In this document: positions 1-64,000 of the stretch, in pieces
Numbering within the stretch: position 1 is the stretch's first letter
Layout of the letters: each line of letters opens with the position of its first letter
Origin: an uncultured Bdellovibrionales bacterium
GTDB lineage: Bacteria > Patescibacteriota > Minisyncoccia > Moranbacterales > DUUL01
Assembly (NCBI GenBank): GCA_964346295.1
Contig: CAYFUG010000001.1
Span: forward strand, 20,325-84,324
Direction of reading: 5' to 3'
Length of the DNA stretch: 64,000 nucleotides
Notes under the pieces: generated by a model
Database searches by the model: none
Seen by the model: the letters and a program-made list of their open reading frames with translations, nothing else
Told to the model about the DNA's origin: nothing
Program-made: the position numbers and the translations under genes

Positions 1-186
1 TAATATCGGAGTCAAGAAGAATCACCAGCTTGTCCGGAGTGAGTTATCCAATTTAGAAGAAAAACTCCGGAGGGTTTTTAGGGTACAGGCAGAATCTCAA
101 GTAAAAAAACAGAAGCGGAAATTGCTTGCCTGAATTAAATGTGATAACTTTAGAATTAATTAATCCTAAAAATTAACTCAAAAAAC

Positions 187-432
187 ATGAACGAAGGAGA
201 ATTCGGTGCCCCCCCCAGAAAGCCAAAGAGTGAAAAAGCTCCTGAAATGTCTCAAGAAGGAGGAGGTGTTATAAAAAAAGTAATGGAAGCACTGGAAATT
301 GATCCCGAATCAATAACTTTGACTCCAGATGAACATGAGGCTTTGCGACAAATAACAGACGAAACAAAAAGAGGGCCAATAGACACCGACGGAATTGCAG
401 AAATTTTAAGAAAGGCTAGGGACCGTAGCTAG
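187..432 (+). CDS. Hypothetical small acidic protein (81 aa), followed by a bidirectional intrinsic terminator
   Basis: ORF in track; hairpin aagccgc...gcggctt plus T-run at 451-496 immediately downstream. Confidence 0.4.
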   Translation: MNEGEFGAPPRKPKSEKAPEMSQEGGGVIKKVMEALEIDPESITLTPDEHEALRQITDETKRGPIDTDGIAEILRKARDRS

Positions 433-518
433 TAGCATCAAAATACTTCAAAAAGCCGCATCACCTTCGTTCAGGCAGCGCGGCTTTTTCTTTTCTCCTT
501 TCCTCAGGCCCACTCTGA

Positions 519-863
519 TCACCTCCAAAATTGAAAATAAGAGATCAAAGCTGCGGTGGTCAGAAGAACCAGAAAGGCGAAGGCGGAAACTAGGCACCAA
601 ATCCGCCTCGTCCTGCCCAGAGAATGCCTTCTGGCCTTTCCCCAAGCCCAGGCAACGGTCGCAGCAAGAAAGAAAACGAAGCCCTCCATCAAGCTGTCCT
701 TGATAAATCCGAAAACCACAAAAAGGACAGCAGCAGCAGCAAACAGCCTGTCCGTGGAGGCTTTTTCTTGATCATCTCTCACGCCAGAGACATCAGAACT
801 CATCTGACCTTCCTTCCTCCCTTTTTTGGGGATTTTAAAGTTTATTTTCTCTATTGTTGTCAT
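519..863 (-). CDS. Putative small membrane protein (114 aa, basic N-terminus, about 3 hydrophobic helices)
   Basis: Three clear hydrophobic segments; convergent with 187..432 and shares the bidirectional terminator at 451-496; no recognisable SD. Confidence 0.3.
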   Translation of the reverse strand: MTTIEKINFKIPKKGRKEGQMSSDVSGVRDDQEKASTDRLFAAAAVLFVVFGFIKDSLMEGFVFFLAATVAWAWGKARRHSLGRTRRIWCLVSAFAFLVLLTTAALISYFQFWR

Positions 864-1029
864 TTTTTGACATTTTTGTCAACCTTTTTAGCCTTGGATT
901 GTTACTTTTGTCAATATTGAAAAATTGACCTTTTTTCTGTATTCTAAGTACTGATTACTCAATCATCCTTAACACTCCAGGGGCACTTGGAAAATAGTTT
1001 TAATTTTACCTACAATCCCTTAAAATAAA

Positions 1030-3063
1030 TTGTATCCGATGCTGTTAACTATCCTTACCAAGCTCATTCTCTCGCTGCTAATTGTTCTTGTAATTCCAGG
1101 TTTTTTTTTACTACTCGCCCTTTTTGGTCATTACGCTAGAAAAATCTCCTCCCTGGAAAAACTAGTTTACTCTTTTGCCCTCAGCCTCACTGCCACCAAT
1201 CTTTTAATGCTATTACTAGGTTTTTTTGATATTCCCCTTACTCGCCTTTCTTTGTTAGGAGCTTTTTTAGCTTTCTCTTTGGGGTGTGGAGGTTATTATT
1301 ACTGGAAAAAATCCCAAGTAAGCTCCTCCCGAAAGCAAACAACAAAGCTTTCCTCCCCTCCTCCCTCTACTATTTTCTCCTCTTTAAGTAAATTCTCCTA
1401 TCGCCAAATTGTTCTTTTTGGCATCTTACTGCTCCTTTTGGTTTCTTTGCGTGGTTTTTATTTAAGTCGAGGAATTATTCCTCAAACTACCGACCTAGGC
1501 CACCATGTTTACTGGACTAAATTAATCACTCAAACCGGAGAGTTGCCTAACTACGGCATGCCGGATTTCATTATTGGAGAACACCTCCCGATGGCCGCGG
1601 TCGGAATTCTTTCTGGTATTGACTTCATAAGCGCTTTTCCAGTACTAGTACTCTTCTGGATTAATATCTTCTCTTTACTAGCAACTGCCGTTTTAGTTTT
1701 TGAAATTGTCCAAAGCCTCACCTCTCGTTACTCTCTTTGGCCTAAACGAGGCTTCTTCTTGGCTCTGCTGATCGGAGGAGTCTTTTACGCTATTTCCTCC
1801 CCTCAAGCCAAATTTGTCTCGGGAGGCGTAGTAGGAAATGTTACTGGTAATTTATTTATTCCCTTGATCTTCCTCCTACTACTGAAGATTTGGAAAACCC
1901 GAAGAGCTCCCTGGGCCAGTCTGTTAATTCTTTCCGGGGCCACTCTGGCTTACACTCATCACCTCTCTTCTTTTATTTTCCTTTATTCCCTCCTGGGAAT
2001 AATTATCACCTCTTCAGCCACTATTTTACTGGCCCACAGAGGTAGCTTAAAAAAATTCTGGGAGACCCTGAAAAAATTCTTAGCCCCTTTTTTCGCCCCT
2101 TCAAATCTCTTGCTTTTACTAGGTTTCTTTTTGATGCTCTTTTTTATCTGGACCCCTTCTTATTTAAATCCCGAGGCAGTGGACACTGCAGTGGGCACTC
2201 CTATTAAATCTACTCGGACCGGTTTTAGTCTAAGCCAAATCATGCTCAGTGTAGGAGCTTGGAACTTTTTTTACGGAGGCCTAGGAGGAATCCTGCTAAC
2301 TCTCTTGGGAGTAAAATGGCTTACTAAAAGAAAGGCAGCCTCCTTAGATTTAACTTCAGATCCTTCAGCTACTAGTAAAAATAACTCTTCTTTCTTGTTA
2401 CGAGCTCTATTTGCTCTGGCTGTAATTTTAGGCTGGGCGGGAGCAGTCTTTTTAATGAGTAACCAGCCAGATCTCACTAAAGTAGACATTCCCTCTCGGA
2501 GAATTGTTAGCTATTTCACTTATCCCTTGATTGTGCTAAGTTCCGTAATGATTTTATTGATCTTAGAAAAAACTCGAGGAACTCTTTCTCGTCCTTTGTG
2601 GTTTTTGGTTTTTTCTGTTCTTTTGATGACTGGATTACTTTCTGGTTTGGGTGATTTATCAGAATCCGCTCGGAGCAAAGAACCCAAAGAAAATCAACAA
2701 GTGATGCAGACTTACCGGGCCGCTCAGTACCTGAAAGAGCGATTGGACGACGAGGTAATCCTAAAAGACCATAACTACCTAGAAGGCGACAGCTGGATGA
2801 AAATATTCTTTATGCGGGATTACGAGTTTCCACTTTCTAGAGGCCTCTTAAAACGCTATGAGGATCCACTTAATCCTCGAGAAACCTGCACTCGAGACAT
2901 GATCAGCATTCCCGAAAGCGAGGAAGCGAAAGCCTGCTTTGCCGAAACTGGAGTGGAATATATTGTCCTAAAAAAAGGCTACGATACCGCTAACTTTGAA
3001 AATTCTCCTAATTTTTCCCCGGTTTACGTTTCCAATTCGGTGATGATTTTTAAGAGAAATTAA
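1030..3063 (+). CDS. Polytopic membrane protein (677 aa) with C-terminal soluble domain; GT-C-like glycosyltransferase (PMT/ArnT/YfhO-like architecture)
   Basis: More than 10 predicted TM helices over the first 520 aa, then a hydrophilic about 150-aa tail; neighbourhood of GT4 and flippase genes; family assignment is by architecture only. Confidence 0.5.
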   Translation: MYPMLLTILTKLILSLLIVLVIPGFFLLLALFGHYARKISSLEKLVYSFALSLTATNLLMLLLGFFDIPLTRLSLLGAFLAFSLGCGGYYYWKKSQVSSSRKQTTKLSSPPPSTIFSSLSKFSYRQIVLFGILLLLLVSLRGFYLSRGIIPQTTDLGHHVYWTKLITQTGELPNYGMPDFIIGEHLPMAAVGILSGIDFISAFPVLVLFWINIFSLLATAVLVFEIVQSLTSRYSLWPKRGFFLALLIGGVFYAISSPQAKFVSGGVVGNVTGNLFIPLIFLLLLKIWKTRRAPWASLLILSGATLAYTHHLSSFIFLYSLLGIIITSSATILLAHRGSLKKFWETLKKFLAPFFAPSNLLLLLGFFLMLFFIWTPSYLNPEAVDTAVGTPIKSTRTGFSLSQIMLSVGAWNFFYGGLGGILLTLLGVKWLTKRKAASLDLTSDPSATSKNNSSFLLRALFALAVILGWAGAVFLMSNQPDLTKVDIPSRRIVSYFTYPLIVLSSVMILLILEKTRGTLSRPLWFLVFSVLLMTGLLSGLGDLSESARSKEPKENQQVMQTYRAAQYLKERLDDEVILKDHNYLEGDSWMKIFFMRDYEFPLSRGLLKRYEDPLNPRETCTRDMISIPESEEAKACFAETGVEYIVLKKGYDTANFENSPNFSPVYVSNSVMIFKRN

Positions 3064-3091
3064 GACCTTAATCATAAGTCTCTCAAATAAT

Positions 3092-3583
3092 ATGCTGCCC
3101 AAATATCAATCGTTGCTCAGTAAAAGATATTACCCAACTTTAATAGTCCTGGCTCTTCTGGTTCTTTTTTCGGTGGGGCTATTTTGGTATGGAGAGGAAA
3201 CTATGCACGCCGCTCGTCAGGGCTACACTGTTTTGGCTTTCGAAAACCCATCCAGCAAAGACCTTCCCTGTTCAGATAAAATCAAGCCCTCCTCTTTGAA
3301 CTTGGATTTCTTTATTCACAACCAAGAAAAAGAAACTTATGACTATCAAATTGTAGTTAACTTGGACGGAGAGGAGATAGCCCGCTGGAGGGAAACTGTC
3401 CCTACGGGAGCTCGAGAAATGATTAAATTTAACAAGCTAGCTCTTCCAAAGGTTAGCCAACAGATCGCCCAGGAGATTTACGCCAACACTCCTTGCTCGA
3501 CGAAAAGAACTTTGACCTTCAAAGTCTCCTGGGATCAAGGCAAAAAACAAGAAACTCTTAGCAAAAAAATTAATTTTCAATGA
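3092..3583 (+). CDS. Hypothetical protein with N-terminal membrane anchor (163 aa)
   Basis: ORF; N-terminal hydrophobic helix; stop TGA overlaps start of next gene (ATGA). Confidence 0.5.
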   Translation: MLPKYQSLLSKRYYPTLIVLALLVLFSVGLFWYGEETMHAARQGYTVLAFENPSSKDLPCSDKIKPSSLNLDFFIHNQEKETYDYQIVVNLDGEEIARWRETVPTGAREMIKFNKLALPKVSQQIAQEIYANTPCSTKRTLTFKVSWDQGKKQETLSKKINFQ

Positions 3584-4752
3584 AAAAAATTCTTTTTTTT
3601 ACTCGCCCCTTGGCCCCACCCTGGGACGAAGCCTCTAAAAACTTAGCTCACGACATCGCCCTTCATTCTCAAAAGGAGGACTTTGATTATCAGCTTCTCA
3701 CCACTCCAAGCTATGCCAGTAAGCTCAAGCGGCGTTTTTCTCGAATTTCTCCCTTAGCGATTTATTCTTACCCGCAATTTTCTGCCACCGAGAAGATTAG
3801 GCTTTTGCGGTGGTTTTTTACCAAACCCCTGAAGGCAAACTTGATTCACTTTTTATTTACCCCCCGCAATTTAACCTCTGATTTAATTAAACGCCGCTTA
3901 AGAAAATTTGCTGGACCAACTGTTCAAACTATTGCTACCTTGAGCCCAACCTATTTTTCTAATCCTCGACTACTGAAAAAAGTCCTATTTGCTAAACTAA
4001 TCGTAACTCAGTCCCACCACACCCAAAAAAAAATACAACAGGCCGGAATTGAAAACACTGAAACTATCTATCCCGGTATCGACTTGGAAAAATTTTCTCC
4101 CGCCCCGGTCAATAAAAAATTAGCTCAAAAATTAGGGATCGACCCAGGAAAAGACTTGGTGCTGCTTTACGCCGGGGAATACACTCGCCTAGGAGGAGAC
4201 TTGGAAGATGTTATAGAAGCTTTCAAGTTAATCAAACAAGAAGAGGCGAAAGATCAATTCAGTAAGAAAACCAAATTGATCGTTGCCTGCCGCATCAAAT
4301 CGGCTGCCGATCGTACCAAAGAAAAAGAACTTCGAGAGATGATTGAAAAAAGCTCTCAAAGAAGTTACACTAAAGACATCATTCTTCCTGGTCATTGCAC
4401 CAACATGCCCGGCATTTACAATCTGAGTGGCATTCATCTCTTCCCGGCTCGCAAAATGGAAGGCAAGTTTGACATTCCTTATGTGGTTATTGAAGCGATG
4501 GCTTGCGGCAAACCCGTTATTGTTTCTGACCTGTCTATCTTGCAAGAATTTGTCACCGATAAAGAAAACGGCCTCATTACTCCCCAAGGAAAGCCCGAAA
4601 GGTTAGCTGAAAAAATCACCACTCTGGTTAAAAATGAGAGTTTGAGAGAAAAATTGGGCCAAAATGCCTATCAATACGCCCAAGAGAATTTTAATATTAA
4701 GAAAACAGCCAAAAAATATGAAGAAGTTTACCAAAAACTTCTTTCAAAATAA
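3580..4752 (+). CDS. Glycosyltransferase family 4 (GT-B, retaining)
   Basis: C-terminal EAMACGKPVIVSD motif typical of GT4/GT1 'E-x7-E' region. Confidence 0.8.
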   Translation: MKKILFFTRPLAPPWDEASKNLAHDIALHSQKEDFDYQLLTTPSYASKLKRRFSRISPLAIYSYPQFSATEKIRLLRWFFTKPLKANLIHFLFTPRNLTSDLIKRRLRKFAGPTVQTIATLSPTYFSNPRLLKKVLFAKLIVTQSHHTQKKIQQAGIENTETIYPGIDLEKFSPAPVNKKLAQKLGIDPGKDLVLLYAGEYTRLGGDLEDVIEAFKLIKQEEAKDQFSKKTKLIVACRIKSAADRTKEKELREMIEKSSQRSYTKDIILPGHCTNMPGIYNLSGIHLFPARKMEGKFDIPYVVIEAMACGKPVIVSDLSILQEFVTDKENGLITPQGKPERLAEKITTLVKNESLREKLGQNAYQYAQENFNIKKTAKKYEEVYQKLLSK

Positions 4753-4772
4753 CTCGACTCAATGCCCATTTC

Positions 4773-6287
4773 ATGCCTATCAAACCCAAAAAAGTCTCCG
4801 CTCATCAATTCGTACTGGAGCCCCCTCAAAAACCCAAAAAGGATGAACAGCAAGTCCCGGTCCAACTGAATGTTAGCGAAGATCTCCTACCCAACCAACC
4901 TACCTTGGAACAGCTAAAAAAAGTAGCCGCTGATCCTCATGCTTTCCAGCAAGTGGCCGCCTTGACAGATGTTCATCCCAAAAAGGGCCGCCGCAACCCC
5001 ACCGGCACCGCTGTTGCCACTCAAGGCGCCTTTCTACCTCAATTGGTCGATAGCGCTCCCAATTGCGGGATGCGGATGATTAAAACTCCCTTTGGCGAAG
5101 GCGATCTCACCAAAGATCAGCTTCACCGACTTTTTGAGGAGCTGGTGGAAGTCGTACCTACCAAGCGCTACATCGGCACTCCCCTGTCTCACAAGACTAT
5201 CTTAGATGTTTCTCGTCGGGGAGCCGCGGCCATCTTAGACTCTTACCGGAGAAAGGCTAATCAAGTCAATAATATTCAACAACAAGGCAATGCCTTCGAG
5301 GGGGAAAAGATCACTAACCAAGATCTTTTTGGCGCTATTCCTCGTCTCTTTTTTAGAATCGCTCAACTAAGGCTAGGAATCCTAGGGGCGGCTGGTAATC
5401 ACTTTTTAGACTTGATGAAGATTGAAGACATTCTGGACGAAAAAGTGGCCAACAAGTTTGACCTCAAAAAGGGTCAATATGTTTTTCTTTTGCACACCGG
5501 CAGCGGGATGTTCGGTCAGTACTGTAGTTATTTCTATATGCCCAAAAAGAAGGAGCACCTCAGTCAAAAGCTAATTACCGAAAGTGCTCGCTTTACTTTC
5601 TTGAATGATAAAATCGCCTGGCATCGACAACTAGAAGAGGAGCTTCCTTACTATCAAGACCAAGAAGAATTTTACGCTATCGACGAAAACAGTGAACTGG
5701 CTCGAAATTTTATGATTGCCCACCGCGCCGCCGCTAATCACGGAGTGGCTAACCGTACTTTACTGCAAATTCACATCGAAAACGCCATGGAGCGGGTCTT
5801 GAAAAAGAAATTAAAAAACCTGCCCTTGGTTTACGATATGACTCATATTTCTATTCGCAAAGAAAGACACTTCGAGAAAGATGTCTGGGTCCATCGCAAT
5901 GGCACTGTCCGAGCCTACGGACCAGAGCGAATGAAGGGCGCTAAACCCTACGAAGAGACCGGCGAGCCCATTTTTGCCCCCTCCTCCATGAGCACTCCCG
6001 CTTACTTAGGAGTAGGAACCGATGAAAATCAAGACACCTTTTTTAGCGCCTCCCACGGTACCGGCAAGTCTAAGGCTAAAACCTCGGAAGTCCCGGAAAG
6101 TAAATCTGCTCTCCATGCTAAAATGAAGGACCGCGGCATCCGGCTCTACAACGCTCAATCTCGGGGAATCTTAGAACAAGACGCCTCTCACTACAAGGAC
6201 ATTGAGGAAGGCATTGAGGGAATGCGAGAAAATAAAATTATGAAGCCGGTAGTCAAAATGAAACCGGTAGCGGTATTGATGTATTAG
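4773..6287 (+). CDS. rtcB: RtcB-family RNA 3'-phosphate/5'-OH ligase
   Basis: LTDVHPKKGRRNPTGTAVA (PDxHxG motif), NCGMRM (metal Cys), NFMIAHRAAANH, VHRNGTVRA (HRKGAT-like), SASHGTGKS (HGAGR-like nucleophile His region). Confidence 0.75.
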   Translation: MPIKPKKVSAHQFVLEPPQKPKKDEQQVPVQLNVSEDLLPNQPTLEQLKKVAADPHAFQQVAALTDVHPKKGRRNPTGTAVATQGAFLPQLVDSAPNCGMRMIKTPFGEGDLTKDQLHRLFEELVEVVPTKRYIGTPLSHKTILDVSRRGAAAILDSYRRKANQVNNIQQQGNAFEGEKITNQDLFGAIPRLFFRIAQLRLGILGAAGNHFLDLMKIEDILDEKVANKFDLKKGQYVFLLHTGSGMFGQYCSYFYMPKKKEHLSQKLITESARFTFLNDKIAWHRQLEEELPYYQDQEEFYAIDENSELARNFMIAHRAAANHGVANRTLLQIHIENAMERVLKKKLKNLPLVYDMTHISIRKERHFEKDVWVHRNGTVRAYGPERMKGAKPYEETGEPIFAPSSMSTPAYLGVGTDENQDTFFSASHGTGKSKAKTSEVPESKSALHAKMKDRGIRLYNAQSRGILEQDASHYKDIEEGIEGMRENKIMKPVVKMKPVAVLMY

Positions 6288-6337
6288 GGAAATTAACTAC
6301 AATAAGCTTCTTCCAAAAAAAATTAACCAAAAAAATA

Positions 6338-6856
6338 ATGCGCCCCGATGGACCTTTTAAATTTAACCTTACGAAACCCGAAAGTAACCGAGCCTTTAAG
6401 GATGAGGAGTTGAGAAGAAAATTTGAAGCAGCAGAAAACAAAAGAGATGCGAAAAAAAGAGCCACTCAAGAAGCAGCCGCTCCTCTTAAACCTACCGAAC
6501 AAGAAACCGTTGAGCAAGGAACGCATCCAGCAGCAGAAGGCTTTGACCCATCAAGCTTTGATTTTCTAACCGATCCTAGTGCAAATAGAAAACTCGCAAT
6601 AGAAATCAAAAAAATATTTGAACAAGCAGGAATCAGTCAAAGATTAGAAGTTGCAGCAAAAAGTATCGATTACAGAAGATGGGAGAGGGAAAAAGGCAGC
6701 ATAGACTACCCAACAGAATTAGGAAAAAGAATTGCTGTAGCAAAAAAAGATGCTTATGATGGAAGCAAAGGATTAAGTGAGGCCCTTTGGGAAGCCGAAG
6801 ATGCTATAGCAAAACTTGAAGCAATCGCAAAAGAATATCCTGCTGGTTCGAATTAA
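6338..6856 (+). CDS. Hypothetical protein (172 aa), followed by intrinsic terminator
   Basis: ORF; terminator hairpin gaggcatgccatggcgtgcctc plus T-run at 6884-6912. Confidence 0.5.
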   Translation: MRPDGPFKFNLTKPESNRAFKDEELRRKFEAAENKRDAKKRATQEAAAPLKPTEQETVEQGTHPAAEGFDPSSFDFLTDPSANRKLAIEIKKIFEQAGISQRLEVAAKSIDYRRWEREKGSIDYPTELGKRIAVAKKDAYDGSKGLSEALWEAEDAIAKLEAIAKEYPAGSN

Positions 6857-6997
6857 GCTATTCGAATCTAGCTTTTTACGAGCAGAGGCATGCCATGGCG
6901 TGCCTCTTTTTATGAACCATTTTCCAGCCCCCGCTTTGATTTTAATCTCGTTTTAGGTTAAAATAAAACTCGTAATTGCATTTAAAAATAAACTAAA

Positions 6998-7648
6998 ATG
7001 CTAACTCCAAAATCAAGATTGGCTCTTACTTCCTCACTCCTGTTTTTAGGCACTTTTTTGATACTAACTCTTCTGGCCGGAACAATCAGCTCCACCCCTG
7101 TCCAAGCCGCCCCCATTGACTACAGTTATGAAAACCCTATTCAGGTTAATAGCTTCAGTGGATGGCTGAGCAATCTCCTTGCTAATATCCAAGGAGTAGT
7201 AGGCTGGATTGCTGTTATCTTAATTGCCATCGGCGGCCTGGTTTATATCACCTCCGGCGGCTCTCAAGGTCAAGTCACCCTGGGTAAAACCATTATTACT
7301 TGGGCCTTGGTCGGCTTTGCCTTGGTAGTAGCTGCCCCCTCTCTTTTAAAAGAAGTTTATGCCATTGCTAAGGGAGACGCTGCTATTTCTGGCATTACTG
7401 ACCAAAGAAGTGTTTTGGACATGCTAACAGGTATTCTTAATTTTATTTTGCTGCTCATTGGAAGCCTCAGTCTAATCAGCTTTACCCTAGGTGGCTTTTT
7501 TTATGTTACTGCTGCTGGAGACTATTCTCGGCAAAACAAGGCCAAAGACATTATTGTCTACTCCATTATTGCCTTAGTAGTTTCTGGGTCCGGCATTATC
7601 GTCGTTAAGCAAGTCTTTAATGTTCTCTCCGCCGGAGGGGGCTCCTAA
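6998..7648 (+). CDS. Secreted/membrane protein with two TrbC/VirB2-like (T4SS-pilin-like) repeats
   Basis: Signal peptide, two repeats of hydrophobic helix - GGL(V/F)Y(I/V)T(S/A)GG - K - hydrophobic helix pattern. Confidence 0.5.
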   Translation: MLTPKSRLALTSSLLFLGTFLILTLLAGTISSTPVQAAPIDYSYENPIQVNSFSGWLSNLLANIQGVVGWIAVILIAIGGLVYITSGGSQGQVTLGKTIITWALVGFALVVAAPSLLKEVYAIAKGDAAISGITDQRSVLDMLTGILNFILLLIGSLSLISFTLGGFFYVTAAGDYSRQNKAKDIIVYSIIALVVSGSGIIVVKQVFNVLSAGGGS

Positions 7649-7665
7649 GTTAAGATAAAAATTCA

Positions 7666-7956
7666 ATGAAAAGTAAAGTTATTTTAATCCCTCATAATGG
7701 AGTAAAGCCATTAAACAATCTCGCTGGAACCAGATCGCTAATTAGATGCAAAAAGGCTCTGGAAGTCCTCAAGGAAAAAGATTTTGATTACATCATAACC
7801 TCAGGAGGCCTTGGACACAGACAATCAGTCCAAACAATTCCAGTAGCAGACTTAATGAAAAACTGGCTAGTAAAAAAAGGCATCTCTCAAAAAAATAACC
7901 TAGCTTCTTTCTCCCGACAGAATCTTCTTCGTAAACAGCTTAGGAATTTCAAATGA
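7666..7956 (+). CDS. Hypothetical short protein (96 aa), possibly a fragment
   Basis: ORF only; overlaps next gene start by 4 nt. Confidence 0.3.
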   Translation: MKSKVILIPHNGVKPLNNLAGTRSLIRCKKALEVLKEKDFDYIITSGGLGHRQSVQTIPVADLMKNWLVKKGISQKNNLASFSRQNLLRKQLRNFK

Positions 7957-8864
7957 ATCAATATTTAGCCCTAACAATAGTAACCATCACCGAGGCCACC
8001 ATTGGCGTTTTTGTCAAATTGGTGGGCGATAATGTTCCGATTTTATCTTTAAATTTTTATCGGGTATTTTTTGCCGCGCTACTTTTGGCTGCGGCCATGC
8101 CTTTCTTCAATCGTTCTTTTTGGAAGTTCCCCAAAAGGAATTTCAAGGATACGTTTATCATCGGGGCACTTATTGCCACTCAAATTTGCATTTTCAATAT
8201 CGCCATGACTTTGGCACCGATTGCTAATGTAGTAATTTTCTGGAGCATTTCTCCTTTTTTCGCCTTTATTTTTTCTCGAATCTTTCTTAAAGAACCAACC
8301 AAAAAAGAACATGTCTTTATTTTCTTGATTGCCATCTTGGGAGTCGCTATTGCTGAACCCATTAGTAACAACAGTGCCCACACCCTAGGTAATCTCATTT
8401 CCCTGGGTAGTGGAGTCGTTTATGCCGCCCTAGTAACCTACATGCGGCATGAAGGCAAAACCGAAGAAAACAGTGACATCTTTTGGTCGATCACCTTTGC
8501 TGCCCTCATCCTCTTGCCAGGATTACTAATTTCTGGACCTGGAAAACTCTTTAAACTATTAGATTACTCTGCCCTCCCTTTCGATGTCCCGGTAATTGCC
8601 TGGGTGATTGCCTTGGGAGTTTTTTCCACTGGCTTGGCCTACCTTTTTATCTCGGTAGCTATCAAAAAAATTAGCGCCAACATTTATTCCCTGGTTGATA
8701 CAGTAGTCTCCCCAATTATAGCAGCCTTCTTTGGATTTTTAGCCTTCGGAGAAGTTCCCTCTTCTAATATGGTTTACGGAGGAATTCTCCTAATAATCTC
8801 TGGTTTCTGGCTTACTCAACATATGCGTAAAAAATCCATCGAACCGGTAACTGTTAATAAGTAA
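7953..8864 (+). CDS. EamA/DMT-family transporter (two EamA repeats, 10 TM)
   Basis: Duplicated 5-TM architecture, 303 aa, typical DMT length. Confidence 0.8.
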   Translation: MNQYLALTIVTITEATIGVFVKLVGDNVPILSLNFYRVFFAALLLAAAMPFFNRSFWKFPKRNFKDTFIIGALIATQICIFNIAMTLAPIANVVIFWSISPFFAFIFSRIFLKEPTKKEHVFIFLIAILGVAIAEPISNNSAHTLGNLISLGSGVVYAALVTYMRHEGKTEENSDIFWSITFAALILLPGLLISGPGKLFKLLDYSALPFDVPVIAWVIALGVFSTGLAYLFISVAIKKISANIYSLVDTVVSPIIAAFFGFLAFGEVPSSNMVYGGILLIISGFWLTQHMRKKSIEPVTVNK

Positions 8865-9166
8865 CTGGGGCTCATACCATCGTTAGTTAAATTCTATGCT
8901 TATTATAGGCTTAAATCAAAAACTTTGAGTAAGAGCCTACTTGAAAAATCCAAGGAAGAAAGATGCGAGCGAGAGAATATGAAATTGAAGATAATTCCTC
9001 TTGTCTGAGTAGTTTAGATTTTTATCTGCAATCTTGTGAATCCTTGGAGCAATATTTAGCTAAAGAATCAAGCTGCGAGTCAGGAATTATCTTCAATTTC
9101 ATATTCTGGAGCGAGATCATCAATTCCAAAATCATTATTGACTTCAAAAAAATCCTTTTTTCAATG

Positions 9167-9766
9167 AAAATAATAACCATCTCCGGCCTAGACGGCTCCG
9201 GCAAAACCACCCAAGCAGACCTCCTAGAAAAACACTGGCAACAAACCGGCCGGCGAGTTTTATGTTTTCACTCCGCTCAATTCTCCATTGCTAACCGTCT
9301 TTTGATCAAGAAGGAAAAACGAGGCTCCGGTCAATCTCCCGCTGTCAGTAGAGCCAGTTGGCCTAAAATTTTCCTGCGCAAAATCGCCCTCTTGATTGAC
9401 ATCCTGCACTTTCGAATCCGCCTGTCTCTTTGGAGGCGCCGATTTGACTTTCTACTTGCTGACCGCTATTTTTTTGATCAACTGCTCAACATTGCCTTTT
9501 TAGAAAATAAACGCAATCTAGAAGAGTTTTCACCCCTAGAAGAAATCCTCACTCGCTTAATACCTCGCCCTAGTTATTGCTTTTTTATCGAACTGAATCC
9601 CCAAGAAATTCTTAAACGCAGCCGTGGGGTAGAGCAAGGCCTAGAGTACCTAAAAAAGAAAGCCCCTCTCTACCAATCCCTGACCCAACACCCTTTTTTC
9701 ATTAAGATTGACGGGAGCCAAGACAAACAGGCTATTTTTGAAAAGATTTTAGATAAGATTAAATAA
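9167..9766 (+). CDS. Thymidylate-kinase-like P-loop kinase (track ORF extends to 8963, but the P-loop domain starts at the Met at 9167)
   Basis: MKIITISGLDGSGKTTQ P-loop, LADRYFFDQ (DRY motif) as in Tmk/dNK family; the 68-aa N-terminal extension of the track ORF has no kinase features. Confidence 0.6.
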   Translation, partial: KIITISGLDGSGKTTQADLLEKHWQQTGRRVLCFHSAQFSIANRLLIKKEKRGSGQSPAVSRASWPKIFLRKIALLIDILHFRIRLSLWRRRFDFLLADRYFFDQLLNIAFLENKRNLEEFSPLEEILTRLIPRPSYCFFIELNPQEILKRSRGVEQGLEYLKKKAPLYQSLTQHPFFIKIDGSQDKQAIFEKILDKIK

Positions 9767-9852
9767 CTCCCTACTCCTTCTAGTTCTTAGAGCCTGTTTC
9801 AAAAATCGCTTTCGCAATGAAATTTTTAAATTTTTAGCAAAAGATTAGTCCT

Positions 9853-9957
9853 TCAGATTTTGAGTGAATCTTAGAGGGCAACCGAGTATCAAAGCGAGCC
9901 GCGCTAAAAGAAAAATACTGCAAGTAAGACGCCAGGGCTTCGACAGCGAAATTCGCC
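9853..9957 (+). repeat. Probable degenerate copy G of the dispersed repeat
   Basis: gattttgagtgaatcttagagggcaaccgag...gcgagccgcgc...gacagcgaaattcgcc resembles copy B 5' and 3' modules. Confidence 0.35.
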
Positions 9958-9979
9958 AAAACATTAAGACTCCCAACCA

Positions 9980-11461
9980 ATGTCTTTAATTCGAGCCTCA
10001 CTATTCCTAACTCTAGCAGAGTTATTTTTTAATTTCAGCGGTTATATCACCCGCTCGGCTTTAACGCGCATTTTAGGCCCAGAAGATTATGGACGATATG
10101 GAATTATCATCACCTTCTCTACTTTAGTAGTGGTTTTAATTGGCCGAGGAATACCAATTGCCATGAGTAAACAACTAAGCGAGGTGATAACTAGTCGCCC
10201 TCAATTAGTGCTTCCAATTAAAGTCACTGCCGCTAAAATCCAAGTGGTCTTGATATTGGCCGCCAGCTTAATCTACTGGCTTTTGTCTCCGGTTTTTGCT
10301 TGGGCCCTTAACGATTCCTCACTCACCCCCCTCTTTAGACTTTCTACTCTCACTATTCCCACCTTTGCAGCTGCCAGCTTTTATATTTACTACTTCAACG
10401 GCCTCCAGCAATTTGGAAGATCCTCCCTTACTAAACTTTCCCGAGGAATTTTCAAAATCGGCTTGGTAGTTAGCCTAGGGATGCTATTTTCTATTAGTGG
10501 CGCTGTATGGGGTCACGCTCTCACTCCTTTGGCAGTATTTATTTTTGCCTGGTTAATTGACACCTCCAATTCAAAATTCCGGACTGCCAGCAACAAATCT
10601 TCGACTAAAACTGAATCTTCCCCTCAAGAAGTTGACTGGAAAAGTCTTTTGGGGTTTGCTTGGCCAGTGATTCTATTTATGATTTTTTACGAATTGATGA
10701 TCTCAATTGATCTTTACATGGTTAAGGCTATCTTGGGGAGTGACTCCCAAGCCGGATTCTACGATGTCGCTCTCACCATCAGCCGAATTCCCTATCACGG
10801 GTTCTACTTCCTGACAATTATCCTGCTCCCGAAAATTTCTCAAATTTTAAGCAACAAAAAAACCCAAGAAGCTCAAAGGATTGTCCAAAAAGCCTTTCGA
10901 TTTTTACTAATGATTCTGATCCCCGGAGTTGCCCTACTTTCAATTTTCGCTTCTTCTGCCATTACTCTCTTTTCTGGAAATGATTATTTGGAAGCGACGG
11001 GAGCTCTTCAAATTATTGCCTTTGGAATGGGATTCCTGACTATTTTCTATATCCTGGCCTTCGTACTAAAAGGAGCTGGGGAAAATCACATTTCAATGAG
11101 AATTGCTTTTATGGGAGGACTGGTGAACAGTCTCTTAAATTTTTTCTTAATTCAAAAGTGGGGCTTGCCCGGCGCGGCCATTGCCACCTCGCTAACCTCC
11201 TTCTTGGTGATGATCTTAGCTATCTACTTTACTAAAAGAAAAATAGGATCCTTTCTCCCTGGTGTAGATTTAGTGAAATATTTATTGGCTACAGGAGTGA
11301 TTTCTTTACTGGCTTTAAATCTCCCTCCGGGAAAATTTATTTTTTTAATTTGGTCAATCTTGCTAATGGGATTATATCTTACTCTACTTTGGATACTGCG
11401 GGCAATTAATCTGGAAGATGGACGGTATCTGAAGAATAACTTCCTAAAAAGAAAACCTTGA
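9980..11461 (+). CDS. MOP-superfamily polysaccharide/oligosaccharide flippase (Wzx/MurJ-like), about 14 TM
   Basis: 493 aa, about 14 hydrophobic helices, typical polysaccharide-biosynthesis-protein architecture. Confidence 0.75.
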   Translation: MSLIRASLFLTLAELFFNFSGYITRSALTRILGPEDYGRYGIIITFSTLVVVLIGRGIPIAMSKQLSEVITSRPQLVLPIKVTAAKIQVVLILAASLIYWLLSPVFAWALNDSSLTPLFRLSTLTIPTFAAASFYIYYFNGLQQFGRSSLTKLSRGIFKIGLVVSLGMLFSISGAVWGHALTPLAVFIFAWLIDTSNSKFRTASNKSSTKTESSPQEVDWKSLLGFAWPVILFMIFYELMISIDLYMVKAILGSDSQAGFYDVALTISRIPYHGFYFLTIILLPKISQILSNKKTQEAQRIVQKAFRFLLMILIPGVALLSIFASSAITLFSGNDYLEATGALQIIAFGMGFLTIFYILAFVLKGAGENHISMRIAFMGGLVNSLLNFFLIQKWGLPGAAIATSLTSFLVMILAIYFTKRKIGSFLPGVDLVKYLLATGVISLLALNLPPGKFIFLIWSILLMGLYLTLLWILRAINLEDGRYLKNNFLKRKP

Positions 11462-11534
11462 CTTGGAATTTTAAAAAAAAATTGCTATAGTAAATTTAAT
11501 AAACTCTTGTCTTTAAAAAGATAAACAAACATCA

Positions 11535-11735
11535 ATGAAAATTTCCGTCGATCATGAAAAATGCGTGGGATGTGGCCGCTGTACCGAGGTTTGTCCTGCT
11601 GTTTTCCGCCTAGAAGAATCAGGAGAAAATGCCGGAAAATCTCACATTTACGGAGAAGAAACCCCAGAAAATATTGACTGCGCTAAATCTGCTGCTGACC
11701 AGTGTCCGGTGGGAGCTATTTGGGTTGATGAGTAA
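11535..11735 (+). CDS. Small 4Fe-4S ferredoxin
   Basis: CVGCGRCTEVCP ... DQCPVGAI; terminator hairpin at 11786-11822. Confidence 0.8.
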   Translation: MKISVDHEKCVGCGRCTEVCPAVFRLEESGENAGKSHIYGEETPENIDCAKSAADQCPVGAIWVDE

Positions 11736-11906
11736 AAATCAGCTCTTGGTGCGCACACTCTCCTTTCTCTGTTCTCAAGAGAAAAAATACTCCACTAAAT
11801 TTTGTTTAGTGGAGTATTTTATTGATTCTCTTCTTGAAAAAATCAACTAGAACAGCCAATTTTCTTGCAAGAGCGCCAAAATTTTCACTTCGCATTGCTT
11901 CCTATT

Positions 11907-12017
11907 CTAAAAAGCCTGGAACATTGGCGCCAGAGTAAACCCTAGCATGCCAATCACCGCCAAGACAGAAATAATAATCCAGACTATTTTCATTTTCTTT
12001 CGCGTTCTTCTAAGCAT
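11907..12017 (-). CDS. Possible 36-aa single-TM peptide downstream of tpiA (not in ORF track)
   Basis: MLRRTRKKMKIVWIIISVLAVIGMLGFTLAPMFQAF; co-oriented after tpiA, upstream of the shared bidirectional terminator; no clear SD. Confidence 0.2.
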   Translation of the reverse strand: MLRRTRKKMKIVWIIISVLAVIGMLGFTLAPMFQAF

Positions 12018-12080
12018 ATATTTGATAAGATTAATCTTGATTTAGAAACTTCTTAAAAATTCGACTGACCAAACTACTGA

Positions 12081-12875
12081 CTAACTAGCCTCTTCCATCA
12101 TCTGCGCGATTTTAACCAGCTCCAAAGGCTTCAAGCTCGCACTTCCTACCAATGCCCCATCCATACCGGATCTGAGACAAATTTCTTCTACATTTTGAGA
12201 ATCCACGCTGCCTCCGTAAATAACCGCAGCTTGTTCTGCCAGTCGAGGACCATAAGTCTTAGAGAGAAATTTTTGAATCACTAGCCGAGCGCTCATAATA
12301 TCATTTTGATCTGGCAAACGAGCTGGTCCATTAGCGCTAATCGCCCAAATCGGCTCATAGCAAAAAATGATTCTTCGCACTCGGATAGCCTCTAGTTCCC
12401 CCAGGTATCCTTTTAGCTGATTACTGACCATCTCAAAAGTTTTTCCCTCCTCTTTTTCTTGAGCGCTTTCCCCCACACAAACAATCGGGATCAGACTTTC
12501 TTTGAGAGCAGCTTGTAATTTTTGAGCAATCATTTTAGCATCTTCTCCAAAATAACGCTTCCTCTCACTGTGACCCAGAATTACGTAGCGAGCGCCCCAG
12601 CTATATAAAGCTCGAGGGCTGGTTTCCCCAGTAAAAGCTCCTTTGCTTTCCCAGAAACAATTTTGCCCCCCCGTCTCCACTCGAGAATCTTGAAGAGACT
12701 TACTAAACTCCTCCAGGTGTAGATCGGGCGCGCAAAGTACAAACTTCACTTCAGACAATTTTTTTCCGTCTAACTCTAGGGATTTATTAAAACCCTCAAT
12801 CCAACGCTTCCTCTCGTAAGGAGAATTAAAATTCATTTTGAAATTTGCCGCAACAATCTTTTCTTTTTTAAACAT
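12081..12875 (-). CDS. tpiA: Triosephosphate isomerase
   Basis: VAANFKMN, ILGHSERR, CVGES, YEPIWAI, AVIYGGSV. Confidence 0.95.
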   Translation of the reverse strand: MFKKEKIVAANFKMNFNSPYERKRWIEGFNKSLELDGKKLSEVKFVLCAPDLHLEEFSKSLQDSRVETGGQNCFWESKGAFTGETSPRALYSWGARYVILGHSERKRYFGEDAKMIAQKLQAALKESLIPIVCVGESAQEKEEGKTFEMVSNQLKGYLGELEAIRVRRIIFCYEPIWAISANGPARLPDQNDIMSARLVIQKFLSKTYGPRLAEQAAVIYGGSVDSQNVEEICLRSGMDGALVGSASLKPLELVKIAQMMEEAS

Positions 12876-12895
12876 TTATTTATTCAATTCACAGA

Positions 12896-14932
12896 TTAAT
12901 TACAGCCACAACCGTTAGCTCCTCCAATGGAAACATGCACATGATTACCCTCTCCCCAAACATAGGCCTTCGAATTACATTGAATTGCTGCATAATTAAT
13001 TATATCTCCATATTGCTCCTCAGCCATATCCACCGCATAGGATTTTCCTACGCATTTAGTTCCTCCGTAATGGCAAGACCCCTTCTTGTGAGCACAGCCG
13101 CTAGAATAGTTACTAACAATGCATTTATTCATCCCGTAATTATCAGAGATTGAGCTAATCACCTTGGCCTGCTTGGGTAGTTTGTCGCTCATACACACGA
13201 TAAAGGAAATCAGCTCTTCAGCGGCATCTCCCTTAGTGATCTGGGCTCTAATCCCAGATTGATATTCATAGCTATCGATTCCCTTGCTAGTGTCTGGAGT
13301 CGGCCAATCTGATTGATATTCGCTTGGAGGAGCCGGAAAATGACCCATGTATTTACCACCATTCCAACTTCCCGCGTTGCCATCACCAGTTGTCCCCGGA
13401 GGAATGTTATTAGTGATTCCTCCTTCGTAGCCATCAAAAACGCTATTGGCATCACAGGTGAACTGAAACCAGCCTTCTCCTTTTTTAAAAGATCCGATTT
13501 TGTCTTGATCCACCGAGATAAAAACCAAGAGAGTGTAGACTATCAGCCAACTCAACATAGAAATTCCAAAACCCGTCAAAGTTTTGGTTAAAATCCCCTT
13601 TGCCGTTGATTTAAGACCAGGGTTTACTCCGGAAAACATATACATCAAACCCGCGACCGTAACAAAAACAATAGAGACGATGATCAAGAGCGCAAAAGCT
13701 AGGTCAAAGAGGTTTTTAAGTAGGATAAGGAGATGACAGAGAGTGCAAGAAGCAGCTTCATTGTAAGGAGTTCTGCCGTCATCACACTCTCTTCCGCAAG
13801 GAACTAGCGATTTATTAAAAGTAAAGGGACTGCCGGAGATTCCTTCGCTAGGCTGAGTACCTTGGCAATACCCCCCGCTTCCACCGTATTGCTCGCTTAA
13901 TCGCTCTTGAAATTCCCGCGCAGCTTGTTCGGCTTCAGCCGCCGCCCTCTCAGCTTCTTCATCAGACGCCTCTTGTGCCCTCCAAAACTTCTCGGAGACA
14001 AGCTTCTCAACAAATTTCTCCTGACTCAAATTCTCTTTTTTGTATATTTCAGAAACCGAAAGCTCATACTCTCTACCCAACTCGTAAGTAGAGTAGAGAT
14101 CATAGTAATTTCGATCAGTAGAAAATCTGGAAAATAAATCATTTTCGTCGTAACAATGCAAGCAGTCTCTCTTTTCCCAGCTTCCATACCCCTTCTCAAT
14201 TCCACTGCCTCTGGGGTTATAAGCATGAGGGAATTTCTTAGTTAATTTAACTTTAACTTTGCCATCAGAAGCATCTTCTGTTGCTTCTCCAATAAAATAA
14301 TTGACTAGGTAGTGCTTACCTCTCTCTATTTCATACTCTTTGAAGGGGAAATAAAACTTTTCACCCCTGCTTATTTCACTAGCAACCTCCGGACCGCTTT
14401 CTAGTTCAACTTGAATACCTGTGTTTCCCTGAAGATAATGGTTGACTACTGCTTGAATTATATGCACTTCTCCTGAAACCAAAGAGCTCTTCTGAGCTCG
14501 GTGCTCCTCTCCTTCTTCATATTCACCAGAAGAAAACCAACTTCCCTCAAAATCCTCTTCTCCATAACAGTACCTTCTGACATTAATCGCACAATTCCAG
14601 GTACTATCGTCAACTCCTTGATTGTTGGCCTCTGGAGAATAAGAAAAAATATATCGCTTGGTTGGCTCAATTAAGACATAGTCAGCACCATTAGACTGCA
14701 CTATCGCTCTATGCAAATAGACTTTAGTCCTCACGCAACCTTTTTCTCCAGCAACCCCACAAATTCTTACTCCTTCTTCTTTTTTCTCAAAAAACCAAAC
14801 TTCATCTCCAACAGTCAATTTATCAGCCGCCTGAGAAAAACTAAACAAACTAGACCAGAAAGCTACTAAGAAAAATATTCCTAACGACCAACGATTTATT
14901 TTAGCTAATTTCATTTTTGTTTTCATTTTCAT
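12896..14932 (-). CDS. Large secreted Cys-rich protein: signal peptide, central TrbC/VirB2-like (T4SS-pilin-like) segment, C-terminal zinc-peptidase-M15-like (cell-wall hydrolase) module
   Basis: N-terminal signal peptide; CTLCHLLILLKNLFDLAFALLIIVSIVFVTVAGLMYMFSGVNPGLKSTAKG; C-terminus SCHYGGTKCVGKSYAVDM ... GEGNHVHVS resembles SxHxxGxAxD / ExxH motifs of the M15 family. Confidence 0.5.
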   Translation of the reverse strand: MKMKTKMKLAKINRWSLGIFFLVAFWSSLFSFSQAADKLTVGDEVWFFEKKEEGVRICGVAGEKGCVRTKVYLHRAIVQSNGADYVLIEPTKRYIFSYSPEANNQGVDDSTWNCAINVRRYCYGEEDFEGSWFSSGEYEEGEEHRAQKSSLVSGEVHIIQAVVNHYLQGNTGIQVELESGPEVASEISRGEKFYFPFKEYEIERGKHYLVNYFIGEATEDASDGKVKVKLTKKFPHAYNPRGSGIEKGYGSWEKRDCLHCYDENDLFSRFSTDRNYYDLYSTYELGREYELSVSEIYKKENLSQEKFVEKLVSEKFWRAQEASDEEAERAAAEAEQAAREFQERLSEQYGGSGGYCQGTQPSEGISGSPFTFNKSLVPCGRECDDGRTPYNEAASCTLCHLLILLKNLFDLAFALLIIVSIVFVTVAGLMYMFSGVNPGLKSTAKGILTKTLTGFGISMLSWLIVYTLLVFISVDQDKIGSFKKGEGWFQFTCDANSVFDGYEGGITNNIPPGTTGDGNAGSWNGGKYMGHFPAPPSEYQSDWPTPDTSKGIDSYEYQSGIRAQITKGDAAEELISFIVCMSDKLPKQAKVISSISDNYGMNKCIVSNYSSGCAHKKGSCHYGGTKCVGKSYAVDMAEEQYGDIINYAAIQCNSKAYVWGEGNHVHVSIGGANGCGCN

Positions 14933-14958
14933 TTTATATAAGAACGGAAATTAAAAAG

Positions 14959-15825
14959 CTAATTCTCGACTCGGCATTCCACCTCCACCTCCGGACAATG
15001 AAAAATTATCCTTCCCTGCTGATCGGTACGAAAAAGTTCTACTTCCTTTTCCTTTAGGCGTTCCAAAACCTCCTCATGAGGATGGCCGTAACGGTTATCT
15101 TTACCAGCGCTAATAATTGCTATCTTAGGAGTAACTTTAGTCAAAAAAATTTCACTAGTAGAACTCTTGGATCCATGGTGGCCTACCTTCAGAAAATCCA
15201 CATCCACACTGGATTGATCTAGAATTAAATCTTTTTCAGCGTCTTTTTCGGCGTCACCAACAAAAAGAAAGGAGTTTTGGCCGTAATCAAGCCGGAAGAC
15301 TACCGAATTCTCATTGCGATCATCTTCAGTAGTGACCAAATAATCCGGTGCAAAAAATTCCATTCTCAGATCCTCTTCAATGCTCAAAACCGACCCCTCT
15401 CCCACCACCTCTTGTGATACGGAAAACTTCTCCAACTCCGCTTGTAATTGTTGATAAATCTCAGTTTCCGATCCTTGGCCACTACTCATAAACAACTTCA
15501 CTTGATAATTACCCAAGAGTTGCACCAATCCCCCTAGATGATCCTCGTCCGGATGAGTTAAAATCACTACTTCAATCTGTTTATCACCCGGCGGCATAAC
15601 CTCCCCCAATTCGGAAAGAAGTCTTCTTCCGTTAGGGCCACCATCGACAAGAATTTGATACTCTCCTTGGTAGTTAATTAAAGTAGCGTCTCCTTGACCC
15701 ACATCCAAAAAGCTAACTCGCAAACTAGCTTCCTCCCTTTGTTCCGCTGAAACTCGCCAATCTAAAGCCAGCACTGCCACTAATACAATATCCAGAACTA
15801 ATAAAAACCTTCGGTACCTATTCAT
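14959..15825 (-). CDS. Metallo-beta-lactamase-fold hydrolase, ComEC C-terminal-domain-like, with N-terminal anchor
   Basis: DVGQGDA, ILTHPDEDHLGG, VGHHGS motifs. Confidence 0.7.
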   Translation of the reverse strand: MNRYRRFLLVLDIVLVAVLALDWRVSAEQREEASLRVSFLDVGQGDATLINYQGEYQILVDGGPNGRRLLSELGEVMPPGDKQIEVVILTHPDEDHLGGLVQLLGNYQVKLFMSSGQGSETEIYQQLQAELEKFSVSQEVVGEGSVLSIEEDLRMEFFAPDYLVTTEDDRNENSVVFRLDYGQNSFLFVGDAEKDAEKDLILDQSSVDVDFLKVGHHGSKSSTSEIFLTKVTPKIAIISAGKDNRYGHPHEEVLERLKEKEVELFRTDQQGRIIFHCPEVEVECRVEN

Positions 15826-15975
15826 TTTAATTCCTCACTAGCGCATTAACTTAACCGCTCCTTCTATTATTCGCCTACTAATTAGGCAAATAGCAAGACA
15901 AAAAAATCCTAGAACTTCCCTAACTCTAACATGAAAATCCTAGTAAATAAATCGTAGTGCCCCTCTCTTCTTGCT

Positions 15976-17094
15976 TTACTTAATTTTAATATCTCGTAAA
16001 ATTTCTTCCCCCTCTTTGCCAAGCCGAATTCCCTGAACTCGAATACTCTCTTCCTCCACTTGAAAAACAGTATAAATATTACCCTTAAGAGCTCGATCAT
16101 ACTTACGAGAGTTGCCTACATTGCCACTTAAGACAAAATCCACTCCTGAGACAATTTTGTGGTCAAAAGCGTTTTCATGTCCAGAGATCACCAAATCGAC
16201 CTGATTCACCTGAAATATCTCCACTAATTGAGAAGAAAGATTACCCAAGCAACTCAAATCATGGCACTCTTTAGCTGATTTCTTGAAAAAAGTCACTGGA
16301 GGAATATGACTAACAACAATTTTGTTAGCCTTACGAGTATCAGACAAATCCTTCTCTAGCCATTCCAGTTGTTCTTTGTCAACAGCTTCCTTGGCAGGAC
16401 CCCCGGTAAACAAAACAGTAAAGTGCGTATTGCCATAGTCAAAGGAGTAATAAAGAGGACTTTCCTTGCTTAAAAAAACCTCTCCCCAGCTTTCAAGACA
16501 ATCCTCCCCGCACTCAATATCGTGGTTGCCAACCGCTATGTAATAATCCTGGTAGTATTTTTCAATTATCTCCTTCGCCCCTTCGATTCTAGCTTGATTC
16601 TCTTCTAAAGTAGCGGCTCCCGTGGTAATAACATCTCCTGTAAATAAGGCAAACTCCGGCTTACGGTGACTAGTCGCTTGCAAGACAACTTCTAGCTCTT
16701 CATTGTAGCCGGGCGGATCATAGGCCTCAGAATCTCCGATTCCCACGAAAGTGAACCTGGATATTTTTTCTTCTGGGCGCTTGGTTTCTAGTAAGGATTT
16801 TATCGGCAAACTTCTTTCGGAGGCCAGAATCTTAACATCTTCCGCTTCTAAAAAACGATTACCTTCCTTAATATTAGCGCTCTTTTTATCAGAACTGCCC
16901 TTCTTAGAGTTAGAGTCTGCTATAACTGGACGGTTAAATTGACCGGCTAGGTCACTCCAGAGATTGCTTAAGCCCAGCGCTCGAGGAGAATTTTTCTTTT
17001 CTAGCCAAGCATAAGAAACTAGCAAGCCAAAGATTGCTAGCAAAAAAATCACAAAAAAAATCAGATTTACTTTTTTTATTATTTTTAAAGACAT
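15976..17094 (-). CDS. Calcineurin-like metallophosphoesterase, membrane-anchored
   Basis: GDSEAY / FTGDVI, VGNHDIE, VISGHEN motifs; N-terminal TM. Confidence 0.75.
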   Translation of the reverse strand: MSLKIIKKVNLIFFVIFLLAIFGLLVSYAWLEKKNSPRALGLSNLWSDLAGQFNRPVIADSNSKKGSSDKKSANIKEGNRFLEAEDVKILASERSLPIKSLLETKRPEEKISRFTFVGIGDSEAYDPPGYNEELEVVLQATSHRKPEFALFTGDVITTGAATLEENQARIEGAKEIIEKYYQDYYIAVGNHDIECGEDCLESWGEVFLSKESPLYYSFDYGNTHFTVLFTGGPAKEAVDKEQLEWLEKDLSDTRKANKIVVSHIPPVTFFKKSAKECHDLSCLGNLSSQLVEIFQVNQVDLVISGHENAFDHKIVSGVDFVLSGNVGNSRKYDRALKGNIYTVFQVEEESIRVQGIRLGKEGEEILRDIKIK

Positions 17095-17250
17095 TTTTTC
17101 CCTATCCCCTCAAAAAATGGTCGTTACTTTACTAATAAGTTCATAAAATTATTCACAAAAACCACGAATCAATTAAGTAGTCGTTTAATTACTAAAATAA
17201 CTCCGCTAAACTCCTGACTTTAATCTCCTTTTGGCATCCCCTTGGCATCC

Positions 17251-17586
17251 TTATTTAAAACCGTTTCTTCCTAATCGATCACCTAAAAATAATCCCACTA
17301 AAAAAACTACTACTATCTCTAAATTATTCAAAATAGCTTCTACAAACTTATCCTGAGCAGTTCCATCTTTAGAAATTACAACCACCAAAACCACGCAAAT
17401 AGCCGCTAATACGACCAGAGAAAAAATTAGCAGTGCATACTTAAAAACCAATTTGATTATTAGGTTATGACGGTTTTCGTTTTGCTCCAAATCGGCCTCG
17501 GAAAAAATTCTTTCTAATTGGTCTTCGGGATTGGCCAGGGGCCGAAACTGCTTACGCTTTTTTTTGTTATCAGGCGAATTCGACAT
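17251..17586 (-). CDS. Small membrane protein (111 aa, 2 TM) translationally coupled to the ImmA/IrrE peptidase gene
   Basis: 17-nt overlap with upstream gene; two hydrophobic helices. Confidence 0.5.
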   Translation of the reverse strand: MSNSPDNKKKRKQFRPLANPEDQLERIFSEADLEQNENRHNLIIKLVFKYALLIFSLVVLAAICVVLVVVISKDGTAQDKFVEAILNNLEIVVVFLVGLFLGDRLGRNGFK

Positions 17587-18118
17587 AAGGAACAGTGTAA
17601 TTGAGATTTCTTAAACGCAAAACCACCATTAAAAGAGAAACCCGAAACTCCGCGGCAATCTCTCTGAGGACCTCCTCTTCTAATACAACATCCTTTCGAT
17701 GTCCTTCTTTTCCCAAAAAATCCTCCACCACCTCTCCTGGCATCAATAACTCCGCCGCCAATTCATCTGCCTCTTTTTCTAACTTTCCCGGATTCTCTCG
17801 TTTACTTTTTCTAGCAATTCCATCTTTATTAGCCTCAATTAAATCTCGATGCAATATATAATGAGCTAATTCGTGAGCAACAGAAAAGCGCTGCCGAGTG
17901 ACAGGATGAAAGGGGTTAACATAAATTTCGTATCGCTCTTTTTCTTTGTTAAATAGTATTTTGGCGTTGAAGTCACTAGAAAAGCTTTTCAAAAGAGATA
18001 CAATACTCTTCTTGTAGTAAACATCAATCCCTAAATTTTGAGCAAATTTAATAATGTCCAGGCCTCCCCGTTCTTTAAATTCTCGCAGCACCTTTTGGAT
18101 AATCTTTTTTTTATTCAT
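17570..18118 (-). CDS. ImmA/IrrE-family (DUF955) zinc metallopeptidase
   Basis: FSVAHELAHYILH HExxH motif in ImmA-like context. Confidence 0.7.
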   Translation of the reverse strand: MNKKKIIQKVLREFKERGGLDIIKFAQNLGIDVYYKKSIVSLLKSFSSDFNAKILFNKEKERYEIYVNPFHPVTRQRFSVAHELAHYILHRDLIEANKDGIARKSKRENPGKLEKEADELAAELLMPGEVVEDFLGKEGHRKDVVLEEEVLREIAAEFRVSLLMVVLRLRNLNYTVPYVEFA

Positions 18119-18125
18119 TTCATTG

Positions 18126-18166
18126 CCTTATATTTTAGCCTTATATTTTGCCTTATATTTTGCCTT
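18126..18166. repeat. Tandem repeat of 3.3 copies of ccttatatttt(a/g) directly 5' of the ImmA-like gene start
   Basis: ccttatattttag ccttatattttg ccttatattttg cctt. Confidence 0.8.
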
Positions 18167-18445
18167 CTGCTTTTAGAAATTAGCTTTCCTTACGGTTCTA
18201 TTTTATTACACTTTCTACTTAAAATCAAATCGGTTCCGAGTATCCTTAATGACTAATCTCCACGAAAAATACCAATAAAACAAACAAGGCAAGTCAAATG
18301 AAGTGATGAAAGCTTAATGTAAGACAACCTAACTCTTGCTGTTGACCTTATTCTTAATTTTAAATCAAAAGACCCTTGAAGCTGAAGCGGTTTCCCTAAA
18401 GATAATTTTCTTTCTACTATTTCTTTTTTAAAGATACTAACAAGG

Positions 18446-18904
18446 CTACTTTTCCTTAATAATCACTTGAATTTCACTAGAGGCAATCTTGCCGAAATTA
18501 ACCTTGACTACCCACTCTCCGGTTTCCTTAAAGGGCCTCTCTATTGCCACTCCTATCTCTCCTTTCAATTCCTCTCCAAATTGATCTTTAAGTTGTTGCC
18601 TAATTTTCTGAGAAATTTGCCCTTTATCCACTGACCCGAACAATTTTCCATCCTTGGCTTTTTCTTCAAAGATAATTTTTTGATCTTTAATTTTATCAAC
18701 TAATTTTTGAACTTTCTCTTTCTGCTGCTTTTTAGCTTGCTCTTCTTCTTTCTGAGAAATTTTGGCCATTTGAATATTCTTTCTGGTAGCTGGCGCCACT
18801 AAATTCCTAGGAATTAAAAAGTTTCGAGCATGGCCATTCGCTACCCTTTTTACCTCCCCCTTCTTCCCAATTCCTTTAACATCTTGATTGAGTACTACTT
18901 GCAT
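18446..18904 (-). CDS. rplI: 50S ribosomal protein L9
   Basis: MQVVLNQDVKGIGKKGEVKRVANGHARNFLIPRNLV. Confidence 0.9.
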   Translation of the reverse strand: MQVVLNQDVKGIGKKGEVKRVANGHARNFLIPRNLVAPATRKNIQMAKISQKEEEQAKKQQKEKVQKLVDKIKDQKIIFEEKAKDGKLFGSVDKGQISQKIRQQLKDQFGEELKGEIGVAIERPFKETGEWVVKVNFGKIASSEIQVIIKEK

Positions 18905-18983
18905 AAATTTAAATTAATAATTATTAAATTCAACCATTTGCCTCCTAGCATACAAAATTTCACCTAAAACCGCAAGATAAAGA

Positions 18984-19019
18984 AATAAAAAAGCAGCTCT
19001 CTCGAAAGAAAGCTGCTTT
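18984..19019 (-). terminator. Intrinsic terminator downstream of pilin gene
   Basis: aagcagctctctcgaaagaaagctgctt hairpin followed by U-run on minus strand. Confidence 0.6.
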
Positions 19020-19054
19020 AAGTGATTGATCGATTTTCTAAGGACTTTACTGAT

Positions 19055-19519
19055 TTACTGCAAGCACGCCGCGGGATTGCTAGCTCCATTGCAAATTGCA
19101 CAAGAGCCCGCTTTATTACCGTGGTATTGGCAAGCAACTCGGGTTTGATAACCATTTAACTCTCCTCCATACAACCAAACATGTCCTTTGTAAGCGGCGC
19201 CGGAGTGATTAACGCTATAGATCCTTAGATTAGTATACCCATCTGGTATGCTAATGGTAGCTGGTAGAGTCGGGCAAATTCTTTGGCCGTTGGTAATATC
19301 CCTATAACTACTTCCAGCATAGGCATTCTCACTAAGATGACAATCCATAATAGGACCCATAGCACTTTTTACAGTTTGTAGGGCACTAGTTACTCGAGCT
19401 CTTTCTCTTTGGTTACCAATTCCTACAATTACAGCTGCGGCTAGGATTCCAATGATAGCCATTACTAAGAGTAGTTCGATCAGGGTAAAACCTTTTTGGT
19501 TTTTTTTGAGATGTTTCAT
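19055..19519 (-). CDS. Type IV pilin (prepilin with class III signal peptide)
   Basis: KGFTLIELLLVMAIIGILAA N-terminal motif. Confidence 0.85.
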   Translation of the reverse strand: MKHLKKNQKGFTLIELLLVMAIIGILAAAVIVGIGNQRERARVTSALQTVKSAMGPIMDCHLSENAYAGSSYRDITNGQRICPTLPATISIPDGYTNLRIYSVNHSGAAYKGHVWLYGGELNGYQTRVACQYHGNKAGSCAICNGASNPAACLQ

Positions 19520-19743
19520 TTTTTACTTTTTTATCTTCTTGCGCTTTGGTCTGGGTGGTTATTATTTAAGACCACTCCGGAAGAAGAGTTGTTTAGTTTT
19601 AGTTGGATAAATTAAATGGTAGGTTAATTTTAGCAAAAATTTTACTAGCAGGCAAGAGCTAAGAAAAAATCGGCCTTAAAAACAAAAACTATCCGCATAG
19701 ATTTTAAGCCCTGGACCTCCAATTTAACTAAAATAACCCTATT

Positions 19744-20366
19744 TTATCGCCTCCAAAACTTCATTAGTAACGAGTTAGTTACCACGCTCACCGAAGAAAA
19801 GGCCACTGCTAGAGCCGCTAAAGCTGGCTTGAGTAAAAATCCAAAAAAGGATACAGGAGACCGGCTGCCACCGGAATACCGATAGTATTATAAAAGAAAG
19901 CCTAAAACAGATTCTGCTTGATCTTCTTTAGAGTATACTGAGAAATTTCAATCGCCTCCCGAACATCTTCCAGGTTACTCTTCACTAAAACAATTTCTCC
20001 GGTTTCCAAAGCCACATCGGTACCGCTTCCTAAGGCAATTCCCGGGTCTGCTTGGGCTAAAGCCGGAGTATCGTTCACTCCGTCACCTACCATCGCCACC
20101 ACATAGCCCTGTTTTTGCAATTCTTTAATTTTCTCTGATTTATCCCGAGACAGTACCTCCGCTAAAACTTCTGCTACTCCCAGCTTTTCACCCAGTGCCT
20201 CCCCTACTCCTTTTTTGTCACCCGTAATTAAGAAAACTTTTTTGTTTTGCGCTTGCAATTTTTTAACCACTGCCTCCGCATTGGATTTAAGTTGGTCCAT
20301 AATTGCCAATACTCCCACTGCCTTACCTCGAGCCACCAACAAAGGCGCCTGCCCTTGCTGGGTCAT
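19744..20366 (-). pseudogene. copA: Remnant of a heavy-metal P1B-type ATPase (copA-like): C-terminal HAD/ATP-binding part and TM7-8 only, with an in-frame TAG at the conserved Trp and a frameshift
   Basis: VAMVGDGVNDTPALAQADPGIALGSGTDVALETGEIVLV...QNLF-TAG-AFFYNTIGIPVAAGLLYPF, then after a -1/+1 shift in a T5 run LLKPALAALAVAFSSVSVVTNSLLMKFWRR; about 450 N-terminal residues are absent (only about 230 bp to the next gene). Confidence 0.8.
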
Positions 20367-20596
20367 TTTTTCAATTTCTTTTTTTATTTCCGAAGGAATT
20401 TCTACCTGCTCTTTTTTAAAAAACGCTCGTTACCTAGTAGTAATTTTTAGCTTAATGGAAAAAATGTAATGCTATTTTCTTGAATTTTCTATTATTAAAA
20501 ACGGCCTTTCTCTGGCTGCTTTTAATAATAAACTCACTACATCACCAAATAGATACCCAACTAGATCGTCCGGTAGTCCTAATCTAAAACAGCTCT

Positions 20597-21967
20597 TTAC
20601 TCCTCCTTCTTTACAGCATCAAACCTGAGAATCAAATCTTTCTTAAGAATATCCTCATGAGTAAACTCACCTTCCTCTGTTTTTACTACTACTTTAATCG
20701 GCACATCTCCCACTCCCGACTGTTTCTGAATCTTGAGGCGATAATTCTCCTCCTTAAAGCGCTCCGGCAATTCGTAAGTGATTTCCGCCTCAGTTTGATC
20801 ATTAATCAAAACATGTGCGATAAAGCCAAAGTAATCCTTATTGTAATCCTCCTGAAGATTAGGATAGCTTACCATTTTGCGATCCAAAAGATTAGACCCC
20901 CGGGGAACGTACATCCGCAAATAAGTATGATAATCACTAGTGCGCCAATCCCCGTGAGTGGCCGTATGAGTGTAAGTATAATCTAATTTAGCGAGAGGTT
21001 TTTCGGCCGTTAAATCTACGGTGTAAAGAATTTCACGCTCCATATAATGGTCCGACTTCAAGGCTCCCATATTAGCATCTATCAGCATCAAATAATCACC
21101 CTCCCACTGCTCATCTACTTTGCCTCCCCAATTCACCTCCTCTACTAAGGCCTGGAGTTCGGGCTCTTTAAAGTGAATCATCACATCCTTGTTTCGCAAT
21201 TCTTCTAGGGTAAAATCGGCAATTTTTTTAATATTCCCTAACTTAAAAAGCTCCTCTACGATTATCGGGGCCAGTTTCTTGATTATCCACTTGCGGTTTT
21301 GAGTATCCAAATTTTCATTAAAAAGGTAGGGTTTTTCTACTTGCTCTTCTAACTTAGACACCGCATTTTCGCTGTTATACTCTCCTATTCCCGAGACAGT
21401 GATCGGACCGGTCAAACCCAGTACTCCATTCAGTACTTTGGCATTCACCGCGATCACCCCATCAAAATTGCTATTACCCCCCGAAAGACGATAAAAATAT
21501 TTAGCCTTCTCCACATTCCGAGGAAAATCCGCTGAGAAGTTAGAGTCTCGAAATTTCCATTTTTTGATCTGCATCATTCGCTCAAAGGGATAGGGCGGGG
21601 TTATTTTAGCCTCAATTCGTTGGTCCAATAGATTAGCATCTTCTACAAACAAGGAGGTCACTTCTCCGTTTTTTACCTTCACCACAGCGTATTGTCCTAA
21701 AAATCCTCCCCCCGGCCGCAATTCCATATTATTTTGCAACATCAATAAATAGCGCCGCTCCACATCATCTTTTTTCATAAAAACCTGGGCCAATTGATCA
21801 ATCACTTCCACTTCTTTTTTGGTATTTTCTTCCATCGGCAAAAATTTCACTACCTCGGTCATGGCAGAAAATACTTTTACTGCCACTACTTTCTTATCAA
21901 TCATCCCCTGCTTGTTCATCCAAAATAACACTCCTCCCCCCAAGATAGATAGCACTATCAACACCAA
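20597..21967 (-). CDS. Hypothetical membrane-anchored extracytoplasmic protein (456 aa); start uncertain (TTG in track, possible frameshifted N-terminal extension)
   Basis: N-terminal TM then large hydrophilic domain; overlapping 74-aa ORF 21958..22182 in another frame could be its N-terminus. Confidence 0.5.
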   Translation of the reverse strand: MVLIVLSILGGGVLFWMNKQGMIDKKVVAVKVFSAMTEVVKFLPMEENTKKEVEVIDQLAQVFMKKDDVERRYLLMLQNNMELRPGGGFLGQYAVVKVKNGEVTSLFVEDANLLDQRIEAKITPPYPFERMMQIKKWKFRDSNFSADFPRNVEKAKYFYRLSGGNSNFDGVIAVNAKVLNGVLGLTGPITVSGIGEYNSENAVSKLEEQVEKPYLFNENLDTQNRKWIIKKLAPIIVEELFKLGNIKKIADFTLEELRNKDVMIHFKEPELQALVEEVNWGGKVDEQWEGDYLMLIDANMGALKSDHYMEREILYTVDLTAEKPLAKLDYTYTHTATHGDWRTSDYHTYLRMYVPRGSNLLDRKMVSYPNLQEDYNKDYFGFIAHVLINDQTEAEITYELPERFKEENYRLKIQKQSGVGDVPIKVVVKTEEGEFTHEDILKKDLILRFDAVKKEE

Positions 21968-22452
21968 AAAGATTCGAAAGGATTTCCCTCGTCTTTTTTT
22001 TCTGTTAGCGGCAAAGCGGCCTTGGGGCTAGAAGATCTCAAATTAGAGCTAGAATTAGAAAAATTACTAGGATTACTTCGCAAGTTGCGATTGGTAAAAA
22101 TTCTTTGCTTATTCATGAAAATGAGCTTGGTTTTAGTTTTCCTCTGGGAGCACTGTTTAATAATCAATTTTGCACTCAACAATTACTAACAAACAGAAAA
22201 GAAAGGTTGCGGATAATTTTTTGGTGCGTAAAATTGGCTAATAAAAAATAATTTCCTCGTAATAAAAACCACGAGGGAAGATTGCTCCTAGAAAGATTCC
22301 GTCTATTTTTAAGCTTACTTAAGCAATATACCAAAAAATCAAACCTTTGTCCAAATAGCTATCCGAGTTATCCACATCTCTATAAAACTCTGCCTTCTAA
22401 TGAGCCTTGCCTGGCTTATACCGAACGAATTAATCCCAAATACTTAAATGCT

Positions 22453-23472
22453 TCAAAAGGTAGTTTCTCGTAGTTCTTTTTCAATTTCTTTTTCCCACTG
22501 TTTATATTGCTTCCGACTCATTAAGCCGTTAGTAGCACCCAACTGAGTAATCACCCTCCGACTAGCAAGCATGGCCCATAGCATGGCACGCCTCAAGTCT
22601 GCCTTTTCTGAAAAACTAGTCAAAAATCCACTCACAAAGGCATCTCCCGCTCCTACTGTATCCGCTACTTTATTTTTATCCTGAATACTCGGCAAGTAAA
22701 AAGTCCACTCTTCGTTACTAGCGTAAGCTCCGGACGCTCCATCGGTGATTACAATATTAGCCACCTCCCATTCGAGGAACTGCTTTAATAATTTAGGCAT
22801 CTCGTCTTCTACTTGCCCTTTGACTCTTTGAATAATTTCTAAAGCTTCATCTCGATTAACAAATAAAATATCCACTTCTGCCAAAAACTTAACCAGTGCC
22901 TCCGATCCCTTTTCGATTTGGAAGCTAGAAGGATTCCAAGCAATCCCGGCTTTTTTATCTTTAGAGAATTCAATCACCTTTTCCATGTCTTCCTCCCAGC
23001 CCTCCTTTTGAGAGCCAATGTAAATCCAATCCACCTTTTCTCGAAACTTTTCTATTGCCTTGGCAACGTCAAAGCCCTCCACCGAATCTCCGGTTCGCAA
23101 AATTACATGATCATTGTGAGCTAAATCAGCAATTACTACGGATATCTGACTGTTCTGAGATCCTCCTTGCTGCATATAATTCTTTTTAAGCTTCCTGGCT
23201 CCAATTTGCTTGAGAATCCACTTTCCGGTTCCTCTTCGACAAGTCCGGGCCCAGATAAAGGCCCGGGTTCCTCCCTTAGTTAAACCACTCGCCACATTTA
23301 CTGCGCTCCCTCCCACTTCTTCTCGATATCCCTCTGCGTAAACCTTAGCCCCGAATTCTAATCCCATCAATTTCTTAGCCGTTAAATCCTCCGAGTTATC
23401 GATAATGGTAGTACGCCCTAGAGATAAAAACACATCCTTAGTAGCCGAACCCAGACAAATAATTTTTTTCAT
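22453..23472 (-). CDS. PfkB-family carbohydrate/sugar kinase (ribokinase-like)
   Basis: DTVGAGDAF motif near C-terminus; N-terminal GSAT.D glycine-rich. Confidence 0.8.
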   Translation of the reverse strand: MKKIICLGSATKDVFLSLGRTTIIDNSEDLTAKKLMGLEFGAKVYAEGYREEVGGSAVNVASGLTKGGTRAFIWARTCRRGTGKWILKQIGARKLKKNYMQQGGSQNSQISVVIADLAHNDHVILRTGDSVEGFDVAKAIEKFREKVDWIYIGSQKEGWEEDMEKVIEFSKDKKAGIAWNPSSFQIEKGSEALVKFLAEVDILFVNRDEALEIIQRVKGQVEDEMPKLLKQFLEWEVANIVITDGASGAYASNEEWTFYLPSIQDKNKVADTVGAGDAFVSGFLTSFSEKADLRRAMLWAMLASRRVITQLGATNGLMSRKQYKQWEKEIEKELRETTF

Positions 23473-23498
23473 GATTGGTTATTTTAATTTTGTAACTA

Positions 23499-25625
23499 TC
23501 ACAACTTAAATTCTAACGAACCCAACATCTTCTCGAAGCTTTCCCAGTCAACCTTATCAGCCGGAGCCTTAGCGAAAAATGTTAGCTGGTAATTACCTAT
23601 AATTGTCCAGTACATAATGGTCTCCGGAGGATTTCTTTTAATAAACTCATTACTGCCCAAAACGATCTTTTCAAAGCCAGAATTCTCGCTCTGATTCTCA
23701 GTGAAAATCTCATAGAGCTTGTCAACCGATTTTTTTTCTTCTAATAATTTAACTCTAAACTCTACTATTTCAAAGCCATTAACAACAGAAAGATCGTCAG
23801 AAAGATCGTCGATTAAATAACGAGCGAAAGTTTTGCCTGGCTCCTGGGGGTAATTATTGATCCTTTTTATCAAATATCTTTTTTGCCCATCCATAAAGAC
23901 AAACTCATCATCCACTCCAAATTCTAGATCTCTTCTCCTTGAGTTGTAAGAGATGTCACCTCCCTGATTAACACTCTCATTAACCTCAGATAGCCCGATA
24001 CTCTCATCTTCGCCGCACTGTTCAATACTCATTTCCCTGGAATCAGGAGAGTCTTCTAAATAAACCTTTGGTATTTTTTTAGAATCTACTTCGGTAGGAT
24101 ATCTCTCAAGTATAAGCTCCTCATCAACAGACAATTTTTCCATGGTTTCTCCTCCTCCCATATTCCGAGATAAGCCTGTCTCGAGCTCTAAGAGCTTAGA
24201 AGGTCCACTACTGTAAGTCATAAATAGATACTTTTCGTCAATATTAAAAAGCGAATCCACTTCTGAAATGGGTCCCTTACTAGCCAATTGATAACTTTCC
24301 TTGGTTACCTGATCTAAGCTCTGCTTGATAATAAAATGATCTTTTCCTCTCATTACCAAATCATCTTCATTATCAATTTCAATTCCGTACTCCTCGGCCT
24401 TTACCGGACAATAAATCTCTTTTCCTATTAAAGCAAAACTCTTGCAAGGCGCCAAATTATCCAACTTAACTATCCTAGGACTACAAGAGTGAATATTTTC
24501 AGCCTTAAAAAATTTACTCCCTTTTTCTAGAATCGTAAAAATCAAAGTATCCTCATCTAGCAAGGCAAAGTTTTGATCTACTAGAATTGTATACTCACTA
24601 TTTTCCACTCCATCTATTTTATCCACAACCACTCTGCGACCTCCATTTTTAGGATCAAAAACCACTAAAACATCATGCTTAGAAGCCTCTGCCTCTTTTT
24701 GTTTATCAATAAAGCCATTAAACCTATAGCCACAAACGAAACTCGTCCCAGAAATATCCCATTTGCATAAGTCCGGACAAACCTTAATTCCGTCGAAAGT
24801 CTCCATAAAACAAAGCTCTGTCTTCTGAGATGGATTATCCACTGACAATAATTCTTCGCAATCACCATATCGACCATAATCCTCACAACTTACAAAGTAT
24901 TTTCCATTGGGAGAAATGTAACCAATGTTTTCTTTTCCAGAAGAAAACAATTTCTGCTTCTTGTTTCCATAAAGCCCACTTATCAAAATTTCCCCGCTCT
25001 CTTCATCCTCGCCCGGGTAAATAAAGCGGGCAACTGACTCCAAGGGCTTTTTAGTCTCATAAGCTTGCTGGAATTGAAGTCCTTGTTTAACTGCCGTTGT
25101 TCCAAGAAAAACAATCGCGATTATTATCAAAGCGACTAACGAAGCGGCAACCACAGAAGAAGACACTAGTACTCTTTTAAATTTTTTCTTATTCCTAGTA
25201 ATTAAGCCCCGCTTCTCCAAGATACTAACAACAACAAAAATAACCATGAGAGAACTCAAAAGAGGGAAAAAAGGAAAAAATAAAAATTCACCAGCAAAAG
25301 AAAACTTTAATCCGGTAACCAACATTACAAAGACAATCAGAGAATAAGGAATGCTTAAAACAAGAGCTTCCCACGGATCTTGGCCAAACATCAAAAAGTC
25401 AATAAATTTATAAATTAAAAAAACAGAAAAAGAGAGTGTCAGCAGCAAAACATAAATCAAAACAGTAAGCAAAATTCGCCCCTTTAAAGAGCTCTTCTCT
25501 GGGCTTTGTTGGGAACCTTCAGTTCTTGAACTGCTTTGACTAAGATTTTCTTTTTCTTCTTGCTCACTAAAATTTACTTGGTTTTCCATTTTTTTATTTT
25601 TTCCTGAATTTATAATAGCATTCAC
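23499..25625 (-). CDS. Membrane protein with large Cys-containing extracytoplasmic domain; paralog 1 of a tandem pair
   Basis: About 45% identity to neighbour across whole length; shared blocks FIYPG.EESG.IL.SG, ENIGYISPNGKYFVSC, VDWESFEKMLGSLE. Confidence 0.6.
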   Translation of the reverse strand: MNAIINSGKNKKMENQVNFSEQEEKENLSQSSSRTEGSQQSPEKSSLKGRILLTVLIYVLLLTLSFSVFLIYKFIDFLMFGQDPWEALVLSIPYSLIVFVMLVTGLKFSFAGEFLFFPFFPLLSSLMVIFVVVSILEKRGLITRNKKKFKRVLVSSSVVAASLVALIIIAIVFLGTTAVKQGLQFQQAYETKKPLESVARFIYPGEDEESGEILISGLYGNKKQKLFSSGKENIGYISPNGKYFVSCEDYGRYGDCEELLSVDNPSQKTELCFMETFDGIKVCPDLCKWDISGTSFVCGYRFNGFIDKQKEAEASKHDVLVVFDPKNGGRRVVVDKIDGVENSEYTILVDQNFALLDEDTLIFTILEKGSKFFKAENIHSCSPRIVKLDNLAPCKSFALIGKEIYCPVKAEEYGIEIDNEDDLVMRGKDHFIIKQSLDQVTKESYQLASKGPISEVDSLFNIDEKYLFMTYSSGPSKLLELETGLSRNMGGGETMEKLSVDEELILERYPTEVDSKKIPKVYLEDSPDSREMSIEQCGEDESIGLSEVNESVNQGGDISYNSRRRDLEFGVDDEFVFMDGQKRYLIKRINNYPQEPGKTFARYLIDDLSDDLSVVNGFEIVEFRVKLLEEKKSVDKLYEIFTENQSENSGFEKIVLGSNEFIKRNPPETIMYWTIIGNYQLTFFAKAPADKVDWESFEKMLGSLEFKL

Positions 25626-25627
25626 AA

Positions 25628-27658
25628 TTAACGCTTTATCTCCAGCGAACCCAGCATTTTCTCGAAACTCTCCCAGTCCACCTTGTTGGATGGGTGCTTA
25701 ATCAAAAAACTAACTTGATATTTACCTGTTCTAATCAAATAAAAGGAAGTGTCTCTCTTAACATACTCATTGCCACCCAAAGTCAACTTACTATAATCAA
25801 AGTCAGTCCCATCTTCTTGTTGCTTGTTCAGCAAGTATCGGTAAAACTCCTCCGTGGAAGATTCCTCTTCTAAAAGATTAACTCTAACCTCTGCCATCTC
25901 AAAACCATTCACCACTGCCAGATCTTCAATTTGATAGAAGGCCAAAAACTCTTGATTCGCTCCTTGTTTTTTAAAAAGCCTTTTTATCGAATACCTCTCT
26001 TGACCATCCAAAAAAATCAACCCGTCATCCACTCCAAACTTCAGATCTTCCGGGCCAGAAGCCTGGGGATCGCTCGCCTCTCTTTCCGAGTTATAAGGGA
26101 TGTTCTCTCCTTGGTTAATGCCCTCATCAAGTTCGGACGAACCGGCATTCCTACCTTCCCTGCACTGTTCAATTTTTAGCCCCCTGGAATCAGAAGAGCT
26201 CTTTAAATAAGGTCGAGGAGTTTTCTTTTTATCCTCACTATTCTTAAATATAATCCCCTCATCCTCTTCCATGTAATCCTCCTCCCATTCAAATCCTCCT
26301 CCCAGATCCCTTACTAAACCACTCTCCGTTTCTATTATCTTGTAAGATCCTCCGTAGCGAGAAAGAGCGAAAATATACTTACCATCAACGCCAACAAGAA
26401 CCTCTGTCTCTGGGATTGGTGCCTTATTGATAACTTCAAAATCTTCTCTAGAGGCCTGATTCAAGCTTTGCCTAATAATAAAATGCTCGTAGCCCTTCAC
26501 TTCAAAATTATCCTCGTCGTTAATCTCAATTCCCTGCTCTTCGGCTCTCACAACACAATAAATGCCCTCTCTTTCCAACACAAAACTCTCGCAGTCAGCC
26601 AAATTTTCCAATTCCGTTACCTTGGGCCTACAAGAGTAAATGTCATCTAATTTCAAAAAACCTCCCATTGCCTTATTAATAATCAGAGAATCTTCGTCCA
26701 AAAAATCAAACCCCTTCACCTCGCCTGCAATACCAGCTCTCCCAAGGATTTCTATTTGCCTTCCCGTTTTAGGGTTGAATAAAAGTAACCCGTTTTTAAT
26801 ACTGCAAACTAAACTATTACTACCAGAGTCCCAGTCACAAAACTGGGGACATTTTTCAGTTTCACCGGAAGCTCCTTTTTGGCATAAATCAATTTTCTTA
26901 GAAGGATCCTCAGCTACATGCAATCCTTGACAATCCCCATACCTTCCATGGCCCTCATCACAACTTACAAAATATTTTCCGTTAGGAGAAATATAGCCGA
27001 TATTTTCTTCTCCGGAAGAAAATAACTTCTCTTTACTCTCTTCATAGATTCCACTTACCAAAATATCCCCACTCTCCTCGTTTACTCCAGGATAGATAAA
27101 GCGACTTTCAGATTCCACCGGCTCTCTGGTTTCGTAAGTTTCCTGGTAATAATCCTTCTCTTGCGATATGCCGAAAGACTGATTAAACTGAATAATCTTA
27201 TCAAAAATAAACACTACCGCACATAAAAAAAGCGGCACTGCCAAAATCCTATTAAATCTTTCCCGATTTTTAGTTATAATATGCGACTGCTCTAAAACGC
27301 TAACAATAAAAAAGATCATTGCCAGAGCTCCCAGTAGAAAAGCAAAAGGAAACAAATCAAAAATCGCCGCCCCTCCCCCAAATATCGGAACCACTCCTAG
27401 AACACCAATTAAAAAGACAGTTTGGACTATCTCACCAAAATCAGTCCGGAGCAAACCCCTATCCGGATCAAAATTAGCGAAAGCAAAAAGATATAAAACA
27501 ACTACAGCCAAGCAAAACAACGATACATATATTGCTATCGTCATCAATAACTTCCCTACAAAATCAAACTTCTTCTCTCTTGGTTGATTCCCCAATTGAA
27601 AAGAAGCAGGTTCTTTTTGCCCTTCTTCTTGATCACTAAAATTTACTTGGTTTTTCAT
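25628..27658 (-). CDS. Membrane protein with large Cys-containing extracytoplasmic domain; paralog 2 of the tandem pair
   Basis: See paralog 1; identical N-terminal MxNQVNFS(E/D)QEE. Confidence 0.6.
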   Translation of the reverse strand: MKNQVNFSDQEEGQKEPASFQLGNQPREKKFDFVGKLLMTIAIYVSLFCLAVVVLYLFAFANFDPDRGLLRTDFGEIVQTVFLIGVLGVVPIFGGGAAIFDLFPFAFLLGALAMIFFIVSVLEQSHIITKNRERFNRILAVPLFLCAVVFIFDKIIQFNQSFGISQEKDYYQETYETREPVESESRFIYPGVNEESGDILVSGIYEESKEKLFSSGEENIGYISPNGKYFVSCDEGHGRYGDCQGLHVAEDPSKKIDLCQKGASGETEKCPQFCDWDSGSNSLVCSIKNGLLLFNPKTGRQIEILGRAGIAGEVKGFDFLDEDSLIINKAMGGFLKLDDIYSCRPKVTELENLADCESFVLEREGIYCVVRAEEQGIEINDEDNFEVKGYEHFIIRQSLNQASREDFEVINKAPIPETEVLVGVDGKYIFALSRYGGSYKIIETESGLVRDLGGGFEWEEDYMEEDEGIIFKNSEDKKKTPRPYLKSSSDSRGLKIEQCREGRNAGSSELDEGINQGENIPYNSEREASDPQASGPEDLKFGVDDGLIFLDGQERYSIKRLFKKQGANQEFLAFYQIEDLAVVNGFEMAEVRVNLLEEESSTEEFYRYLLNKQQEDGTDFDYSKLTLGGNEYVKRDTSFYLIRTGKYQVSFLIKHPSNKVDWESFEKMLGSLEIKR

Positions 27659-27738
27659 TTTTTTCTACTTTTTATTTTCTAATCACAATCTTAAAGGCTT
27701 CTTCATTCCACTCAAAAAGCCTTGCTTTGTTATTGAAT

Positions 27739-27782
27739 TGTTTAAATTTGACACCAAAATTTTCAAAATTTGAAAGCCTCAC
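27739..27782 (+). repeat. Partial copy (3' module) of the dispersed intergenic repeat, just downstream of the hydA stop
   Basis: gacaccaaaattttcaaaatttgaaagcctc versus copy F taacaccaaaattttcaaaataggaaagtcc. Confidence 0.5.
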
Positions 27783-27787
27783 CCAAA

Positions 27788-29572
27788 CTAGCTTCGGTCA
27801 GTATAACTCGTATGCAAAAACTCCTCGGAAAGTTCCCCACCCGGCTCGCCCAGAAAATCCTTGTACAATTTTTTGATGGCCGGATTATCATGAGATTTAC
27901 GAAGCGGCATGTTTTTGTCCTTTTTGTAAATCGCCTCTAAGCGCTTCTGCCTCACCGCTGAAGTAGTGGGAATCGGCTGGCCGCCACCACCTAAACATCC
28001 ACCCGGGCAAGCCATTACCTCTACAAAGTGATAGTCGCACTCCCCTTTTTTAATCAACTCCAAAATCTTCTTGGCATTATGAATCTGATGGGCCACCGCC
28101 ACTTTAATCTCCAACGGCTCAGGTCGTCCCTTTCCTTTAGGAATAGTTACGGTGGCCTCCTTGATACCTTCTAAGCCACGCACCTTGTCAAAATCTAACT
28201 TCGGCAAATCTTGAGAGGTGATCTTTTCGTAAGCCGTTCTTAAGGCCGCTTCCATCACTCCTCCGGTGGCTCCAAAGATAATCCCCGCTCCTGAATACAA
28301 CCCCAGGGATTGATCAAATTCACTCTTTTTGAGTTTGGGTAGCTTGATGAAGCGCTTCTTGAGAGCTCGAGCTAATTCTCGAGTAGTCACTACCAAATCC
28401 ACATCCTGCAAACCATCTCGGCTCATCTCTTCTCGCTGGGCCTCAAATTTTTTACTAGTGCAAGGCATTACCGAAATACTGGCCAAATTTTCTCGATTAA
28501 CCTTTTTTTGATCAGCAAAAAAAGTTTTCAACAGTGCTCCCAACATTTGCTGGGGCGACTTAGCGCTCGAAAGATGCGGAATCATTTCCGGCCAGTATTT
28601 CTCCAGATATAAAACCCAAGAAGGGCAACAACTGGTAAACATTGGCAATTTCGTATCTTTACCCGCCAATAAATCCTCCACCCGGTGAATAAGCTCCGCT
28701 GATTCCTCTAGAATGGTCAAATCGGCCGAAAAAGTGGTGTCGAAAACATAATCCGCCCCCAGTTTTCTCAAGGCAGTCGGAAGCTGATCCTGGGCAAAAT
28801 GCCCCGGCTCTAAACCAAATTCCTCTCCAATCGTAAATCGCACCGAAGGCGCTACTTGAAAAATTTTAAGCCTGGATTCATCCTCTAAAATTTCGTCTAG
28901 GCGAGATAGATCATCCTTTTCAGTAATGGCTGCCGTCGGACATTGAATACTACACTGACCACAAAAAATACAATCCAGGGGCTCTTGATCCGGAGTGCCC
29001 ACCCGAGTTTGAATGGCCCGATGATGCATTCCGTAAGCTCCGACTGCTTGCACTTCTCGACAAACTTTGATGCAACGCCGACACTCAATGCAATATTGAC
29101 TATCGCGAGCAATGGAAGGATTAGCTTCATCCACTACTCGATTTTTTAAGCTTTCTTTGAGGGTTCTTAACTGATCCTCTTTCTCAAATACGCCGTAATT
29201 CGGGACCAACTCTTTAGTGTCTAGTTTCATCTCCTTAGCCATTTTCTGCAGCTCACAATTTCCGCTTCTCCTACACTGAGAGCACTTCCCCGCATGATCC
29301 GCCCACAAGAGCTCTAAGTTAATCTCCCGGGCTTTTTTGATCTCCTCATCTTCCGTGACTACTTCCATTAAATGTTCAGCGGGAGTATTACAAGAAGTCA
29401 CCAAGCCTCCCGTTTTATCGGTTTTCACTAAGCACATCCGACAAGCTCCCTCTGGCGCTAAATCGCCATGGTAACATAAAGTAGGGATAAAAACACCTTC
29501 CTTTTGGCAAACCTCTAGCACTGTTTGCCCTTGTTCGAAATCGTAGATTTTTTTGTTGATTTTTATTTGCAT
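27788..29572 (-). CDS. hydA: [FeFe]-hydrogenase catalytic subunit, monomeric CpI-like (M3 architecture)
   Basis: H-cluster motifs FTSCCPSW (L1), MPCTSKKFE (L2), EVMACPGGCLGGGGQP (L3); N-terminal 2Fe-2S (CYHGD...CRMC), His-ligated 4Fe-4S (HAGKCSQCRRSGNC), two 4Fe-4S ferredoxin motifs. Confidence 0.95.
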   Translation of the reverse strand: MQIKINKKIYDFEQGQTVLEVCQKEGVFIPTLCYHGDLAPEGACRMCLVKTDKTGGLVTSCNTPAEHLMEVVTEDEEIKKAREINLELLWADHAGKCSQCRRSGNCELQKMAKEMKLDTKELVPNYGVFEKEDQLRTLKESLKNRVVDEANPSIARDSQYCIECRRCIKVCREVQAVGAYGMHHRAIQTRVGTPDQEPLDCIFCGQCSIQCPTAAITEKDDLSRLDEILEDESRLKIFQVAPSVRFTIGEEFGLEPGHFAQDQLPTALRKLGADYVFDTTFSADLTILEESAELIHRVEDLLAGKDTKLPMFTSCCPSWVLYLEKYWPEMIPHLSSAKSPQQMLGALLKTFFADQKKVNRENLASISVMPCTSKKFEAQREEMSRDGLQDVDLVVTTRELARALKKRFIKLPKLKKSEFDQSLGLYSGAGIIFGATGGVMEAALRTAYEKITSQDLPKLDFDKVRGLEGIKEATVTIPKGKGRPEPLEIKVAVAHQIHNAKKILELIKKGECDYHFVEVMACPGGCLGGGGQPIPTTSAVRQKRLEAIYKKDKNMPLRKSHDNPAIKKLYKDFLGEPGGELSEEFLHTSYTDRS

Positions 29573-29616
29573 ATTTGAAAGTTACTTTTGAAAAATCTAA
29601 AAATAAGCAGACTCCT

Positions 29617-31164
29617 TCACAATTCCCTTTCAACTTCTTCACCCTTCTCTCTATCCCAATAAATCACCTTGGAAACTTTCCTCCTCAAATTCACCTTCAA
29701 GCGGCAATAATATTCTCCCTTGCTCCAAAACAAGCGCAACTTCTTCTCGCTACTTTTTTCTAGCTTGAATTTACCATCAAAGGCCGGATAGCTATTTCTA
29801 AATCTTGCCAACCAAAATAGGCGCTTCACCACTCTCCTTTGAGACTCTCTTTTAACATCTTGCTTGCTATAAAAATGCCGATTGATATCCCGCCCAATGC
29901 CAGTTTCTTCCAAAAGCTCTGTATCGTTTTCTCCTGCTAACAATCCCACATAATATACCTGAGGGATCCCTGGGACAAAAAATTGAATTGCTCGAGCCGC
30001 AATATAAGCATTATCATTCTCTCCCAAAGCCGAGTAATAAGTGCAATTAAGCTGATAAATGTCCACATTACTAGAATTGTAACCCGAAGCCCGCAAGGCC
30101 TCATTACCTCCAAAGGACTTAATCAAATTAACCAAATAATCTCGCTCCTTCTCGTTAATCAGGTCTTCTACATCCGGCACCGGCAGCCCGTCATGAGTGT
30201 CCAAAGTAGTGATCTGATTTTCCGGCCGAATTTTAATCCAGCGCTTCAGTGACTGGGTATTCTTAGAGTGGATAGCATCCAACACCAACATCGGCAAGGC
30301 AAAATCATAAATATAATCCACCCCTTTAATTTTGGCCAACTTAAACTGATCAGTATAATGAGAATGGACCTCCGGCAAACTTTTCATTCCAGCCTGATGA
30401 GACACCGCCGAAATCCAGCGAATAAAACTCAGAGTCTGAGGGATCATAAAACTTCGAGTGTCCCGTTCTTTAGCCACATAACCTACTGCATCTAAGCGCA
30501 AAAGGTTCGCTCCTTGCTCCGCCAAAAATTTAATTATTTCTCGAAAATATTTGATTACTTCTTTATTTTTAATATCCAAGTCAACTTGATCAGAAGAAAA
30601 AGTGCACCACAAACTCTTACCTCTTCCGTCTTTCAGTTCAAATTTAATAAACGGAGAACCGGGCCGTGGTCGATAAATCTTGCCCAAAGTAAGACGATTC
30701 ACCCCGCCTTTATGAAAAACAATATCCCAAGCCCGCAAATTATCAGCTGCCCTTTCTAAAAGCCGCACTAAACGAGGATACAGCTTCTTATTAAGCTTAA
30801 TGCGCCGAGAAAACTTTTCCGCACTGATAAACCAGTTCTTATATTTAGAATCCCGGCCTTTTTTAAGGTAATCCTGAAAAATATCCGACTGCGAAGAAAT
30901 ATGATTAACCATAAAATCAACCATTAAATCAAATTCCTGGCCAATTTTTTTGACATCCTCCCAGTCACCAAACTTGGGATCCACCTCAAAATGAGTCAGG
31001 GGTGAAAACCCTCGATCGGAAGAAGAAGGATAAAAAGGTAAAATATGAACTCCTCCTATTACTCCCGAAAAGTCATCCTTTAAAATTTCATAGAGACTTT
31101 TGAGGTCTCCTCCTAAGCTATCCGGATAAGTAATCAGTTGAATTTTATTTTGCAACTGTTTCAT
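29617..31164 (-). CDS. GH13_18 sucrose-phosphorylase-like glucoside phosphorylase
   Basis: N-terminal IQLITYPDSLGG, LRLDAVGYV (nucleophile region), TLDTHDG; about 500 aa without starch-binding extensions. Confidence 0.8.
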   Translation of the reverse strand: MKQLQNKIQLITYPDSLGGDLKSLYEILKDDFSGVIGGVHILPFYPSSSDRGFSPLTHFEVDPKFGDWEDVKKIGQEFDLMVDFMVNHISSQSDIFQDYLKKGRDSKYKNWFISAEKFSRRIKLNKKLYPRLVRLLERAADNLRAWDIVFHKGGVNRLTLGKIYRPRPGSPFIKFELKDGRGKSLWCTFSSDQVDLDIKNKEVIKYFREIIKFLAEQGANLLRLDAVGYVAKERDTRSFMIPQTLSFIRWISAVSHQAGMKSLPEVHSHYTDQFKLAKIKGVDYIYDFALPMLVLDAIHSKNTQSLKRWIKIRPENQITTLDTHDGLPVPDVEDLINEKERDYLVNLIKSFGGNEALRASGYNSSNVDIYQLNCTYYSALGENDNAYIAARAIQFFVPGIPQVYYVGLLAGENDTELLEETGIGRDINRHFYSKQDVKRESQRRVVKRLFWLARFRNSYPAFDGKFKLEKSSEKKLRLFWSKGEYYCRLKVNLRRKVSKVIYWDREKGEEVEREL

Positions 31165-31293
31165 CTTTCACTCTGATTATCAATTTTGATTTTGATTTGT
31201 TTTTTTTATAAGCATTTTATTATATCACAAATCTTTTGAAAATTTTTAGCTAAAATTACCCCAGAGCAACTATCTACTGCTGAGAGTAACTAT

Positions 31294-32049
31294 CTACTGC
31301 TGCAAGTAATCCTCCAAGTCTGGACCAATCTCCACTCCTCTTTGCTTAGCCTCTCGCAAGTAAAGTTGAGCATTCTCTTGATATCCCTGATTTAAATAAG
31401 CAAGTCCTAGCCAAAGAGCTGAAGAAGGATCATTGTCAAAATCTCGATCCTTAAGTAATTCAACTGATTGACCAAAATCGTCATTAAAGTAGTGCGCTAT
31501 GGCTAAATTCTTCCCCGCCGTGCTCTTCCTGTCCGGCTCACTTTCTTGATAAGCTTTTTGGGCGTGCTCCAAAGCCTTAGGATAATTAACTACCCCCGGA
31601 GACTCATCTTCTAAGTCTATATAAAAAAGAGCGAGGGTGTTATTGACCTGAAAATCATCCGAATTAAGTTGATGCGCCTTTCTAAAATGATCTCCCGCTT
31701 GCTGAAAATCATCATCCAAATAAGCAATCTCTCCCTTAATCAAGTGATAATCTAAAGAATCCTTCTTGGCTTCTTCCAGAGCCTTTTCAAAGGTTTCTCG
31801 GGCAAGACCCTCCTCCTCCCTGGAATCATATAAATAAGCCAGGTTTTTCAAGGTGGTAATTCTGGTCTCCTTAGTAGTCGCCTTATCTGCCGCCTCTTTT
31901 AATTGACTTACCACTTCGTCGGAAGTGTCTCCTGCATCAAAACTGGAAACCGCCTGATTGTTTTTATCAACCGACTCTTCGTCCGAAAAAGCATAAATAC
32001 CTCCTATTATTACTATCACTACCAGTACTAAGCGAATAATTTTACCCAT
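31294..32049 (-). CDS. TPR-repeat protein with N-terminal membrane anchor
   Basis: Anchor helix then repeated A..Y...G.Y..A TPR-like units. Confidence 0.6.
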   Translation of the reverse strand: MGKIIRLVLVVIVIIGGIYAFSDEESVDKNNQAVSSFDAGDTSDEVVSQLKEAADKATTKETRITTLKNLAYLYDSREEEGLARETFEKALEEAKKDSLDYHLIKGEIAYLDDDFQQAGDHFRKAHQLNSDDFQVNNTLALFYIDLEDESPGVVNYPKALEHAQKAYQESEPDRKSTAGKNLAIAHYFNDDFGQSVELLKDRDFDNDPSSALWLGLAYLNQGYQENAQLYLREAKQRGVEIGPDLEDYLQQ

Positions 32050-32264
32050 CTTCTTAAGTTACCTTTTTAAATTCCCTCCTTGTAAAAACATAAAATTAAA
32101 AGGCTTCGGCAGCCTTGCCCAAAAGCCTTCTTCTTTACTACTCCTCTTTCGTTATCTCCCGCGACATTAATTTTATTCTCGCTTTAAATTCCTCTTCAAG
32201 GCTCCCTTGCCAACTTAAAATAAAAAACAAAAAATCCGCCGCTTAAGAAGTAATAAAAATAACA

Positions 32265-33740
32265 TTACTCTCCTAGTTTTTTCCGAATGAAAGCTGGAAT
32301 ATCCAAATCCTCGTCACTGTAATCAGCTCCTCCTCTATCACTAGAAGGAGGCGTAGGACGCTTTCCGCCAGAAGCTCTTCGAGGACCAGGGCTAGAACTA
32401 AGTCCAGACCCTGAAGGATTATTATTATCTGATTCAGAATGATCTTCGACATCAATCTTAGTTTTCCGAAAAGAAAACCTCTCTCCTCCAAAAGAAATCG
32501 GCTCTTTGCGAGAAATTTTTTCTTTAATTACCTCGTCGTCCTGGCTTCGATGACTAAAACCGCCTGCCGAAACAATATTCGGACCATCAGAAGGAGCCTT
32601 TCTTGCTTGTTGGCTAGCCTTTCCAAAATTAAAAAAGCGCTGAGAAGGAGTGTCCTCCTCTCCCGCCTCTTTTTTCTCTTCCGGGTCCTCATAACCATAA
32701 TCCACTTCGGGGGTTAAACGAATTTTCTTTTGCTGACCAGAACCAGATCCAAAATAAGAGCGAGAAGGGGCGGAAGGATTAAATTCAAACCCAGTCGCTA
32801 CCACCGTTATTCGCAACTCTCCTTGCTTAATGCCTTCGTCCTTGGAGGCTCCAAAAATAATTCGAGCATTAGGATCCACACTATCAGCAATAATACCCGC
32901 CGCTTCATTTACTTCCATCATGGTAACATCGTCTCCTCCGGTAATATTGAATAATACTCCTTTGGCTCCGTCAATAGAGACATCCAAAAGCGGAGAATTA
33001 ATAGCTGATTTAGCCGCCTGGATAGCCCGCTTGTCCCCCGAGGAAACCCCAATTCCCATTAGAGCTGTTCCGCTCTCTTGCATAATGGCGTTAATATCAG
33101 CAAAGTCTACGTTAACGATTCCGGGCTTGGTAATTAAATCTGAAATACCTTGAACCCCCTGTCGCAAAACGTCATCTACAATCCGAAAAGAACTTACCAA
33201 AGAAGTATTTCTATCAATAATCTGGAGCAGCTTATCATTTTGGATAGTAATCAAAGCATCCACCCGATCTCGAAAATTATCCAAGGATTCCTCTGCGATT
33301 GCCATTCTTTGGCGACCCTCAAAGGTAAAAGGTTTTGTGGCTACTCCCACTGTCAAAGCCCCGGCCTCTTTAGCCGTTTCTGCTACCACCGGAGCCGCTC
33401 CTGAACCAGTGCCTCCACCTGCGCCATAAACCACAAACACCATGTCAGCTCCCTTCAAAATCTCTTGAATTTCATCTCGATTCTCCTCGGCCGCCTGCCT
33501 TCCCACATCAGGGTTCATCCCTGCTCCCAAGCCCCGAGTTAAATTTTTACCAATATGAATCTTCTCGCTAGCCTGGTTTTGATGAAGATCCTGAGCATCA
33601 GTGTTAATTGCCACAAAATCGATTCCTGCCAGCCCACACTCAATCATCCGCTCGATAGCGTTTCCTCCTGCGCCCCCTACCCCGATCACTTTAATCCTAG
33701 CGAAAGTTTCCACATCTGGTTTCACCTCGGCCATAAACAA
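32265..33740 (-). CDS. ftsZ: Cell division GTPase FtsZ with long disordered C-terminal extension
   Basis: GGGTGSGAAPVVAE tubulin signature; NTDAQ; C-terminal DIPAFIRK. Confidence 0.95.
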   Translation of the reverse strand: MFMAEVKPDVETFARIKVIGVGGAGGNAIERMIECGLAGIDFVAINTDAQDLHQNQASEKIHIGKNLTRGLGAGMNPDVGRQAAEENRDEIQEILKGADMVFVVYGAGGGTGSGAAPVVAETAKEAGALTVGVATKPFTFEGRQRMAIAEESLDNFRDRVDALITIQNDKLLQIIDRNTSLVSSFRIVDDVLRQGVQGISDLITKPGIVNVDFADINAIMQESGTALMGIGVSSGDKRAIQAAKSAINSPLLDVSIDGAKGVLFNITGGDDVTMMEVNEAAGIIADSVDPNARIIFGASKDEGIKQGELRITVVATGFEFNPSAPSRSYFGSGSGQQKKIRLTPEVDYGYEDPEEKKEAGEEDTPSQRFFNFGKASQQARKAPSDGPNIVSAGGFSHRSQDDEVIKEKISRKEPISFGGERFSFRKTKIDVEDHSESDNNNPSGSGLSSSPGPRRASGGKRPTPPSSDRGGADYSDEDLDIPAFIRKKLGE

Positions 33741-34144
33741 TTTGCTAAAATAACTAGCTGGGAAACAAAACCCTACTGAACCACGATACCTGGTTTAAAG
33801 TTCTTTCTCCTTTCCCGGCTATTTTTATTTCAGTTTAATTTTTACTTAAAAAATTTTATACTCCCATCTTATTGAATCTCCTGTTCATCTTTATTTAACA
33901 TCAGCTATAATTGAGCCTACCAAAACTACCCACAAAATCAAGCTACCCCTCACCTCCTACTTCCGCCCTCCTTTTTATACTTTCCAAGAAGTAAGATGAA
34001 GTAAGGCTTTAGAAACAATTTCCCTCTCAATAAGAGACTTCCCACTCTCATCACTAGCTGAAAATTACCACGACAAATTCCCTCTCTCCGTAATTAAAAA
34101 AATACAAAACAAGAAAATGCCCATCACCTCCAGAATTAACTTAC

Positions 34145-35452
34145 TCAAGGAAGAATCTTCTTTAGCATTCCTCCAATCCAACTAATTACTCCCTTGGCCT
34201 TTCCTAACTTATCCAAAAAAGAACCCCCTCCAGAGCTAACTCCTCCCTGACCTAGGCCATAACTCTCTTCTCCTTCCTCCAAAAGCCAAAGAATCATTCC
34301 CACCGGTACGGCGAAGGATGGAGTCTCTACTTTATCCACTAAACCACTCAACTCCTTGGGAAAGCCAGTTTGAGCCGGTAGAGCCAAAATGTCCTTAGCC
34401 AAATCTACCATTCCGGGAGTGCAAGCACCTCCTCCTGCCAATACCACTCCCGCCGGGAGTAAAGCAGAACGATTAATTCTCTTCAGTTCCTTCTCTACCA
34501 GATAAAAAATTTCCTCCACTCGAGCTTCGATAATTTCTGCCACATGTTGCCGAGGAACTACTCCTTCCTCATTAGAATCAATCTTGGAAAGATCAATTTG
34601 CTCATCTCGTTTAATTTCACTTACCAAGGCAGACCCATAGTGTAATTTGACCTTTTCTGCGACTTCAATAGAGGTTCGCAATCCAATAGCAATGTCGTTA
34701 GTAATGTGGTCCGCACCCACCGGAACTACCCCCAAATGAATAAGTTGCCGCTCTTCATAGACCGCTAAAGAAGTTGTTCCTCCTCCGATATCCATTACCG
34801 CCACTCCCAATTCTTTTTGCCGCTTATTTAAAACCGCCTTAGATGCTGCGAGAGGAGCCACAATTACCCCATCCACTTGCACTCCCAGCGCCTCTACACA
34901 CTTAAACAAATTCTTGATCTGGGGAGAAATTCCCGTAACCATTAAACCCTGCATTTCCAACCGCACTCCACTCATTCCCACCGGGTCTTTTATATCTTCA
35001 TGCTCATCTAATTTAAACTTCTGGGGAATAACATGCAAGATTTCTTCGTTGGGAGGTAAGTTCATAGTCTGAGAAGCCTCTATCACCCGCTCTACATCAT
35101 CTTCATTTACTTCTCCATCAGCCCTTCCTACCGCAATTACTCCTCGGGTCTCCGAGGATTTAATGTGAGCTCCTCCCACTGAAAGGTAGGCTGCCTGAAT
35201 CTTCACCCCTGAATTCAGCTCAGCCTGAGACAAAGAATTCTTGATAGAATTAGTAACTTCCTCAATGTCTACCACCGAACCGCGTCGCATCCCATTAGAT
35301 CGAGCAATCCCCACCCCGATCACTCGCGGTGTTCCCTCTGAAATCGCCTGTACTACCAGCGTTCTAATAGTGGAAGAGCCAACGTCTAAAGCTACTATGT
35401 ATTCTTCTTTTATCATTTTTATTTTGGAGTAATAAAAAGCCCCTTGCTTCAA
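34145..35452 (-). CDS. ftsA: Cell division protein FtsA (actin-like ATPase)
   Basis: IVALDVGSS, DIGGGTT motifs; immediately upstream of ftsZ. Confidence 0.9.
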   Translation of the reverse strand: MKQGAFYYSKIKMIKEEYIVALDVGSSTIRTLVVQAISEGTPRVIGVGIARSNGMRRGSVVDIEEVTNSIKNSLSQAELNSGVKIQAAYLSVGGAHIKSSETRGVIAVGRADGEVNEDDVERVIEASQTMNLPPNEEILHVIPQKFKLDEHEDIKDPVGMSGVRLEMQGLMVTGISPQIKNLFKCVEALGVQVDGVIVAPLAASKAVLNKRQKELGVAVMDIGGGTTSLAVYEERQLIHLGVVPVGADHITNDIAIGLRTSIEVAEKVKLHYGSALVSEIKRDEQIDLSKIDSNEEGVVPRQHVAEIIEARVEEIFYLVEKELKRINRSALLPAGVVLAGGGACTPGMVDLAKDILALPAQTGFPKELSGLVDKVETPSFAVPVGMILWLLEEGEESYGLGQGGVSSGGGSFLDKLGKAKGVISWIGGMLKKILP

Positions 35453-35865
35453 TTAAACATCTTTTTAACTGAAATTGCTTACACTCTAAAACTAAAGCCT
35501 TTGATCCCTGTCCTCGATGCCATAAAAATGCTCTAATTAAGCCATCCATCCCGAAGGCAACCGAGATTATAAATAATACGCTAAATTATCACAAATTTTC
35601 CTCACAACAAGTTCGCTTTCCTTAAGAAAATTGTCAGCTAAAATTTAGACAAAAAACCTCCCAAGTATTCCCGGGCTGATGATTAACTTTACCTAAGCGA
35701 CTAAAGACTTTTTAATTTTTATCTTTATCATAACTTACCTGATCATTATAGCCGCTTTTGAAAAAAATGCCAAATTTTTCCATTCCAGGAACTTAGACGC
35801 TTCAATTTTAAAATTTCAGCAGTTTAGCCTAGTAATTACGGGTGGGAAAAATTTCTTAAAAATCC

Positions 35866-38475
35866 CTAGCGTCTTAAAGCCAATCGACTACTAAAAGAAG
35901 GCGAAAGAATAAACCAATGAGAATGCTTCAGCTGCCAGTTCTCTCTTAAGACTCCCTCTAAATTCAAGCACTCCCCGAGATCCTCTCGATAGTATATCAT
36001 TCTCCTCAAATCCCAGGCTCTTTCCGGACTCAATCTTCCTAAATCAGCTACCGTTACTCCTCCCCATACCTCTGGGATTGACTCGAGTTCTTTTTGACTA
36101 GAATTCCCTTGTTCTCCTTGCCAAGTCCAATCACCCTCTCGCAACCAGTACCACTCTCCTTCTTCAATGGCACCCTCCTCTTCTTTCCGATAAATCACCC
36201 TATCCGCCGTCTTGTCATCCGGATAGCGCAACTCCACCATCCCGGCTTTATTGAGCAAGGAAAATTTGCACAACTCCCCCCGTGGCAACTCTCGCTCCTC
36301 TCCTGTCTCAATTTTAAAATCATCGTAAATTAGGTGATTGCTTAAACTGTCTTCGTCTTTACCCGTAGCCACTTTATAATCCTTGAGGTTCAAGTCTTCC
36401 TTAGAGTTATTCTTGATAATCAACATCTCACCCTCACTATCCTGCCCTTTCGGATTAGCTAATAAACCAACTATTTTGAGCTCGTGCCGAGGAAATTCCC
36501 TCACTTTAAGCTGAAAGCTTTTAAAGACTTGAGTGCTTCCGTCATCTAAGCGCAAAGTAACTTGATAAGTGCCTTTTTTTTGATATTTATGTCGAGTGGT
36601 CGCCAAATAACTGTAGTGCCCATCTCCAAAGTCCCAACGAAACTTCAATTTATCCTTATCCGGATCAAAAGAGTCTCTTGCGTCAAACTGAGTGTAAATC
36701 CCTCTATAAGACTTCTGGAATCGCTGAATCTTGAATTTAGGCAAATTATTGAGTTGATTAGCTTCTCCAGGAGTTTGAATTCGACCCCATCCCTCCCTTT
36801 TGACCAATTCCCGAGAAGCCAATCCTTCAAAGATAACCTCTTTCTTAGACTGAGACTCTCCCGTGTCTTCGCTTCCGCTCTCATCTCCGCTTTCTTCCAA
36901 TTCTACTAAACTTTCTTTTGAATTTTCTACTGACTCTTCTTCTAAATCTTTCAGAGAAATAAGACTAAATTCCCTACTAAAAGAAGCTCCAGCGCTAGCA
37001 GATCCCGATAGATAAATCTCATCCACTACTGCCTCATTAGGATCCAACAAGCGCAAAACCTCATTGACGTTACGAATACTCAAACTGGTTTCAACGATTT
37101 TAATAATCAGGTATTCCCTGGGAACAATTTCTAACTCTGGTAACTGAAAGTGCTTGCCACTGCCATTCTCTAACTGCCATCCTGCCAAAGAAACTGTCTC
37201 CTGGCTACCAGCATTAAATAGCTCCACCCACTCCCGACTCTGATCTTTACCTTCCGGATTAGATAAAACTTCACTAAAGTAGATTACTCGAGGATATTTC
37301 TGGGGCTCCGGGGGAGGCGGAAATTGGTTCCTCCTTCCCGGAGTAGGCTTAATTGTAAGACTAAAATCATTAATTGCCAGGGACGAATTTTCCTTTTCTT
37401 GTCGAGCCACAGATTGATCATCACCTGGATTGACAGCAAAAAAAGCCTCCTTGGTAGTTAGTCGCTCCTGGGCTTGTGAAGAGAATTGCCCTTCTTCTCC
37501 CCAACAAATTCCGTCCACCAGATCTTCAGGGTGTTTTTTAGAATTAGAATCGGAGCCTTCGCAAAGCAAAATAACACAATTATTTTTGGCTAAAGTTGCC
37601 CTAGTGCTAGCTTGCGCCTCTAAACTTTCCGCGAATCCATCTTTGCTATTAGCCCACACAAAATAGCCTCCCGCCTCAATCCGATCCGTTTTTCCAAAAG
37701 ATTTTAAACTATAGTCTTTCCCACTAGAAGAAAGTTTTCTTAATTTACAACTATCCAAAGAGAGTTCTTTTTGGGATAAATTGTGGATTTCTACCCAATC
37801 ATGAGAAGAGCTCTTCTCATCACCAATCTTGAGTTCATTGATGACTAAAGGATAATCACCCTTTCTTAGCTCGCCTTCGTTAATTACTTCCGAATCACCC
37901 TCTTCACTCGCTTCGCCTTCTTTCTCCTCTTTCTTCTCTTCTTTTAAATCCTGCGATCTCCCCGCCTGCTTTACTCCCTTTAAGTCTTTCGTGTCTACTT
38001 CAACTTCTTCTGACGACAAGTCTTTTTTTGAATTCTTCTCTTCAACTTCCTCGGATTCTTGAATTACCCTTTCTTTCTCTTCTTCAATTCCTAGCCAATT
38101 TAAATTTTCTAATTGACCGCTGTCTTCCTCTGCGCTATTTGACTTCCTTTCTCCTAAAGATTCTGCCTCCCACTGGTTCCCTTCTCTTTCGCCTTCTTCT
38201 CCTATCCCTTGAATCGAATTAGTCTCTAAACTCTCCTTTCTCTCGTCAAAACCTACTTTTTCTAAGTTTTTTAATCCCGAATCCTCCTCTCCTTTCTCTG
38301 GATCTAACAAATTCAAACTTTCAGAAGAAGTGTTCCTAACTTGATCAGCCGCCAAAAAACCTTCTTCTTGAGCCTCTAATAAACCCGGGAAACTGAACAG
38401 CTCTAAAAAAATCAACAAAAAACAAGCCACCCCCGTCTTTCGGAAAATAGCTTGCCAAGTTACTTGCTGGATCAT
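35866..38475 (-). CDS. Large secreted acidic protein with lamin-tail (LTD) domains and a PKD domain
   Basis: Signal peptide; DWVEIHNLS... and GEMLIIKNNSKEDLNLKDYKV LTD-like blocks; FDARDSFDPDKDKLKFRWDFGDG PKD motif; long E/S-rich low-complexity stretches. Confidence 0.6.
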   Translation of the reverse strand: MIQQVTWQAIFRKTGVACFLLIFLELFSFPGLLEAQEEGFLAADQVRNTSSESLNLLDPEKGEEDSGLKNLEKVGFDERKESLETNSIQGIGEEGEREGNQWEAESLGERKSNSAEEDSGQLENLNWLGIEEEKERVIQESEEVEEKNSKKDLSSEEVEVDTKDLKGVKQAGRSQDLKEEKKEEKEGEASEEGDSEVINEGELRKGDYPLVINELKIGDEKSSSHDWVEIHNLSQKELSLDSCKLRKLSSSGKDYSLKSFGKTDRIEAGGYFVWANSKDGFAESLEAQASTRATLAKNNCVILLCEGSDSNSKKHPEDLVDGICWGEEGQFSSQAQERLTTKEAFFAVNPGDDQSVARQEKENSSLAINDFSLTIKPTPGRRNQFPPPPEPQKYPRVIYFSEVLSNPEGKDQSREWVELFNAGSQETVSLAGWQLENGSGKHFQLPELEIVPREYLIIKIVETSLSIRNVNEVLRLLDPNEAVVDEIYLSGSASAGASFSREFSLISLKDLEEESVENSKESLVELEESGDESGSEDTGESQSKKEVIFEGLASRELVKREGWGRIQTPGEANQLNNLPKFKIQRFQKSYRGIYTQFDARDSFDPDKDKLKFRWDFGDGHYSYLATTRHKYQKKGTYQVTLRLDDGSTQVFKSFQLKVREFPRHELKIVGLLANPKGQDSEGEMLIIKNNSKEDLNLKDYKVATGKDEDSLSNHLIYDDFKIETGEERELPRGELCKFSLLNKAGMVELRYPDDKTADRVIYRKEEEGAIEEGEWYWLREGDWTWQGEQGNSSQKELESIPEVWGGVTVADLGRLSPERAWDLRRMIYYREDLGECLNLEGVLRENWQLKHSHWFILSPSFSSRLALRR

Positions 38476-38710
38476 TTTTTTTGATTAACTGCTTAGAGGC
38501 TATTTAAAAAGCTTCTGAATGTTAACCAACTCACCTCACTAAATCTTTTGCCTTTAATATAAACCACCTCTCAACAAAAAGCAATTTACTCTCTAAAAAC
38601 AAAAACAGGCCCTAAAGCCTGCTAATCTATCTCTTATTTAGAACCTCCTAATTCTGATATCCCTAAATACAAACAAACTAGAATCAGCAACCAACTTCCT
38701 GAAAACTTAT

Positions 38711-39124
38711 TTAAAGTAGGTAAGGCCAGAAAATAATCAATCCTACCACCGCTGCTCCCGCTGCCGAAAGAAATACTGCTGCTGCCATTAGATCCTTTAA
38801 AGTTCCCACGTAAGGATGAATCCGTGGTTTTAACAAATTAACCAATCGCTCCAAAAGAGTATTTAAGACCTCTAGCACTAACACCCAAGTAATCATAATT
38901 ACCAACACCACTCCTTCCCACTTTTGAATCGGCAAAATTAACATGGTAATCACCACTAAAATCCCCGCTAGTAACTCAATTTGTAAATTAAGCTCCCTCC
39001 GAAGAGCATACCAAAGTCCTCCCAGCGCATGCCAGAAACTCCTCTTTAGTCTCCCCAACTTCTCCTTCAATGATTCTAATATAGACATAGCTAATTCTAA
39101 TATAAAAACCTTTAATTTAACCAA
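38711..39124 (-). CDS. dgkA: Prokaryotic diacylglycerol/undecaprenol kinase
   Basis: LEVLNTLLERLVNLL ... KDLMAAAVFLSAAGAAVVGLIIF matches DgkA core. Confidence 0.8.
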   Translation of the reverse strand: MVKLKVFILELAMSILESLKEKLGRLKRSFWHALGGLWYALRRELNLQIELLAGILVVITMLILPIQKWEGVVLVIMITWVLVLEVLNTLLERLVNLLKPRIHPYVGTLKDLMAAAVFLSAAGAAVVGLIIFWPYLL

Positions 39125-39244
39125 AAGCTATCTCATAGTAGCAAATTATCTTAAAAAATAAAAGCTTAACTATCAATTTACTTCTCCTAAGTCAAGAAAC
39201 CTCTCCCCTTAAGACCAAGCCTCCGATAGTCACAACAGTCAAGG

Positions 39245-39805
39245 TTAATCCCGGGCATAAACCACATCCAAAATAGCGTACTCGGAACCTACCGGTGTCA
39301 ATCTAGATTCTATCAACACCAGCGTCTTAACCTCTTCCCACCAGTCAATTGTCTCTCGGTAACTCCTTGAATAAGGAACCCTCACTTTGCCCAAAGTCAT
39401 GTGCGGCTTCGGTGGTCGCGCCTCTCGGAAATTAAAAATTTCTTCAATTTGTTGTCTCAGTTTCCTCAGGTCTTCATTAAAAGCCGCTCTAGACCAAATC
39501 ACCTGAGGAGGCCGCCTCCGAACTGTTTCAATTTTCCTAAAATTTATCCAAAAACTTCTAAGATTAATTCTTCTCAGGCCTTTTTTCGCCTCCTCTTCTT
39601 CTGCAACTTGCCCCGGAGGAAGCAAGGTGACATGCAAATTTTGACTAGGGGTCCAACGCACATCACTAAAGTCATCCTGGTGCTGCTTACGCCAGTTGCC
39701 AATCGTCTTTCGTAAAGACCAAGAGGCGGGAATAGCAATAAATAAGCGCTTTTTCATTTTTTGAATAATCTTCCCCTCTTTTAAATACCTTATTAATGCC
39801 AGCAA
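39245..39805 (-). CDS. thpR: 2H-phosphoesterase RNA 2',3'-cyclic phosphodiesterase / 2'-5' RNA ligase
   Basis: Two HxT motifs: LHVTLLPPG and PHMTLGKV. Confidence 0.8.
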   Translation of the reverse strand: MLALIRYLKEGKIIQKMKKRLFIAIPASWSLRKTIGNWRKQHQDDFSDVRWTPSQNLHVTLLPPGQVAEEEEAKKGLRRINLRSFWINFRKIETVRRRPPQVIWSRAAFNEDLRKLRQQIEEIFNFREARPPKPHMTLGKVRVPYSRSYRETIDWWEEVKTLVLIESRLTPVGSEYAILDVVYARD

Positions 39806-39915
39806 AATGAATCAGTTTTTCAGTTTTCGATAAAAACATAGCCAAAGAAAAACTTATCACAAAAGGATAATAGCCTATCCAAAAAAATAACCGCCAAGAT
39901 AGGGATCACTTCAAG

Positions 39916-41475
39916 TTAAACTAAAATTCCCAGCAAACTAGCCCCGCTCATCCCCGCCGGTTGCTCCAATTCCATAAGGTTTAATACCGTAGGAGGGATA
40001 TCAACAATCATCCCCTGAATCTGAGCCATCGGCATTTCTAAAGGCTCTGATCGGTGATTGTCAGGAGACACCAACCAACAAGGCACCGGATTAGTAGAAT
40101 GTTCTGTGTCCCTCTCTCCAGTTTTCAAATTAACCATCTCTTCCACGTTTCCGTGATCAGCGGTAATTAGTAAGCTTCCTTCCTGGGCTAACACCGCCTT
40201 AATTAGAATCCCTAAACAGCGATCAGTTTCCTCCACCGCCTTCACTCCTGCCTCATAATCCCCAGTATGACCCACCATGTCAGGATTTGCGTAATTAACC
40301 AAAATGAAATCATACTGCTGAGTCTCTAAGGCCGCCGAAAGCTTATCGGTAATCTCCTGAGCACTCATCTCTGGAGCCTGGTCATAGGTCGCTACTTTTT
40401 GAGAAGGAATAATTTCCCGCTCTTCTCCCTCTAAAGGCTTCTCTAGCCCCCCGTTAAAAAAATAGGTGACATGCGCATACTTTTCGGTTTCTGCGATCCG
40501 ATACTGCTTTTTCCCGGCCTTAGACACCTCTTCTCCTAGACGCACTGTAATCTCCTGAGGAGGAAACACTACTGTCGCCGGAAGCTCGCTTTCGTATTCC
40601 GTAAAAGTAAAGAGTTGGACTTCTGGAACTTGCTGAGCTTTTTCAAATTTATCAAAATTAGGCATTGCTAAAGCTTGAGAAATCTGCCTTGCTCGATCTT
40701 CTCGGTAATTAAAGAAAATCACGACATCTCCTGATTGAATAGTAGCCACTGGCTGACCCTCTTCTGTCACCACAATCGGCTCGATAAATTCATCAAAAAT
40801 TTCCTTCTGATACTGCTCCTGAATAGCCGCCAAAGGGTCTTCCGCCTGAATACCTTCTCCTACAGTCATTGCCAAATAACCCCGCTCTACTCGGTCATAA
40901 TTCTGATTACGATCCATGGTGTGATAGCGACCAGTAACAGTAGCGATTTTACCCACCCCCGTCCGCTGAATTTGTTCCTGAACCTTACCTAAAAACTTCT
41001 CAGCGCTTTTAGGAGAAGTATCTCGTCCGTCAGTTACTGCGTGCAAATAAACCTCAGGAAATTTAACTCGAGCCGCCATCTCTAATAGACTAATCAAATG
41101 CCGAATATGCGAGTGCACTCCACCGTCACTGGTCAAGCCCAATAAGTGCACCCGGGAATTATTGGCCTTAGCTTGTTCAAAAGCCTTCAGTAAAATTTCG
41201 TTTTCAAAAAAAGAACCGTTTTGAATAGCAGTGTCAATCAACGGCAAATACTGGTAGATAATTTGGCCGGTACCAATGGTCTGATGACCTACCTCGCTAT
41301 TACCGGGAGCCCCCCACGGCAACCCCACTGACAAACTAGAGGCCTGTAATAAAGTTTTGGGGTAATACTGATCTAGTTTTTGAATAGTCGGTAAATTAGC
41401 ATGCGCTAAAGGATTGCCTTTGGGCTCCCCTTGCTCTCCCCAGCCGTCTAAAATTACGAGTACTACTGGTTTCAT
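39916..41475 (-). CDS. gpmI: 2,3-bisphosphoglycerate-independent phosphoglycerate mutase
   Basis: MKPVVLVILDGWG N-terminus, ADHGN, 519 aa. Confidence 0.95.
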   Translation of the reverse strand: MKPVVLVILDGWGEQGEPKGNPLAHANLPTIQKLDQYYPKTLLQASSLSVGLPWGAPGNSEVGHQTIGTGQIIYQYLPLIDTAIQNGSFFENEILLKAFEQAKANNSRVHLLGLTSDGGVHSHIRHLISLLEMAARVKFPEVYLHAVTDGRDTSPKSAEKFLGKVQEQIQRTGVGKIATVTGRYHTMDRNQNYDRVERGYLAMTVGEGIQAEDPLAAIQEQYQKEIFDEFIEPIVVTEEGQPVATIQSGDVVIFFNYREDRARQISQALAMPNFDKFEKAQQVPEVQLFTFTEYESELPATVVFPPQEITVRLGEEVSKAGKKQYRIAETEKYAHVTYFFNGGLEKPLEGEEREIIPSQKVATYDQAPEMSAQEITDKLSAALETQQYDFILVNYANPDMVGHTGDYEAGVKAVEETDRCLGILIKAVLAQEGSLLITADHGNVEEMVNLKTGERDTEHSTNPVPCWLVSPDNHRSEPLEMPMAQIQGMIVDIPPTVLNLMELEQPAGMSGASLLGILV

Positions 41476-41513
41476 GGTTATTTTTTAATCTTTATTTTGT
41501 CTTATATCAGTCT

Positions 41514-42002
41514 TTAAGATTCTGTTTTAAAACGAGCTTCAATAAGGTCAAAAATTTCTTCTGCTCCAAATTGCATTTCTTCTCTTTTTAAACTTTCTAG
41601 CTTAACCCAGCGAGGTTTTTCGCATTCATCTTCTTGATCCACCTGATCATCCGGTAAAAGCTCTGCTGTTTTAGGTTTGCAATTATAATAAAAGGCTAAG
41701 TTATGATAAGCCGCATCCAAGGGTTCATAATAAAAAAACGCCTCTTTAAAGGTAAGTAACTCCTCAACCTCAATTTCGATTCCCGCTTCCTCTCTGACCT
41801 CTCTTTTCATCCCTTCTTCAACTCTCTCGCCCAATTCCACTCCCCCGCCTGGAAACCAATATCTTCCAGTAGTTTTAGTTTTTAACAACAAAATTTCGTT
41901 CTTTTTGTTGACAACCACTGCATGAGCCGCCGGCCTAAAAACTAGCTTTTCTCGAGGAATCAATTTCTTTCCTCCGGTCAAAGTATCACATTTTATCAGC
42001 AT
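41514..42002 (-). CDS. Nudix hydrolase
   Basis: GGGVELGERVEEGMKREVREEAGIE Nudix box. Confidence 0.8.
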   Translation of the reverse strand: MLIKCDTLTGGKKLIPREKLVFRPAAHAVVVNKKNEILLLKTKTTGRYWFPGGGVELGERVEEGMKREVREEAGIEIEVEELLTFKEAFFYYEPLDAAYHNLAFYYNCKPKTAELLPDDQVDQEDECEKPRWVKLESLKREEMQFGAEEIFDLIEARFKTES

Positions 42003-42169
42003 GAAATCTTCTTTAGTAAGGGAGACCTGGACTTAAATATTTCGACCACTTGACATTATTTCTTTTTGGGTATATATTCATTATAGATAAACGACCCGAA
42101 TCAAAATCTCAAACCTTTCATTTTTAAGATTTGAGGTCATTAAAAATCTAGAAAGGAGGTGTATGCAAC

Positions 42170-42415
42170 ATGCCTAATAGAAATGGAACCGGCCCTCAAG
42201 GCGCCGGACCCCTCACCGGAAGAGGCTTAGGCCCTTGCGGTAGAGGAGACAACCAAACTCGCCCTGGTAACAGAGCCAACCGATGCTCCAGCGGCTTTAG
42301 AAGTAGTTGGAACAACTGGAGAAATAGGAGTAACAACCAAAGACTCAGAAGAGGATTTCGCAACAATCCTCAACCGAACAACAACGAAACTACTCCTGCT
42401 GATACCTCTAACTAA
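42170..42415 (+). CDS. DUF5320-family small protein
   Basis: MPNRNGTGPQGAGPLTGRGLGPCGRG N-terminus characteristic of the family; SD aaaggagg upstream. Confidence 0.6.
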   Translation: MPNRNGTGPQGAGPLTGRGLGPCGRGDNQTRPGNRANRCSSGFRSSWNNWRNRSNNQRLRRGFRNNPQPNNNETTPADTSN

Positions 42416-42588
42416 GCAGCTTCGCTAGCCAAGGCGAGCAATCTAGCTAAAAATTTCCCTGGTCTCTAAATGACTGTTGCAATCCTAATTGTAACTTTCT
42501 CAACAATCAAAGTCCAGCGGAAATTTTTGGTTTTTTAAAAAATAGCTTCCGACGCCTCAAGCTATAAAATTTTAGCAACCAAAACTAA

Positions 42589-42706
42589 GAATTGCGAATT
42601 TGAGGAAATTTCTAGGCAAAGTCGAGGCTTTGCGTGAGCCGTACTGAAAGGTACGGTGAATGCGAAACACAGACTTTAACAACGAAATTTCCCAAAAGCG
42701 CAATTC
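42589..42706 (+). repeat. Dispersed intergenic repeat, copy A (between DUF5320 and DUF134 genes)
   Basis: TIR gaattgcg/cgcaattc; core tctaggc...gaggcttt...ccgtactgaaaggtacggtgaa...aacaacgaaatttccc. Confidence 0.7.
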
Positions 42707-42718
42707 TCTCGCAAAACC

Positions 42719-43000
42719 ATGCCCCGACCCCGCAAACATCATCGCCTCTGTTTCCAACCCAAATCCTATTATTTTAAACCTCAAGGCCTCCCCTTGCGCA
42801 ATTTGCAAGAAATCACTCTCAAGTCAGAAGAAATTGAAGCGTTTAAGCTCAAGCACTACGATCAACTAGACCAGCACCAAGCCGCCCATCAAATGAACAC
42901 TTCTCAAAGCACCTTCCAAAGAATCCTTTCTCGCGCTCAAAGTAAAATTGCCTCGGCCTTAGTGGAAGGCTCCGCTTTAAGAATCGAAGAAAAAAGTTAA
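42719..43000 (+). CDS. DUF134 (UPF0251) predicted DNA-binding protein
   Basis: MPRPRKHHRLCFQP N-terminus and sigma-70 region-4-like HTH (TSQSTFQRILSRA). Confidence 0.7.
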   Translation: MPRPRKHHRLCFQPKSYYFKPQGLPLRNLQEITLKSEEIEAFKLKHYDQLDQHQAAHQMNTSQSTFQRILSRAQSKIASALVEGSALRIEEKS

Positions 43001-43431
43001 AATTGAAGCGGATCAAATCCCTGCTTAAACAAATTTTCTTGAGGCACGAATAAGGGACTAGGGAATTTCTCTCGAGCCCACTCAAACCACTCCCACTTCT
43101 CACACTTATCTGGTTCACATACTGCTACTTTTCCGGAGGCATAGCCCGCTACCATGATAATAGTGATGTAATGTTTGTCTTCTTTTTCAAAAATATCGTT
43201 GGTAGCAGTTCCAAAGCGCAAGTTTTCAATCTCGATTCCCGCTTCTTCGCGTGTCTCCCGCCGGGCACATTCTTCCCAGCTTTCGCCAAATTCCAAATGC
43301 CCACCTGGAAAGCACCAACTCCCGTCTCCGTGAGAGTTTTTGCGCTTTCCCAAAAGCACCTTCCTATCTTTGAGGACGCAAACTCCCAGGCCTACTCTTA
43401 CTTGTTTTTGTTGATTTTGGGTTTCTGACAT
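42997..43431 (-). CDS. Nudix hydrolase (MutT-like)
   Basis: GGHLEFGESWEECARRETREEAGIE. Confidence 0.8.
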   Translation of the reverse strand: MSETQNQQKQVRVGLGVCVLKDRKVLLGKRKNSHGDGSWCFPGGHLEFGESWEECARRETREEAGIEIENLRFGTATNDIFEKEDKHYITIIMVAGYASGKVAVCEPDKCEKWEWFEWAREKFPSPLFVPQENLFKQGFDPLQF

Positions 43432-43649
43432 GCAAATAAAAATCTGGTACTGCTAACTAAAAATACCCAACCGTTGTCATTCCGACTGAAGCAAAGCGAA
43501 ATGAAGAAATCTTAGCTGAAAAATGACACAAAATCCCTTGAATTCGCTCAGGATGACAGATCGAGTACCTTAGAGCTATACTTTGTTAGCAATGCCAAAA
43601 ATCTTAAAGCTTCTACAAAAAACTATAAAAAAATCCGGGAAGACCATTG

Positions 43650-43801
43650 AAAACTTCCAAATTTGAGTGAAGCTCTAGGCGACGCCGAGGCTTTGGCTGA
43701 CCTGTCCCATTTAGCTTTAGCGGTGCGGGAGCCGTACTGTTTGGTACGGTGAAGACAAAACGCAGGCGGCAACAACGAAATTTACCGGATTTGGAAGTTT
43801 T
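43650..43801 (+). repeat. Dispersed intergenic repeat, copy B
   Basis: TIR aaaacttccaaat/atttggaagtttt; core aatttgagtgaagctctaggc...gccgtactgtttggtacggtgaa...aacaacgaaatttacc. Confidence 0.7.
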
Positions 43802-43804
43802 AAG

Positions 43805-44839
43805 CTAAAACTGGCGAAGAAACCGCAAATCCCCACTCTTAAACAATCGAATATCATCAATTTTATGTTTCATCATCGCTAGCCGCTCAATTCCAAATCC
43901 CCAAGCGAAGCCTTGATATTTACCCTTAGGATAACCGGCCGCCTCAAACACTTTTTGATTGACCATTCCGGCTCCGCCCACTTCTAACCAACCAGAATTT
44001 TTGCAGCCCCGACAACCCTTACCACCACACATCGTACAAGAAATATCAAATTCAAAACTGGGCTCGGTGAAAGGAAAGTAACTAGGGCGCAATCGGATTT
44101 CCAAATCTTGTCCAAAAAACACCGAAAAGAACTGCTGGGCGATATTTTTAAAATGGGCCACTGAAACATCTTCGCCTACTACTAAGGCCTCAAATTGATA
44201 CAGCGTATGCTCGTGAGTAGCGTCGGTGGCTTCATTACGAAAAGCCCGCCCGGGAATAATAATCCGAAAAGGCGGCTGATTTTGCTGCATGTAACGCACC
44301 TGGGTGTTAGAGGTGTGGGTCCGCAGCAATAAACGATCTCGCTCATTCTTCTTGTCAATAGTTTGCTTGACCCAAAAAGTATCCTGCATATCTCGCGCCG
44401 GGTGATCGGCCGGCACATTGAGAGCCGAGAAGTTATACCACTCATTTTCAACTTCCGGGCCATCCGCCACCTCAAAACCTAAGGTGGTGAAAATTTCCTC
44501 AATCCGCCGCTGCGTTTGAGTGAGAATATTCAAGCGTCCTTGTTCCTGCTTTTGACCAGGAGCAGTCACATCAATCCAGTCTTGCTCCTTAACTAAACTT
44601 TCTAATTGCCGCTTTTGTTCCTCAATTAAATCACTCAATTCTTGCTTGACCTGATTGGCCAAGGATCCGATTTTCTTCTTCTCCTCTCCGGAAAGATCTT
44701 TTAGTTGACGCAAGACAAGTGTCAGCTGCCCCTTCCGGCCTAAGTAAAAAACCCGGGATTTTTCCAAAGCTTCCTCAGTCAAGGCTTCTTTGATGTTTTT
44801 TTGAGCCGCTTGTTTAATTTTCTCAATTTTTTTCTGCAT
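43805..44839 (-). CDS. pheS: Phenylalanyl-tRNA synthetase alpha subunit
   Basis: FPFTEPSFE, GFGIERLAMM motifs. Confidence 0.95.
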   Translation of the reverse strand: MQKKIEKIKQAAQKNIKEALTEEALEKSRVFYLGRKGQLTLVLRQLKDLSGEEKKKIGSLANQVKQELSDLIEEQKRQLESLVKEQDWIDVTAPGQKQEQGRLNILTQTQRRIEEIFTTLGFEVADGPEVENEWYNFSALNVPADHPARDMQDTFWVKQTIDKKNERDRLLLRTHTSNTQVRYMQQNQPPFRIIIPGRAFRNEATDATHEHTLYQFEALVVGEDVSVAHFKNIAQQFFSVFFGQDLEIRLRPSYFPFTEPSFEFDISCTMCGGKGCRGCKNSGWLEVGGAGMVNQKVFEAAGYPKGKYQGFAWGFGIERLAMMKHKIDDIRLFKSGDLRFLRQF

Positions 44840-44986
44840 AGAGAGATTTTTAGATTGAATTTTCTACAGCTCCCATTCTAATAGAAATGGTAACAAAAAG
44901 CAAAAGTAGGGGTGAAATATATTCCACCCCTACTTATAATGTAATCAATAAAAAGGAAGGCCGTGACCAGTCTCCTCCATAATAGT

Positions 44987-45580
44987 TTAATTCTGGTCCT
45001 CTTTTTTTGAGGCCTGCTCAGAATTAATCTCCCTCTCCGAAGATTGCTCTAATCCCCAACCTCCTTCGTAAACAATCTCTTCCACTTTCCAAGGATCAGG
45101 ACCTCTAGAAACCTCAATTTCAGCGCTTTCTTCTGTCGTCGCTTCTACCCCCCCTTCTCTTAAAGCTTCTCTTTGAGTATTATTAAAAGTTCTCCCGGCA
45201 GCTCCTGCTGTAATCTGATCTTTACTTCCTGTCTCCCCTCTCCTCGCCTCATCTTCATTCAATTCTTCTGATACTTCTTTCTTTTGTTGAGATTGATCCT
45301 TTTCTTCAAAAAGAGGCTTCGCTTCTACCGCCTCCTCCAAGGATTTCACCCGAGAAAAACCTTCAATCATCTTTCCTCCCATGTAAGCAAATCCCGAGAG
45401 GGCAATTACCAGAAAGATGGCTCCCGCGATTGGAGCTAAGATACTCCCAAATAAAAATTCCACTTCTTGAGTGGTATTAATTTTTTTGAAATACATAAAA
45501 GCTCCCGCGGAGATTCCTAGGGTTATCGCTAAAAAAACTAGCACAGTCCAATTTTCGACTAAAACTTCTGCAATAATCAT
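44987..45580 (-). CDS. Hypothetical protein with N-terminal TM helices and acidic C-terminal tail
   Basis: ORF; terminator hairpin at 44890-44935. Confidence 0.5.
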   Translation of the reverse strand: MIIAEVLVENWTVLVFLAITLGISAGAFMYFKKINTTQEVEFLFGSILAPIAGAIFLVIALSGFAYMGGKMIEGFSRVKSLEEAVEAKPLFEEKDQSQQKKEVSEELNEDEARRGETGSKDQITAGAAGRTFNNTQREALREGGVEATTEESAEIEVSRGPDPWKVEEIVYEGGWGLEQSSEREINSEQASKKEDQN

Positions 45581-45715
45581 GGCTTTGGTTGTTATCCAAA
45601 AGATTATTCTGCACTAAATGTCAAGGCAATTTCAACACTTTCTACTCTTCCTAAATTATAACATTTTTAATGAAAAAAGTCAAGGAAAAACAGTCTCTAG
45701 CAACCGAAATCAAGG

Positions 45716-45830
45716 CTTTCTCGCTTTAGAAAAGTTCTAGGCGCGACTGAGCACCGAAGCGAGGCGTACTGAGAGATACGGCGAACGAGGCGTGGAAGTC
45801 GCAACAACAAAATTTTCAAAGCGAGGAAGT
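45716..45830 (+). repeat. Dispersed intergenic repeat, copy C (abuts tyrS stop)
   Basis: ttctaggcgcg...gcgtactgagagatacggcgaa...gcaacaacaaaattttcaaagcgaggaagtcc. Confidence 0.65.
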
Positions 45831-45831
45831 C

Positions 45832-47040
45832 CTAAAACTCCAGTTTCCGATAATTCCGCTTGCCCACCTTCAAAATCCTACCTTGCCAATCAGCGCTAAC
45901 TTCCACGCTTGGATCCTTCAAATCTTTACCCGCTAATTTCACTCCGCCTTGCTTAATCAGCCGCTTGGCTTCACTTTTACTAGGCGCTAATTGGCTAGAG
46001 GCTAACAGTTCCACTAGGCTGGTTCCAGCCTTAACTTTGAGCTCCTCAATTTCTTCCGGGGCCTCTTTTTTCTGGACCGTCCGTTCAAAATGAGCCTGGG
46101 CCTGTTCTGCCGCCTGTTGACTTTGGTTAATTTTGACGACTTCAAAAGCCAAGCGTTTTTTAGCTTCCATTGGCTCCAACTGAATAATCTGCTCAATTTC
46201 TGACTGAGGAATTTGCGTGCACAGCTCCAAAGCCCGCTCGATTACGCCGTCATCCCAGCTCATCACCCGGCCAAACATGTCTTCTGGCGCCTGATCCAAA
46301 AATACTGCGTTGCCCTCGCTCTTACCCATTTTTTTACCCTGATCATCCGCCAAAAGCTTGAGAGTCATTACAAACTTTTCTTTGTTCTTCAGGCTCCTTA
46401 ATAAATCTCGCCCGCACATCATATTGAACATCTGGTCGTTGCCGCCCACTTCCAAGTCCACATCCATCGCCACGCTGTCGTAGCCCTGCACTAAGGGGTA
46501 GAGAAATTCGTGCAAATAAATCGGCTTATCACTCTGGAGACGCTGTTGAAACATCTCTCGCGCCAACATCTGCTGCACCGTAAAATTAGAAGCGAGTTCG
46601 ATCACTTCTTTAAAGCTCAGTTTGTCATTCCACTCGCTATTGTGCTTAACTTGAGCCGGATTGTCGCCGGCAAAATCTAAATAACCGCTCGCTTGAGCCT
46701 GGTAACTCTTGCTGTTAGCCAAAACTTCTTCTCTGGTGAGCTTTTTGCGGACTGATTCTTTGTCGGTGGGATCGCCGATCATGCCGGTAAAATCGCCTAT
46801 CAAAAAAATCACTTCGTGGCCTAATTTTTGAAACTGGGCCAATTTGTTAATCTGAATGGCGTTTCCGATATGCAAAGAAGCGGCCGTGGGATCAAAGCCG
46901 CAGTAAAGTCGCAGCCGCTCACCCTTCAGTAGCTTCTTTTTTAAAGTCTCTTTATCAGGATAGATCTGCTCTACCCCGCGAGTTAATAATTCTTCAATCT
47001 GAGCTTCCTCAGTGATAGTTTTCGCCATAGTAAACAACAT
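45832..47040 (-). CDS. tyrS: Tyrosyl-tRNA synthetase with C-terminal S4 domain
   Basis: HIGN (SLHIGNAIQ), KMSKS (KKMGKSEGN). Confidence 0.95.
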   Translation of the reverse strand: MLFTMAKTITEEAQIEELLTRGVEQIYPDKETLKKKLLKGERLRLYCGFDPTAASLHIGNAIQINKLAQFQKLGHEVIFLIGDFTGMIGDPTDKESVRKKLTREEVLANSKSYQAQASGYLDFAGDNPAQVKHNSEWNDKLSFKEVIELASNFTVQQMLAREMFQQRLQSDKPIYLHEFLYPLVQGYDSVAMDVDLEVGGNDQMFNMMCGRDLLRSLKNKEKFVMTLKLLADDQGKKMGKSEGNAVFLDQAPEDMFGRVMSWDDGVIERALELCTQIPQSEIEQIIQLEPMEAKKRLAFEVVKINQSQQAAEQAQAHFERTVQKKEAPEEIEELKVKAGTSLVELLASSQLAPSKSEAKRLIKQGGVKLAGKDLKDPSVEVSADWQGRILKVGKRNYRKLEF

Positions 47041-47233
47041 TAAACATTATCTTTCCCTCAAGGATAACATTCCGATTTTAAAAAGTAAAAACCAAATCAA
47101 ATCAATCTATAAGAACATAAAATCTCCCGCACCATCGAAATTTTCTCTCTTGAATTTCTCTCCCTCTATGCTAACCTCCCAAGTAGTAGTGACAGCATCT
47201 CAATACCCAAATCAAACTAAAACCAACAACTAA

Positions 47234-47965
47234 ATGGACATCGACTCAATCCTCCTTGTCTTATTAGGCCTCTCTGTTCTGGGCCTCTCCCTCACCCTGG
47301 TTGCCCCGGGAATGTTTAAATTTTTAGTAGACACTCCCGAGCAGCAAAAAGAACTTCACTGGGCCTGGTCCTCGCTGCTGATTTTTGCCATCATCGCTCT
47401 CACCTTAACTCAGGTGGAAGCCCGCCATCGCCAAGACAACTTTGAGCGCCTCGCTCAAGTTAAGCAACAGGTTTTGGTCGCTAAGGCTTCCGGAAATTCC
47501 CACCAGAGCTCTTCTGCCAAACCAGAAGAGCAAACAGCTACTACTACCACTATAGCCTCCGTTACTCAAATCATTGATGGCGACACCTTTAAGGCTAAAG
47601 TTAAAGACGAAGTTTACACCATTCGCCTCTTGGGAATTGACACTCCGGAGCTAGCCTATGGTTCTCAAACTGCCCAGTGCGGATCCCAGGCCGCTACTAA
47701 TCGGATCCGGGAATTACTAGAAAATCAGCCAGTATACTTAGTTCCCGACCTCCACAAAGGCGAAGACTGCGACACTCAAGGTCGTCTTTTGCGTTATGTC
47801 TTTCTGACTGACAAAACCTTCGTCAATCATCTTTTAATCAAAGAAGGACTGGCCCGAGAATTGACCTACAACACTCCTTACCAGTATCAGCGCGATTTTC
47901 GCTCTGCCCAAGCCGCCGCCCAAAACCACCAACGCGGCATTTGGAACTCCCAAGCCTGCCCCTAA
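47234..47965 (+). CDS. Membrane-anchored thermonuclease (SNase-like)
   Basis: IIDGDTFKA ... RLLGIDTPE ... LLIKEGLARE motifs. Confidence 0.7.
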   Translation: MDIDSILLVLLGLSVLGLSLTLVAPGMFKFLVDTPEQQKELHWAWSSLLIFAIIALTLTQVEARHRQDNFERLAQVKQQVLVAKASGNSHQSSSAKPEEQTATTTTIASVTQIIDGDTFKAKVKDEVYTIRLLGIDTPELAYGSQTAQCGSQAATNRIRELLENQPVYLVPDLHKGEDCDTQGRLLRYVFLTDKTFVNHLLIKEGLARELTYNTPYQYQRDFRSAQAAAQNHQRGIWNSQACP

Positions 47966-47987
47966 AAAATCAGCTCCCATTTTATGA

Positions 47988-48156
47988 AAGCCTGCCTGCC
48001 GGCAAGGCAGGGGGGTCAGAGGAGGTTGAGAAGGCAACCTACGGGGAGAAGTGGCCACATTACCAAGGCATTCCCAGTTTTTGATTTTTTAAAGTTTCAA
48101 TTTTAAGCCTCTATTCTTATTCAAGGCTTTCAAATTTTCAAAATTTGGAAGTCTCT
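47988..48156 (+). repeat. Dispersed intergenic repeat, copy D (variant with 20-bp GC palindrome and different central hairpin)
   Basis: cctgcctgccggcaaggcagggg; 3' module ggctttcaaattttcaaaatttggaagtctc. Confidence 0.55.
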
Positions 48157-48160
48157 ACAA

Positions 48161-49033
48161 TTACTCGAAGATCACTGTCTTATTGCCCTTGGTAAAAACC
48201 CGGTCCTCACTCGCCAAGCGTACCGCCTTGATAAGTACTGATTTTTCTACTTCCTGACCGGCCTGGCGCAATTTAGCCACATCAAAAGCATGACTAACTC
48301 TGGCAATATCCTGAGCGATAATCGGACCTTGGTCCAGCTTCTCCGTTACCCAGTGAGCAGTGGCACCAATAATCTTCACTCCTCGCTGATAAGCCTGCCG
48401 ATAGGGATTAGCCCCCACAAAAGCCGGCAAAAAAGAGTGGTGAATGTTGATGATCCGACCCGGAAATTCCCTCACGAAAGCCGCCGAGAGAATCCGCATG
48501 TACTTGGCCAAAACCAAAAAATCCGGTTGATATTTTTTCACCGCCGCTAAGGCCGCCGCCTCTTGCTCCTGCTGGCTCCGACTCTCATGAGAGGCTAATT
48601 CAAATGGTAGTTGAAATTTCTCCACTAGCTCCCGCAACTGTTCGTGATTACTAACCACCGCTACCACTTCAATATTAAGCTGATTGTAAGCATTTTGCAC
48701 TAGTAGTTCCGCCAAGCAATGATGCTCGGTAGTAGCCAAAACTACCACCCGTTTTTTACCACTCGCCGGCATTCTCACCTGAGCCTTTTTCAGCAAAACC
48801 TCTCGCACTTTTTTCAAAAGCTCCTTGCCCTTCCCTCGAGCCAGATCTGCCTCAAATTCGGTGCGCATAAAAAAATGAGCCGTTTTTGCTTCAGCCTCAT
48901 TAGCCTCAGAAACTTCCACAAACTCTCGGTTGGAGATGATATTGCCGCCAAACTCCAAAAGCGCTCCCGTCACCGAGTGAATAATCCCCTTTTGATCGGG
49001 ACAATCGATTAGCAAAATATGTGATTGGATCAT
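48161..49033 (-). CDS. purU: Formyltetrahydrofolate deformylase
   Basis: N-terminal ACT domain; HHSFLPAFVGANPY formyltransferase motif. Confidence 0.9.
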   Translation of the reverse strand: MIQSHILLIDCPDQKGIIHSVTGALLEFGGNIISNREFVEVSEANEAEAKTAHFFMRTEFEADLARGKGKELLKKVREVLLKKAQVRMPASGKKRVVVLATTEHHCLAELLVQNAYNQLNIEVVAVVSNHEQLRELVEKFQLPFELASHESRSQQEQEAAALAAVKKYQPDFLVLAKYMRILSAAFVREFPGRIINIHHSFLPAFVGANPYRQAYQRGVKIIGATAHWVTEKLDQGPIIAQDIARVSHAFDVAKLRQAGQEVEKSVLIKAVRLASEDRVFTKGNKTVIFE

Positions 49034-49062
49034 GAGCTACACTCTTTAGAATTAACTAGAAA

Positions 49063-50124
49063 CTAGAAATTACCCGATATTTCAAAGTTAATCAAGTTGG
49101 GATATTCTTTTTTAGCTTTCTTTAGCTCCAAAATCAACCTCTTCCAAGCTGGCATTCTATGAGGATTTTCGGGGTCAAAATTCTCACAGTATGCCTCAAT
49201 GAAAACCTCCTCGGGAATCCCAGCACCATTTTCATTTATTAGCTTAAGAAGATTGAACCGCTCCTCAACATAGCTACCTCCAGACCCAGAAAGTTTTATC
49301 GCTATCTCTTCAGTAACCGCCTCATTTAAAGCATTAAACTTCCTCTTTGAAAGACCACCAGTTCTTTCGAATTTGGTTTTAATGCTAAGGCCTGATTTAG
49401 TCTCGATTAAATTTCCAGATTCAAATCCCTCAAATTTAGTTTCTTTGAGGATTCTCCCTCCAACCACAGCATGCACTAACTCATGGAAAACTGCATGCCT
49501 TTGATCTTGCTCTTTGACAGTAGTAGAAATTCTTACAACCCAGTCTCTGTAACTAGCATATTTATCGTTAACCCCGTCTGTTAAAATTATAGGGGTATCT
49601 TCAATCCTTCTAGCTAAATCATCTTGGCTTAGGGTTAAATAGCCATCATCTATTAATTTAACTGCTTCCCTAGTAAAATCTTTCTTGAAATCATCAGCTC
49701 TCTCCTTGAATTCAGCCTCTTTTATTTTAAAGATTTTGATATGATTTTCAAAGATGCCTAGCAATAGTTCATCATCTATCGCCCCCCCCTCTAAAAGATC
49801 GCTTATAATCTCCGGAGTAAAATCGCCCTCGGCCACCCCTCTCAAGGAAATTAGCCTTTCTTTTAAAGCTGGTTCTCTTAAAGCCTCTTCGAATAATTGA
49901 AAATAATTCTCTGAATGATATTTATCTTTTAAGTAACTAACAAGGTATTTGCGCTCAAAATCGAAGGGGTTTTCTAGTTCTAATCCCTCTCTATGCCGCT
50001 TGTAAGAATCGACTTCCCACTCTCCAAAAGCCCTACCAGAAAGATTGGTAGTATTTTTTTCTTTCTTTTCTTGGTAAAATGGGTCGCCCTCTGAAACATA
50101 ACGAACAAACTTTTCTTTTACCAT
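49063..50124 (-). CDS. Hypothetical cytoplasmic protein with HExxH motif (possible metallopeptidase)
   Basis: AVFHELVHAVVGG. Confidence 0.4.
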   Translation of the reverse strand: MVKEKFVRYVSEGDPFYQEKKEKNTTNLSGRAFGEWEVDSYKRHREGLELENPFDFERKYLVSYLKDKYHSENYFQLFEEALREPALKERLISLRGVAEGDFTPEIISDLLEGGAIDDELLLGIFENHIKIFKIKEAEFKERADDFKKDFTREAVKLIDDGYLTLSQDDLARRIEDTPIILTDGVNDKYASYRDWVVRISTTVKEQDQRHAVFHELVHAVVGGRILKETKFEGFESGNLIETKSGLSIKTKFERTGGLSKRKFNALNEAVTEEIAIKLSGSGGSYVEERFNLLKLINENGAGIPEEVFIEAYCENFDPENPHRMPAWKRLILELKKAKKEYPNLINFEISGNF

Positions 50125-50158
50125 TCCTTTAAAAAATTAGAAAATTATCTCCCAAAAA

Positions 50159-50554
50159 TTATCTCCTCTCCGCCTGAAACTTCTCCCAATATCTATCCAA
50201 CCGCCCCTCCTCATCGCCACACTTAGGATCCATCTGCATATTCACTCCCACTTCATCCAACCAAGTTTCGTAATAGGCGTCCAAAAACTGAGTCCCTTGC
50301 TTAGTAACATCATTTCTTACTAAACTCACCTCCAAATTAAGCTCCCGCTCGCCCAACCACTGCTGACCGGATTTCTTCAAAAGCCCCTTTTCGGCCAACC
50401 ACCGCAACACAAAATAAATGTGCCGCGAAGCATCCTCCAAGCTCAAAGAATCCCCGTCATAATACCAACGAGCCTTGTCCCACACCTGGGCCTTAACCGG
50501 CTTAGTGCTGGGCATTCTCTTGAAACGAGAAGTTATTTTTTTCCAAAGCTTCAT
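50159..50554 (-). CDS. Hypothetical protein (131 aa)
   Basis: ORF co-oriented upstream of 49063..50124. Confidence 0.4.
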   Translation of the reverse strand: MKLWKKITSRFKRMPSTKPVKAQVWDKARWYYDGDSLSLEDASRHIYFVLRWLAEKGLLKKSGQQWLGERELNLEVSLVRNDVTKQGTQFLDAYYETWLDEVGVNMQMDPKCGDEEGRLDRYWEKFQAERR

Positions 50555-50628
50555 GGGATCTTTTGGTTGATTTTTCGCCTCTGAAGTTATAAACTGATTA
50601 TAACTTTCTTTTTATTTTTTTCAAAATA

Positions 50629-50940
50629 ATGACAATTACCGACTTCAACGATCCTCTCCTCTTAACTCTCCTAACTTTCTACCTACTCATCAATCTTCTC
50701 TCTTTCTCGTTGATGGTTTTTGACAAAGGCCGCTCTCAAAGAGAAGGTCAGCGCCGCATCAGTGAAAAGGATCTTTTTTTCTGGGCCATTAGCCTGGGTG
50801 CTTTAGGCGTACTAGCCGGCATGCGCTTTTCTCGGCACAAAACCCGCAAATGGCAATTCTCCCTGGGAATTCCCTTGGCCTTGGTGCAAAATTGGGCTTT
50901 GCTGTGGTTGGCGATTGGCTGGCTCAAATTATTCAATTAA
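50629..50940 (+). CDS. DUF1294-family small membrane protein
   Basis: MVFDKGRSQREGQRRISEKDLFFWAISLGALGVLAGMRFSRHKTRKW. Confidence 0.6.
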   Translation: MTITDFNDPLLLTLLTFYLLINLLSFSLMVFDKGRSQREGQRRISEKDLFFWAISLGALGVLAGMRFSRHKTRKWQFSLGIPLALVQNWALLWLAIGWLKLFN

Positions 50941-51076
50941 CTCTCAGAACAAAACAAACCTGGCAAGTCTTCGAGGCCTGCCAGGTTTGTTATGAAAAGT
51001 AATCTATTTTTAAGAAAAAGCCAGGGGAGACTTTTTCTGAATTTATCTTAGGCTAGTAGCCAGTAGAGAAGCCTAA

Positions 51077-51330
51077 CTAGCCGTTAGGTCCCTCCTTACA
51101 TTTTTCGTATGCGTCGGAACCTGGATCATCCGTAAGCTCCTTCCCATAATCGAAGCAACTCTCCACATCTGGATGATCTTCCTGGCAACCTTCCACACAA
51201 GCCTGATAGTAACCTGATAGTAAGTGGTATTGCCATCAGCCTCAGTGGCGCAATCGTCATAACAAACACAGATTGGAGGAGTATTTTCCTCCGCCATCGC
51301 AGGATTTGTCGTTGCCAGACCCAAAGCCAT
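51077..51330 (-). pseudogene. Small Cys-rich acidic ORF whose frame is broken by an 11-bp tandem duplication (cctgatagtaa x2 at 51202-51223)
   Basis: Removing one repeat unit restores an 80-aa, 7-Cys protein MALGLATTNPAMAEENTPPICVCYDDCATEADGNTTYYQACVEGCQEDHPDVESCFDYGKELTDDPGSDAYEKCKEGPNG; weak SD aaggac upstream. Confidence 0.35.
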
Positions 51331-51479
51331 TGTTGTCCTTGATAAATAAATAACGGACCACTTTAATGAATATTTCTGTTTGAGTTACTTGACAAATATT
51401 CCCCTCCATGCTAGCTTGTGATGCCAACGCTTAAGGGGAGCGTTGCAAACATGCACTTTTATCAAAAAAGGAGGAAAGA

Positions 51480-51608
51480 ATGGCAAGAAAGATCGGGCTT
51501 ATCTTAGCCCTACTGGCACTGGCGGTGGCACTAGCGGGATGCGGTGGGTACGTACCAACTGGTCAGGCCCTACGGTCCCCACGAAAGAGGTATCAGCCGA
51601 CCGGATAG
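51480..51608 (+). CDS. 42-aa lipoprotein precursor in a GC-rich islet (not in ORF track)
   Basis: Strong SD aaaggagg 5 nt upstream; MARKIGLILALLALAVALAGCGG lipobox. Confidence 0.4.
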   Translation: MARKIGLILALLALAVALAGCGGYVPTGQALRSPRKRYQPTG

Positions 51609-51710
51609 CCACAAGTTCTTTGACACCAGCCAATGCGGCCAACCCTTTCAGACTCACAACGCCTAAATCAATTTAAAATTGACAAGCTTTTAAGGTCTTA
51701 AGAGGTCTTA

Positions 51711-51764
51711 ATTAAAAGTAGGAGCGCGATTAATTTTAACGACCGCAGGTGGTCGCGCCCCTAC
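51711..51764 (-). terminator. Intrinsic terminator downstream of dnaK
   Basis: gtaggagcgcg...cgcgcccctac long hairpin with U-run on minus strand. Confidence 0.55.
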
Positions 51765-51797
51765 TGACAAAAAATCTATCTCGATTAAGCTCAGCCA

Positions 51798-53753
51798 CTA
51801 CTTCTTCTCATCATCCTTTTTGTCATCCTTGCTGTCCTTCTCATCTTTCTCATTCTTCTCTTCTTCTACTTCCGCATCTTTTACCTTGGAATCGCCCTCC
51901 TGTTCTCCACCTTCTGCCTGACCTTCTGCTGACTTGTTCTCTGCTTCTGCTGCCGCTTGATACAACTCTTGGCCAATCTTTTGAGCCTCAGTAGAAAGCT
52001 CTTCGGTAGCCTTTTTGATCGCCTCCAAATCATCGCCGTCTTTAACTTTCTTGAGGGCTTCTACTTTCTCTTCTACCGGCTTTTTCTTTTCCGCATCGAT
52101 TTTCTCCCCCGCATCTTTGAGAGATTTCTCAGTAGAATAGACCAGGCTATCCGCCATATTTTTGGCTTCCACTAATTCCGCTTTTTTCTTATCTTCTTCG
52201 GCGTGGGCCTCGGCCTCCTTTTTCATCTTCTCCACTTCCTCCTCGCTCATATCGCTAGAAGCCTCGATTCGAATCGATTGTTCCTTGTTAGTAGCCTTAT
52301 CTTTAGCTTTTACCTGCAAAATTCCGTTGGCGTCGATGTCAAAAGACACTTCCACTTGGGGCACTCCTCGAGGCGCCGGTGGAATTCCGTCCAACATAAA
52401 GCGTCCCAAGGTTTTGTTGTCAGCCGCCATCTTACGCTCGCCCTGGAGAACATGAATCTCCACGCTAGGCTGGTTATCAGCCGCGGTAGAGAAAATCTGG
52501 CTCTTAGAAGCTGGAATAGTGGTATTACGCTCAATTAAAGGGGTGGAAACACCGCCCATAGTTTCAATTCCTAAGGTCAAAGGAGTAACATCCAGCAGTA
52601 GCACATCCTTAACATCCCCTTGCAAGACACCCCCTTGAATGGCCGCTCCCATCGCTACTACTTCGTCAGGATTAACACCAGTAGAAGGCTTTTTGCCAAA
52701 GAACTCTTCCACCTTCTTTTGCACTAGCGGCATCCGAGTCATTCCTCCCACCATTACCACTTCATTAATATCACCAAATTTCACTCCTGCGTCTTCTAGA
52801 GCTTTTTTGCAAGGCTCCAAGGAACGATCCACTAGATCGCCCACCAGCTCTTCTAGCTTGGCACGGGTAATTTTCATTACTAAGTGTTTAGGGCCTTCCG
52901 CTCCGGAGGTAATAAAAGGCTGATTGATCTCAGTTTCTTGAGAGGTAGACAGCTCGATCTTGGCCTTCTCGGCCGCTTCTTTAATGCGCTGCAACGCCAA
53001 AGGATCTTTAGAAAGATCCACTCCTTCTTGTTTTTTAAACTCCTCTAAAATCCAATCGATGATCACCTGATCAAAATCATCTCCTCCTAAGTAAGTGTCT
53101 CCGTTGGTAGATTTTACTTCTACGGTGTCTTCCGCTACTTCTAAAATGGAAATATCAAAAGTTCCTCCCCCTAAATCGTATACTGCGATTTTCTCGTCTT
53201 TCTTTTTGTCAAAACCGTAAGCTAAGGCCGCTGCCGTCGGCTCGTTAATGATCCGCTTGACTTCTAGACCGGCAATTTTTCCGGCATCTTTAGTGGCTTT
53301 GCGTTGAGCATCATCAAAATAGGCCGGGACGGTAATTACTGCCTCGGTGATAGTTTCGCCCAATTTAGCCTCGGCATCTGCTTTGAGTTTTTGCAGAACC
53401 ATGGCACTAATTTCTGCCGGGCGATAGTCCTTACCATTCATTTCGATATTAACCGCTCCCTTTTTTCCTTCTTTCAGTTTGAAAGGCATCTTTTCCGCCG
53501 CCGACTTTACTTCTTTATCCGAAAAATTCCGCCCGATTAAGCGCTTAGCAGAAAAAATGGTCTTTTCCGGGTTAGTTACCGCCTGCCGTTTGGCCAAGAG
53601 GCCCACCAGGCGTTCTCCGGATTTATTGATGGCCACCATAGAGGGCGTGGTCCGATTCCCTTCTTTGTTTTCGACAATTTCGGGCTTGCCGCCAGTCACC
53701 ACTGCCATGGCACTGTTGGTTGTCCCTAGGTCAATACCTAAAATTTTTGACAT
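51798..53753 (-). CDS. dnaK: Chaperone DnaK (Hsp70)
   Basis: [16 protein letters not shown], acidic C-terminal tail. Confidence 0.95.
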
Positions 53754-53880
53754 AAGTTTGTAAATTAATTAAGTTATTTAGAAAAGAATTCGACTACATA
53801 AAAAACTGCGGAAACTGCCTGAGTAAGGGTCAAAGACAAAATAATCCACCCCAACCTACTATTCACCCTCTCCAGGCTAT

Positions 53881-54075
53881 TCATTTCTTGATTTGCTCCT
53901 TAACAACTTTCTCAAAATCATCAACAGATTCATTTAATTTTTCGAAAGAACACTTCAATCTATAGCTTACACTTGATGATATTGCCAGAGAAATATTCCC
54001 GGGACCTCTTGTAACGATATCTCTAATTATCTTCTTATCCTCTTCTTTCAGATCTTTCATGAATTCTTCTTTCAA
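53881..54075 (-). CDS. Hypothetical 64-aa protein between CIRCE/repeat E and dnaK
   Basis: ORF only. Confidence 0.35.
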   Translation of the reverse strand: MKEEFMKDLKEEDKKIIRDIVTRGPGNISLAISSSVSYRLKCSFEKLNESVDDFEKVVKEQIKK

Positions 54076-54103
54076 GCTCCTAAACTTTACTTTTAGTATT
54101 TTT

Positions 54104-54247
54104 TAGGGCTTTCAAACTTCAGGAAATTTTTACCTGCCTGCCGGCAGGCAGGGGCGCAAGCGAGGCTTGGTGCGAGTCGTACTGAAAGGTACGATGAGCG
54201 AGTAGCGGAGAGTTTAACAACAAAATTTTCAAAATTTGGGAGTCCCT
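54104..54247 (+). repeat. Dispersed intergenic repeat, copy E (lies between CIRCE operator and the 64-aa gene/dnaK)
   Basis: cctgcctgccggcaggcagg palindrome; tcgtactgaaaggtacga hairpin; gagcgagtagcggagagtttaacaacaaaattttcaaaatttgggagtccc. Confidence 0.75.
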
Positions 54248-54259
54248 CTTAATAAAAAA

Positions 54260-54286
54260 TTAGCAGTCTAGGTAGTAGACTGCTAA
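54260..54286. promoter_or_regulatory. CIRCE-like HrcA operator upstream of the 64-aa gene/dnaK
   Basis: TTAGCAGTC-N9-GACTGCTAA perfect inverted repeat (consensus TTAGCACTC-N9-GAGTGCTAA). Confidence 0.7.
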
Positions 54287-54439
54287 AATTATAGCGCATT
54301 CTTGAATTGTGTCAAATCTACAACCTTAGACCAAAAAGAGGCAGGGAAAACCACCTCTTTAAGGTCTGATTGAAATCAACTAAGGCTACTTATCTAGCAC
54401 CAGAAAATCGGATCACTGAAAAACCGGACGACCCGATAG

Positions 54440-54871
54440 CTATTTCTTCTCCACTCCCACCTTAATCTTCTTAGGCTTCATTTCTTCTGCCTTAGGCAAG
54501 GTGATTTTCAAGACACCGTCTTTATAATCGGCTTTGGCCTGATCACCTTTTACCGTCATCGGCAAAATCATGCTCCGGGTAAAACTTCCCAGCCGCACTT
54601 CCCGTCGATAAAAATCCTCTTGCTTGGTTTCCTTTTCTTCTTCGCGAGAACCGCTCACGGTAAGGACATCGCTTTCCACTGTAATATCAGCTTTGTCCGG
54701 ATCAATACCCGGCAAATCCAGTTCGGCAATCACATTGTCCTTATCTTGATAGATATTGGCAGCCGGAACAAAATCTCCGGCGAAGGTATCCTCATCCCAA
54801 CCTCTCATCAGGTCGCGGAAAGGTTCCCATTGCATTAAATGTCTTCGCATAAATTTGGATCCTCCTGTCAT
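54440..54871 (-). CDS. Small heat-shock protein (Hsp20/alpha-crystallin family)
   Basis: Alpha-crystallin-domain pattern, 143 aa. Confidence 0.9.
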   Translation of the reverse strand: MTGGSKFMRRHLMQWEPFRDLMRGWDEDTFAGDFVPAANIYQDKDNVIAELDLPGIDPDKADITVESDVLTVSGSREEEKETKQEDFYRREVRLGSFTRSMILPMTVKGDQAKADYKDGVLKITLPKAEEMKPKKIKVGVEKK

Positions 54872-55002
54872 CGGAGCCCACTAATTTTAGACTTCGGTGA
54901 CACTTGGATGATTAAAGATTAATTTCAAATTCTAAATTCTAAATTTTAAAACAATTTTGAATAATCTAATGTCTGAAGATCCGAATAATTTGCTTTCTGG
55001 GG

Positions 55003-55344
55003 CTATTTTAGAGAATGGAAGATTTTGCTAAAAATCATAGTTAATTCTCGAGATTCTTTCCATAGTGTCCTTAATTCAGATCTCTTGTCCTTCTCAACTT
55101 CTGCTAACATTTCTAGCCAGTATTCAGTTTCACTAATTTCTTTTCTGCAGATGCTAATTTTATTACGGAAATCTTTTTTAGAACAACCAGCATTAGCTTC
55201 TTTATAGTTAGCTCCAACACTTAGGGCTGATCTAATAAGTTGGTCAACAATGTTTCTGTTTAGGTGGCTTAGCTGAACAGCTCTCACAAGGCTTAAAATG
55301 CTTCTTCCAAATTTCTTAGTTCTTTCTTCTAAGTCATATTTCAT
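55003..55344 (-). CDS. Four-helix-bundle protein (23S rRNA intervening-sequence protein family)
   Basis: RSALSVGANYKEANAGCSKKDFRNKISICRKEISETEYWLEM matches family core. Confidence 0.6.
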   Translation of the reverse strand: MKYDLEERTKKFGRSILSLVRAVQLSHLNRNIVDQLIRSALSVGANYKEANAGCSKKDFRNKISICRKEISETEYWLEMLAEVEKDKRSELRTLWKESRELTMIFSKIFHSLK

Positions 55345-55441
55345 AGCAATAGAGATATGATAATAGCGCAGCTATTTAAAATTAATTTATTTGGTATTGA
55401 GGTATTGTTTTGAAATTTGAAATTTATAATTCGAAATTAGC

Positions 55442-56794
55442 TCAGCCGGCTTCCACGCTCACCGCCCTTATCACCTTTCCATTCAAGCGATAGCCCTTCT
55501 TTAAAATCTTGCCTACTTGATCGCCTTTCCCGGCCACTACTTCGTGAATATTAGAATCAATAGCGTCTCCTGGTTGAGTAGCAATCTCTTCTACTCCTCG
55601 TTCTTCTAGTGTTTTTAGGAGTTGATTTTTAATGTGCATAATTCCTGTTACCCAAGGATTGTCTTGCTGATCCTCCGGCACAAAAGCCACTGAGGCCTCA
55701 AAGTTATCCACCACCGGCAGCAGTCCCAAAATCAAATCTTCCGTGGCGTACTTGCGAAATTCTTCTTTTTCCTTTTCTGCTCGTTTACGAAAATTATCCA
55801 GTTCCGCCGCCGCTCTTTTCCAGCTATTCTCTGAATCCAAAAGCTCCAGCGTTCGAGCAGCCTCCTTGAGAGCCTTAAACAAATGAATCTCCATAAAATT
55901 ATCAGCAGCCGGTTTGCCAATTTTTTCTAAAGCCTCTTTAAAGCTGAGCCACTCTAGGCTTTGGTGCTCATTTTCATCAACTCGAGCCAATTCAGGATTG
56001 CCCGTAAAAACCAGATAGTAAGGAGTTTTATAGCCATAAAATCCGTTCCACTGATCAGCGGTGATATCAGGAACATAAATGACTGGGCCTATCTCGATAC
56101 CACTCAAACCCGCTTCCTCCTCGACCTCCCTCTTGACCGCATCCTCTAAAAACTCTCCAGCGCCCAAAGATCCGCCCGGAATATCGTAACTACCCGGATA
56201 AAACAAGTCGCTATCGGAGCGCTTTAACAACAAGACTCGATTTTGATTATCCACCACCACTGCTCGCACTCCTACTCGAAAAAACTTTTGGTCCTTCATT
56301 CGCCGAGCTGCACCAATCAAAGTCTCCCTCTTCTCATTCTCAAAGCCATTTTTTTTATTTAAAAGGTTAATGGCTTCTTCTAAGTTCAACCACTGAAATT
56401 CACTATGCTCTCGCTTGTTCAACTTGACTTTCTGAGGATTCTGACCTTCTTTTAAAAATGTCAAATAGCGCAAACCTCTTTTTTCGTCTTGAAATTGCCG
56501 GCTCTCTTTGGGAAACTCGCTAACTTTAATCACCGTGTCTAATTTTACTTCCAGGCCGGTTTCTTCTCGCACTTCTCTTTTCACTGCCTCCTCCACCGAT
56601 TCTCCTTCATCTACATGGCCACCCGGCAAATCCCATTTTTCGGCGTTCCAAGGAACTTTTTTAGAGCGCTTCAATAGCAGCACTTGCTCATTCTCTCGAT
56701 CTACTATCACTGCCTTGACTGTTAAAGACATCGGACGAGAAAATCGATCTGCTTGCATTTGTTGTTGAGTTTTATCGGAATCTTTTTTCAGCAT
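55442..56794 (-). CDS. grpE: Fusion protein: two tandem Nudix hydrolase domains followed by a GrpE nucleotide-exchange-factor domain
   Basis: Nudix boxes GGHVDEGESVEEAVKREVREETGLEV and GGSLGAGEFLEDAVKREVEEEAGL; C-terminus AAELDNFRKRAEKE...AIDSNIHEVVA...GYRLNGKVIRAVSVEAG (GrpE); single uninterrupted 450-codon frame. Confidence 0.85.
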   Translation of the reverse strand: MLKKDSDKTQQQMQADRFSRPMSLTVKAVIVDRENEQVLLLKRSKKVPWNAEKWDLPGGHVDEGESVEEAVKREVREETGLEVKLDTVIKVSEFPKESRQFQDEKRGLRYLTFLKEGQNPQKVKLNKREHSEFQWLNLEEAINLLNKKNGFENEKRETLIGAARRMKDQKFFRVGVRAVVVDNQNRVLLLKRSDSDLFYPGSYDIPGGSLGAGEFLEDAVKREVEEEAGLSGIEIGPVIYVPDITADQWNGFYGYKTPYYLVFTGNPELARVDENEHQSLEWLSFKEALEKIGKPAADNFMEIHLFKALKEAARTLELLDSENSWKRAAAELDNFRKRAEKEKEEFRKYATEDLILGLLPVVDNFEASVAFVPEDQQDNPWVTGIMHIKNQLLKTLEERGVEEIATQPGDAIDSNIHEVVAGKGDQVGKILKKGYRLNGKVIRAVSVEAG

Positions 56795-56975
56795 AGATAA
56801 ATAAATAGTTTAGAGGTTAAATTTGAGACTTTCTTTTTCACTAGAAGTCATCCTATTGGTCATCCCCGCCTTCGAGAGAATGACGGCTTGTTAGGCTCTG
56901 AAAAAAATCCTAAGTTATCATCATCCAAACTCTTCTTCTGCAGGATTCAGCAACGAAGCGCACCAAAAATGGAAG

Positions 56976-57689
56976 TCACCCCAAGAAAAGTTTGCGCACA
57001 AAATCAATCAGGCTCTTATTTCGCCCGTACTGCATCCGCTTGGGTCCAATAATCGCAATAATGCCCGAGTCTCCGTCTTCGGAGTGATAAGAAGAGGCGA
57101 TCATGGAACAACTCCGAATCTCCTCAATCGGGTTTTCTCCACCGATATAGATTTTAGGACCTTCTTCGCTTTCTAAGTCGGCTACTATTCGCTCTACATT
57201 CTCATCAATTAAATCCAAGGTGGCCGAGATTCTGGAAAATTCCCCTAATTGCTGAAATTCCGGATCTTCTAACAAAGTGTGCATCCCAAAGTCATAAAAC
57301 TCGCCGGTTTTAGGCAATCCACTCAACGCCAAGCAGCGCGAGGAGGCCGAAAGCGTTTTGGCTAGCGTCCTAGACAGCCGAACATTCTGAGCCTTGAGTT
57401 TCAGCATCTCTACCTGTAAGCGTTTTTGATCTCCAGGAGAGAGCCTGCCCGGATCTAAAAAGTTATCTACAAAATAGCGGTAACCTCGATCAGAGGGGAT
57501 TCTCCCTGCACTAGTATGAGGCTTGATCAAAAACCCTTCCTTTTCCAGATTAGCCAATTCATTCCGTAAGGTCGCTGAGGAATATTCCGGAAGATACTTT
57601 TCTTTTAATAAAGAGCTGCTCACTGGGGTTGCCGTCAAAGTATACTCTTGCACTACCGAAACCAATACTTCCCCTTGTCTTTCTGTTAA
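56976..57689 (-). CDS. hrcA: Heat-inducible transcription repressor HrcA (start probably at the internal MLTERQ; track ORF extends to 57731)
   Basis: MLTERQGEVL N-terminus typical of HrcA, winged-helix N-domain. Confidence 0.85.
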   Translation of the reverse strand, partial: LTERQGEVLVSVVQEYTLTATPVSSSLLKEKYLPEYSSATLRNELANLEKEGFLIKPHTSAGRIPSDRGYRYFVDNFLDPGRLSPGDQKRLQVEMLKLKAQNVRLSRTLAKTLSASSRCLALSGLPKTGEFYDFGMHTLLEDPEFQQLGEFSRISATLDLIDENVERIVADLESEEGPKIYIGGENPIEEIRSCSMIASSYHSEDGDSGIIAIIGPKRMQYGRNKSLIDFVRKLFLG

Positions 57690-57950
57690 CATAAAAACTA
57701 AAATAATCAATTTAATGCAGTCATTAAGCAACTTCTTAGAGCCTGTTTAAAATAACAGCATCCATCCAATGCCAGGCTTTCAAAAGCCTGGGGCGATAAC
57801 CGAAGGGGGATAAGAGGCGCCGATTCTTTCTTAAAGCGGAGAGATTGCATCTCGCCCAGAGAGAAACCGTTAAAGCTTAAATGGTTCTGATTTTCAGTCT
57901 TTTCAGAAGCCGGTTCCGAAAAGAATTTGAGGGAATTCAGAAAAATCACT

Positions 57951-57977
57951 TTAGCACTCTCACCCCCCGACTGCTAA
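57951..57977. promoter_or_regulatory. CIRCE-like HrcA operator upstream of hrcA
   Basis: TTAGCACTC-N9-GACTGCTAA (one mismatch to consensus right arm). Confidence 0.65.
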
Positions 57978-58131
57978 CTATATTGTAACGCAAAATCACC
58001 GGCTGTCAAGAGGCGAAAAGCTCTTAGTCAAAAGTCCCCAAGGTAGACTAAAAACTACAAACTGGCCAATATCCACTGGCAAATCACAGTCCTCATAAAA
58101 TCAGTAAAACATAGTTCAGACAATGCCCAGA

Positions 58132-58172
58132 CAAAAAAAGAGGCCGGGCCGGAGAATTCCGGCTCGGCCTCT
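58132..58172 (-). terminator. Strong GC-rich intrinsic terminator (bidirectional hairpin)
   Basis: gaggccgggccggagaattccggctcggcctc with A7 on plus / U7 on minus. Confidence 0.7.
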
Positions 58173-58191
58173 TTAGTGGGGGCAGTTTCTT

Positions 58192-58317
58192 CTAAGGAAG
58201 GCATGTGCTTAGCCCTCCTACAGCTTCGGAAAAGCACTTCCCGATAAAAACGCTTGAGAAGTGCAAAAAAATTAAAGCCAAAAGAGAAATCACCACTCCC
58301 GCCAAAACATACTTCAT
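58192..58317 (-). CDS. 41-aa hydrophobic peptide gene with strong SD and its own terminator (not in ORF track)
   Basis: SD gagaaaggagaagg-ATG; MKYVLAGVVISLLALIFLHFSSVFIGKCFSEAVGGLSTCLP; terminator at 58132-58172. Confidence 0.4.
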   Translation of the reverse strand: MKYVLAGVVISLLALIFLHFSSVFIGKCFSEAVGGLSTCLP

Positions 58318-58677
58318 ACCTTCTCCTTTCTCGGCCCGCCGTTGCGAGCCGTTTATTGTTGGCGTTAGGTGACATTGTCCCTTGCTTTTCCTAATTTGTC
58401 AACCCCAGTTATCCCCCAGCTGACAAGCTGACTCTCAAAATTGCTCGCTGTCTTTTCAGAAAGCCTCTGCTCAGCTTTCTTACCAGCCTTCTTCTCAGTC
58501 TTCCTCTCAACCTTCCTCTTAGTCTTCCCTGTTGATAAATATTCTTGACAATCACTAGCTTGTCTGCTACCTTGACCACCGTTGGAATGGCCCAAGCTTG
58601 GGTCAATTGAACCGTCCAGGCGCCTAATGTCATCGGGCGCTGGACTAAACAAATCCTCACACGAAAGGAGGAAAAAG

Positions 58678-59058
58678 ATGGCAAAACGGAAATTGGAGGC
58701 TTGGTGCCCCTGGACGGCCCTGGCGCTAGTGGCGCTGCTGCTGGTGGCACTGACTTGCGGCATAGCCTGCGAGAAGAAGGTCCAGGCTGCCCCAGTGCCC
58801 GCTGGGCACATCAACGCCCCGGCAGCCACCGGCGCCCAAAACTGCGCTGCCTGCCACACCGCGCCTCTACTCTCAGGAATAGACTGGGGCGAACGGGACG
58901 GAAGAGACGGAAGCGGAGACTGCCCTCCGCCGCCTCCATCTGACATCACCGGAAACGAGCCCCCCGTCATGTTAGGGGACAGTGGCGGTGGCGACGGTGA
59001 TCGCTGGAGCCCGCCGAATTCGCCCTTTCCAACAAGTCCGCCGAGAGCAAAAAGTTAA
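58678..59058 (+). CDS. 126-aa GC-rich lipoprotein with a CxxCH motif and Pro/Gly/Asp-rich tail; the minus-strand ORFs here (58365..58970, 58409..58750) are likely GC-driven artefacts
   Basis: SD aaaggagg; MAKRKLEAW...LVALLLVALTCGIAC lipobox-like signal; NCAACHTAP; followed by terminator 59068-59114. Confidence 0.5.
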   Translation: MAKRKLEAWCPWTALALVALLLVALTCGIACEKKVQAAPVPAGHINAPAATGAQNCAACHTAPLLSGIDWGERDGRDGSGDCPPPPPSDITGNEPPVMLGDSGGGDGDRWSPPNSPFPTSPPRAKS

Positions 59059-59067
59059 ATAGGCGGC

Positions 59068-59114
59068 AACACCCCGTTCGGAGAACCACTTTCCGAGCGG
59101 GGTGGTTTTTTTAT
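59068..59114 (+). terminator. Intrinsic terminator after the GC-rich lipoprotein gene
   Basis: caccccgttcgg...ccgagcggggtg hairpin plus T8. Confidence 0.7.
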
Positions 59115-59384
59115 TTTAAGCCCCACCTTCTCTCTGTATCTCTCCTATTACTTGCCTCCTCCTCTCCCCTTGACAATTTCCACCATTGAGCTATTTTTAA
59201 AGGCTTTCTGGGGAGTTTTTCCCTCCTTTTATCCTCGGAAAGCAAGCGCCTTGATCACCTCAACGAGGGAGGTCGAGGCGCTTTTTCTTTGCCTATCATT
59301 CGCCTACAAAAAACAAGTTCTTGCCAAAAAGCCAAAAAGTTACTCTCTCAAATCCTTCAAATCCCCTTCCGGCTAAAGCTGCCC

Positions 59385-59412
59385 TTGTCATTTTTTCCTC
59401 TTTCGCTATAAT
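59385..59412 (+). promoter_or_regulatory. Near-consensus sigma-70-type promoter (TTGTCA-16-TATAAT)
   Basis: ttgtca ttttttcctctttcgc tataat. Confidence 0.5.
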
Positions 59413-59418
59413 TACTCT

Positions 59419-59521
59419 TAGCGATTCACAAGCAGCTCTGCAAATCAGATCTGCGAACTGAAGCAAACAGAACATTAAAATATCTACCATACTAGACAAC
59501 GGGAGGGGGTTGTTGTTTTTT
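59419..59521 (+). ncRNA. Candidate about 100-nt small RNA or terminated leader transcript between promoter and a short terminator
   Basis: Promoter at 59385-59412; terminator-like acaacgggagggggttgttgtttttt at 59496-59521; no ORF with SD on plus strand. Confidence 0.25.
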
Positions 59522-59906
59522 GCTTTTTGTAGATTAAACACCACGAATTGTTTATAAGTTGTTTATAAGTTGAAAATTCATGACTCTAGTGTAAATTAAT
59601 CCGAGCTAAGACTATCCCAGTATTAGGCAAATTGTCCTAACTGTCATTCCCGCGACTGTGTGCCTACCGAAGCATTGCGAAGGGGCAAGGCGGGAATCTA
59701 GGATTAATCCACTGGAATCCACTGGATCCCCGCTTTTGCGAGGATGATGACACAAACGCATAAGTCCTAAGCTTGCTAGATTGAGCAGTTAAAAATATAA
59801 CCAAAGGTCGAGGGCACTTTACCAGGTTTAGCCTTTAAAAAACTTGGATTTATTTAGAAAAATTAGGAGGGAAAAATTTAACTAACACAATAATAAAATA
59901 ATCAAA

Positions 59907-60027
59907 GGGACTTGCATATTTTAGGAAATTTTTAGGCAAACTCGAGCAGCGAGCGAAGTGTACTGAAAGGTACGGTGAGCGAGTAGCGGAGAGTTTAACA
60001 CCAAAATTTTCAAAATAGGAAAGTCCC
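59907..60027 (+). repeat. Dispersed intergenic repeat, copy F (ends 9 nt before the TasA-like gene ATG)
   Basis: TIR gggactt/aagtccc; gtgtactgaaaggtacggtgagcgagtagcggagagtttaacaccaaaattttcaaaataggaaagtcccc; about 90% identical to copy E over the 3' 60 nt. Confidence 0.75.
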
Positions 60028-60036
60028 CACACCTTA

Positions 60037-60783
60037 ATGAAAAAAATTCTAGCTAGTTTTGTAGCCCTTTTAGCTGCTTTGGCAGTTACTGGCTACGGAA
60101 CTTACGCCCTTTGGAGCGACACCGAGACATCCACCGGAAACACCATTACCGCCGGAAGTTTAGACTTATCAGTGCCCGAAACTTTCATTGCCGTAGCTGC
60201 TGTTTCTGCTGACTTTGACGGCGACGGAACCGACGACTACACCACTGCCGTTTACCCAGGAGTAGGTTACTTTGGAACCGCTGACGGACCTCAAGCTGAT
60301 TCCATGATTTCCTTAACAAGCGACACTGCCACTTATGGAACTTACAATGGTGACGGAATGGGCGCCAAAAACTATGACTATGTTCCTGTTATTAACAACG
60401 GAACTATTGATGGACAGTTAACAGTAGAAGTTGGTGCTGTCTCAGATGAAGAGAACGGCCAAACCAGCGCTGAACTAGTACCTGGAGTAGACGGAACTCC
60501 TAATGTTGGGGAGCTTAGCCCATATGTAGAAATTCGCTTTCACATTGATGTAGACGGCGATGAAACCTACGAAGACACTACCGGATGGCAAGCAATCTCC
60601 AGTGCTCCTAATACCTCAACCAATCCACTTTGGAATTTTGCCAATACCGCAATTATTCCGGCTCAAAACTCTGCTAATCCTGCTCGTCTTATGATGGAAT
60701 ACCGAGTAGACAGTGCTGCTGGCAATGACACCATGACCGACACTGTAGATTTTGAACTTATCTACGATTTCCAACAAATCTAG
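60037..60783 (+). CDS. TasA/camelysin-like secreted protein with SipW-cognate-class signal peptide
   Basis: MKKILASFVALLAALAVTGYGTYALWSDTETSTGNTITAGSLDLSV. Confidence 0.8.
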   Translation: MKKILASFVALLAALAVTGYGTYALWSDTETSTGNTITAGSLDLSVPETFIAVAAVSADFDGDGTDDYTTAVYPGVGYFGTADGPQADSMISLTSDTATYGTYNGDGMGAKNYDYVPVINNGTIDGQLTVEVGAVSDEENGQTSAELVPGVDGTPNVGELSPYVEIRFHIDVDGDETYEDTTGWQAISSAPNTSTNPLWNFANTAIIPAQNSANPARLMMEYRVDSAAGNDTMTDTVDFELIYDFQQI

Positions 60784-60925
60784 TTTGGTCTAAGAATTTG
60801 ACCTAAAAACTAGATCTATTTCCCATCCCGCGGAAGCCTGGGCCAAACCAGTCTCAGGCTTCCCTCTTGGGGAAAATATCAGTCAATAATCTAATTTTAA
60901 AAATAAAAATAAAATTTTAAAAATT

Positions 60926-61228
60926 ATGGAATTAGTAATCAGCTTGTTTGCTACCTACATATCCTCTTTGATCGGACTTTGGATTATCGTAATGCTCTTT
61001 AGCCCTAATATGCCCGGAAAAATTACCAAAGTAGCCGTTCTGGCAGCTATAGTCTCCTTGGCAGGTCTCCTGTCAGTGCTACTTGGATCTTTGGGAGCTC
61101 TTTTATCCTTGGTAATCAATCTAATAGCCATCACCAGCATTCTCAAATATGACTTCCTCTCGGCCTTTTTAACTTTAATCGGCCTATCAATCATCCAGTA
61201 CTTAATAATGTTTGGGATGGTTGGCTAA
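60926..61228 (+). CDS. Small polytopic membrane protein (100 aa) between tasA-like and sipW
   Basis: Three hydrophobic helices. Confidence 0.5.
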   Translation: MELVISLFATYISSLIGLWIIVMLFSPNMPGKITKVAVLAAIVSLAGLLSVLLGSLGALLSLVINLIAITSILKYDFLSAFLTLIGLSIIQYLIMFGMVG

Positions 61229-61276
61229 TCAATTCCGAAACCTTCTCCCTTTGACCTCTTTAATCTTCCCCTTTTC

Positions 61277-61885
61277 ATGAAAAAACTCTCTAATTGGATC
61301 ATCAACCTCATCTTTGTCCTCTCTTTGGCAATTGCCTTGTTTTTTATCCTGGCTCGTTTCGTGCCCCAGTTCGGCTATAACATTTTTGCCGTCCGTAGTG
61401 GATCCATGGAACCAGCCATTAAAAAATGGGATCTCATTATCACTCAAAAACAAGACCATTACCAAACAGAAGACATTATTACCTTTCGCCGAGATCATAA
61501 AACCGTAATCACTCACCGCATTATTGAAGTCCAAAAAGAAGGCGGCCAGTGCGATTTTATAACTAAAGGAGACGCCAACCAAGATCCGGATCGTAAAGAT
61601 GTTCCGGAAAGAAGAGTGCTTGGCAAGATGGTAACTCGGATTCCTTGGATTGGCATCAGTTTTAATTATCGCCGCCAACTCCTAGCCGGAGCCGCTCTCT
61701 TAGCAGTTATCGCCGCCGGCTTTTACCTCTCTAACATTAAGAAAAATTTCGATAATAGCAAGCCAAAATCCCGAGTTGATAAGTCTAACCAAACTAAGCC
61801 GAAAGACTCTCCGGCACCAAACCCAGAACAGTCAAAGAGTCAGGTCAACCAAAATCCTGAAAATAGACCGGGACCCTTCGCCTAG
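61277..61885 (+). CDS. sipW: Signal peptidase I, SipW (archaeal/ER S26B) type, with C-terminal TM and basic/Pro-rich tail
   Basis: AVRSGSMEP (Ser box), ITHRIIE (His box), KGDANQDPD. Confidence 0.85.
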   Translation: MKKLSNWIINLIFVLSLAIALFFILARFVPQFGYNIFAVRSGSMEPAIKKWDLIITQKQDHYQTEDIITFRRDHKTVITHRIIEVQKEGGQCDFITKGDANQDPDRKDVPERRVLGKMVTRIPWIGISFNYRRQLLAGAALLAVIAAGFYLSNIKKNFDNSKPKSRVDKSNQTKPKDSPAPNPEQSKSQVNQNPENRPGPFA

Positions 61886-61932
61886 AAACAGCAATCTTCA
61901 TTTAACATAAACAATTTCTAATTATACCCTCC

Positions 61933-64000
61933 ATGATTCCCTTTAAAAAATTCTGGAAGCACTCTCTTCGTGTCACTTCAGTTTGGCTCTCTATTGGAGC
62001 CTTGCTACTACTGAGCTTCCCTGGATCCTCTCAAGCCGCCTACAGCAACCGCGTCACCTCTTCTGGCGGCGGAGAGAAAATGAGCGCCGGCAGCATCGAC
62101 GCCGAGTTAAACTTGGTTACCGACTTCAAAGCTCTCCCCATCGAAGCAGGCTCAACCAACTACGCTGAACTAGAAATCATCAATTCTGGGATCTTGGGGC
62201 TAACCTACCAATCAACTAGCCAAAAAACTTCCGGGTCTGACAACCTCTACCAAAATTTAGAAGCAGAATTGATTCAAGACGGAGTCACCCAGTGGACCGG
62301 TTTCTTACAAGACCTAGATTTCACCTCCCCGGAACTTGCCTCCACCGATCTCCATCAACTCAGAATCGAAGTTTCTCTTCCGGCAGATTCCACCTCCAGC
62401 CTGGAGGAGCTTGATTGTGAATTTGAAATCAACTTCCTCGCCTCCCAGCCCGACGCCTTAGGCGGCTGGACCGACCAAGAGACCCTCCCTGGTCAAAGCC
62501 TCTCCTCGGGCGATTGGACCGCTCCCGAAGTTCCAGAAAATTTAGGTTTTAATGTTGCCAGTGAATCTGAAACCCCTAACGAAGGCAATCCAGTGGCCTC
62601 TGATTTAGATTTAAATTGCACCACTACCGGCAAAGTTTACACCAACGAAAACAGTGTGGCTCATAATTGGAGCGACGAATCCGATTCTGATTTGGGACCT
62701 GTTAAATACGAACGCCTGGTGACTTATCCCGACGGAAGAACCGGAGTTTTTGGTCCCTTGGAAAATAATTACACCGATTTCTCTTCTTTTGGGGGAGGAG
62801 GTGGTACCGAAGGCACTTGGGGCGTCCAAGTTCGTTCCTATGATGACACTGCTAACTATTCCGCCTGGTCTGATAAATGCGAGATTGTTTATGACAAAAC
62901 CTCTCCCACTGTAGCAATTACCAATCCCGCTGACGGCGATCCCCTGGAGGGTCTTGTTAATATCCGAGGAACCGTAGAAGATGCCAATCCTCACCACTAT
63001 TATCTAGTGATAACAGATAGCAATGGTAATAAAATTGGCCCCGGCACCGTTAACGAAACTGCTTCCTTTGCTGATAAAGTGCTCTACAACTGGAACACCG
63101 CGGAATACCCCGATGGAGACTATGTGATTGAACTAGCCGCCCGAGACAGCGCCGGCAACCGCTACCCCACCTCCGGTAATATCGAAGTCAATGTCACCGT
63201 TGACAATCCCCTAAAAATCACCAATGTAACCTCTGAAACTCCTACTACCGGAACCACCAAGGGGACGGAAGGCGGTGAAAATTCCGTAGAGGTAGAAATC
63301 ACCTGGGACACCGATATTGCTGCCACTTCTCAAGTAGTTATTGACGACAAAAGCCACGCTCATATCGACGACTACTTTGACTCTACCGTTGAGGATTCTT
63401 CTTTAGTTACTTCCCACTCTCAAATCGCTTCAGGCCTCGCCAAGGACACCACCTACTATTACCGCGTCATTAGTAAAGATTCTGCCACTGGAACCAAAAT
63501 CGCCTCAAAAGAATACACTTTTATTTCAACCATTGGAGGAGAAGATGACCCAGCAGCTGATCCAGGCGAAATAGTAATGAATGAATTTTTGCCTAATCCC
63601 TCAAAGGGATCTTACCCTAGTGAAAATGCTTTGCCCCTAAAAGAAGGCGAATGGGTGGAGCTTTACAACACCACCGATAGTGAGATTGATTTGAAAAATT
63701 ACTACTTAGAAGACGACCCCGATAAAGGCGATCACACCATAATTATTGATAACACTCGCACCAAAAGCGGCGATACTCTGATTCCAGCTAATGGCTATCT
63801 AGTGGTCTATTTAAAAAATACTGCTGGTGCAGGATCAGTTGGGGCTATCCTCAACAACGAAGGTGACACTCTTAGTTTTTACAACAAAGACGACCAGTTA
63901 CTAGATGATTTCACCTACGACGGCGGAGGCTCGGATGTCCCGGAAGACAAAACTTTTGCTCGCTTGCCAGATGGCCACGGCCCCTGGATTGACCCAGAGC
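61933..64000 (+). CDS. Very large SipW-cognate secreted protein with Ig-like and lamin-tail (LTD) domains; partial, runs off the window end
   Basis: Open frame from ATG 61933 to window end (checked codon by codon); N-terminus AAYSNRVTSSGGGEKMSAGSIDAELNL parallels the TasA-like signal region; EWVELYNTTDSEIDLKNYYLEDD LTD motif. Confidence 0.7.
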   Translation, partial: MIPFKKFWKHSLRVTSVWLSIGALLLLSFPGSSQAAYSNRVTSSGGGEKMSAGSIDAELNLVTDFKALPIEAGSTNYAELEIINSGILGLTYQSTSQKTSGSDNLYQNLEAELIQDGVTQWTGFLQDLDFTSPELASTDLHQLRIEVSLPADSTSSLEELDCEFEINFLASQPDALGGWTDQETLPGQSLSSGDWTAPEVPENLGFNVASESETPNEGNPVASDLDLNCTTTGKVYTNENSVAHNWSDESDSDLGPVKYERLVTYPDGRTGVFGPLENNYTDFSSFGGGGGTEGTWGVQVRSYDDTANYSAWSDKCEIVYDKTSPTVAITNPADGDPLEGLVNIRGTVEDANPHHYYLVITDSNGNKIGPGTVNETASFADKVLYNWNTAEYPDGDYVIELAARDSAGNRYPTSGNIEVNVTVDNPLKITNVTSETPTTGTTKGTEGGENSVEVEITWDTDIAATSQVVIDDKSHAHIDDYFDSTVEDSSLVTSHSQIASGLAKDTTYYYRVISKDSATGTKIASKEYTFISTIGGEDDPAADPGEIVMNEFLPNPSKGSYPSENALPLKEGEWVELYNTTDSEIDLKNYYLEDDPDKGDHTIIIDNTRTKSGDTLIPANGYLVVYLKNTAGAGSVGAILNNEGDTLSFYNKDDQLLDDFTYDGGGSDVPEDKTFARLPDGHGPWIDPE

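Follow-up and report, generated by a model that had tools for sequence, protein, structure and literature searches.

TolB, the periplasmic protein of the Tol-Pal system (PDB 1c5k, 2ivz, 7mx5), has a six-bladed beta-propeller fold, which it has in common with the two membrane proteins described here, named A and B. The sequence identity between TolB and A or B is only 10-13%, and A and B have no PD40 match in Pfam. They differ from TolB in several other respects: both lack its N-terminal alpha/beta domain, they are anchored by a polytopic membrane module whereas TolB is soluble, they are cysteine-rich, and no tol or pal genes are found near their locus. The propellers of the YWTD/LDL-receptor class (LRP4, LRP6 and LDLR; PDB 3v64, 7nam, 3soq) are extracellular and six-bladed, as predicted for A and B, and in the Foldseek comparison this class gave the best target-normalised TM-scores (0.49-0.50) with the lowest rmsd. 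These proteins are, however, eukaryotic receptors with EGF modules that share 8-10% identity with A and B, which lack the YWTD signature and whose membrane anchoring is unlike that of the LDL-receptor class.

At the nucleotide level, a system for comparison is the tufA/tufB pair of Salmonella, paralogues under gene conversion in which identical nucleotides are kept within one genome, synonymous sites included. In cases of this type, whole genes or long tracts are more than 98% identical. The genes of A and B are unlike tufA/tufB in that only 42 nt are kept, the rest being 60% identical, and in that the two copies are as distant from each other as from a homologue of another lineage.

Ancient tandem duplicates of a rare family

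The two genes are located in tandem and in direct orientation in the window, i.e. the whole stretch of 64,000 nucleotides that was analysed:

25628..27658, minus strand: gene A, an ORF of 676 aa with an ATG start and a TAA stop
25590..25627, minus strand: spacer between A and B, 38 nt
23499..25589, minus strand: gene B, 696 aa from the ATG at 25589, with a TGA stop

The longest ORF of gene B, 23499..25625, starts with a GTG at 25625 and encodes 708 aa. The ATG at 25589 aligns with the start of gene A, and the resulting 696 aa correspond to the length of the NCBI-sourced copy of B (cluster member P0030). The initial annotation had described a tandem pair of diverged paralogues of the same architecture, about 45% identical over the full length, and both statements hold: the ORFs lie on the minus strand as described, and the protein identity is 40% by BLASTP (732 columns) and 47% by MAFFT (639 aligned codons), the latter with 60% nucleotide identity. 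The pair was found identically assembled, with 100% identical DNA, in 4 other contigs from 3 sequencing datasets and is therefore not an assembly artefact; a pseudogene was likewise ruled out, both ORFs being intact. As a pair, A and B have been seen in one population only, in which their sequence does not vary.

The family had been called uncharacterised, and the searches agree with this. No curated family in Pfam-A or NCBIfam matched above the curated cut-offs, Pfam searched with 18 members at E up to 1 returned only scattered chance matches, and the PDB profile search gave only Aip1 (E = 0.017). Among 5.8 billion clusters there were 3 matches, and the 18-sequence alignment, used in a word-indexed protein search, brought up the same 3 proteins and no others, while an exhaustive HMMER scan of 1.84 billion representative proteins detected 29 representatives. 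The genome scan yielded one locus (L006), and the metagenome scan by peptide patterns at least one locus, with a homologue over residues 3-505 at 40% identity, like the locus of P0003, the nearest homologue, from another organism. L006 is readable only in genetic code 25, as in Gracilibacteria and Absconditabacteria, whereas the window analysed here uses TGA as a stop. Among the matches listed in the literature search, none was on this family and none mentioned a beta-propeller. The family of A and B is thus a rare one without a name; its members are integral membrane proteins and have so far come from uncultured, apparently reduced-genome (CPR-like) bacteria.

The copy number across relatives, which the annotation had proposed to check, is one in all other loci recovered; none has both copies. 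No conserved neighbourhood was seen across the present locus, L006 and L009. In the present locus, the neighbours are an Fe-hydrogenase, a PfkB kinase and a DUF4012 protein; L006 has tgt together with a predicted membrane protease, and L009 has defence genes.

A and B are ancient tandem duplicates of one gene. The propeller identity is alike, 46%, for A-B, A-P0003 and B-P0003, which shows that the duplication is old. The membrane modules of A and B are 33% identical, and over the alignable gene the A-B identity is equal to or below that of A-P0003 and B-P0003; the copies are thus no closer to each other than to P0003, and outside the 5' island no concerted evolution is seen. In agreement, the neighbour-joining tree is a near-trichotomy, with A and B grouped at 59% bootstrap. 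The two copies diverged unevenly, the membrane motif of the family having been kept by A and the propeller insertion of the family by B.

Architecture and predicted fold

The AF2 model of A was built with the 18-sequence alignment (mean pLDDT 76) and replaced a version based on 3 sequences (pLDDT 41). With the fold matches, it gives the following layout for A, and the architecture of B is the same:

residues 1-32: tail
residues ~33-160: membrane module
residues ~180-480: beta-propeller
residues ~490-553: disordered linker
residues 556-676: C-terminal alpha/beta domain
26966..26992, minus strand: ISPNGKYFV motif at aa 223-231 of A, within the second blade-like group of strands in the propeller
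25640..25681, minus strand: VDWESFEKMLGSLE block at aa 660-673 of A, forming the final helix of the C-terminal domain

Sequence and AF2 model together predict a cytoplasmic location for the short, low-complexity N-terminal tail. The tail would be followed by the membrane module, which carries the conserved motif GV.GV.P.FGG....F.FPFAP....L..IF..V..LEK, then by a K/R-rich loop, predicted to be cytoplasmic, and by the last transmembrane helix. Outside the cell would lie the TolB-like six-bladed propeller, probably disulfide-bonded, then a disordered acidic linker and the small alpha/beta domain. This topology was drawn from charge counts and AF2 helices rather than from a dedicated predictor: the loop 123-137 contains 4-6 K/R, whereas in A the loop 62-76 and the stretch past the last transmembrane helix are acidic.

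The propeller is six-bladed and cysteine-rich, and TolB was its best structural match in the fold search, in line with the guess of a beta-propeller ectodomain made before any structure prediction had been run. Ten cysteines align between A and B, 8 of which, all in the propeller, are invariant in P0003 too. The ISPNGKYFV motif and the C-terminal VDWESFEKMLGSLE block, both reported earlier as shared, are indeed identical in A and B. In the former, S224, P225 and Y229 are invariant in 18 family members; in the latter, all 14 residues are identical in B, and yet 7 synonymous differences are present. The C-terminal domain alone gave only noise against PDB sequences and Pfam. Considering fold and topology, from which the proposed function derives, the propeller is likely to serve for binding at the cell surface while tethered to the membrane module, and A and B would be receptors or envelope-interaction proteins.

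The shared 5' ends

The near-identical 5' ends described by the initial annotation are real and form an island around each start codon:

27623..27664, minus strand: 5' island of gene A, -6 to +36, AAAAAAATGAAAAACCAAGTAAATTTTAGTGATCAAGAAGAA, encoding MKNQVNFSDQEE
25554..25595, minus strand: 5' island of gene B, -6 to +36, AAAAAAATGGAAAACCAAGTAAATTTTAGTGAGCAAGAAGAA, encoding MENQVNFSEQEE
27737..27766, minus strand: weak sigma-70-like site (TTGAAA, 18 nt, AACAAT; 9/12), ~80 nt upstream of A

The two islands are identical at 40 of 42 nt and form a separate 42-nt blastn HSP (95%), the long HSPs being at 64-72%. They contain the longest exact match between A and B, 22 nt beginning at +5 (the next longest is 16 nt), and a 32-nt pattern of the island has no occurrence in the window besides these two, against a chance expectation of 0. 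The best 12-codon window of the alignment is the island, with 34/36 identical nt, followed by ISPNGKYFVSCE (33/36) and VDWESFEKMLGS (31/36); the 5' identity is therefore higher than in the rest of the gene, on which the earlier claim had been made to depend, by a small margin. Of the first 12 residues 10 are identical, and in codons 13-36 the identity drops sharply to 40% of the nucleotides and 21% of the amino acids. Both differences within the island are non-synonymous (K2E and D9E) and none is synonymous, which is unlike the prediction of selection on the peptide only. All 9 shared codons are synonymous-identical, compared with a background of 0.556, while other conserved blocks show normal synonymous divergence (7/14 and 7/17 codons differ).

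The weight of this identity depends on where it is looked for. Fixed on the first window, it has P = 0.006 by permutation, and the 9/9 codons have P = 0.0018 given the 5' codon usage of 39 other genes; gene-wide, with the protein alignment fixed, an equally good window, or 22 nt or more of exact match, was obtained in 25-27% of the permutations. The latter value speaks for the reading in which nothing special has occurred, i.e. a conserved 12-residue N-terminal peptide whose codon identity is due to chance and to a biased, A-rich choice of codons at gene starts. So do a longer run of identical codons, 11, in the linker, the A-enrichment of codons 2-15 in this window (0.36 compared with 0.30), and the start M-[EKN]-N common to many family members. 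The low site-specific probabilities argue against it, and it leaves unexplained why 10 of the first 12 residues are shared when only 21% of the next 24 are. Moreover, P0003 and P0004, a closer pair with 61% overall identity, share just 4 of their first 12 residues, which indicates that the N-terminal tails of the family evolve fast. As a full explanation, we regard this reading as doubtful.

The same fast evolution of the tails, the sharp fall in identity past codon 12 and the two non-synonymous differences beside 9 codons free of synonymous ones are what would be found if a short-tract gene conversion, by ectopic recombination between tandem copies, had recently homogenised ~42 nt, the two differences having arisen later; the tandem, direct orientation also favours exchange. 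Nevertheless, no other part of the genes is homogenised, and the gene-wide P of ~0.25 applies here as well. Flanks of 40-50% identity would be too diverged to support strand invasion, and the patch itself would be near the lower limit of length at which homologous recombination usually works. Taken alone, such a recent event is somewhat unlikely. The island is real, yet too short to show gene conversion.

The start context was considered together with transcription. An AAAAAA precedes the ATG identically in A and B. Start contexts of this kind, devoid of a Shine-Dalgarno sequence, are usual for genes in this window, and A and B would each have a separate A-rich start region from which translation begins with no Shine-Dalgarno sequence. 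Shared upstream 'attgtga' and 'aaaataaaaa' stretches were rejected as real similarity, since their spacing from the ATG differs between A and B and they are of low complexity, and their likeness is taken as chance. No promoter- or terminator-like site was found on the minus strand of the 38-nt spacer, and A and B are therefore probably co-transcribed. The site at 27737..27766 is a possible operon promoter by its match to the consensus; sigma-70-like sites in the region are as numerous as expected from shuffled sequence.

The shared 54 nt show no sign of RNA structure, with minimum free energies of 0 and -1.2 kcal/mol and z-scores of +1.6 and 0, and are thus accessible. This accessibility, the exact 22-nt core and the synonymous identity with tolerated amino-acid changes, which fits selection on RNA rather than on protein, would suit a nucleotide-level regulatory site that the two mRNAs share at the start of their coding regions and to which a small RNA or a protein would bind, for joint control or matched output of the paralogues. 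Against this, no Rfam match was above threshold in the region or in the whole window, a search for a trans antisense partner found complementary stretches of at most 9 nt elsewhere in the 64 kb, the 22-mer is absent from the rest of the window, from the other loci and from viral contigs, and no homologue in another organism shares it. We therefore consider a regulatory site improbable.

Of the earlier suggestion of a recent 5' gene conversion or of an initiation or leader element, what stands is that the 5' end is the stretch of highest identity; no structured leader was found, and concerted evolution is absent elsewhere in the genes. We prefer a local constraint acting in this lineage on the first 12 codons and the initiation context; chance and the preference for A-rich codons at 5' ends would account for part of the island's synonymous identity. 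Short-tract gene conversion comes close to this constraint in likelihood. The whole account, i.e. old tandem duplicates of a membrane-propeller gene with an island under local start-region constraint, has in our estimate a probability of about 0.6. On present evidence, the island is a modest curiosity and not a new mechanism.

Meaning for the family and its hosts

One far-reaching possibility, which we hold to be remote, is that A and B assemble into an obligate hetero-oligomeric complex at the surface of an epibiotic, reduced-genome bacterium. The intact membrane motif would come from A and the ancestral propeller from B, the identical 42-nt start being kept as nucleotide sequence for in-step translation or regulation from one transcript. 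If true, this would amount to a stoichiometry device encoded in cis, in an organism whose translation initiation is not Shine-Dalgarno-led.

For the question of how short identity patches persist between old paralogues, the 5' island offers a small, well-defined case. The analysis also defines a small family with a clear architecture (membrane module, TolB-like propeller and optional C-terminal domain), for which an alignment and a usable model are now at hand. Surface proteins of uncultured, host-dependent bacteria with reduced genomes are prime candidates for host attachment, and they are mostly uncharacterised.

The gene pair and its surroundings

The two adjacent paralogous minus-strand ORFs described in the initial annotation were recovered with the following coordinates.

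25628..27658, minus strand: gene A, ORF of 676 aa with an ATG start
23499..25625, minus strand: gene B in its longest reading, ORF of 708 aa from a GTG located two bases past the stop of A

An ATG at 25589, which yields a B protein of 696 aa, is in exact alignment with the start of A, the same AAAAAA stands ahead of both, and the NCBI-sourced copy of B (P0030) likewise has a length of 696 aa. The start of B was therefore taken as 25589, leaving a spacer of 38 nt between the two genes. No promoter-like or terminator-like site was found in this spacer, which argues for co-transcription of A and B; each would initiate separately, without a Shine-Dalgarno sequence. An assembly artefact was rejected, since four further contigs, assembled from three sequencing datasets, carry the locus at 100% identity.

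The MAFFT codon alignment (639 codons) gave 47% amino-acid and 60% nucleotide identity, in agreement with the approximately 45% full-length identity first proposed, whereas BLASTP gave a lower value of 40% over 732 columns (E = 4e-165). The ISPNGKYFV motif pointed out initially is identical in A and B, and so is the C-terminal VDWESFEKMLGSLE block. Ten cysteines are aligned, eight of which, all within the propeller, are also invariant in the homologue P0003.

The gene content of the window looks like that of a reduced-genome, CPR-like bacterium: FtsA and FtsZ, a DUF4012 protein, a type IV pilin-like gene and an Fe-only hydrogenase are present, with little else. TGA is used as a stop. The GC skew is negative, strong and uniform over 1..64000, almost every gene beyond 12 kb lies on the minus strand, and no tRNA was detected in the 64 kb. 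A 154-aa ORF at 19902..20366 (minus strand) corresponds to the C-terminal part only of a HAD/P-type-ATPase phosphorylation domain (GDGVNDTPAL; Pfam Hydrolase), with no membrane part nearby, and is probably a gene remnant.

Architecture and distribution of the protein family

The AlphaFold2 model of A, built from an 18-sequence alignment, has a mean pLDDT of 76 and bears out the beta-propeller that had been suspected in the ectodomain, here six-bladed.

Domains of the AlphaFold2 model (residues of A)
33-61, 74-86, 97-124, 132-175: helices
180-480: beta-rich domain, pLDDT ~90, strands in roughly six four-stranded sets
~490-553: disordered stretch
556-676: C-terminal beta/alpha domain, pLDDT ~85

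The loop 123-137 contains 4-6 Lys/Arg and should thus be inside, while the loop 62-76, acidic in A and in B, and the stretch past the last helix, acidic in A (2 K/R versus 7 D/E) and near neutral in B (3 versus 2), should be outside. This charge distribution points to an N-terminus inside and a propeller outside, and the eight invariant propeller cysteines fit such a location. With this topology, the conserved GV.GV.P.FGG....F.FPFAP segment would have to dip into the membrane and come out again on the side of entry. The presumably outward-facing propeller may be a surface binding module. The C-terminal domain is limited to A, B, the distant member P0017 and, more weakly, P0005, and no fold was identified for it among PDB sequences or in Pfam. 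In P0017 (896 aa; locus L008, 72..2762) an internal duplication has given two membrane modules, one at aa 18-162 and another starting at aa 228.

The family, initially described as uncharacterised, indeed gave no match in Pfam, NCBIfam or the PDB sequences. A word-indexed search of 5.8 billion clusters returned nothing but A, B and one 510-aa relative, whereas scanning 1.84 billion representatives exhaustively with HMMER yielded 29 proteins, 23 of them with E <=1e-10. As to copy number, for which a check across related genomes had been suggested, the gene is single-copy in every other recovered locus, with long flanks at L006 and L009 only. The member at L006 (MAG HOU_bin.0025, CALNYL010000001.1, 10013..11256) is readable in code 25 only (TGA = Gly), so that the family spans lineages of differing genetic code; even under this code it has a frameshift near 11068-11077, and is either a pseudogene or misassembled. 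Gene neighbourhoods vary from locus to locus. The surroundings of P0005 (L009, GCA_964500125.1, 6915..17956) look like a defence island, with Fic/RhuM, nSTAND3/AAA_14, DUF3800, a MazE-like gene, a type I restriction-modification system and an OLD-family TOPRIM nuclease.

Age of the duplication

The propeller identity is 46% for A-B, A-P0003 and B-P0003 alike, and that of the membrane module is 33%, 37% and 33%, respectively. In the neighbour-joining tree, A and B are basal to the clade (P0006,(P0003,P0004)), A+B having a bootstrap of 59% and an internal branch of almost nil. The equal identities and this near-zero branch indicate a duplication of roughly the same age as the divergence from the P0003/P0004/P0006 lineage, and the gene shows no concerted evolution along its length. 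The divergence is uneven: A has kept the family membrane motif (aa 77-125, 52-54% identity to P0003/P0004 versus 41-43% for B), and the Y.F.GF.DK.K insertion and LLSVDNPSQKT.LC segment of P0003, P0004 and P0006 are kept in B and lost or changed in A.

The near-identical 5' island

The near-identity reported for the first ~30 nt of both ORFs extends from -6 to +36, where A and B agree at 40/42 bases, and it exceeds that of the rest of the gene. In blastn this island forms its own HSP at 95% identity, the long A-B HSPs reaching only 64-72%. It contains the longest exact match (22 nt, AAAACCAAGTAAATTTTAGTGA; runner-up 16 nt) and the best 12-codon window (34/36, followed by ISPNGKYFVSCE at 33/36 and VDWESFEKMLGS at 31/36). 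Both differences are non-synonymous, AAA/GAA (K2E) and GAT/GAG (D9E), and the nine shared codons besides Met are identical (9/9). Outside the island, identical residues use the same codon in 55.6% of cases, and deeply conserved blocks show ordinary synonymous divergence, 7/17 codons differing around ISPNGKYFV and 7/14 in VDWESFEKMLGSLE.

The probability of 9/9 identical codons varies with the chosen background, being 0.004 with the same-codon rate of the pair and 0.0018 with the 5' codon usage of 39 other window genes; a permutation fixed on the first window gave P = 0.006 for an identity >=34/36. However, a window >=34/36 or an exact run >=22 nt arose anywhere in the gene in 25% and 27% of permutations, respectively, with the protein alignment held fixed, a design that leaves protein-level N-terminal conservation uncovered. 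A second identical-codon patch, with a run of 11 codons, lies in the predicted disordered linker after the propeller (26170..26218 and 24040..24088, minus strand; A aa 481-496, B aa 501-516; pattern Y L.. S. D S R... I E Q C. E), in a stretch that has no counterpart in P0003 and P0006, both single-copy homologues; within the linker, A and B have a same-codon fraction of 0.67, versus ~0.52 elsewhere. Given these permutations and the linker run, the nucleotide excess of the island is only suggestive. Pure chance on top of a conserved peptide is the second most probable of four explanations. Selection on the peptide alone is made less probable by the island differences, of which none is synonymous and two are non-synonymous.

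At the protein level, A and B are identical at 10/12 of residues 1-12, and at 21% (40% in nucleotides) over residues 13-36. P0003 and P0004, 61% identical overall, share 4/12 of their first residues, fast evolution being the norm for the N-terminal tails of the family; the island patch is either held in place by something or was homogenised of late. Short-tract gene conversion, one half of the initial proposal, would account for such homogenisation, but the flanks are strongly diverged and no other part of the genes is homogenised, which makes it less probable, and we place it third. The other half was an initiation or leader element. A structured leader was rejected, the shared 54 nt folding at 0 and -1.2 kcal/mol, equal to shuffles or worse, and no Rfam match was found in the island region or the whole window. 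A specific RNA-level regulatory site is the least probable explanation; the 22-mer is absent from the rest of the window, the related loci and a viral contig collection, and no complement to the island longer than 9 nt occurs within the 64 kb.

In the reading that we regard as most probable, the start region is under a lineage-specific constraint and the synonymous identity is due partly to chance. The identical A-run ahead of the ATG is not peculiar to A and B: most of the ~40 window genes have no Shine-Dalgarno sequence and are A-rich at -10..-1, and codons 2-15 are A-enriched (0.36 versus 0.30), which suggests Shine-Dalgarno-independent initiation in the host organism.

A and B are old tandem copies of one rare membrane protein with a six-bladed propeller, and their starts share an unstructured 42-nt island of near-identity. 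The propeller fold was already known and tandem paralogues are ordinary; the family is rare and undescribed, and the island is a small, neat and testable puzzle.

Follow-up and report, generated by a model that had tools for sequence, protein, structure and literature searches.

The window analyzed in this study is a stretch of 64 kb from a 97.6-kb (97,571-bp) contig, of which record positions 16368-94059 (77.7 kb) form the readable part. The host is an ultra-small member of the Patescibacteria (CPR) and looks Moranbacteria-like. The locus encodes a predicted sucrose phosphorylase (SP) and, directly behind it, the catalytic subunit of an [FeFe]-hydrogenase (HydA), followed by two tandem membrane proteins and a PfkB-family sugar kinase (Table 1). 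Both the SP gene and hydA are intact and located on the minus strand. The end of the SP ORF and the hydA ATG are 44 bp apart in the same orientation, and the coordinates thereby confirm the co-oriented placement of hydA behind a GH13 gene in the first-pass annotation. Scans for tRNA genes and Rfam families gave no match in the window.

Table 1. Features of the SP-hydA locus and the small ferredoxin gene, with positions in the 64-kb window.
Feature	Position	Strand	Evidence
Predicted sucrose phosphorylase (SP), GH13_18, 515 aa	29617..31164	-	TIGR03852, PDB matches, residues, structure model
SP-hydA spacer, 44 nt	29573..29616	-	Sequence read and terminator scan
HydA, [FeFe]-hydrogenase catalytic subunit, 594 aa, M3	27788..29572	-	Pfam, NCBIfam, CpI alignment
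Post-hydA spacer, 129 nt	27659..27787	-	No hydA remnant, no significant structure
Membrane protein, 676 aa	25628..27658	-	N-terminal TM helices and large Cys-containing C-terminal domain
Second tandem paralogue, 708 aa	23499..25625	-	45% identity to the 676-aa protein
PfkB-family sugar kinase, 339 aa	22453..23472	-	PF00294 at 3.8e-31
Spacer 5' of SP	31165..31293	-	Promoter-like matches, including TGaTATAAT at 31227-31219
Single-cluster ferredoxin, 66 aa (CxxCxxC...CP)	11535..11735	+	Pfam Fer4 families

The terminator scan detected no terminator-like hairpin in the spacer between the SP gene and hydA, and the sequence of this spacer contains no clear Shine-Dalgarno motif directly 5' of the hydA ATG. 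Terminator-like hairpins were found at 32116-32100 and at 22276-22255, the PfkB kinase being the final gene ahead of the latter. Because no terminator-like site lies between these flanking hairpins, the genes for a TPR protein, SP, HydA, the two membrane proteins and PfkB could form a single transcription unit. Promoter-like matches in the region upstream of SP are no more frequent than in shuffled sequences, and the TGaTATAAT match is therefore only suggestive as an SP promoter.

The repeat 3'-module remnant that had been reported just past the hydA stop is not present: a tblastn search of the window with HydA gave no match at this site, and the 129-nt spacer located here folds no better than its shuffles (z -0.63). 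The sole nearby repeats reflect the tandem paralogy of the two membrane protein genes, and their period is about 2.1 kb (families D1-D6). The 676-aa membrane protein has no Pfam or NCBIfam match, and a search of 1.84 billion proteins yields no more than 22 representative clusters for the downstream membrane proteins. We considered both as new partners of the hydrogenase and rejected this role, given the lack of Fe-S motifs and family matches and the 22 clusters. The PfkB kinase gives only weak NCBIfam matches, to ribokinase, 1-PFK and fructokinase models. In another locus (L089), a fructokinase-like PfkB follows SP after 3 bp. An ancestral SP-PfkB pair that was split by hydA is weakly supported, since the PfkB of that locus is only 23% identical to the one in the window and the latter is generic.

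Sucrose phosphorylases convert sucrose and phosphate into glucose-1-phosphate and fructose. The assignment of the GH13 gene to the phosphorylase subfamily GH13_18 holds: SP scores 509.7 bits with the TIGR03852 equivalog (cut-off 334.4), its best PDB sequence matches are all GH13_18 phosphorylases, and its structure model (mean pLDDT 91.9) finds GH13_18 enzymes as the top 20 fold matches (TM 0.86-0.89). Its catalytic triad of D225 (nucleophile), E265 (acid/base) and D325 corresponds to D192, E232 and D290 in the Bifidobacterium adolescentis enzyme (BaSP), whose reference sequence was checked to be identical to 1R7A. SP also retains the BaSP residues D50, H88, Y164/P166/R167 (loop B, YRPRP), R223, Y229, H267, H324 and R425. 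Loop A reads N366-V-D-I-Y-Q371 and the acid/base loop PEVHS. The former fits the sucrose phosphorylase fingerprint N(L/V)D(I/L/V)YQ, as opposed to GFDVHQ or KxxYYQ for sucrose-6F-phosphate and VGAIYQ for glucosylglycerol, and the latter is not the (T/S)ETN motif which, together with a Glu in loop A, marks glucosylglycerate phosphorylases (PMC7178133). Judged from these sequence features, SP is a genuine sucrose phosphorylase (EC 2.4.1.7).

The triad, the -1 subsite, YRPRP and NVDIYQ are shared with both BaSP and the Jeotgalibaca ciconiae enzyme (7QQJ). What SP has in addition is an insertion of 32 aa (about aa 118-160; FSRR...FHKGGVN) just ahead of loop B, which none of the solved structures has, 1R7A and 7QQJ included. 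In the structure model it forms a helix, predicted with lower confidence. The insertion is common to about two thirds of the closest 120 homologues, and those carriers with a named source are Patescibacteria. Lying beside loop B, it could change the acceptor preference. SP is an ordinary enzyme, with the conserved insertion of its homologue clade as a putative special feature.

HydA, likewise an ordinary enzyme, has the domain order [2Fe-2S], His-ligated [4Fe-4S], two [4Fe-4S] clusters, H-domain and a small-subunit-like tail at the C-terminus, which corresponds to an M3 architecture (Pfam: Fer2_4, His-ligated 4Fe-4S, two 4Fe-4S motifs, Fe_hyd_lg_C at E 6.7e-88 and Fe_hyd_SSU). It exceeds the cut-off of the group A [FeFe]-hydrogenase model TIGR02512 (490.5 versus 405.95 bits). 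In the alignment to CpI (Clostridium pasteurianum; PDB 1FEH/3C8Y) all 20 Fe-S and H-cluster ligands are present. The 16 accessory ligands comprise C33, C44, C47 and C61 of FS2, H93, C97, C100 and C106 of FS4C, and those of FS4B and FS4A. The H-cluster cysteines C316, C371, C522 and C526 lie in the motifs L1 (FTSCCPSW with C315 and C316; pattern TSCCPxW), L2 (MPCTSKKFE with C371; pattern MPCxxKxxE) and L3 (VEVMACPGGCLGGGGQP with C522 and C526; pattern ExMACxxGCxxGGGQP). The proton path C315/E290/S335/E293/R297 is retained as well (CpI C299, E279, S319, E282 and R286). Pfam and the CpI alignment thus agree with the earlier description of a complete HydA with three H-cluster motifs and accessory Fe-S domains, and no H-cluster cysteine is lost. 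The GC3 of hydA is like that of housekeeping genes, and no compositional sign of a foreign origin was found.

The first-pass annotation had called this enzyme monomeric and CpI-type. Although CpI has the same M3 architecture, ligands and proton pathway, the relationship does not hold at the level of descent. Among solved structures, HydA scores 543 bits with HydA1 of Thermoanaerobacter kivui, 496 with HydA1 of Acetobacterium woodii and 416 with CpI. Pairwise identity amounts to 68% with the nearest Patescibacteria HydA, 48% with T. kivui HydA1 and 40% with CpI. The NCBIfam CpI model (NF040762; HydDB A1) gives 553.4 bits, far below its cut-off of 900, while the top-scoring NCBIfam model, ‘NADH-dependent group A6’ (NF040763; HydDB A3), is missed narrowly (740.7 versus 765 bits). 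In the NJ tree, HydA is nested within a clade of HydABC-linked Patescibacteria enzymes which is sister to T. kivui HydA1, with CpI in a separate clade. From its sequence relationships, HydA descends from a HydABC-type subunit and not from the CpI lineage. The term monomeric may still apply, but then as a derived state in which the partner genes were lost or became separated.

The T. kivui (PDB 8A6T) and A. woodii (7Q4V) HydA1 proteins align with HydA from end to end and share its five clusters and domain order. Their complexes are heterotrimers with a long HydB, whose extra [2Fe-2S] and two [4Fe-4S] domains dock ferredoxin and permit electron bifurcation (PMC10021017). The Patescibacteria relatives, in contrast, encode a HydB of 406-410 aa that consists of the NuoF core only, suggestive of an NADH-dependent enzyme that does not bifurcate. 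Their operon matches that of group A6 NADH-dependent enzymes, and their short HydB is devoid of GGPSG, the recognition mark of bifurcating enzymes (PMC7311640). The hydA gene in the window differs from all of these systems, as neither hydB nor hydC lies nearby and the NADH-binding partner that defines group A6 is absent from both the window and the readable part of the contig.

For group A [FeFe]-hydrogenases, the subtype is usually read from the gene neighbourhood, because domain architecture cannot separate stand-alone enzymes from NADH-linked or bifurcating ones. We compared the locus with 85 HydA loci, 11 from Patescibacteria and 74 from other phyla. Of these, 79 carry a NuoF-like hydB directly upstream of hydA (at most 600 nt), and all except one have a HydB-like gene somewhere in the locus (84/85). 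The five nearest relatives all show a TM1266-like gene, followed by hydC, hydB and hydA. By contrast, tblastn revealed no homologue of HydB, HydC or TM1266 in the 64-kb window, nor in record positions 16368-94059. With no NuoE- or NuoF-like neighbours, the context of hydA is that of a CpI-type and not of a HydABC enzyme. Among HydB homologues with at least 52% identity, none comes from a contig of 97,571 bp, the length of the source contig, whereas at least 27 HydA-bearing contigs could be paired with a HydB match by their length. The orphan HydA is not unique to this lineage: in a Moranbacteria locus (P0035), hydA adjoins ligA, as in the hydCBA relatives, and neither hydC nor hydB is encoded within 10 kb of it. 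The hydCBA relatives have YjbQ about 8 kb upstream of hydC, and here it is found where the readable contig part begins on its left side. The ancestral hyd locus could therefore be located just beyond YjbQ, to the left of the readable part, and hydB and hydC could be encoded at record positions 1-16367 or 94060-97571 or on other contigs.

One related genome (L088; nucleotide identity 77-80%) keeps the order FtsZ-TPR-SP-hydA. No SP gene occurs at any of the 85 comparison HydA loci, and none of the two other SP loci has an adjacent hydA, so that, among the loci compared, the SP-hydA adjacency is limited to the window and this genome. The junction measures 403 nt in L088 versus 44 nt in the window, and co-transcription of both genes is therefore not certainly conserved. 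The two HydA proteins are 93.7% identical. Of the four genes compared in this neighbourhood, hydA has the lowest pN (0.046, with saturated pS), and its dN/dS is about 0.01; by these substitution estimates, hydA is under strong purifying selection. HydA deviates at five of 180 columns with a conservation of at least 95%, and L088 keeps all five deviations.

The earlier observation that the window has no hydE, hydF or hydG is correct: a scan of every ORF of at least 300 aa found no HydE/F/G-like protein in the window, and none was found in record positions 16368-94059. This absence says little, because the surrounding 10 kb are likewise free of maturase genes in the five hydCBA Patescibacteria relatives for which precomputed Pfam annotation exists. 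A literature search on maturases of CPR [FeFe]-hydrogenases and on orphan HydA returned nothing relevant, the CPR hydrogenase papers found dealing with [NiFe] enzymes. No pyruvate:ferredoxin oxidoreductase was seen. The small ferredoxin noted at 11535 is indeed encoded there. It is a candidate electron donor, located 16 kb from hydA on the opposite strand and unlinked to it. The isolated HydA subunit of T. maritima is reportedly active with artificial dyes and not with ferredoxin, and a HydA of the HydABC lineage thus need not accept ferredoxin directly.

Three other explanations of the locus have to be weighed against a secondarily stand-alone HydA. It is rather unlikely, though deserving serious attention, that HydA still assembles with a NuoF-like HydB and a NuoE-like HydC encoded elsewhere in the genome and that the enzyme is NADH-dependent as in its relatives, with only the gene order changed. 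HydA is nested in a clade with near-universal HydB and HydC neighbours, the few deviations at conserved columns give no obvious remodelling of the interface, about 20 kb of the contig, like the remainder of the genome, lie outside the searched sequence, and the YjbQ synteny hints at an old locus just left of the readable part. These points are countered by the lack of both partners in 77.7 kb, by the source contig staying empty in a HydB search that paired so many other HydA contigs, and by the P0035 locus, where ligA is kept and hydC and hydB are gone, which looks like deletion and not relocation.

An ancestrally monomeric, ferredoxin-dependent hydrogenase of the CpI type (group A1) is the least credible of the explanations. 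The M3 architecture, the lack of partner genes nearby and the small ferredoxin in the window would all suit it, but HydA is closer to T. kivui HydA1 and to the hydCBA-linked Patescibacteria HydAs than to CpI, fails the CpI model and falls into the HydABC-linked clade. Very improbable, too, is a decaying or non-catalytic hydA that was stranded by rearrangement and has no active H-cluster, for instance after the loss of maturases or partners. CPR genomes tend to lose genes (PMC7304191), no maturase genes occur in the 77.7 kb and the gene context is unusual. Yet the ligands and the proton path are intact, the gene is the most conserved of the four neighbours in the comparison with L088, and the missing maturases carry no weight in view of the five relatives.

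On balance, and with modest confidence, we favour a HydA of the hydCBA lineage that has secondarily become a stand-alone, ferredoxin-fed and H2-evolving enzyme and is maintained by selection. In the lineage of the window, hydA would have parted from hydC and hydB and come to lie behind the SP gene. The surface [2Fe-2S] or the His-ligated [4Fe-4S] cluster of HydA would take electrons from a small ferredoxin, and HydA would evolve H2 alone, disposing of reductant from sugar fermentation. Such a ferredoxin-fed HydA would operate like CpI. The route from a disaccharide to H2 that had been read from the gene arrangement is a generic fermentative scheme; a link between sugar use and H2 is plausible and would be lineage-specific. 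A wider scenario is more tentative: within a Moranbacteria-like branch, the HydA of HydABC may have been made stand-alone by loss of hydB and hydC, either at least two times or once in a sub-clade comprising the lineage of the window and P0035, and the hydA in the window may have been wired into an SP...PfkB unit that switches on H2 release together with sugar catabolism.

The locus illustrates the problem of subtyping these hydrogenases, as HydA resembles CpI in architecture, belongs to the HydABC type by descent and is stand-alone by context. For metabolic reconstructions of CPR bacteria this calls for caution, and both lineage and context should be checked before an enzyme is named ‘ferredoxin hydrogenase’ or ‘NADH hydrogenase’. 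If the partners are truly absent from the genome, streamlined CPR bacteria can reduce an NADH-dependent hydrogenase to one polypeptide. HydA would then represent a naturally occurring subunit of the trimeric lineage that was re-tooled for direct electron transfer from ferredoxin, and would offer a small natural protein with which to ask what surface features determine whether ferredoxin or HydB serves as redox partner.

The catalytic subunit gene of an [FeFe]-hydrogenase (hydA) directly follows a GH13_18 sucrose phosphorylase (SP) gene. HydA contains a Fer2_4 domain, a NuoG-type His-ligated 4Fe-4S domain, two 4Fe-4S motifs of the ferredoxin type, Fe_hyd_lg_C (E 6.7e-88) and a small-subunit-like tail. 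In an alignment with CpI (the monomeric Clostridium pasteurianum hydrogenase), T. kivui HydA1, A. woodii HydA1 and 117 homologues, all 16 accessory-cluster ligands are present, no H-cluster cysteine is lost (C316, C371, C522 and C526), and the proton-relay residues (C315, E290, S335, E293, R297) and 14 H-cluster environment residues are likewise kept. The core observation of the first-pass annotation, a complete HydA 44 bp after a co-oriented GH13 gene, is therefore correct in coordinates, domains and ligands. The ferredoxin that it reported is also real (one CxxCxxC...CP cluster motif), and a scan of every ORF of at least 300 aa agrees that hydE/F/G maturase genes are absent from the window. 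The repeated 3'-module remnant described just past the hydA stop was not recovered: tblastn with HydA yields no second copy, the structure of the 129-nt spacer after hydA is not unusual, and the only nearby repeats are the tandem duplication of two downstream membrane-protein genes (TM676 and TM708). Their products have TM helices at the N terminus and a large C-terminal domain that contains Cys, show no Pfam or NCBIfam match, and belong to a tiny family (22 representative clusters in a set of 1.84 billion proteins).

Coordinates of the features discussed (window positions)
Feature	Position	Strand	Remark
GH13 protein (SP)	29617-31164	minus	ORF, 515 aa
SP-hydA spacer	29573-29616		exactly 44 nt
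Hydrogenase HydA	27788-29572	minus	ORF, 594 aa
TM708 and TM676	23499-27658	minus	tandem paralogues, 708 + 676 aa, 45% identical, directly downstream of hydA
Ferredoxin	11535		66 aa
Terminator-like site after ftsZ	32116-32100	minus	
Terminator-like site after pfkB	22276-22255	minus	
P-type ATPase-like ORF	19902-20366	minus	154 aa
NUDIX-GrpE protein	55442-56794	minus	450 aa, between hrcA and dnaK
Palindrome	54136-54149		14 nt

The GH13 protein passes the sucrose-phosphorylase equivalog model and its best solved relatives are all GH13_18 phosphorylases, which bears out its assignment to a phosphorylase subfamily. These are J. ciconiae SP (465 bits), Marinobacter glucosylglycerol phosphorylase (449), T. 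thermosaccharolyticum SPP (421) and the Bifidobacterium adolescentis enzyme BaSP (381). Relative to BaSP (reference sequence identical to 1R7A), every -1 subsite and catalytic residue is retained (D50, F53, H88, R223, D225, E265, H324, D325, R425). Loop B has the sequence Y-R-P-R-P and loop A the sequence N-V-D-I-Y-Q. The latter fits N(L/V)D(I/L/V)YQ, the fingerprint of true sucrose phosphorylases in the review of Franceus and Desmet (PMC7178133), and none of the motifs listed there for sucrose-6F-phosphate, glucosylglycerol and glucosylglycerate enzymes. The AlphaFold model (mean pLDDT 91.9) has GH13_18 enzymes as its best 20 PDB fold matches (TM 0.86-0.89). A 32-aa insertion (FSRR...FHKGGVN), predicted as a helix with a pLDDT of 60-79, directly precedes loop B (+1 subsite), at aa ~118-160. 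Among the 120 closest homologues it is found in ~84, of which those with a source name are Patescibacteria, and it is missing from all solved GH13_18 structures; it could affect acceptor specificity or oligomerisation.

HydA had been labeled CpI-type, but by descent it is not. Its best NCBIfam model is NF040763, “NADH-dependent [FeFe] hydrogenase, group A6” (740.7 bits, under the cut-off of 765), while the CpI model NF040762 gives 553 bits against a cut-off of 900. The top solved structures are T. kivui HydA1 (8A6T, 543 bits) and A. woodii HydA1 (7Q4V, 496 bits), both of which are subunits of electron-bifurcating HydABC complexes, whereas all CpI entries score ~416 bits. Pairwise identity falls from 68% with the nearest Patescibacteria HydA to 48% with T. 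kivui HydA1 and 40% with CpI. Neighbour joining of 118 Patescibacteria sequences and the three references groups HydA within a Patescibacteria clade, with T. kivui HydA1 as the sister of that clade and CpI as a distant outgroup. The tree is distance-based and lacks bootstrap support; the placement inside the clade withstands this, but the branching order within it does not. Every close homologue whose source is named belongs to a Patescibacteria, Moranbacteria or Parcubacteria MAG, and the window carries Patescibacteria (CPR) hallmarks (T4SS_pilin PF18895, DUF4012, a sparse metabolic gene set). We give the CpI-type reading only a small probability.

In most relatives, hydA is part of a HydABC gene set. 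The five nearest homologues whose contigs are usable (65-68% identity) are encoded in the same arrangement, in which a TM1266-like putative hydrogenase regulator on the opposite strand is followed by hydC (NuoE-like, PF01257), hydB (NuoF-like, PF01512 + PF10589, 406-410 aa) and hydA. A one-genome-per-GTDB-species scan contributed 80 further loci, and a HydB-like gene lies at most 600 nt upstream on the same strand in 79 of the resulting 85 non-self loci and anywhere in the locus in 84, the lone exception ending at a contig edge. None of the 85 has an SP homologue within 10 kb of hydA. The HydBs of the Patescibacteria hydCBA loci (L003-L009) are bare NuoF cores with neither the GGPSG motif nor extra Fe-S domains. 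Under the criteria of Losey et al. (PMC7311640), this points to Patescibacteria HydABC being non-bifurcating and NADH-dependent, in accord with the NCBIfam name. In the same loci, just upstream and on the opposite strand, lie two further conserved genes, one for the TM1266-like regulator and one for a 170-aa membrane protein.

These partners were sought with Patescibacteria queries for HydB, HydC, the TM1266-like protein and its neighbour. No tblastn match was found in the 64-kb window (positions ~23277-87276 of the 97,571-bp contig Ga0153774_1000055, JGI metagenome 3300012002) or in the contig extensions (record positions 16368-36859 and 73313-94059). The stretch read thus comprises positions 16368-94059 (77.7 kb), with 1-16367, 94060-97571 and other contigs lying outside it. 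The HydB of the closest hydCBA relative was also compared with a protein database. Among the matches listed, down to 52% identity, none came from a contig of 97,571 bp, and at least 27 contigs with a HydA homologue could be paired with a HydB match by their length. hydA is therefore an orphan across at least 77.7 kb of its contig. HydB and HydC might be encoded elsewhere in the genome, which we consider rather unlikely. In favor of this, YjbQ and two small CCG-domain (PF02754) ORFs occupy the left edge of the readable contig (positions 1-1141 of the piece left of the window) and YjbQ lies ~8 kb upstream of hydC in relatives, so a residual hyd locus just beyond, in the 16 kb further left, is possible.

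A 6.4-kb contig from a second metagenome (JGI 3300037274; L088) carries FtsZ-TPR-SP-hydA in identical order, at 77-80% nucleotide identity. By tblastn, amino acid identity is 85% for FtsZ, 78% for TPR, 88% for SP and 93.7% for HydA (508 residues, up to the contig end). Synonymous sites are saturated (pS 0.63-0.75), and at non-synonymous sites hydA has diverged least among the four genes (pN 0.046; dN/dS ~0.01). Its codon composition resembles that of housekeeping genes. hydA is under strong purifying selection, and its position behind SP is old and inherited. HydA deviates from the clade consensus in only five of 180 columns conserved at 95% or more (S103, L122, Q261, Q263, S291), and all five deviations are retained in L088. 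We see little chance that the gene is a relic. S103 replaces an Asn invariant in 117 other sequences, inside the binding loop of the His-ligated cluster, which in HydABC is located at the HydA-HydA' dimer interface (PMC10021017). This is no more than suggestive.

The SP-hydA adjacency goes back to a single event, inherited within one narrow lineage. A fructokinase-like PfkB comes directly after SP in another Moranbacteria genome, and in a third genome the neighbours of SP are unrelated and a hydCBA-type HydA lies elsewhere on the same 206-kb contig; the association is thus not a recurrent one. The L088 junction (4432-4834) measures 403 nt against 44 nt in the window, and a stretch of ~180 nt within it matches the antisense of ORF 8963-9766 at the 5' end of that ORF, with 70% identity (window 8955-9115). 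This segment looks like a rearrangement scar where hydA joined SP, since deleted in the window's lineage. The window also contains a perfect palindrome, GCCTGCCGGCAGGC (0 expected by chance), with a near-identical core, GCCTGCCGGCAGGT, in the L088 spacer; it may be part of a small repeat element.

The SP-hydA spacer holds no terminator-like hairpin, and intergenic terminator-like sites on this strand occur only after ftsZ and pfkB; therefore TPR-SP-hydA-TM676-TM708-pfkB could form one transcription unit. Upstream of SP there is a TGaTATAAT, but promoter-like matches in the region are no commoner than in shuffled sequence, so the promoter and terminator picture is no proof of such a unit. A route from sucrose to glucose-1-phosphate and fructose, glycolysis, a reduced carrier and H2 is biochemically reasonable. 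TIM, iPGM and a sugar kinase are in the window; we only infer the route because neither phosphoglucomutase nor pyruvate:ferredoxin oxidoreductase was seen. Two unrelated genes deserve mention. The P-type ATPase-like ORF fits only the C-terminal third of heavy-metal enzymes (TIGR01525 367-518/560) and is probably a gene fragment or pseudogene. The NUDIX-GrpE protein joins two NUDIX matches to a C-terminal GrpE domain, an unusual fusion for GrpE.

The gene call was thus correct and its label partly wrong, and the enzymes are of known kinds. The sole non-routine feature is a strongly conserved hydA of HydABC lineage, without hydB and hydC, behind a sucrose phosphorylase gene. We lean slightly towards a HydA that has come to work on its own, ferredoxin being its most likely donor. 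A second orphan is found in Moranbacteria (P0035; 62% identical to the window HydA), where hydA is followed by ligA and preceded by valS and a 117-aa coiled-coil ORF (9543-13932 of contig L093). Of the five hydCBA relatives, two likewise carry ligA downstream of hydA, separated from it by one or more genes. There is no trace of hydC or hydB within 10 kb of this hydA, and its 57,694-bp contig gave no match in the HydB search (listed to 52% identity). This looks like a deletion of hydC and hydB with hydA kept, a pattern that makes a stand-alone HydA in this Patescibacteria branch more credible.

Follow-up and report, generated by a model that had tools for sequence, protein, structure and literature searches.

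Rickettsia palindromic elements (RPEs) are single long hairpins of 100–150 nt that occur in intergenic DNA and in frame within housekeeping genes, which tolerate the extra peptide; a transposase for them is not known (PMC10969869). The Correia and ERIC elements, both MITEs, alter mRNA processing and expression (PMC10969869). Repeats that resemble these systems were found in a 64-kb window of a Parcubacteria genome, the window being the whole stretch of 64,000 nucleotides that was analyzed, and they constitute a previously undescribed, MITE/RPE-like element family. The genomes of CPR/Patescibacteria are regarded as streamlined, with little mobile DNA; here, a single family takes up much of the intergenic DNA across 70 kb. 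A search of the literature on CPR/Parcubacteria repeat elements returned nothing relevant. With a probability of about 0.68, the repeats are non-autonomous mobile palindromic elements in the sense of MITEs and RPEs, whose loop and tip would be recognized in trans and which would move as a folded single strand.

A repeat search of the window recovered five full copies (A, B, C, E, and F), all on the + strand, and a sixth full copy lies beyond the window edge (L024, 19760–19902). The contig total is six full copies, each 122–153 nt long and without an ORF, and three decayed copies in about 72 kb. A covariance model (CM R1) trained on the five window copies scored them at 101–129 bits and their reverse complements at no more than 36 bits. 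Copy A (42587–42709, + strand, 129 bits) separates a DUF5320 gene from a DUF134 gene, with its 3′ end 9 nt before the DUF134 ATG. Copy B (43650–43802, + strand, 101 bits), which carries a 30-nt internal insertion, ends 2 nt from the stop codon of pheS on the opposite strand, and the 3′ end of copy C (45712–45834, + strand, 117 bits) touches the stop codon of tyrS, also on the opposite strand. The 3′ end of copy F (59907–60028, + strand, 121 bits) lies 8 nt before the ATG of a gene for a secreted Peptidase_M73-like protein; these neighboring genes were identified with Pfam. Copy E (54105–54247, + strand, 105 bits) is antisense within the leader of the dnaK operon in the L007 gene calls; a CIRCE-like palindrome, TTAGCAGTC-N9-GACTGCTAA, lies 13 nt away at 54261–54287. 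The initial annotation had placed A between the same two genes, C at the tyrS stop, E by a CIRCE operator, and F 9 nt before its downstream ATG, and all four placements were confirmed, with the distance for F corrected by a single nucleotide. Its observation that every copy on the contig points the same way, whatever the direction of the flanking genes, was also borne out.

The internal loop of copy E is split between UA and GGC by a nested 20-nt GC palindrome, CCTGCCTGCCGGCAGGCAGG (54133–54152, no strand assigned). This palindrome is present at the identical spot in copy I and occurs free-standing at 47991–48011 and in the 5′ flank of copy I; it is a second mini-repeat family. A search of the 5′ flanks of the element copies for a conserved module or an element promoter found none that was shared, and the − strand promoter in the left spacer of copy C (45683–45655) is that of the next gene.

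Eight copies had been listed at the outset. The five full copies stand, as do the degenerate copy G and the remnant at 27739–27782, but the interval given for D (47988–48156) was mostly wrong: 48123–48156 (+ strand) belongs to the family, and 47988–48122 contains an unrelated GC palindrome. What is left of D, AAGGCTTTCAAATTTT-C-AAAATTTGGAAGTCTCT, is the closing stem only, with the interior deleted; in the covariance model alignment it covers model positions 1–16 and 108–123 and skips about 90 positions. On the opposite strand, the stop codon of a formyltransferase gene is 4 nt away. Copy G (9846–9973, + strand) scores 26 bits with CM R1 (E about 1e-4) and falls below threshold with CM R2, with 6 nt separating its 3′ end from the start ATG of a gene for a polysaccharide flippase (Pfam). 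The 3′-half remnant (27739–27782, + strand) matches the 3′ end of copy F and lies 5 nt from the stop codon of an opposite-strand Fe-hydrogenase gene (Pfam). An inverted-repeat search also returned rod H (8973–9109), a single-copy rod of 137 nt with perfect 26-bp arms upstream of tmk. The architecture of H is similar to that of the element, but the conserved loop and tip are absent; it scores 24–27 bits on both strands, its orientation is ambiguous, and it may be a member of a related family. In the ORF downstream of H, the Tmk Pfam match begins at residue 73.

Folded from one strand, the element forms a rod of roughly 123 nt in which the closing and inner stems are variable. The closing helices at the base of the rod are free in sequence provided that pairing is kept. 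Above them lies a conserved asymmetric internal loop, 5′-(C/A)UAGGC opposite 5′-AACA(A/C)C, and above the loop an inner helix leads to a conserved CGUAC-loop-GUACG tip. In every copy the closing helix comprises 15–25 bp and its sequence varies by compensatory change, and the element as a whole is palindromic. The inverted ends, first described as short terminal repeats belonging to each copy, are therefore real but are the closing helix of the whole-element rod, kept by compensation. The internal loop and the tip are the best-conserved regions and the termini, with the consensus AGG(G/A)CTTTC...GGAAGTCCC, the least conserved.

Compensatory changes were found at 20 of 44 pairs in an alignment of five sequences. 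With 20 sequences, double changes were present at 35 of the 44 pairs, and pairing was kept in 88.7% of cells, compared with 59% after shuffling and about 40% with slid partners. The hairpin covariation pointed out earlier, ccgtac/gtacgg in copy A and tcgtac/gtacga in copy E, was found again at columns 102–104 paired with 119–121. Fold z scores ranged down to −10.5, the value obtained for copy A, whose RNA MFE is −56.1 kcal/mol, and the model strand was the more stable in 18 of 20 copies. This asymmetry is also seen in the mismatches, with G·U outnumbering A·C by 71 to 17, or by 44 to 17 (p = 7e-4) after removal of the two tip pairs. The excess is present both in gene-sense copies (18 vs 5) and in gene-antisense copies (18 vs 8). 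Folding of the element gives no distinction between ssDNA and RNA. No match was found in the window with Rfam 15 at gathering thresholds, a permissive Rfam search of element loci (E up to 1–5) returned only a chance miRNA-like hairpin match, and a scan of the window for tRNA and tmRNA found none.

In 8 of 10 copies the 3′ end of the element adjoins an ORF boundary (P = 1.8e-8), the boundaries lying within 10 nt and on this side only, and both orientations relative to host gene transcription are found. The base of the hairpin falls within the ribosome footprint of a start or stop codon in 8 of 10 copies, which would suit a cis RNA module that serves the host, for instance by stabilizing or terminating mRNA 3′ ends, by offering a site for RNase III, or by regulating translation initiation, and that has spread because it is useful. 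Such a module would also be consistent with the strong covariation and the use of G·U pairs, with the nucleotide conservation of an insert in ksgA (see below), and with the known effects of Correia and ERIC on mRNA processing (PMC10969869). However, about half of the copies would be transcribed as the antisense, less stable form, and the asymmetry is independent of the direction of the host gene. The hairpin is not followed by a U-tract, whereas canonical terminators do occur in the organism, one of them at 44935–44904; T-runs are absent from the flanks of the copies. Furthermore, the neighboring genes are functionally unrelated (tRNA synthetases, heat-shock, hydrogenase, flippase, and peptidase), related genomes have the same genes without the element, and the element is also found inside coding sequence. 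That the family is a module of this kind is quite improbable. Selection on the stem, deduced in the initial annotation from the hairpin, is consistent with a covariation that is real, but it need not mean that each copy serves the host; selection driven by mobility can yield strong RNA-like covariation without a host function.

The structured core was also found in another Parcubacteria MAG, in Kaiserbacteria ksgA, and in marine Acidobacteriota, the link between Parcubacteria and Acidobacteriota coming partly from loci picked by a sequence pattern that forces the conserved motifs, and the family is not peculiar to this small genome. A scan of genome contigs gave one true locus among the six returned. 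Element length is about 123 nt in Parcubacteria and 178–200 nt in marine Acidobacteriota. Three related Parcubacteria loci, 54 kb in all, contained no copy, and in related Parcubacteria without the element 86 nt separate tyrS from pheS. An orthologous Fer4/AMP-ligase junction in marine Acidobacteriota is filled in one locus (L012) and empty in another (L035), with flanking DNA that is 82–85% identical. At the filled site a 178-nt variant interrupts an acyl-CoA-ligase-like gene within its first codons, and the gene restarts at an ATG inside the element. Three further copies in L035, 84–87% identical to the L012 copy, occupy sites that are empty in L012. Comparison of the near-identical strains represented by L024 and L025 revealed no insertion difference, the DNA being 100% identical; a strain polymorphism upstream of copy F, hinted at by differing gene calls, was discarded on the same 100% identity.

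The family is short, non-coding, multi-copy, dispersed, and mostly intergenic, its inverted-repeat ends have a recognizable consensus, and its sites are polymorphic for presence and absence, all of which would be expected of a classical cut-and-paste MITE, that is, a deletion derivative of a DDE-transposase IS that the transposase recognizes in double-stranded form by the terminal inverted repeats. Target-site duplications, a possibility raised with the initial annotation, were not found in 18 copies, where the mean direct repeat was 1.0 nt against 1.06 nt in a cross-copy control and none reached 4 nt, nor at the filled/empty L012/L035 pair. The termini are the least and the loop and tip the most conserved parts, which is the reverse of the prediction for a terminus-binding transposase, and the pairing is strand-asymmetric. 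No parent IS was found in the sequences examined, and about 400 kb of them contained no split halves or autonomous copies; Pfam and gene annotation of the window revealed no gene for a transposase, integrase, RT, or HUH protein. Plasmid and phage BLAST searches and a pattern scan of viral contigs gave no match to the element. Cut-and-paste transposition is, on this evidence, quite unlikely. The first assignment to a MITE/REP-like family holds insofar as the repeats are dispersed and structured and show true covariation, but the element lies outside the classical MITE definition because it has no target-site duplication.

Insertions of IS200/IS605 are co-oriented relative to replication. In each of the four multi-copy loci the element copies are likewise co-oriented, with the structured strand on the C-rich host strand. 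The GC skew at single-copy loci is mixed (nine negative, six positive), which led to the rejection of skew as a replication-strand proxy across all loci, and the L012 copy is opposite in direction to the L035 copies relative to the shared gene. The replication-tied orientation proposed earlier is therefore plausible from the four multi-copy loci but is not seen in the single-copy loci. The co-orientation of neighboring copies, together with the lack of target-site duplication, ends without conserved sequence, and a strand-specific fold, could indicate a derivative of HUH/Y1 single-strand transposition, either an IS200/IS605 palindrome-associated element or a REP-like element served by RAYT. 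In contrast to the two subterminal hairpins of the former or the 20–40-nt REP with its 5′ GTAG of the latter, the element forms a single rod of 123 nt whose internal loop is conserved; neither end is flanked by a conserved tetra- or pentanucleotide, and no Y1 transposase gene was found in the window or in the other annotated loci. Moreover, the C-rich strand that carries the structured strand would be the leading-strand template, whereas the active strand of IS608-type elements is on the lagging-strand template. Descent from HUH/Y1 systems is thus considered unlikely.

Most copies are intergenic, and ksgA is the only host gene found with an in-frame copy. In the L013 ksgA from Kaiserbacteria, an in-frame insert of 41–42 aa is present relative to solved KsgA structures, and KsgA residues 8–96 and 139–295 align to contiguous parts of 6ifx. 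Many Kaiserbacteria orthologues have the insert at this position and the closest relatives lack it, so that presence is patchy. All of the inserts adopt the rod fold and score 44–65 bits with a covariance model trained without them, and the frame is kept in 14 aligned insert-bearing orthologues, with length differences of −1, +1, +3, and +18 aa. Conservation is by nucleotide and not by peptide: nucleotide identity is 64–80% in the insert versus 57–65% in the enzyme's own coding sequence, and synonymous-codon identity is 76% versus 40% in the flanks. The peptide is predicted to form a disordered surface loop on KsgA, with an AF2 pLDDT of 32–36. The nucleotide conservation of the insert could reflect a function in place rather than selfish persistence. 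Long TyrS homologues were considered as further in-frame insertions and rejected, one having a zinc-ribbon insert and one an N-terminal extension from a mis-called start.

The stable sense-strand hairpin in ksgA, its conservation in nucleotides rather than peptide, and the low pLDDT might also be expected of an intervening sequence that is removed or skipped in the RNA, as a mini-intron or translational bypass element, and is not translated; genes for the RNA ligases RtcB and LigT are present in the window genome. However, the frame is open and the length differences are all multiples of three in the 14 orthologues, stops are found in that frame in intergenic copies (read from copy A), and no ribozyme family was matched. 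The open frame, the multiples of three, and the stops in intergenic copies indicate selection for translatability, with the qualification that ascertainment favors intact ORFs. An untranslated ksgA insert is highly improbable.

Mobilization of the element is probably single-strand-based. In the preferred reading of a mobile palindromic element, the conserved loop and tip would form the recognition site for an enzyme supplied in trans, and the moving form would be a folded single strand of DNA or, less likely, of RNA. Movement in this form would explain why the arms conserve pairing and not sequence, why one strand accommodates G·U/G·T wobble regardless of the direction of host transcription, and why target duplications are absent and neighboring copies co-oriented. 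Insertions may survive, or may be targeted, right beside ORF boundaries on the 3′ side of the element. The covariation would arise chiefly from selection on the lineage of still-mobile copies and not from host service at each locus, a preference based on the absence of the element in relatives, its polymorphism at orthologous sites, and its occurrence in both orientations to transcription. The element has been written into the conserved ksgA across a whole lineage and has supplied a replacement start codon to an Acidobacteriota gene, and its covariance model can be used as a marker to follow these uncultured organisms at the population level. A broader proposal, which is doubtful, is that the loop-tip module is the handle of an unrecognized, widespread system in at least two phyla, acting on a folded single strand without target duplication and with polar placement at ORF boundaries, and that the ksgA copy is additionally kept by nucleotide-level selection for a structural role of the RNA or DNA. 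If true, this would mean a new mechanistic class of prokaryotic mobile element and a domesticated copy in a ribosome-biogenesis gene.

Several known structures were compared with the element. Identity with an intrinsic (Rho-independent) terminator was rejected, as there is no U-tract and no copy was called by the terminator scan, and identity with group II intron domain V was rejected since the AGC triad is not kept. Mimicry of 16S helix 45, the KsgA substrate, fails because the copies do not share the defining bases and their tip loop varies. Analogous to integron attC sites, such as the Vibrio cholerae repeats, the copies are imperfect palindromes about 120 nt long that follow gene ends in a locked orientation, with conserved structure and one active strand. 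Unlike attC sites, they lack RYYYAAC/GTTRRRY core sites at the stem base, their UAGGC and AACAAC motifs face each other in the internal loop and cannot pair, and their neighbors are housekeeping genes in both orientations with irregular spacing and no integrase in the window. As the defining bases are not conserved across copies and R′/R″ core sites are missing, attC identity was rejected.

With the palindrome-associated IS200/IS605 and REP/RAYT systems, the element shares strand specificity, dependence on structure, lack of target-site duplication, and co-orientation of copies along a chromosome stretch. It differs from them as a single rod, with no flanking target motif or Y1 transposase found, and in that its structured strand lies on the replication strand opposite to the one predicted. 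The paired subterminal hairpins and fixed tetra- or pentanucleotide that define IS200/IS605 are replaced by single rods with no shared junction motif, and at 123 nt, with no Y1 transposase within the window, the element does not correspond to the 20–40-nt palindrome, GTAG-type tetranucleotide, and RAYT of REP/BIME.

Like Correia in Neisseria and ERIC in enterobacteria, the copies are imperfect palindromes of about 100–150 bp near gene starts or ends that are co-transcribed with their neighbors. Correia and ERIC end in conserved repeats and duplicate a TA target, whereas the present element lacks target-site duplications, has termini that change by compensation, and is conserved in its internal parts. 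To our knowledge, a polar adjacency of the 3′ end to ORF boundaries has not been described for either family. Similar to the RPEs, the element is a long hairpin in a host-dependent bacterium with a reduced genome and is found both in intergenic DNA and, in ksgA, in frame within a housekeeping ORF that is still open. In contrast to the RPEs, which belong to one genus of another phylum, the element spans Patescibacteria and Acidobacteriota; only one host gene with an in-frame copy is seen, and that copy is better conserved in nucleotides than its host gene and is not deteriorating. The resemblance to the RPEs drawn here is one of functional class.

The dispersed repeat family proposed in the initial annotation is real: an unbiased repeat search of the window recovered a 75-nt core in five copies, each on the + strand, and R1, a covariance model made from the five full copies themselves, scored these at 101–129 bits, against ≤36 bits for their reverse complements. 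The full copies lie at 42587–42709 (A), 43650–43802 (B), 45712–45834 (C), 54105–54247 (E) and 59907–60028 (F). A sixth, copy I (109 bits), was found ∼7 kb past the window's edge, still within the 97.6-kb contig (19760–19902 of the stretch L024), and all six were confirmed by a broader covariance model, R2, with which no reverse-strand copies were found. The degenerate copy G (9846–9973) scored 26 bits with R1 and is decayed, and the proposed 3′ remnant at 27739–27782 matches the 3′ end of copy F. Copy D, annotated at 47988–48156, belongs to the family only in a 34-nt closing-stem remnant (48123–48156), the remainder being an unrelated GC palindrome. The source contig carries about 10 copies in 72 kb. 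The six full copies, G, D and the remnant all lie on the + strand; the single-copy 137-nt rod H (8973–9109) is, unlike them, ambiguous in orientation. H has 26-bp perfect inverted arms, precedes the true start of tmk by 53 nt, scores ∼24–27 bits on both strands and lacks the conserved family loop and tip; it may represent a young, different palindromic element family.

Minimum free energy folding showed the + strand of each copy to be a single long imperfect hairpin (copy A, −56.1 kcal/mol, z = −10.5). At its base are the closing helix and the GGAAAUUUC/GAAAUUUCC helix, followed by an asymmetric internal loop, in which 5′-(C/A)UAGGC faces 5′-AACA(A/C)C, an inner helix and, at the tip, a CGUAC-loop-GUACG hairpin. 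The inverted ends previously described as each copy's own terminal repeats do exist and form the closing helix, but they are homologous among copies and compensatorily changed. The covariation noted earlier in the hairpin was borne out by RNAalifold, which gave 44 pairs for the five copies, 20 with double compensatory changes. Among 20 distinct family members, in an alignment fitted to the covariance model but with pairing that independent minimum free energy folds agree with, 88.7% of cells were paired, compared with 59% in column shuffles and 36%–44% with slid partners. Double changes occurred at 35 of the 44 pairs, and none of 500 shuffles reached the observed covariation score. G·U exceeded A·C in the pairs (71 versus 17, or 44 versus 17 when the two conserved tip pairs are omitted, p = 7e-4), and the model strand, the one folding as the rod, was more stable than its complement in 18 of 20 copies. 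The structure is strand specific. With DNA folding parameters the rod was again obtained, and its asymmetry had the same direction as with RNA parameters, so folding alone cannot separate single-stranded DNA from RNA.

The internal parts, loop and tip, are best conserved, and the termini vary. An identical 20-nt GC palindrome is nested at an identical position in the internal loops of copies E and I. It is a second mini-repeat family, CCTGCCTGCCGGCA(A)GGCAGG, with copies at 47991–48011 and 54133–54152 in the window and at 19788–19807 and about 19680–19705 of L024; its free-standing occurrences lie nearby, on the 5′ side of D and of I. The ksgA copy of one contig (L029) has an extra 54-nt in-frame insertion at that internal-loop position, and a 30-nt insertion in copy B lies elsewhere. 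The internal loop seems to be a preferred site for nested insertion.

Homologues of its TyrS assign the window organism to Parcubacteria/Patescibacteria, and it occurs, 100% identical, in a second metagenome. Sequence-pattern scans followed by covariance model searches found two copies (79 and 57 bits) in another Parcubacteria metagenome-assembled genome (L005) and further copies in about a dozen metagenome contigs of 41%–58% GC, among them a Kaiserbacteria contig (L013). Loci found by scanning necessarily have the conserved motifs, which the pattern required, but copies caught by the covariance model only (L005 888–1012 and L016 2025–2150) share the architecture. The GC-rich marine contigs are assigned to Acidobacteriota on the basis of the neighbor gene, whose nearest named homologues come from that phylum (82% and 61% identity). 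There the core is embedded within a longer palindrome of 178–200 nt. An additional outermost stem, GGCCGCTCAA...AAAAGCGGCC, is present in the Acidobacteriota copies of L011, L023 and L035 (three copies) and absent from that of L012; either the copies with this stem make up a longer subfamily, or the element inserted into a terminator-like hairpin that is itself conserved.

Comparison of orthologous loci indicates mobility. No copy was found at three related Parcubacteria tyrS loci (54 kb; TyrS 65%–67% identical), one of which has a tyrS-pheS gap of 86 nt. One TyrS homologue of Parcubacteria type (P0199) has a 57-aa insert with CxxC...CxxC spacing in its catalytic domain, which looks like a zinc ribbon and is unrelated to the repeat. 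In the marine contig L035, genes for a Fer4 protein and an AMP-ligase are 6 nt apart (TAG-GCGACC-ATGACTTCGTCGGAGTCC-TTCTGG...), and the orthologous site in L012, with flanks 82%–85% identical, holds a 178-nt element within the first codons. Reading from the original ATG now crosses the element and ends at a TAG at its end, and the gene must start instead at an ATG that the 3′ arm of the element contains, in frame with TTCTGGTTGGAC. Such an ATG is present in only two of six Acidobacteriota copies, so the replacement start codon is fortuitous. L035 in turn has three more copies, 84%–87% identical to that of L012, where L012 shows none.

The earlier remark that copies abut gene boundaries holds for 8 of 10 source-contig copies, in which no more than 10 nt separate the 3′ end from the following ORF boundary (for uniform placement, P = 1.8e-8). 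At A, F and G this boundary is the start codon of a gene on the same strand (9, 8 and 6 nt away), and at B, C, D, the remnant and I it is the stop codon of a gene on the other strand (2, 0, 4, 5 and 5 nt away); no source-contig copy has its 5′ end as near. The starts and stops concerned are canonical, DUF134 starting MPRPRK and the PheS Pfam match extending to the last residue. In other genomes the 3′ gaps are −3 and −6 nt (L016), 1 (L018), 14 (L017), 21 (L012) and 22 nt (L021), and the L012 insertion within the first codons fits this tendency. Long 5′ spacers hold ordinary host signals, such as the strong next-gene promoter left of C, and no target motif was found in the flanks.

The genes adjoining copies are functionally unrelated by Pfam; a DUF8128/DUF87/TrwB-like ATPase gene adjoins copy I (L024, from 19908). 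On the minus strand at 54254–54330, a perfect sigma-70-type promoter (TTGACA-17-TATAAT) serves the dnaK operon, with a CIRCE-like palindrome (54287–54261) directly after it, followed by antisense copy E, a 64-aa ORF (53881–54075) and dnaK, so that the heat-shock leader carries a 143-nt rod. The hrcA-grpE-hsp20-dnaK cluster also contains a 23S-rRNA-intervening-sequence protein gene (55003–55344) and a 450-aa GrpE (55442–56794, −) with two NUDIX domains fused ahead of it (Pfam). Adjacent 708- and 676-aa genes (23499–25625 and 25628–27658, −) have no Pfam match and are tandem paralogues, several of whose segments (repeat families D2, D7, D11 and D12) share 74%–90% nucleotide identity. RtcB RNA ligase (4773–6287) and a LigT/2H phosphoesterase (39245–39805) are both encoded, and the 64-kb window has no tRNA genes.

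The initial annotation had proposed a strand-dependent function or a targeted insertion mechanism. Copies are sense to the neighboring gene at A, F, G, ksgA, L017, L021 and L012 and antisense at B, C, D, E, I, L016 (after rpsL and rpsG) and L018, about equally often. G·U exceeds A·C in both groups (18:5 sense, 18:8 antisense), and the asymmetry is thus a property of the element rather than of host transcription. A strand-dependent function for the host is not supported, and we read the element as mobile DNA. Copies are also co-oriented in L005 (2/2), L016 (2/2) and L035 (3/3), and in all four multi-copy loci, the source contig included, the structured strand is the C-rich host strand. In the window it lies opposite most genes, which by the usual rules makes it the leading-strand template; IS608-type elements show the opposite direction. 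GC skew is mixed at single-copy loci and, relative to the shared gene, the L012 copy is opposite to those of L035, leaving a replication-linked bias plausible but unproven. The excess of G·U is contrary to the mutational skew of the region, from which we infer that it stems from selection for pairing of the model strand and not from mutation bias.

In L013, ksgA itself contains the element, in the sense orientation and in frame. KsgA residues 8–96 and 139–295 align with contiguous parts of solved KsgA structures, and the 41–42-aa insert falls just ahead of the N-(L/I)-P-Y motif. Many Kaiserbacteria orthologues have an insert at this site; it is absent from the proteins most closely related to that of L013 (67%–70% identical) and from one member of the other clade. 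Inserts at four further orthologous loci all form rods (z −2.8 to −8.9) and scored 44–65 bits with a covariance model that had not seen them. In the Kaiserbacteria loci L028–L031, uvrD lies upstream of ksgA and a PrgI/TraC-like/TraG-like (type IV secretion-like) cluster downstream. Nucleotide identity is 64%–80% in the insert versus 57%–65% in the flanking ksgA coding sequence, and the insert has the higher value in all 10 pairs. At the amino-acid level the insert is less conserved (55% versus 63% identity), while synonymous-codon identity is much higher (76% versus 40%). AlphaFold2 gave pLDDT >90 for the enzyme core and 32–36 for the insert. With low pLDDT, and with peptide less and nucleotides more conserved than the flanks, the insert peptide is a tolerated passenger. 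Its nucleic acid either is constrained in place or has spread to this one site after host divergence. The ksgA case leaves room for a domesticated function.

The family had been likened to MITEs. No target-site duplication was found at the copies or at the L012/L035 filled and empty pair, and in this respect the element departs from MITEs. Split copies or a parent element were absent from about 400 kb of sequence, transposase, integrase, reverse transcriptase and HUH genes from the 64-kb window, and matches from plasmids, phages and viral contigs. The element lacks attC core sites, the REP-type GTAG and the U-tract of an intrinsic terminator. In this the repeat copies differ from the ordinary U-tract terminators that the organism employs: a canonical one (44904–44935, −; 14-bp stem and TTGCTTTTTG) lies downstream of a 197-aa gene, where weak Rfam matches to rli61 and L20 leader appear to reflect chance resemblance between hairpins. 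A conserved interior with variable termini is the opposite of what is seen where transposases bind terminal repeats. Most likely, this is a non-autonomous mobile element whose conserved loop and tip would be recognized in trans. Its handling probably involves a single strand in the folded state, which would account for conservation of structure rather than sequence, wobble tolerance on one strand, local co-orientation and the missing target-site duplications. Insertions would be targeted to ORF boundaries on the element's 3′ side, or survive only there. The covariation would chiefly record selection on copies staying mobile.

No comparable CPR element was found in the literature searched or in Rfam, where release 15 gave no family match at gathering or permissive thresholds. 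MITEs are set apart by their target-site duplications, REP and IS200/IS605 derivatives by architecture and attC by its core sites. Functionally close are the Rickettsia palindromic elements, which are in frame, tolerated and without transposase, and the Correia/ERIC-type MITEs, gene-proximal palindromes entering mRNAs (PMC10969869). Small palindromic mobile repeats are a known category, to which this element belongs; its two-phylum breadth, polar relation to ORF boundaries and nucleotide-constrained ksgA copy are unusual, and the mobilization mechanism, the polar adjacency and the ksgA insert are testable.

Follow-up and report, generated by a model that had tools for sequence, protein, structure and literature searches.

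Two palindromes in the chaperone locus of an uncultured Candidatus Moranbacteria bacterium (Patescibacteria/CPR) are very probably operators of the repressor HrcA (CIRCE elements), which would control two chaperone transcription units by promoter occlusion, with HrcA binding and the transcription start sites deduced from the DNA sequence. In the window, the whole stretch of 64 kb that we analyzed, the genes of this locus all lie on the minus strand. The window belongs to a metagenome contig of 97.5 kb (JGI 3300012002, Ga0153774_1000055), and its closest genomes are those of Candidatus Moranbacteria/Patescibacteria. Its features, in the direction of transcription, are as follows.

57982-58009, minus strand: promoter of the hrcA unit, TTGACA-16-TACAAT, 11/12 consensus bases, rank 2 in 49000-59500
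57693-57950, minus strand: hrcA leader, 258 nt from operator to ATG, the longest in the comparison set
56976-57692, minus strand: hrcA, 238 aa, Pfam HrcA PF01628 at 74 bits
55442-56794, minus strand: Nudix-Nudix-GrpE fusion gene, 450 aa
55003-55344, minus strand: gene of the '23S rRNA IVP' family, encoding a four-helix-bundle protein, inside unit 1
54440-54871, minus strand: hsp20
54335-54437, minus strand: two terminator-like hairpins after hsp20, at 54437-54407 and at 54360-54335 (AAAGAGGUGG...CCUCUUUUU), z = -4.1
54288-54315, minus strand: promoter of the dnaK unit, TTGACA-16-TATAAT, 12/12 consensus bases, rank 1 in 49000-59500
53881-54060, minus strand: small ORF of '64 aa', the N-terminal part of a frameshifted gene for a tail-anchored membrane protein of ~100 aa
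51798-53753, minus strand: dnaK, HSP70, 866 bits

Both palindromes are present where the earlier note had located them. The operator of the dnaK unit (54260-54286, minus strand) reads TTAGCAGTC-TACTACCTA-GACTGCTAA on the gene strand. Its 9-bp arms form a perfect palindrome around a spacer of exactly 9 bp, 16 of its 18 arm bases agree with the consensus, and a run of six T follows directly. The hrcA operator (57951-57977, minus strand) reads TTAGCAGTC-GGGGGGTGA-GAGTGCTAA on the gene strand, also has a 9-bp spacer, and agrees with the consensus at 17 of 18 arm bases. Read on the plus strand, the two sites are TTAGCAGTC-N9-GACTGCTAA at 54260-54286 and TTAGCACTC-N9-GACTGCTAA at 57951-57977. The CIRCE consensus is TTAGCACTC-N9-GAGTGCTAA, and in the species studied the footprints of HrcA, which represses by steric hindrance, overlap transcription start sites (PMC7464140). 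Searching the 64-kb window for TTAGCASTC-N9-GASTGCTAA with up to three mismatches retrieved just these two sites, against a mean of 0.02 matches in dinucleotide shuffles of the window, none of which (0/100) held two or more. No further CIRCE with at most two mismatches occurs in the 78.3 kb that L122, the window and L121 together cover on the source contig, and the 9-mer half-sites have no other occurrence within the window. The motif search of the window also bore out the earlier observation that no CIRCE precedes hsp20 or Nudix-grpE.

The promoter ranks given above come from a sigma-70 consensus scan of 49000-59500 (10.5 kb), in which the two best sites are those in front of the operators. 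The -10 box ends 1 nt upstream of CIRCE in the dnaK unit and 4 nt upstream in the hrcA unit. Since the operators start 1-4 nt after the -10 box, transcription is predicted to start within the promoter-proximal arm. HrcA bound at either operator would block RNA polymerase, and the loss of HrcA binding upon protein-folding stress would derepress the chaperone genes. Unit 1, comprising hrcA, Nudix-grpE, the IVP gene and hsp20, would be autoregulated; unit 2 would comprise the small membrane-protein ORF and dnaK, with a promoter and operator of its own. That HrcA controls the chaperone units, as had been suggested from the palindromes, is in keeping with a CIRCE on the promoters of both units and with the presence of the hrcA gene.

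The proposed division into one hrcA-to-hsp20 transcript and a separate dnaK unit is supported by the terminator-like hairpins and by the promoter and operator belonging to dnaK, but it is not proven. The hairpins after hsp20, whose role as terminators we infer, have short U tracts. In the consensus scan, there is no strong promoter between hrcA and hsp20, weak promoter-like sites are present within unit 1, and no promoter-like site lies on the gene strand between the dnaK operator and dnaK. Another terminator-like hairpin, with a T7 run, is located at ~58131-58175, ahead of the hrcA promoter. The two-unit layout thus fits the data, qualified by the short U tracts and the weak internal promoters.

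We compared the locus with 27 Moranbacteria loci retrieved with HrcA (434 kb), in which the gene order hrcA, (Nudix-)grpE, (hsp20), dnaK is conserved. A CIRCE lies 20-135 nt upstream of hrcA in 26 of the 27 loci. Each of the 32 CIRCE sites in the 434 kb is located in front of a chaperone gene, which is hrcA for 26 of them, dnaK for four (L017, L019, L020 and L024) and dnaJ for two (L007 and L013). The scan for the motif that the earlier note had put forward thus yielded sites only upstream of chaperone genes, 2/2 in the 78 kb here and 32/32 in the 27 relatives. The G/C swap at arm position 7 pointed out in that note is likewise real, but its reading as a mark of variant operators does not hold, as the swap is a lineage polymorphism seen in 10 of the 26 hrcA operators. 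Position 7 is canonical in 16 of them and changed in the left arm in five and in the right arm in five, and the five nearest GTDB relatives have the left-arm (promoter-proximal) G7 half-variant, as in the hrcA operator of the window. Arm positions other than 7 are changed at just two of the 26 (L021 and L029). Given that position 7 is nearly the sole variable arm position among the relatives, the supposed variant is a normal polymorphism of the lineage, with G at this position tolerated.

Promoter layout falls into two patterns. In L005, L006, L008, L011 and L014, TTGACA-17-TAAAAT is followed by CIRCE, as in the window. In most other Moranbacteria, the 9-bp spacer of CIRCE itself contains a -35 box TTGAC(A/G), and the -10 box follows downstream; this layout is seen in the hrcA upstream regions of L007, L009, L010, L012, L013 and L015-L031, some of which have a second promoter upstream. 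A close relative with 85% DNA identity (L120), found through a homolog of the small ORF, keeps the -35 and -10 hexamers of both promoters. Its hrcA operator is identical to that of the window, spacer included, and its dnaK operator has identical arms and differs at five of nine spacer bases. Such fixed arms around a drifting dnaK spacer are the hallmark of a palindrome bound by a protein. A separate CIRCE before dnaK is lacking in the five nearest GTDB relatives, and in three of these (L008, L011 and L014) dnaK starts 40-57 nt past the preceding gene and thus apparently belongs to the hrcA operon. This indicates that separate dnaK operators arose more than once. The operon groESL is a classic HrcA target; it was not found in the DNA examined (the window and the loci of the relatives). 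Within the window there is also no groEL, groES, clpB or dnaJ, and dnaJ is found in just three relatives.

We also considered whether the palindrome at dnaK is mainly, or additionally, an intrinsic terminator for read-through from hsp20, which we regard as rather unlikely. A terminator scan flags the site, with 11 pairs followed by TTTTTTATTA, and the full-length hairpin followed by U6 has a predicted folding energy of -14.7 kcal/mol (z = -6.7). RNA from the predicted start of the dnaK unit itself, lacking most of the left arm, folds at only -4.8 kcal/mol and would pass. Furthermore, the T-run is kept in L120 (7 T), and a T-run also follows the dnaJ CIRCE in L007 and L013. However, the arms match CIRCE at 16/18 bases and stay constant as the spacer drifts, neither of which a plain terminator needs. 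Operators classically lie directly after the -10 box, as this site does, and two other hairpins are already present downstream of hsp20. A dual role as operator and terminator would be compatible with our main explanation, namely that HrcA occludes the dnaK promoter at this palindrome.

The winged-helix domain of HrcA aligns with PDB 1STZ (E = 2e-17). The protein lacks ~100 central residues of the canonical protein, residues ~96-230 of 1STZ being represented by ~50 residues here. The short form (238 aa), with the winged-helix and the C-terminal part kept, is found in 27 of 27 Moranbacteria loci. In the absence of these ~100 central residues, dimerization and chaperone sensing may differ from those of canonical HrcA. 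An HrcA of this kind nevertheless has a strictly conserved operator, and it helps to define the minimal HrcA. The Nudix-GrpE fusion is present in most Moranbacteria relatives, with two tandem Nudix domains in the window and one in L120 (300 aa); two more stand-alone Nudix genes are found in the window at 41514-42002 and 42997-43431. The IVP-family gene inside the heat-shock operon has a similar position in L015 and is absent from most relatives.

The separation of an operator from its gene by a repeat had been taken as special to the dnaK side; the hrcA operator is distant as well, the intervening leader being the one of 258 nt listed above. The first ~165 nt of this leader are ~90% identical to L120, which exceeds the flanking coding DNA. 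The leader is predicted to be structured (z = -3.6), and in the predicted fold the G-rich CIRCE spacer pairs with CTCTTATCCCCC ~150 nt downstream. It has no Rfam match. An 80-aa ORF in the leader was rejected as coding, given that its frame is broken by an indel in L120 and that tblastn found no homolog.

On the dnaK side, what had been described as a 64-aa gene is instead the front half of a frameshifted gene for a membrane protein of ~100 aa. Its one homolog is a 102-aa protein in L120, where the gene is intact. The C-terminal transmembrane part can still be read in a different frame, to ~53775. The break is a 1-nt indel in an A-rich run (AAGAAATGA), and the same break is present in an independent assembly.

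Of greater value than the operators themselves is the repeat that lies between the dnaK operator and the small ORF, a well-supported, unclassified structured element with many copies and an unusual placement rule at gene ends. The family is ~125 nt in length, and more than 50 copies were found overall. The window contains five strong and two weak copies, on the plus strand throughout, among them the following.

9847-9975, plus strand: diverged copy, 24.6 bits, ending 4 nt before the ATG of a flippase-like gene
42587-42712, plus strand: copy A, 3' end 6 nt before the ATG of a DUF134 gene (42719-43000, plus strand)
43650-43805, plus strand: copy B, 3' end abutting the stop codon of pheS (minus strand)
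45712-45837, plus strand: copy C, 3' end overlapping the stop codon of tyrS (minus strand)
54105-54250, plus strand (antisense to dnaK): copy E, covariance model score 105 bits
59907-60031, plus strand: copy F, ending 5 nt before the ATG of a 248-aa gene (60037-60783, plus strand)

Copy E had been noted between the operator and the downstream genes at 54104-54247, and the covariance model places it at almost the same limits. One more copy is located just outside the window (L121, 19760-19905), and another in the Moranbacteria genome L024 (7621-7745). A core-pattern scan of metagenomes led to 32 loci (L088-L119), in which the covariance model identified 45 full-length copies. The repeat is absent from the six nearest relatives (97 kb, near hrcA). 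Being abundant in this genome and missing near hrcA in those relatives, it has a patchy distribution. The L120 ortholog of copy E lies at 5085-5229, and the order of operator, repeat, ORF and dnaK is kept there; the element is thus no recent insertion, contrary to what its description as an insertion had implied. Copy E (54133-54152), copy G (L121, ~19789-19808) and the L120 ortholog have a 20-nt GC palindrome, CCTGCCTGCCGGCAGGCAGG, inserted at the same loop position, which defines a subfamily of the repeat. Copies within one genome also have stem variants in common. Both the shared insert and these stem variants point to duplication and homogenization of the repeat.

A further copy suspected by eye in the hrcA-grpE spacer is unsupported by the covariance model. 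The sequence in question, at 56945-56978 right after the hrcA stop codon, has ~27 nt in close similarity to the repeat's 3' arm (CAACGAAGCGCACCAAAAATGGAAGTC), with a matching 5' arm near 56825; this may be a decayed copy, and it received no covariance-model score. Two other repeat structures were noted in the window. At 8973-9112, a perfect inverted repeat of 26 bp (AGAATATGAAATTGAAGATAATTCCT with its complement) surrounds ~85 nt ahead of a thymidylate-kinase-like gene; the covariance model of the ~125-nt repeat scores it only weakly (26 bits). Within 23862-27671 there are three direct-repeat pairs (families D2, D4 and D5), and their common spacing of ~2.07-2.12 kb indicates a tandem duplication of a ~2-kb segment.

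The fold of the repeat is supported by covariation, computed on the 45-copy alignment. Double changes are seen at 41 of 45 pairs, and the covariation score is 0.58, compared with 0.17 in shuffles. Altogether 86.8% of the alignment cells are paired, compared with 33-40% when the partners are slid. The consensus consists of a ~25-bp closing stem, a conserved AGTTCTAGGCG, an apical hairpin GAGCCGTAC-loop-GTACGGTGA and the motif AACRACGAAAT. Among the wobble cells, G-U outnumbers A-C by 133 to 46, and the excess is found in every genomic context. The selected fold is thus on the sense strand of the repeat, and in copy E this strand runs antisense to dnaK. No match at gathering score was obtained with Rfam in the window, and for copy E and a canonical copy there was nothing but noise at E values up to 10. 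A literature search on the core sequences of the repeat and on structured RNAs in CPR bacteria returned no description of it.

These data bear on what copy E does in front of dnaK. The dnaK transcript would start inside the left arm of the operator and run through the reverse complement of the 146-nt repeat and the ORF into dnaK. The earlier proposal that the repeat is co-transcribed as leader therefore stands as to its position in the leader, but the transcribed strand is the reverse complement of the structure-bearing one. That copy E contributes functionally to the control of dnaK, for example as an RNA stabilizer, a processing site or a thermosensor, seems improbable to us. In its favor, the order of operator, repeat, ORF and dnaK is kept in L120, and a fold of -55 kcal/mol (z = -2.3) is predicted for the leader with the reverse-complement repeat included. 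However, structural selection acts on the opposite strand, as judged from the G-U and A-C cells, and the same element is found beside unrelated genes in both orientations. Moreover, other Moranbacteria with a dnaK operator of their own are without it, as are the six nearest relatives, and its conservation in L120 is explained by shared ancestry at 85% DNA identity. Judged on these sequence comparisons, copy E appears to be a passenger that has long resided in the dnaK leader, rather than a regulator specific to dnaK.

The placement of the repeat is strongly polar. Its 3' end abuts a gene boundary in ~27 of 47 copies, and its 5' end in just two. The boundaries at the 3' end comprise ~20 stop codons of convergent genes and ~10 start codons of co-directional genes, with a tRNA end in a few further copies. 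The ~10 copies of the second kind end 2-18 nt before the start codon, upstream of rpsT, rplO, greA, lysS, corA and others. No fixed promoter is found upstream of the repeat (mean score 7.55 on the sense strand and 7.28 in the antisense control, with 5 and 4 strong matches, respectively), and inspection of the flanks revealed neither a target-site duplication nor a common target.

Several known classes were tried and rejected as identities of the repeat. MITEs are marked by conserved terminal inverted repeats, a target-site duplication and a related transposase; the ends of the repeat pair but are its most variable part, and it has no duplication or linked transposase. REP elements of the REP/RAYT type are short (20-40 nt) GTAG-headed palindromes flanking a RayT gene, whereas the repeat is ~125 nt with a complex core, and no RayT homolog is present in the window or in loci other than L120. 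Integron attC sites have RYYYAAC and GTTRRRY end boxes, a cassette array and an integrase. There are no such boxes at the ends of the alignment, and the neighbors of the repeat are housekeeping genes (pheS, tyrS, dnaK, rpsT and tRNAs). An intrinsic terminator does not fit either, as flank inspection found no consistent T-run on either strand; several copies lie close to a canonical terminator distinct from the repeat. As a separate observation, L120 contains a RayT-like Y1 transposase gene (4229-5001) between hsp20 and the dnaK promoter, near copies of the repeat, and its nearest homologs are in non-CPR contigs. GTAG-headed palindromes (GTAGAGAC...GTCTCTAC) are located upstream of this gene, with one inserted in frame inside it. 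These palindromes are separate from the repeat and fit REP better.

We tentatively suggest, at somewhat less than even likelihood, that the repeat represents an undescribed class of structured nucleic acid, either RNA or a strand-specific ssDNA fold, in Moranbacteria and related Patescibacteria, and that it serves as a portable module at gene boundaries. If so, its 3' end would be set against a start codon, a convergent stop codon, a tRNA end or the dnaK operator, and it might act, for example, as a 5' scaffold fused either to the downstream transcript or to an antisense tail. Alternatively, it would be a self-propagating element with a new insertion polarity. It may accordingly be read in one of two ways, as a selfish element with fold-dependent propagation or as a host RNA module.

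The repeat resembles ERIC, Correia/CREE, Rickettsia RPE and REP/BIME elements, the interspersed palindromic repeats of bacteria, in several respects. It is ~125 nt long, with ends whose pairing yields a long hairpin. Furthermore, it is intergenic, multicopy and co-transcribed with its neighbors, it is abundant in some genomes and missing from near relatives, and its copies within a genome are apparently homogenized. It differs from them in the strong conservation of its inner loops and apical hairpin, even between distant genomes, with helices that covary, in having no target-site duplication, conserved target or linked transposase, and in its strand-specific wobble signal and marked 3'-end polarity. 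With cis-regulatory leader RNAs of the riboswitch type it shares conserved internal loops framed by covarying helices, as well as the ~10 copies that end just before a start codon. Unlike these, it has no Rfam match and is followed by no common gene class, and the majority of its copies point toward the 3' end of a convergent gene.

Returning to the operators, the notion that the palindromes are chance matches or sites of another regulator, for which the two base differences from the consensus speak and nothing else, is scarcely credible in view of the motif statistics (two matches against 0.02 expected, and no others in 78 kb) and of a conservation tied to hrcA, dnaK and dnaJ. Both CIRCE sites are ordinary, textbook HrcA operators and do not form a new operator class. 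The intact HrcA-CIRCE system in Moranbacteria extends the textbook circuit to a reduced, uncultured lineage, and the comparison shows which operator position can vary, namely position 7. Compared with the HrcA-CIRCE system of B. subtilis (hrcA-grpE-dnaK-dnaJ and groESL operons), the arms match the consensus at 16-17 of 18 bases around the same 9-bp spacer, the operator lies at the transcription start (predicted here) of a housekeeping-type promoter, and hrcA comes first in its own autoregulated operon, followed by grpE. In contrast to B. subtilis, no groESL is seen in the DNA examined here, arm position 7 is G instead of C, and HrcA is ~100 residues shorter. Moreover, the operon contains hsp20 and an IVP-family gene, and its grpE carries two fused Nudix domains. 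The operators are separated from their genes by long leaders, of 258 nt for hrcA and ~500 nt for dnaK, and dnaK is split off behind a promoter and operator of its own.
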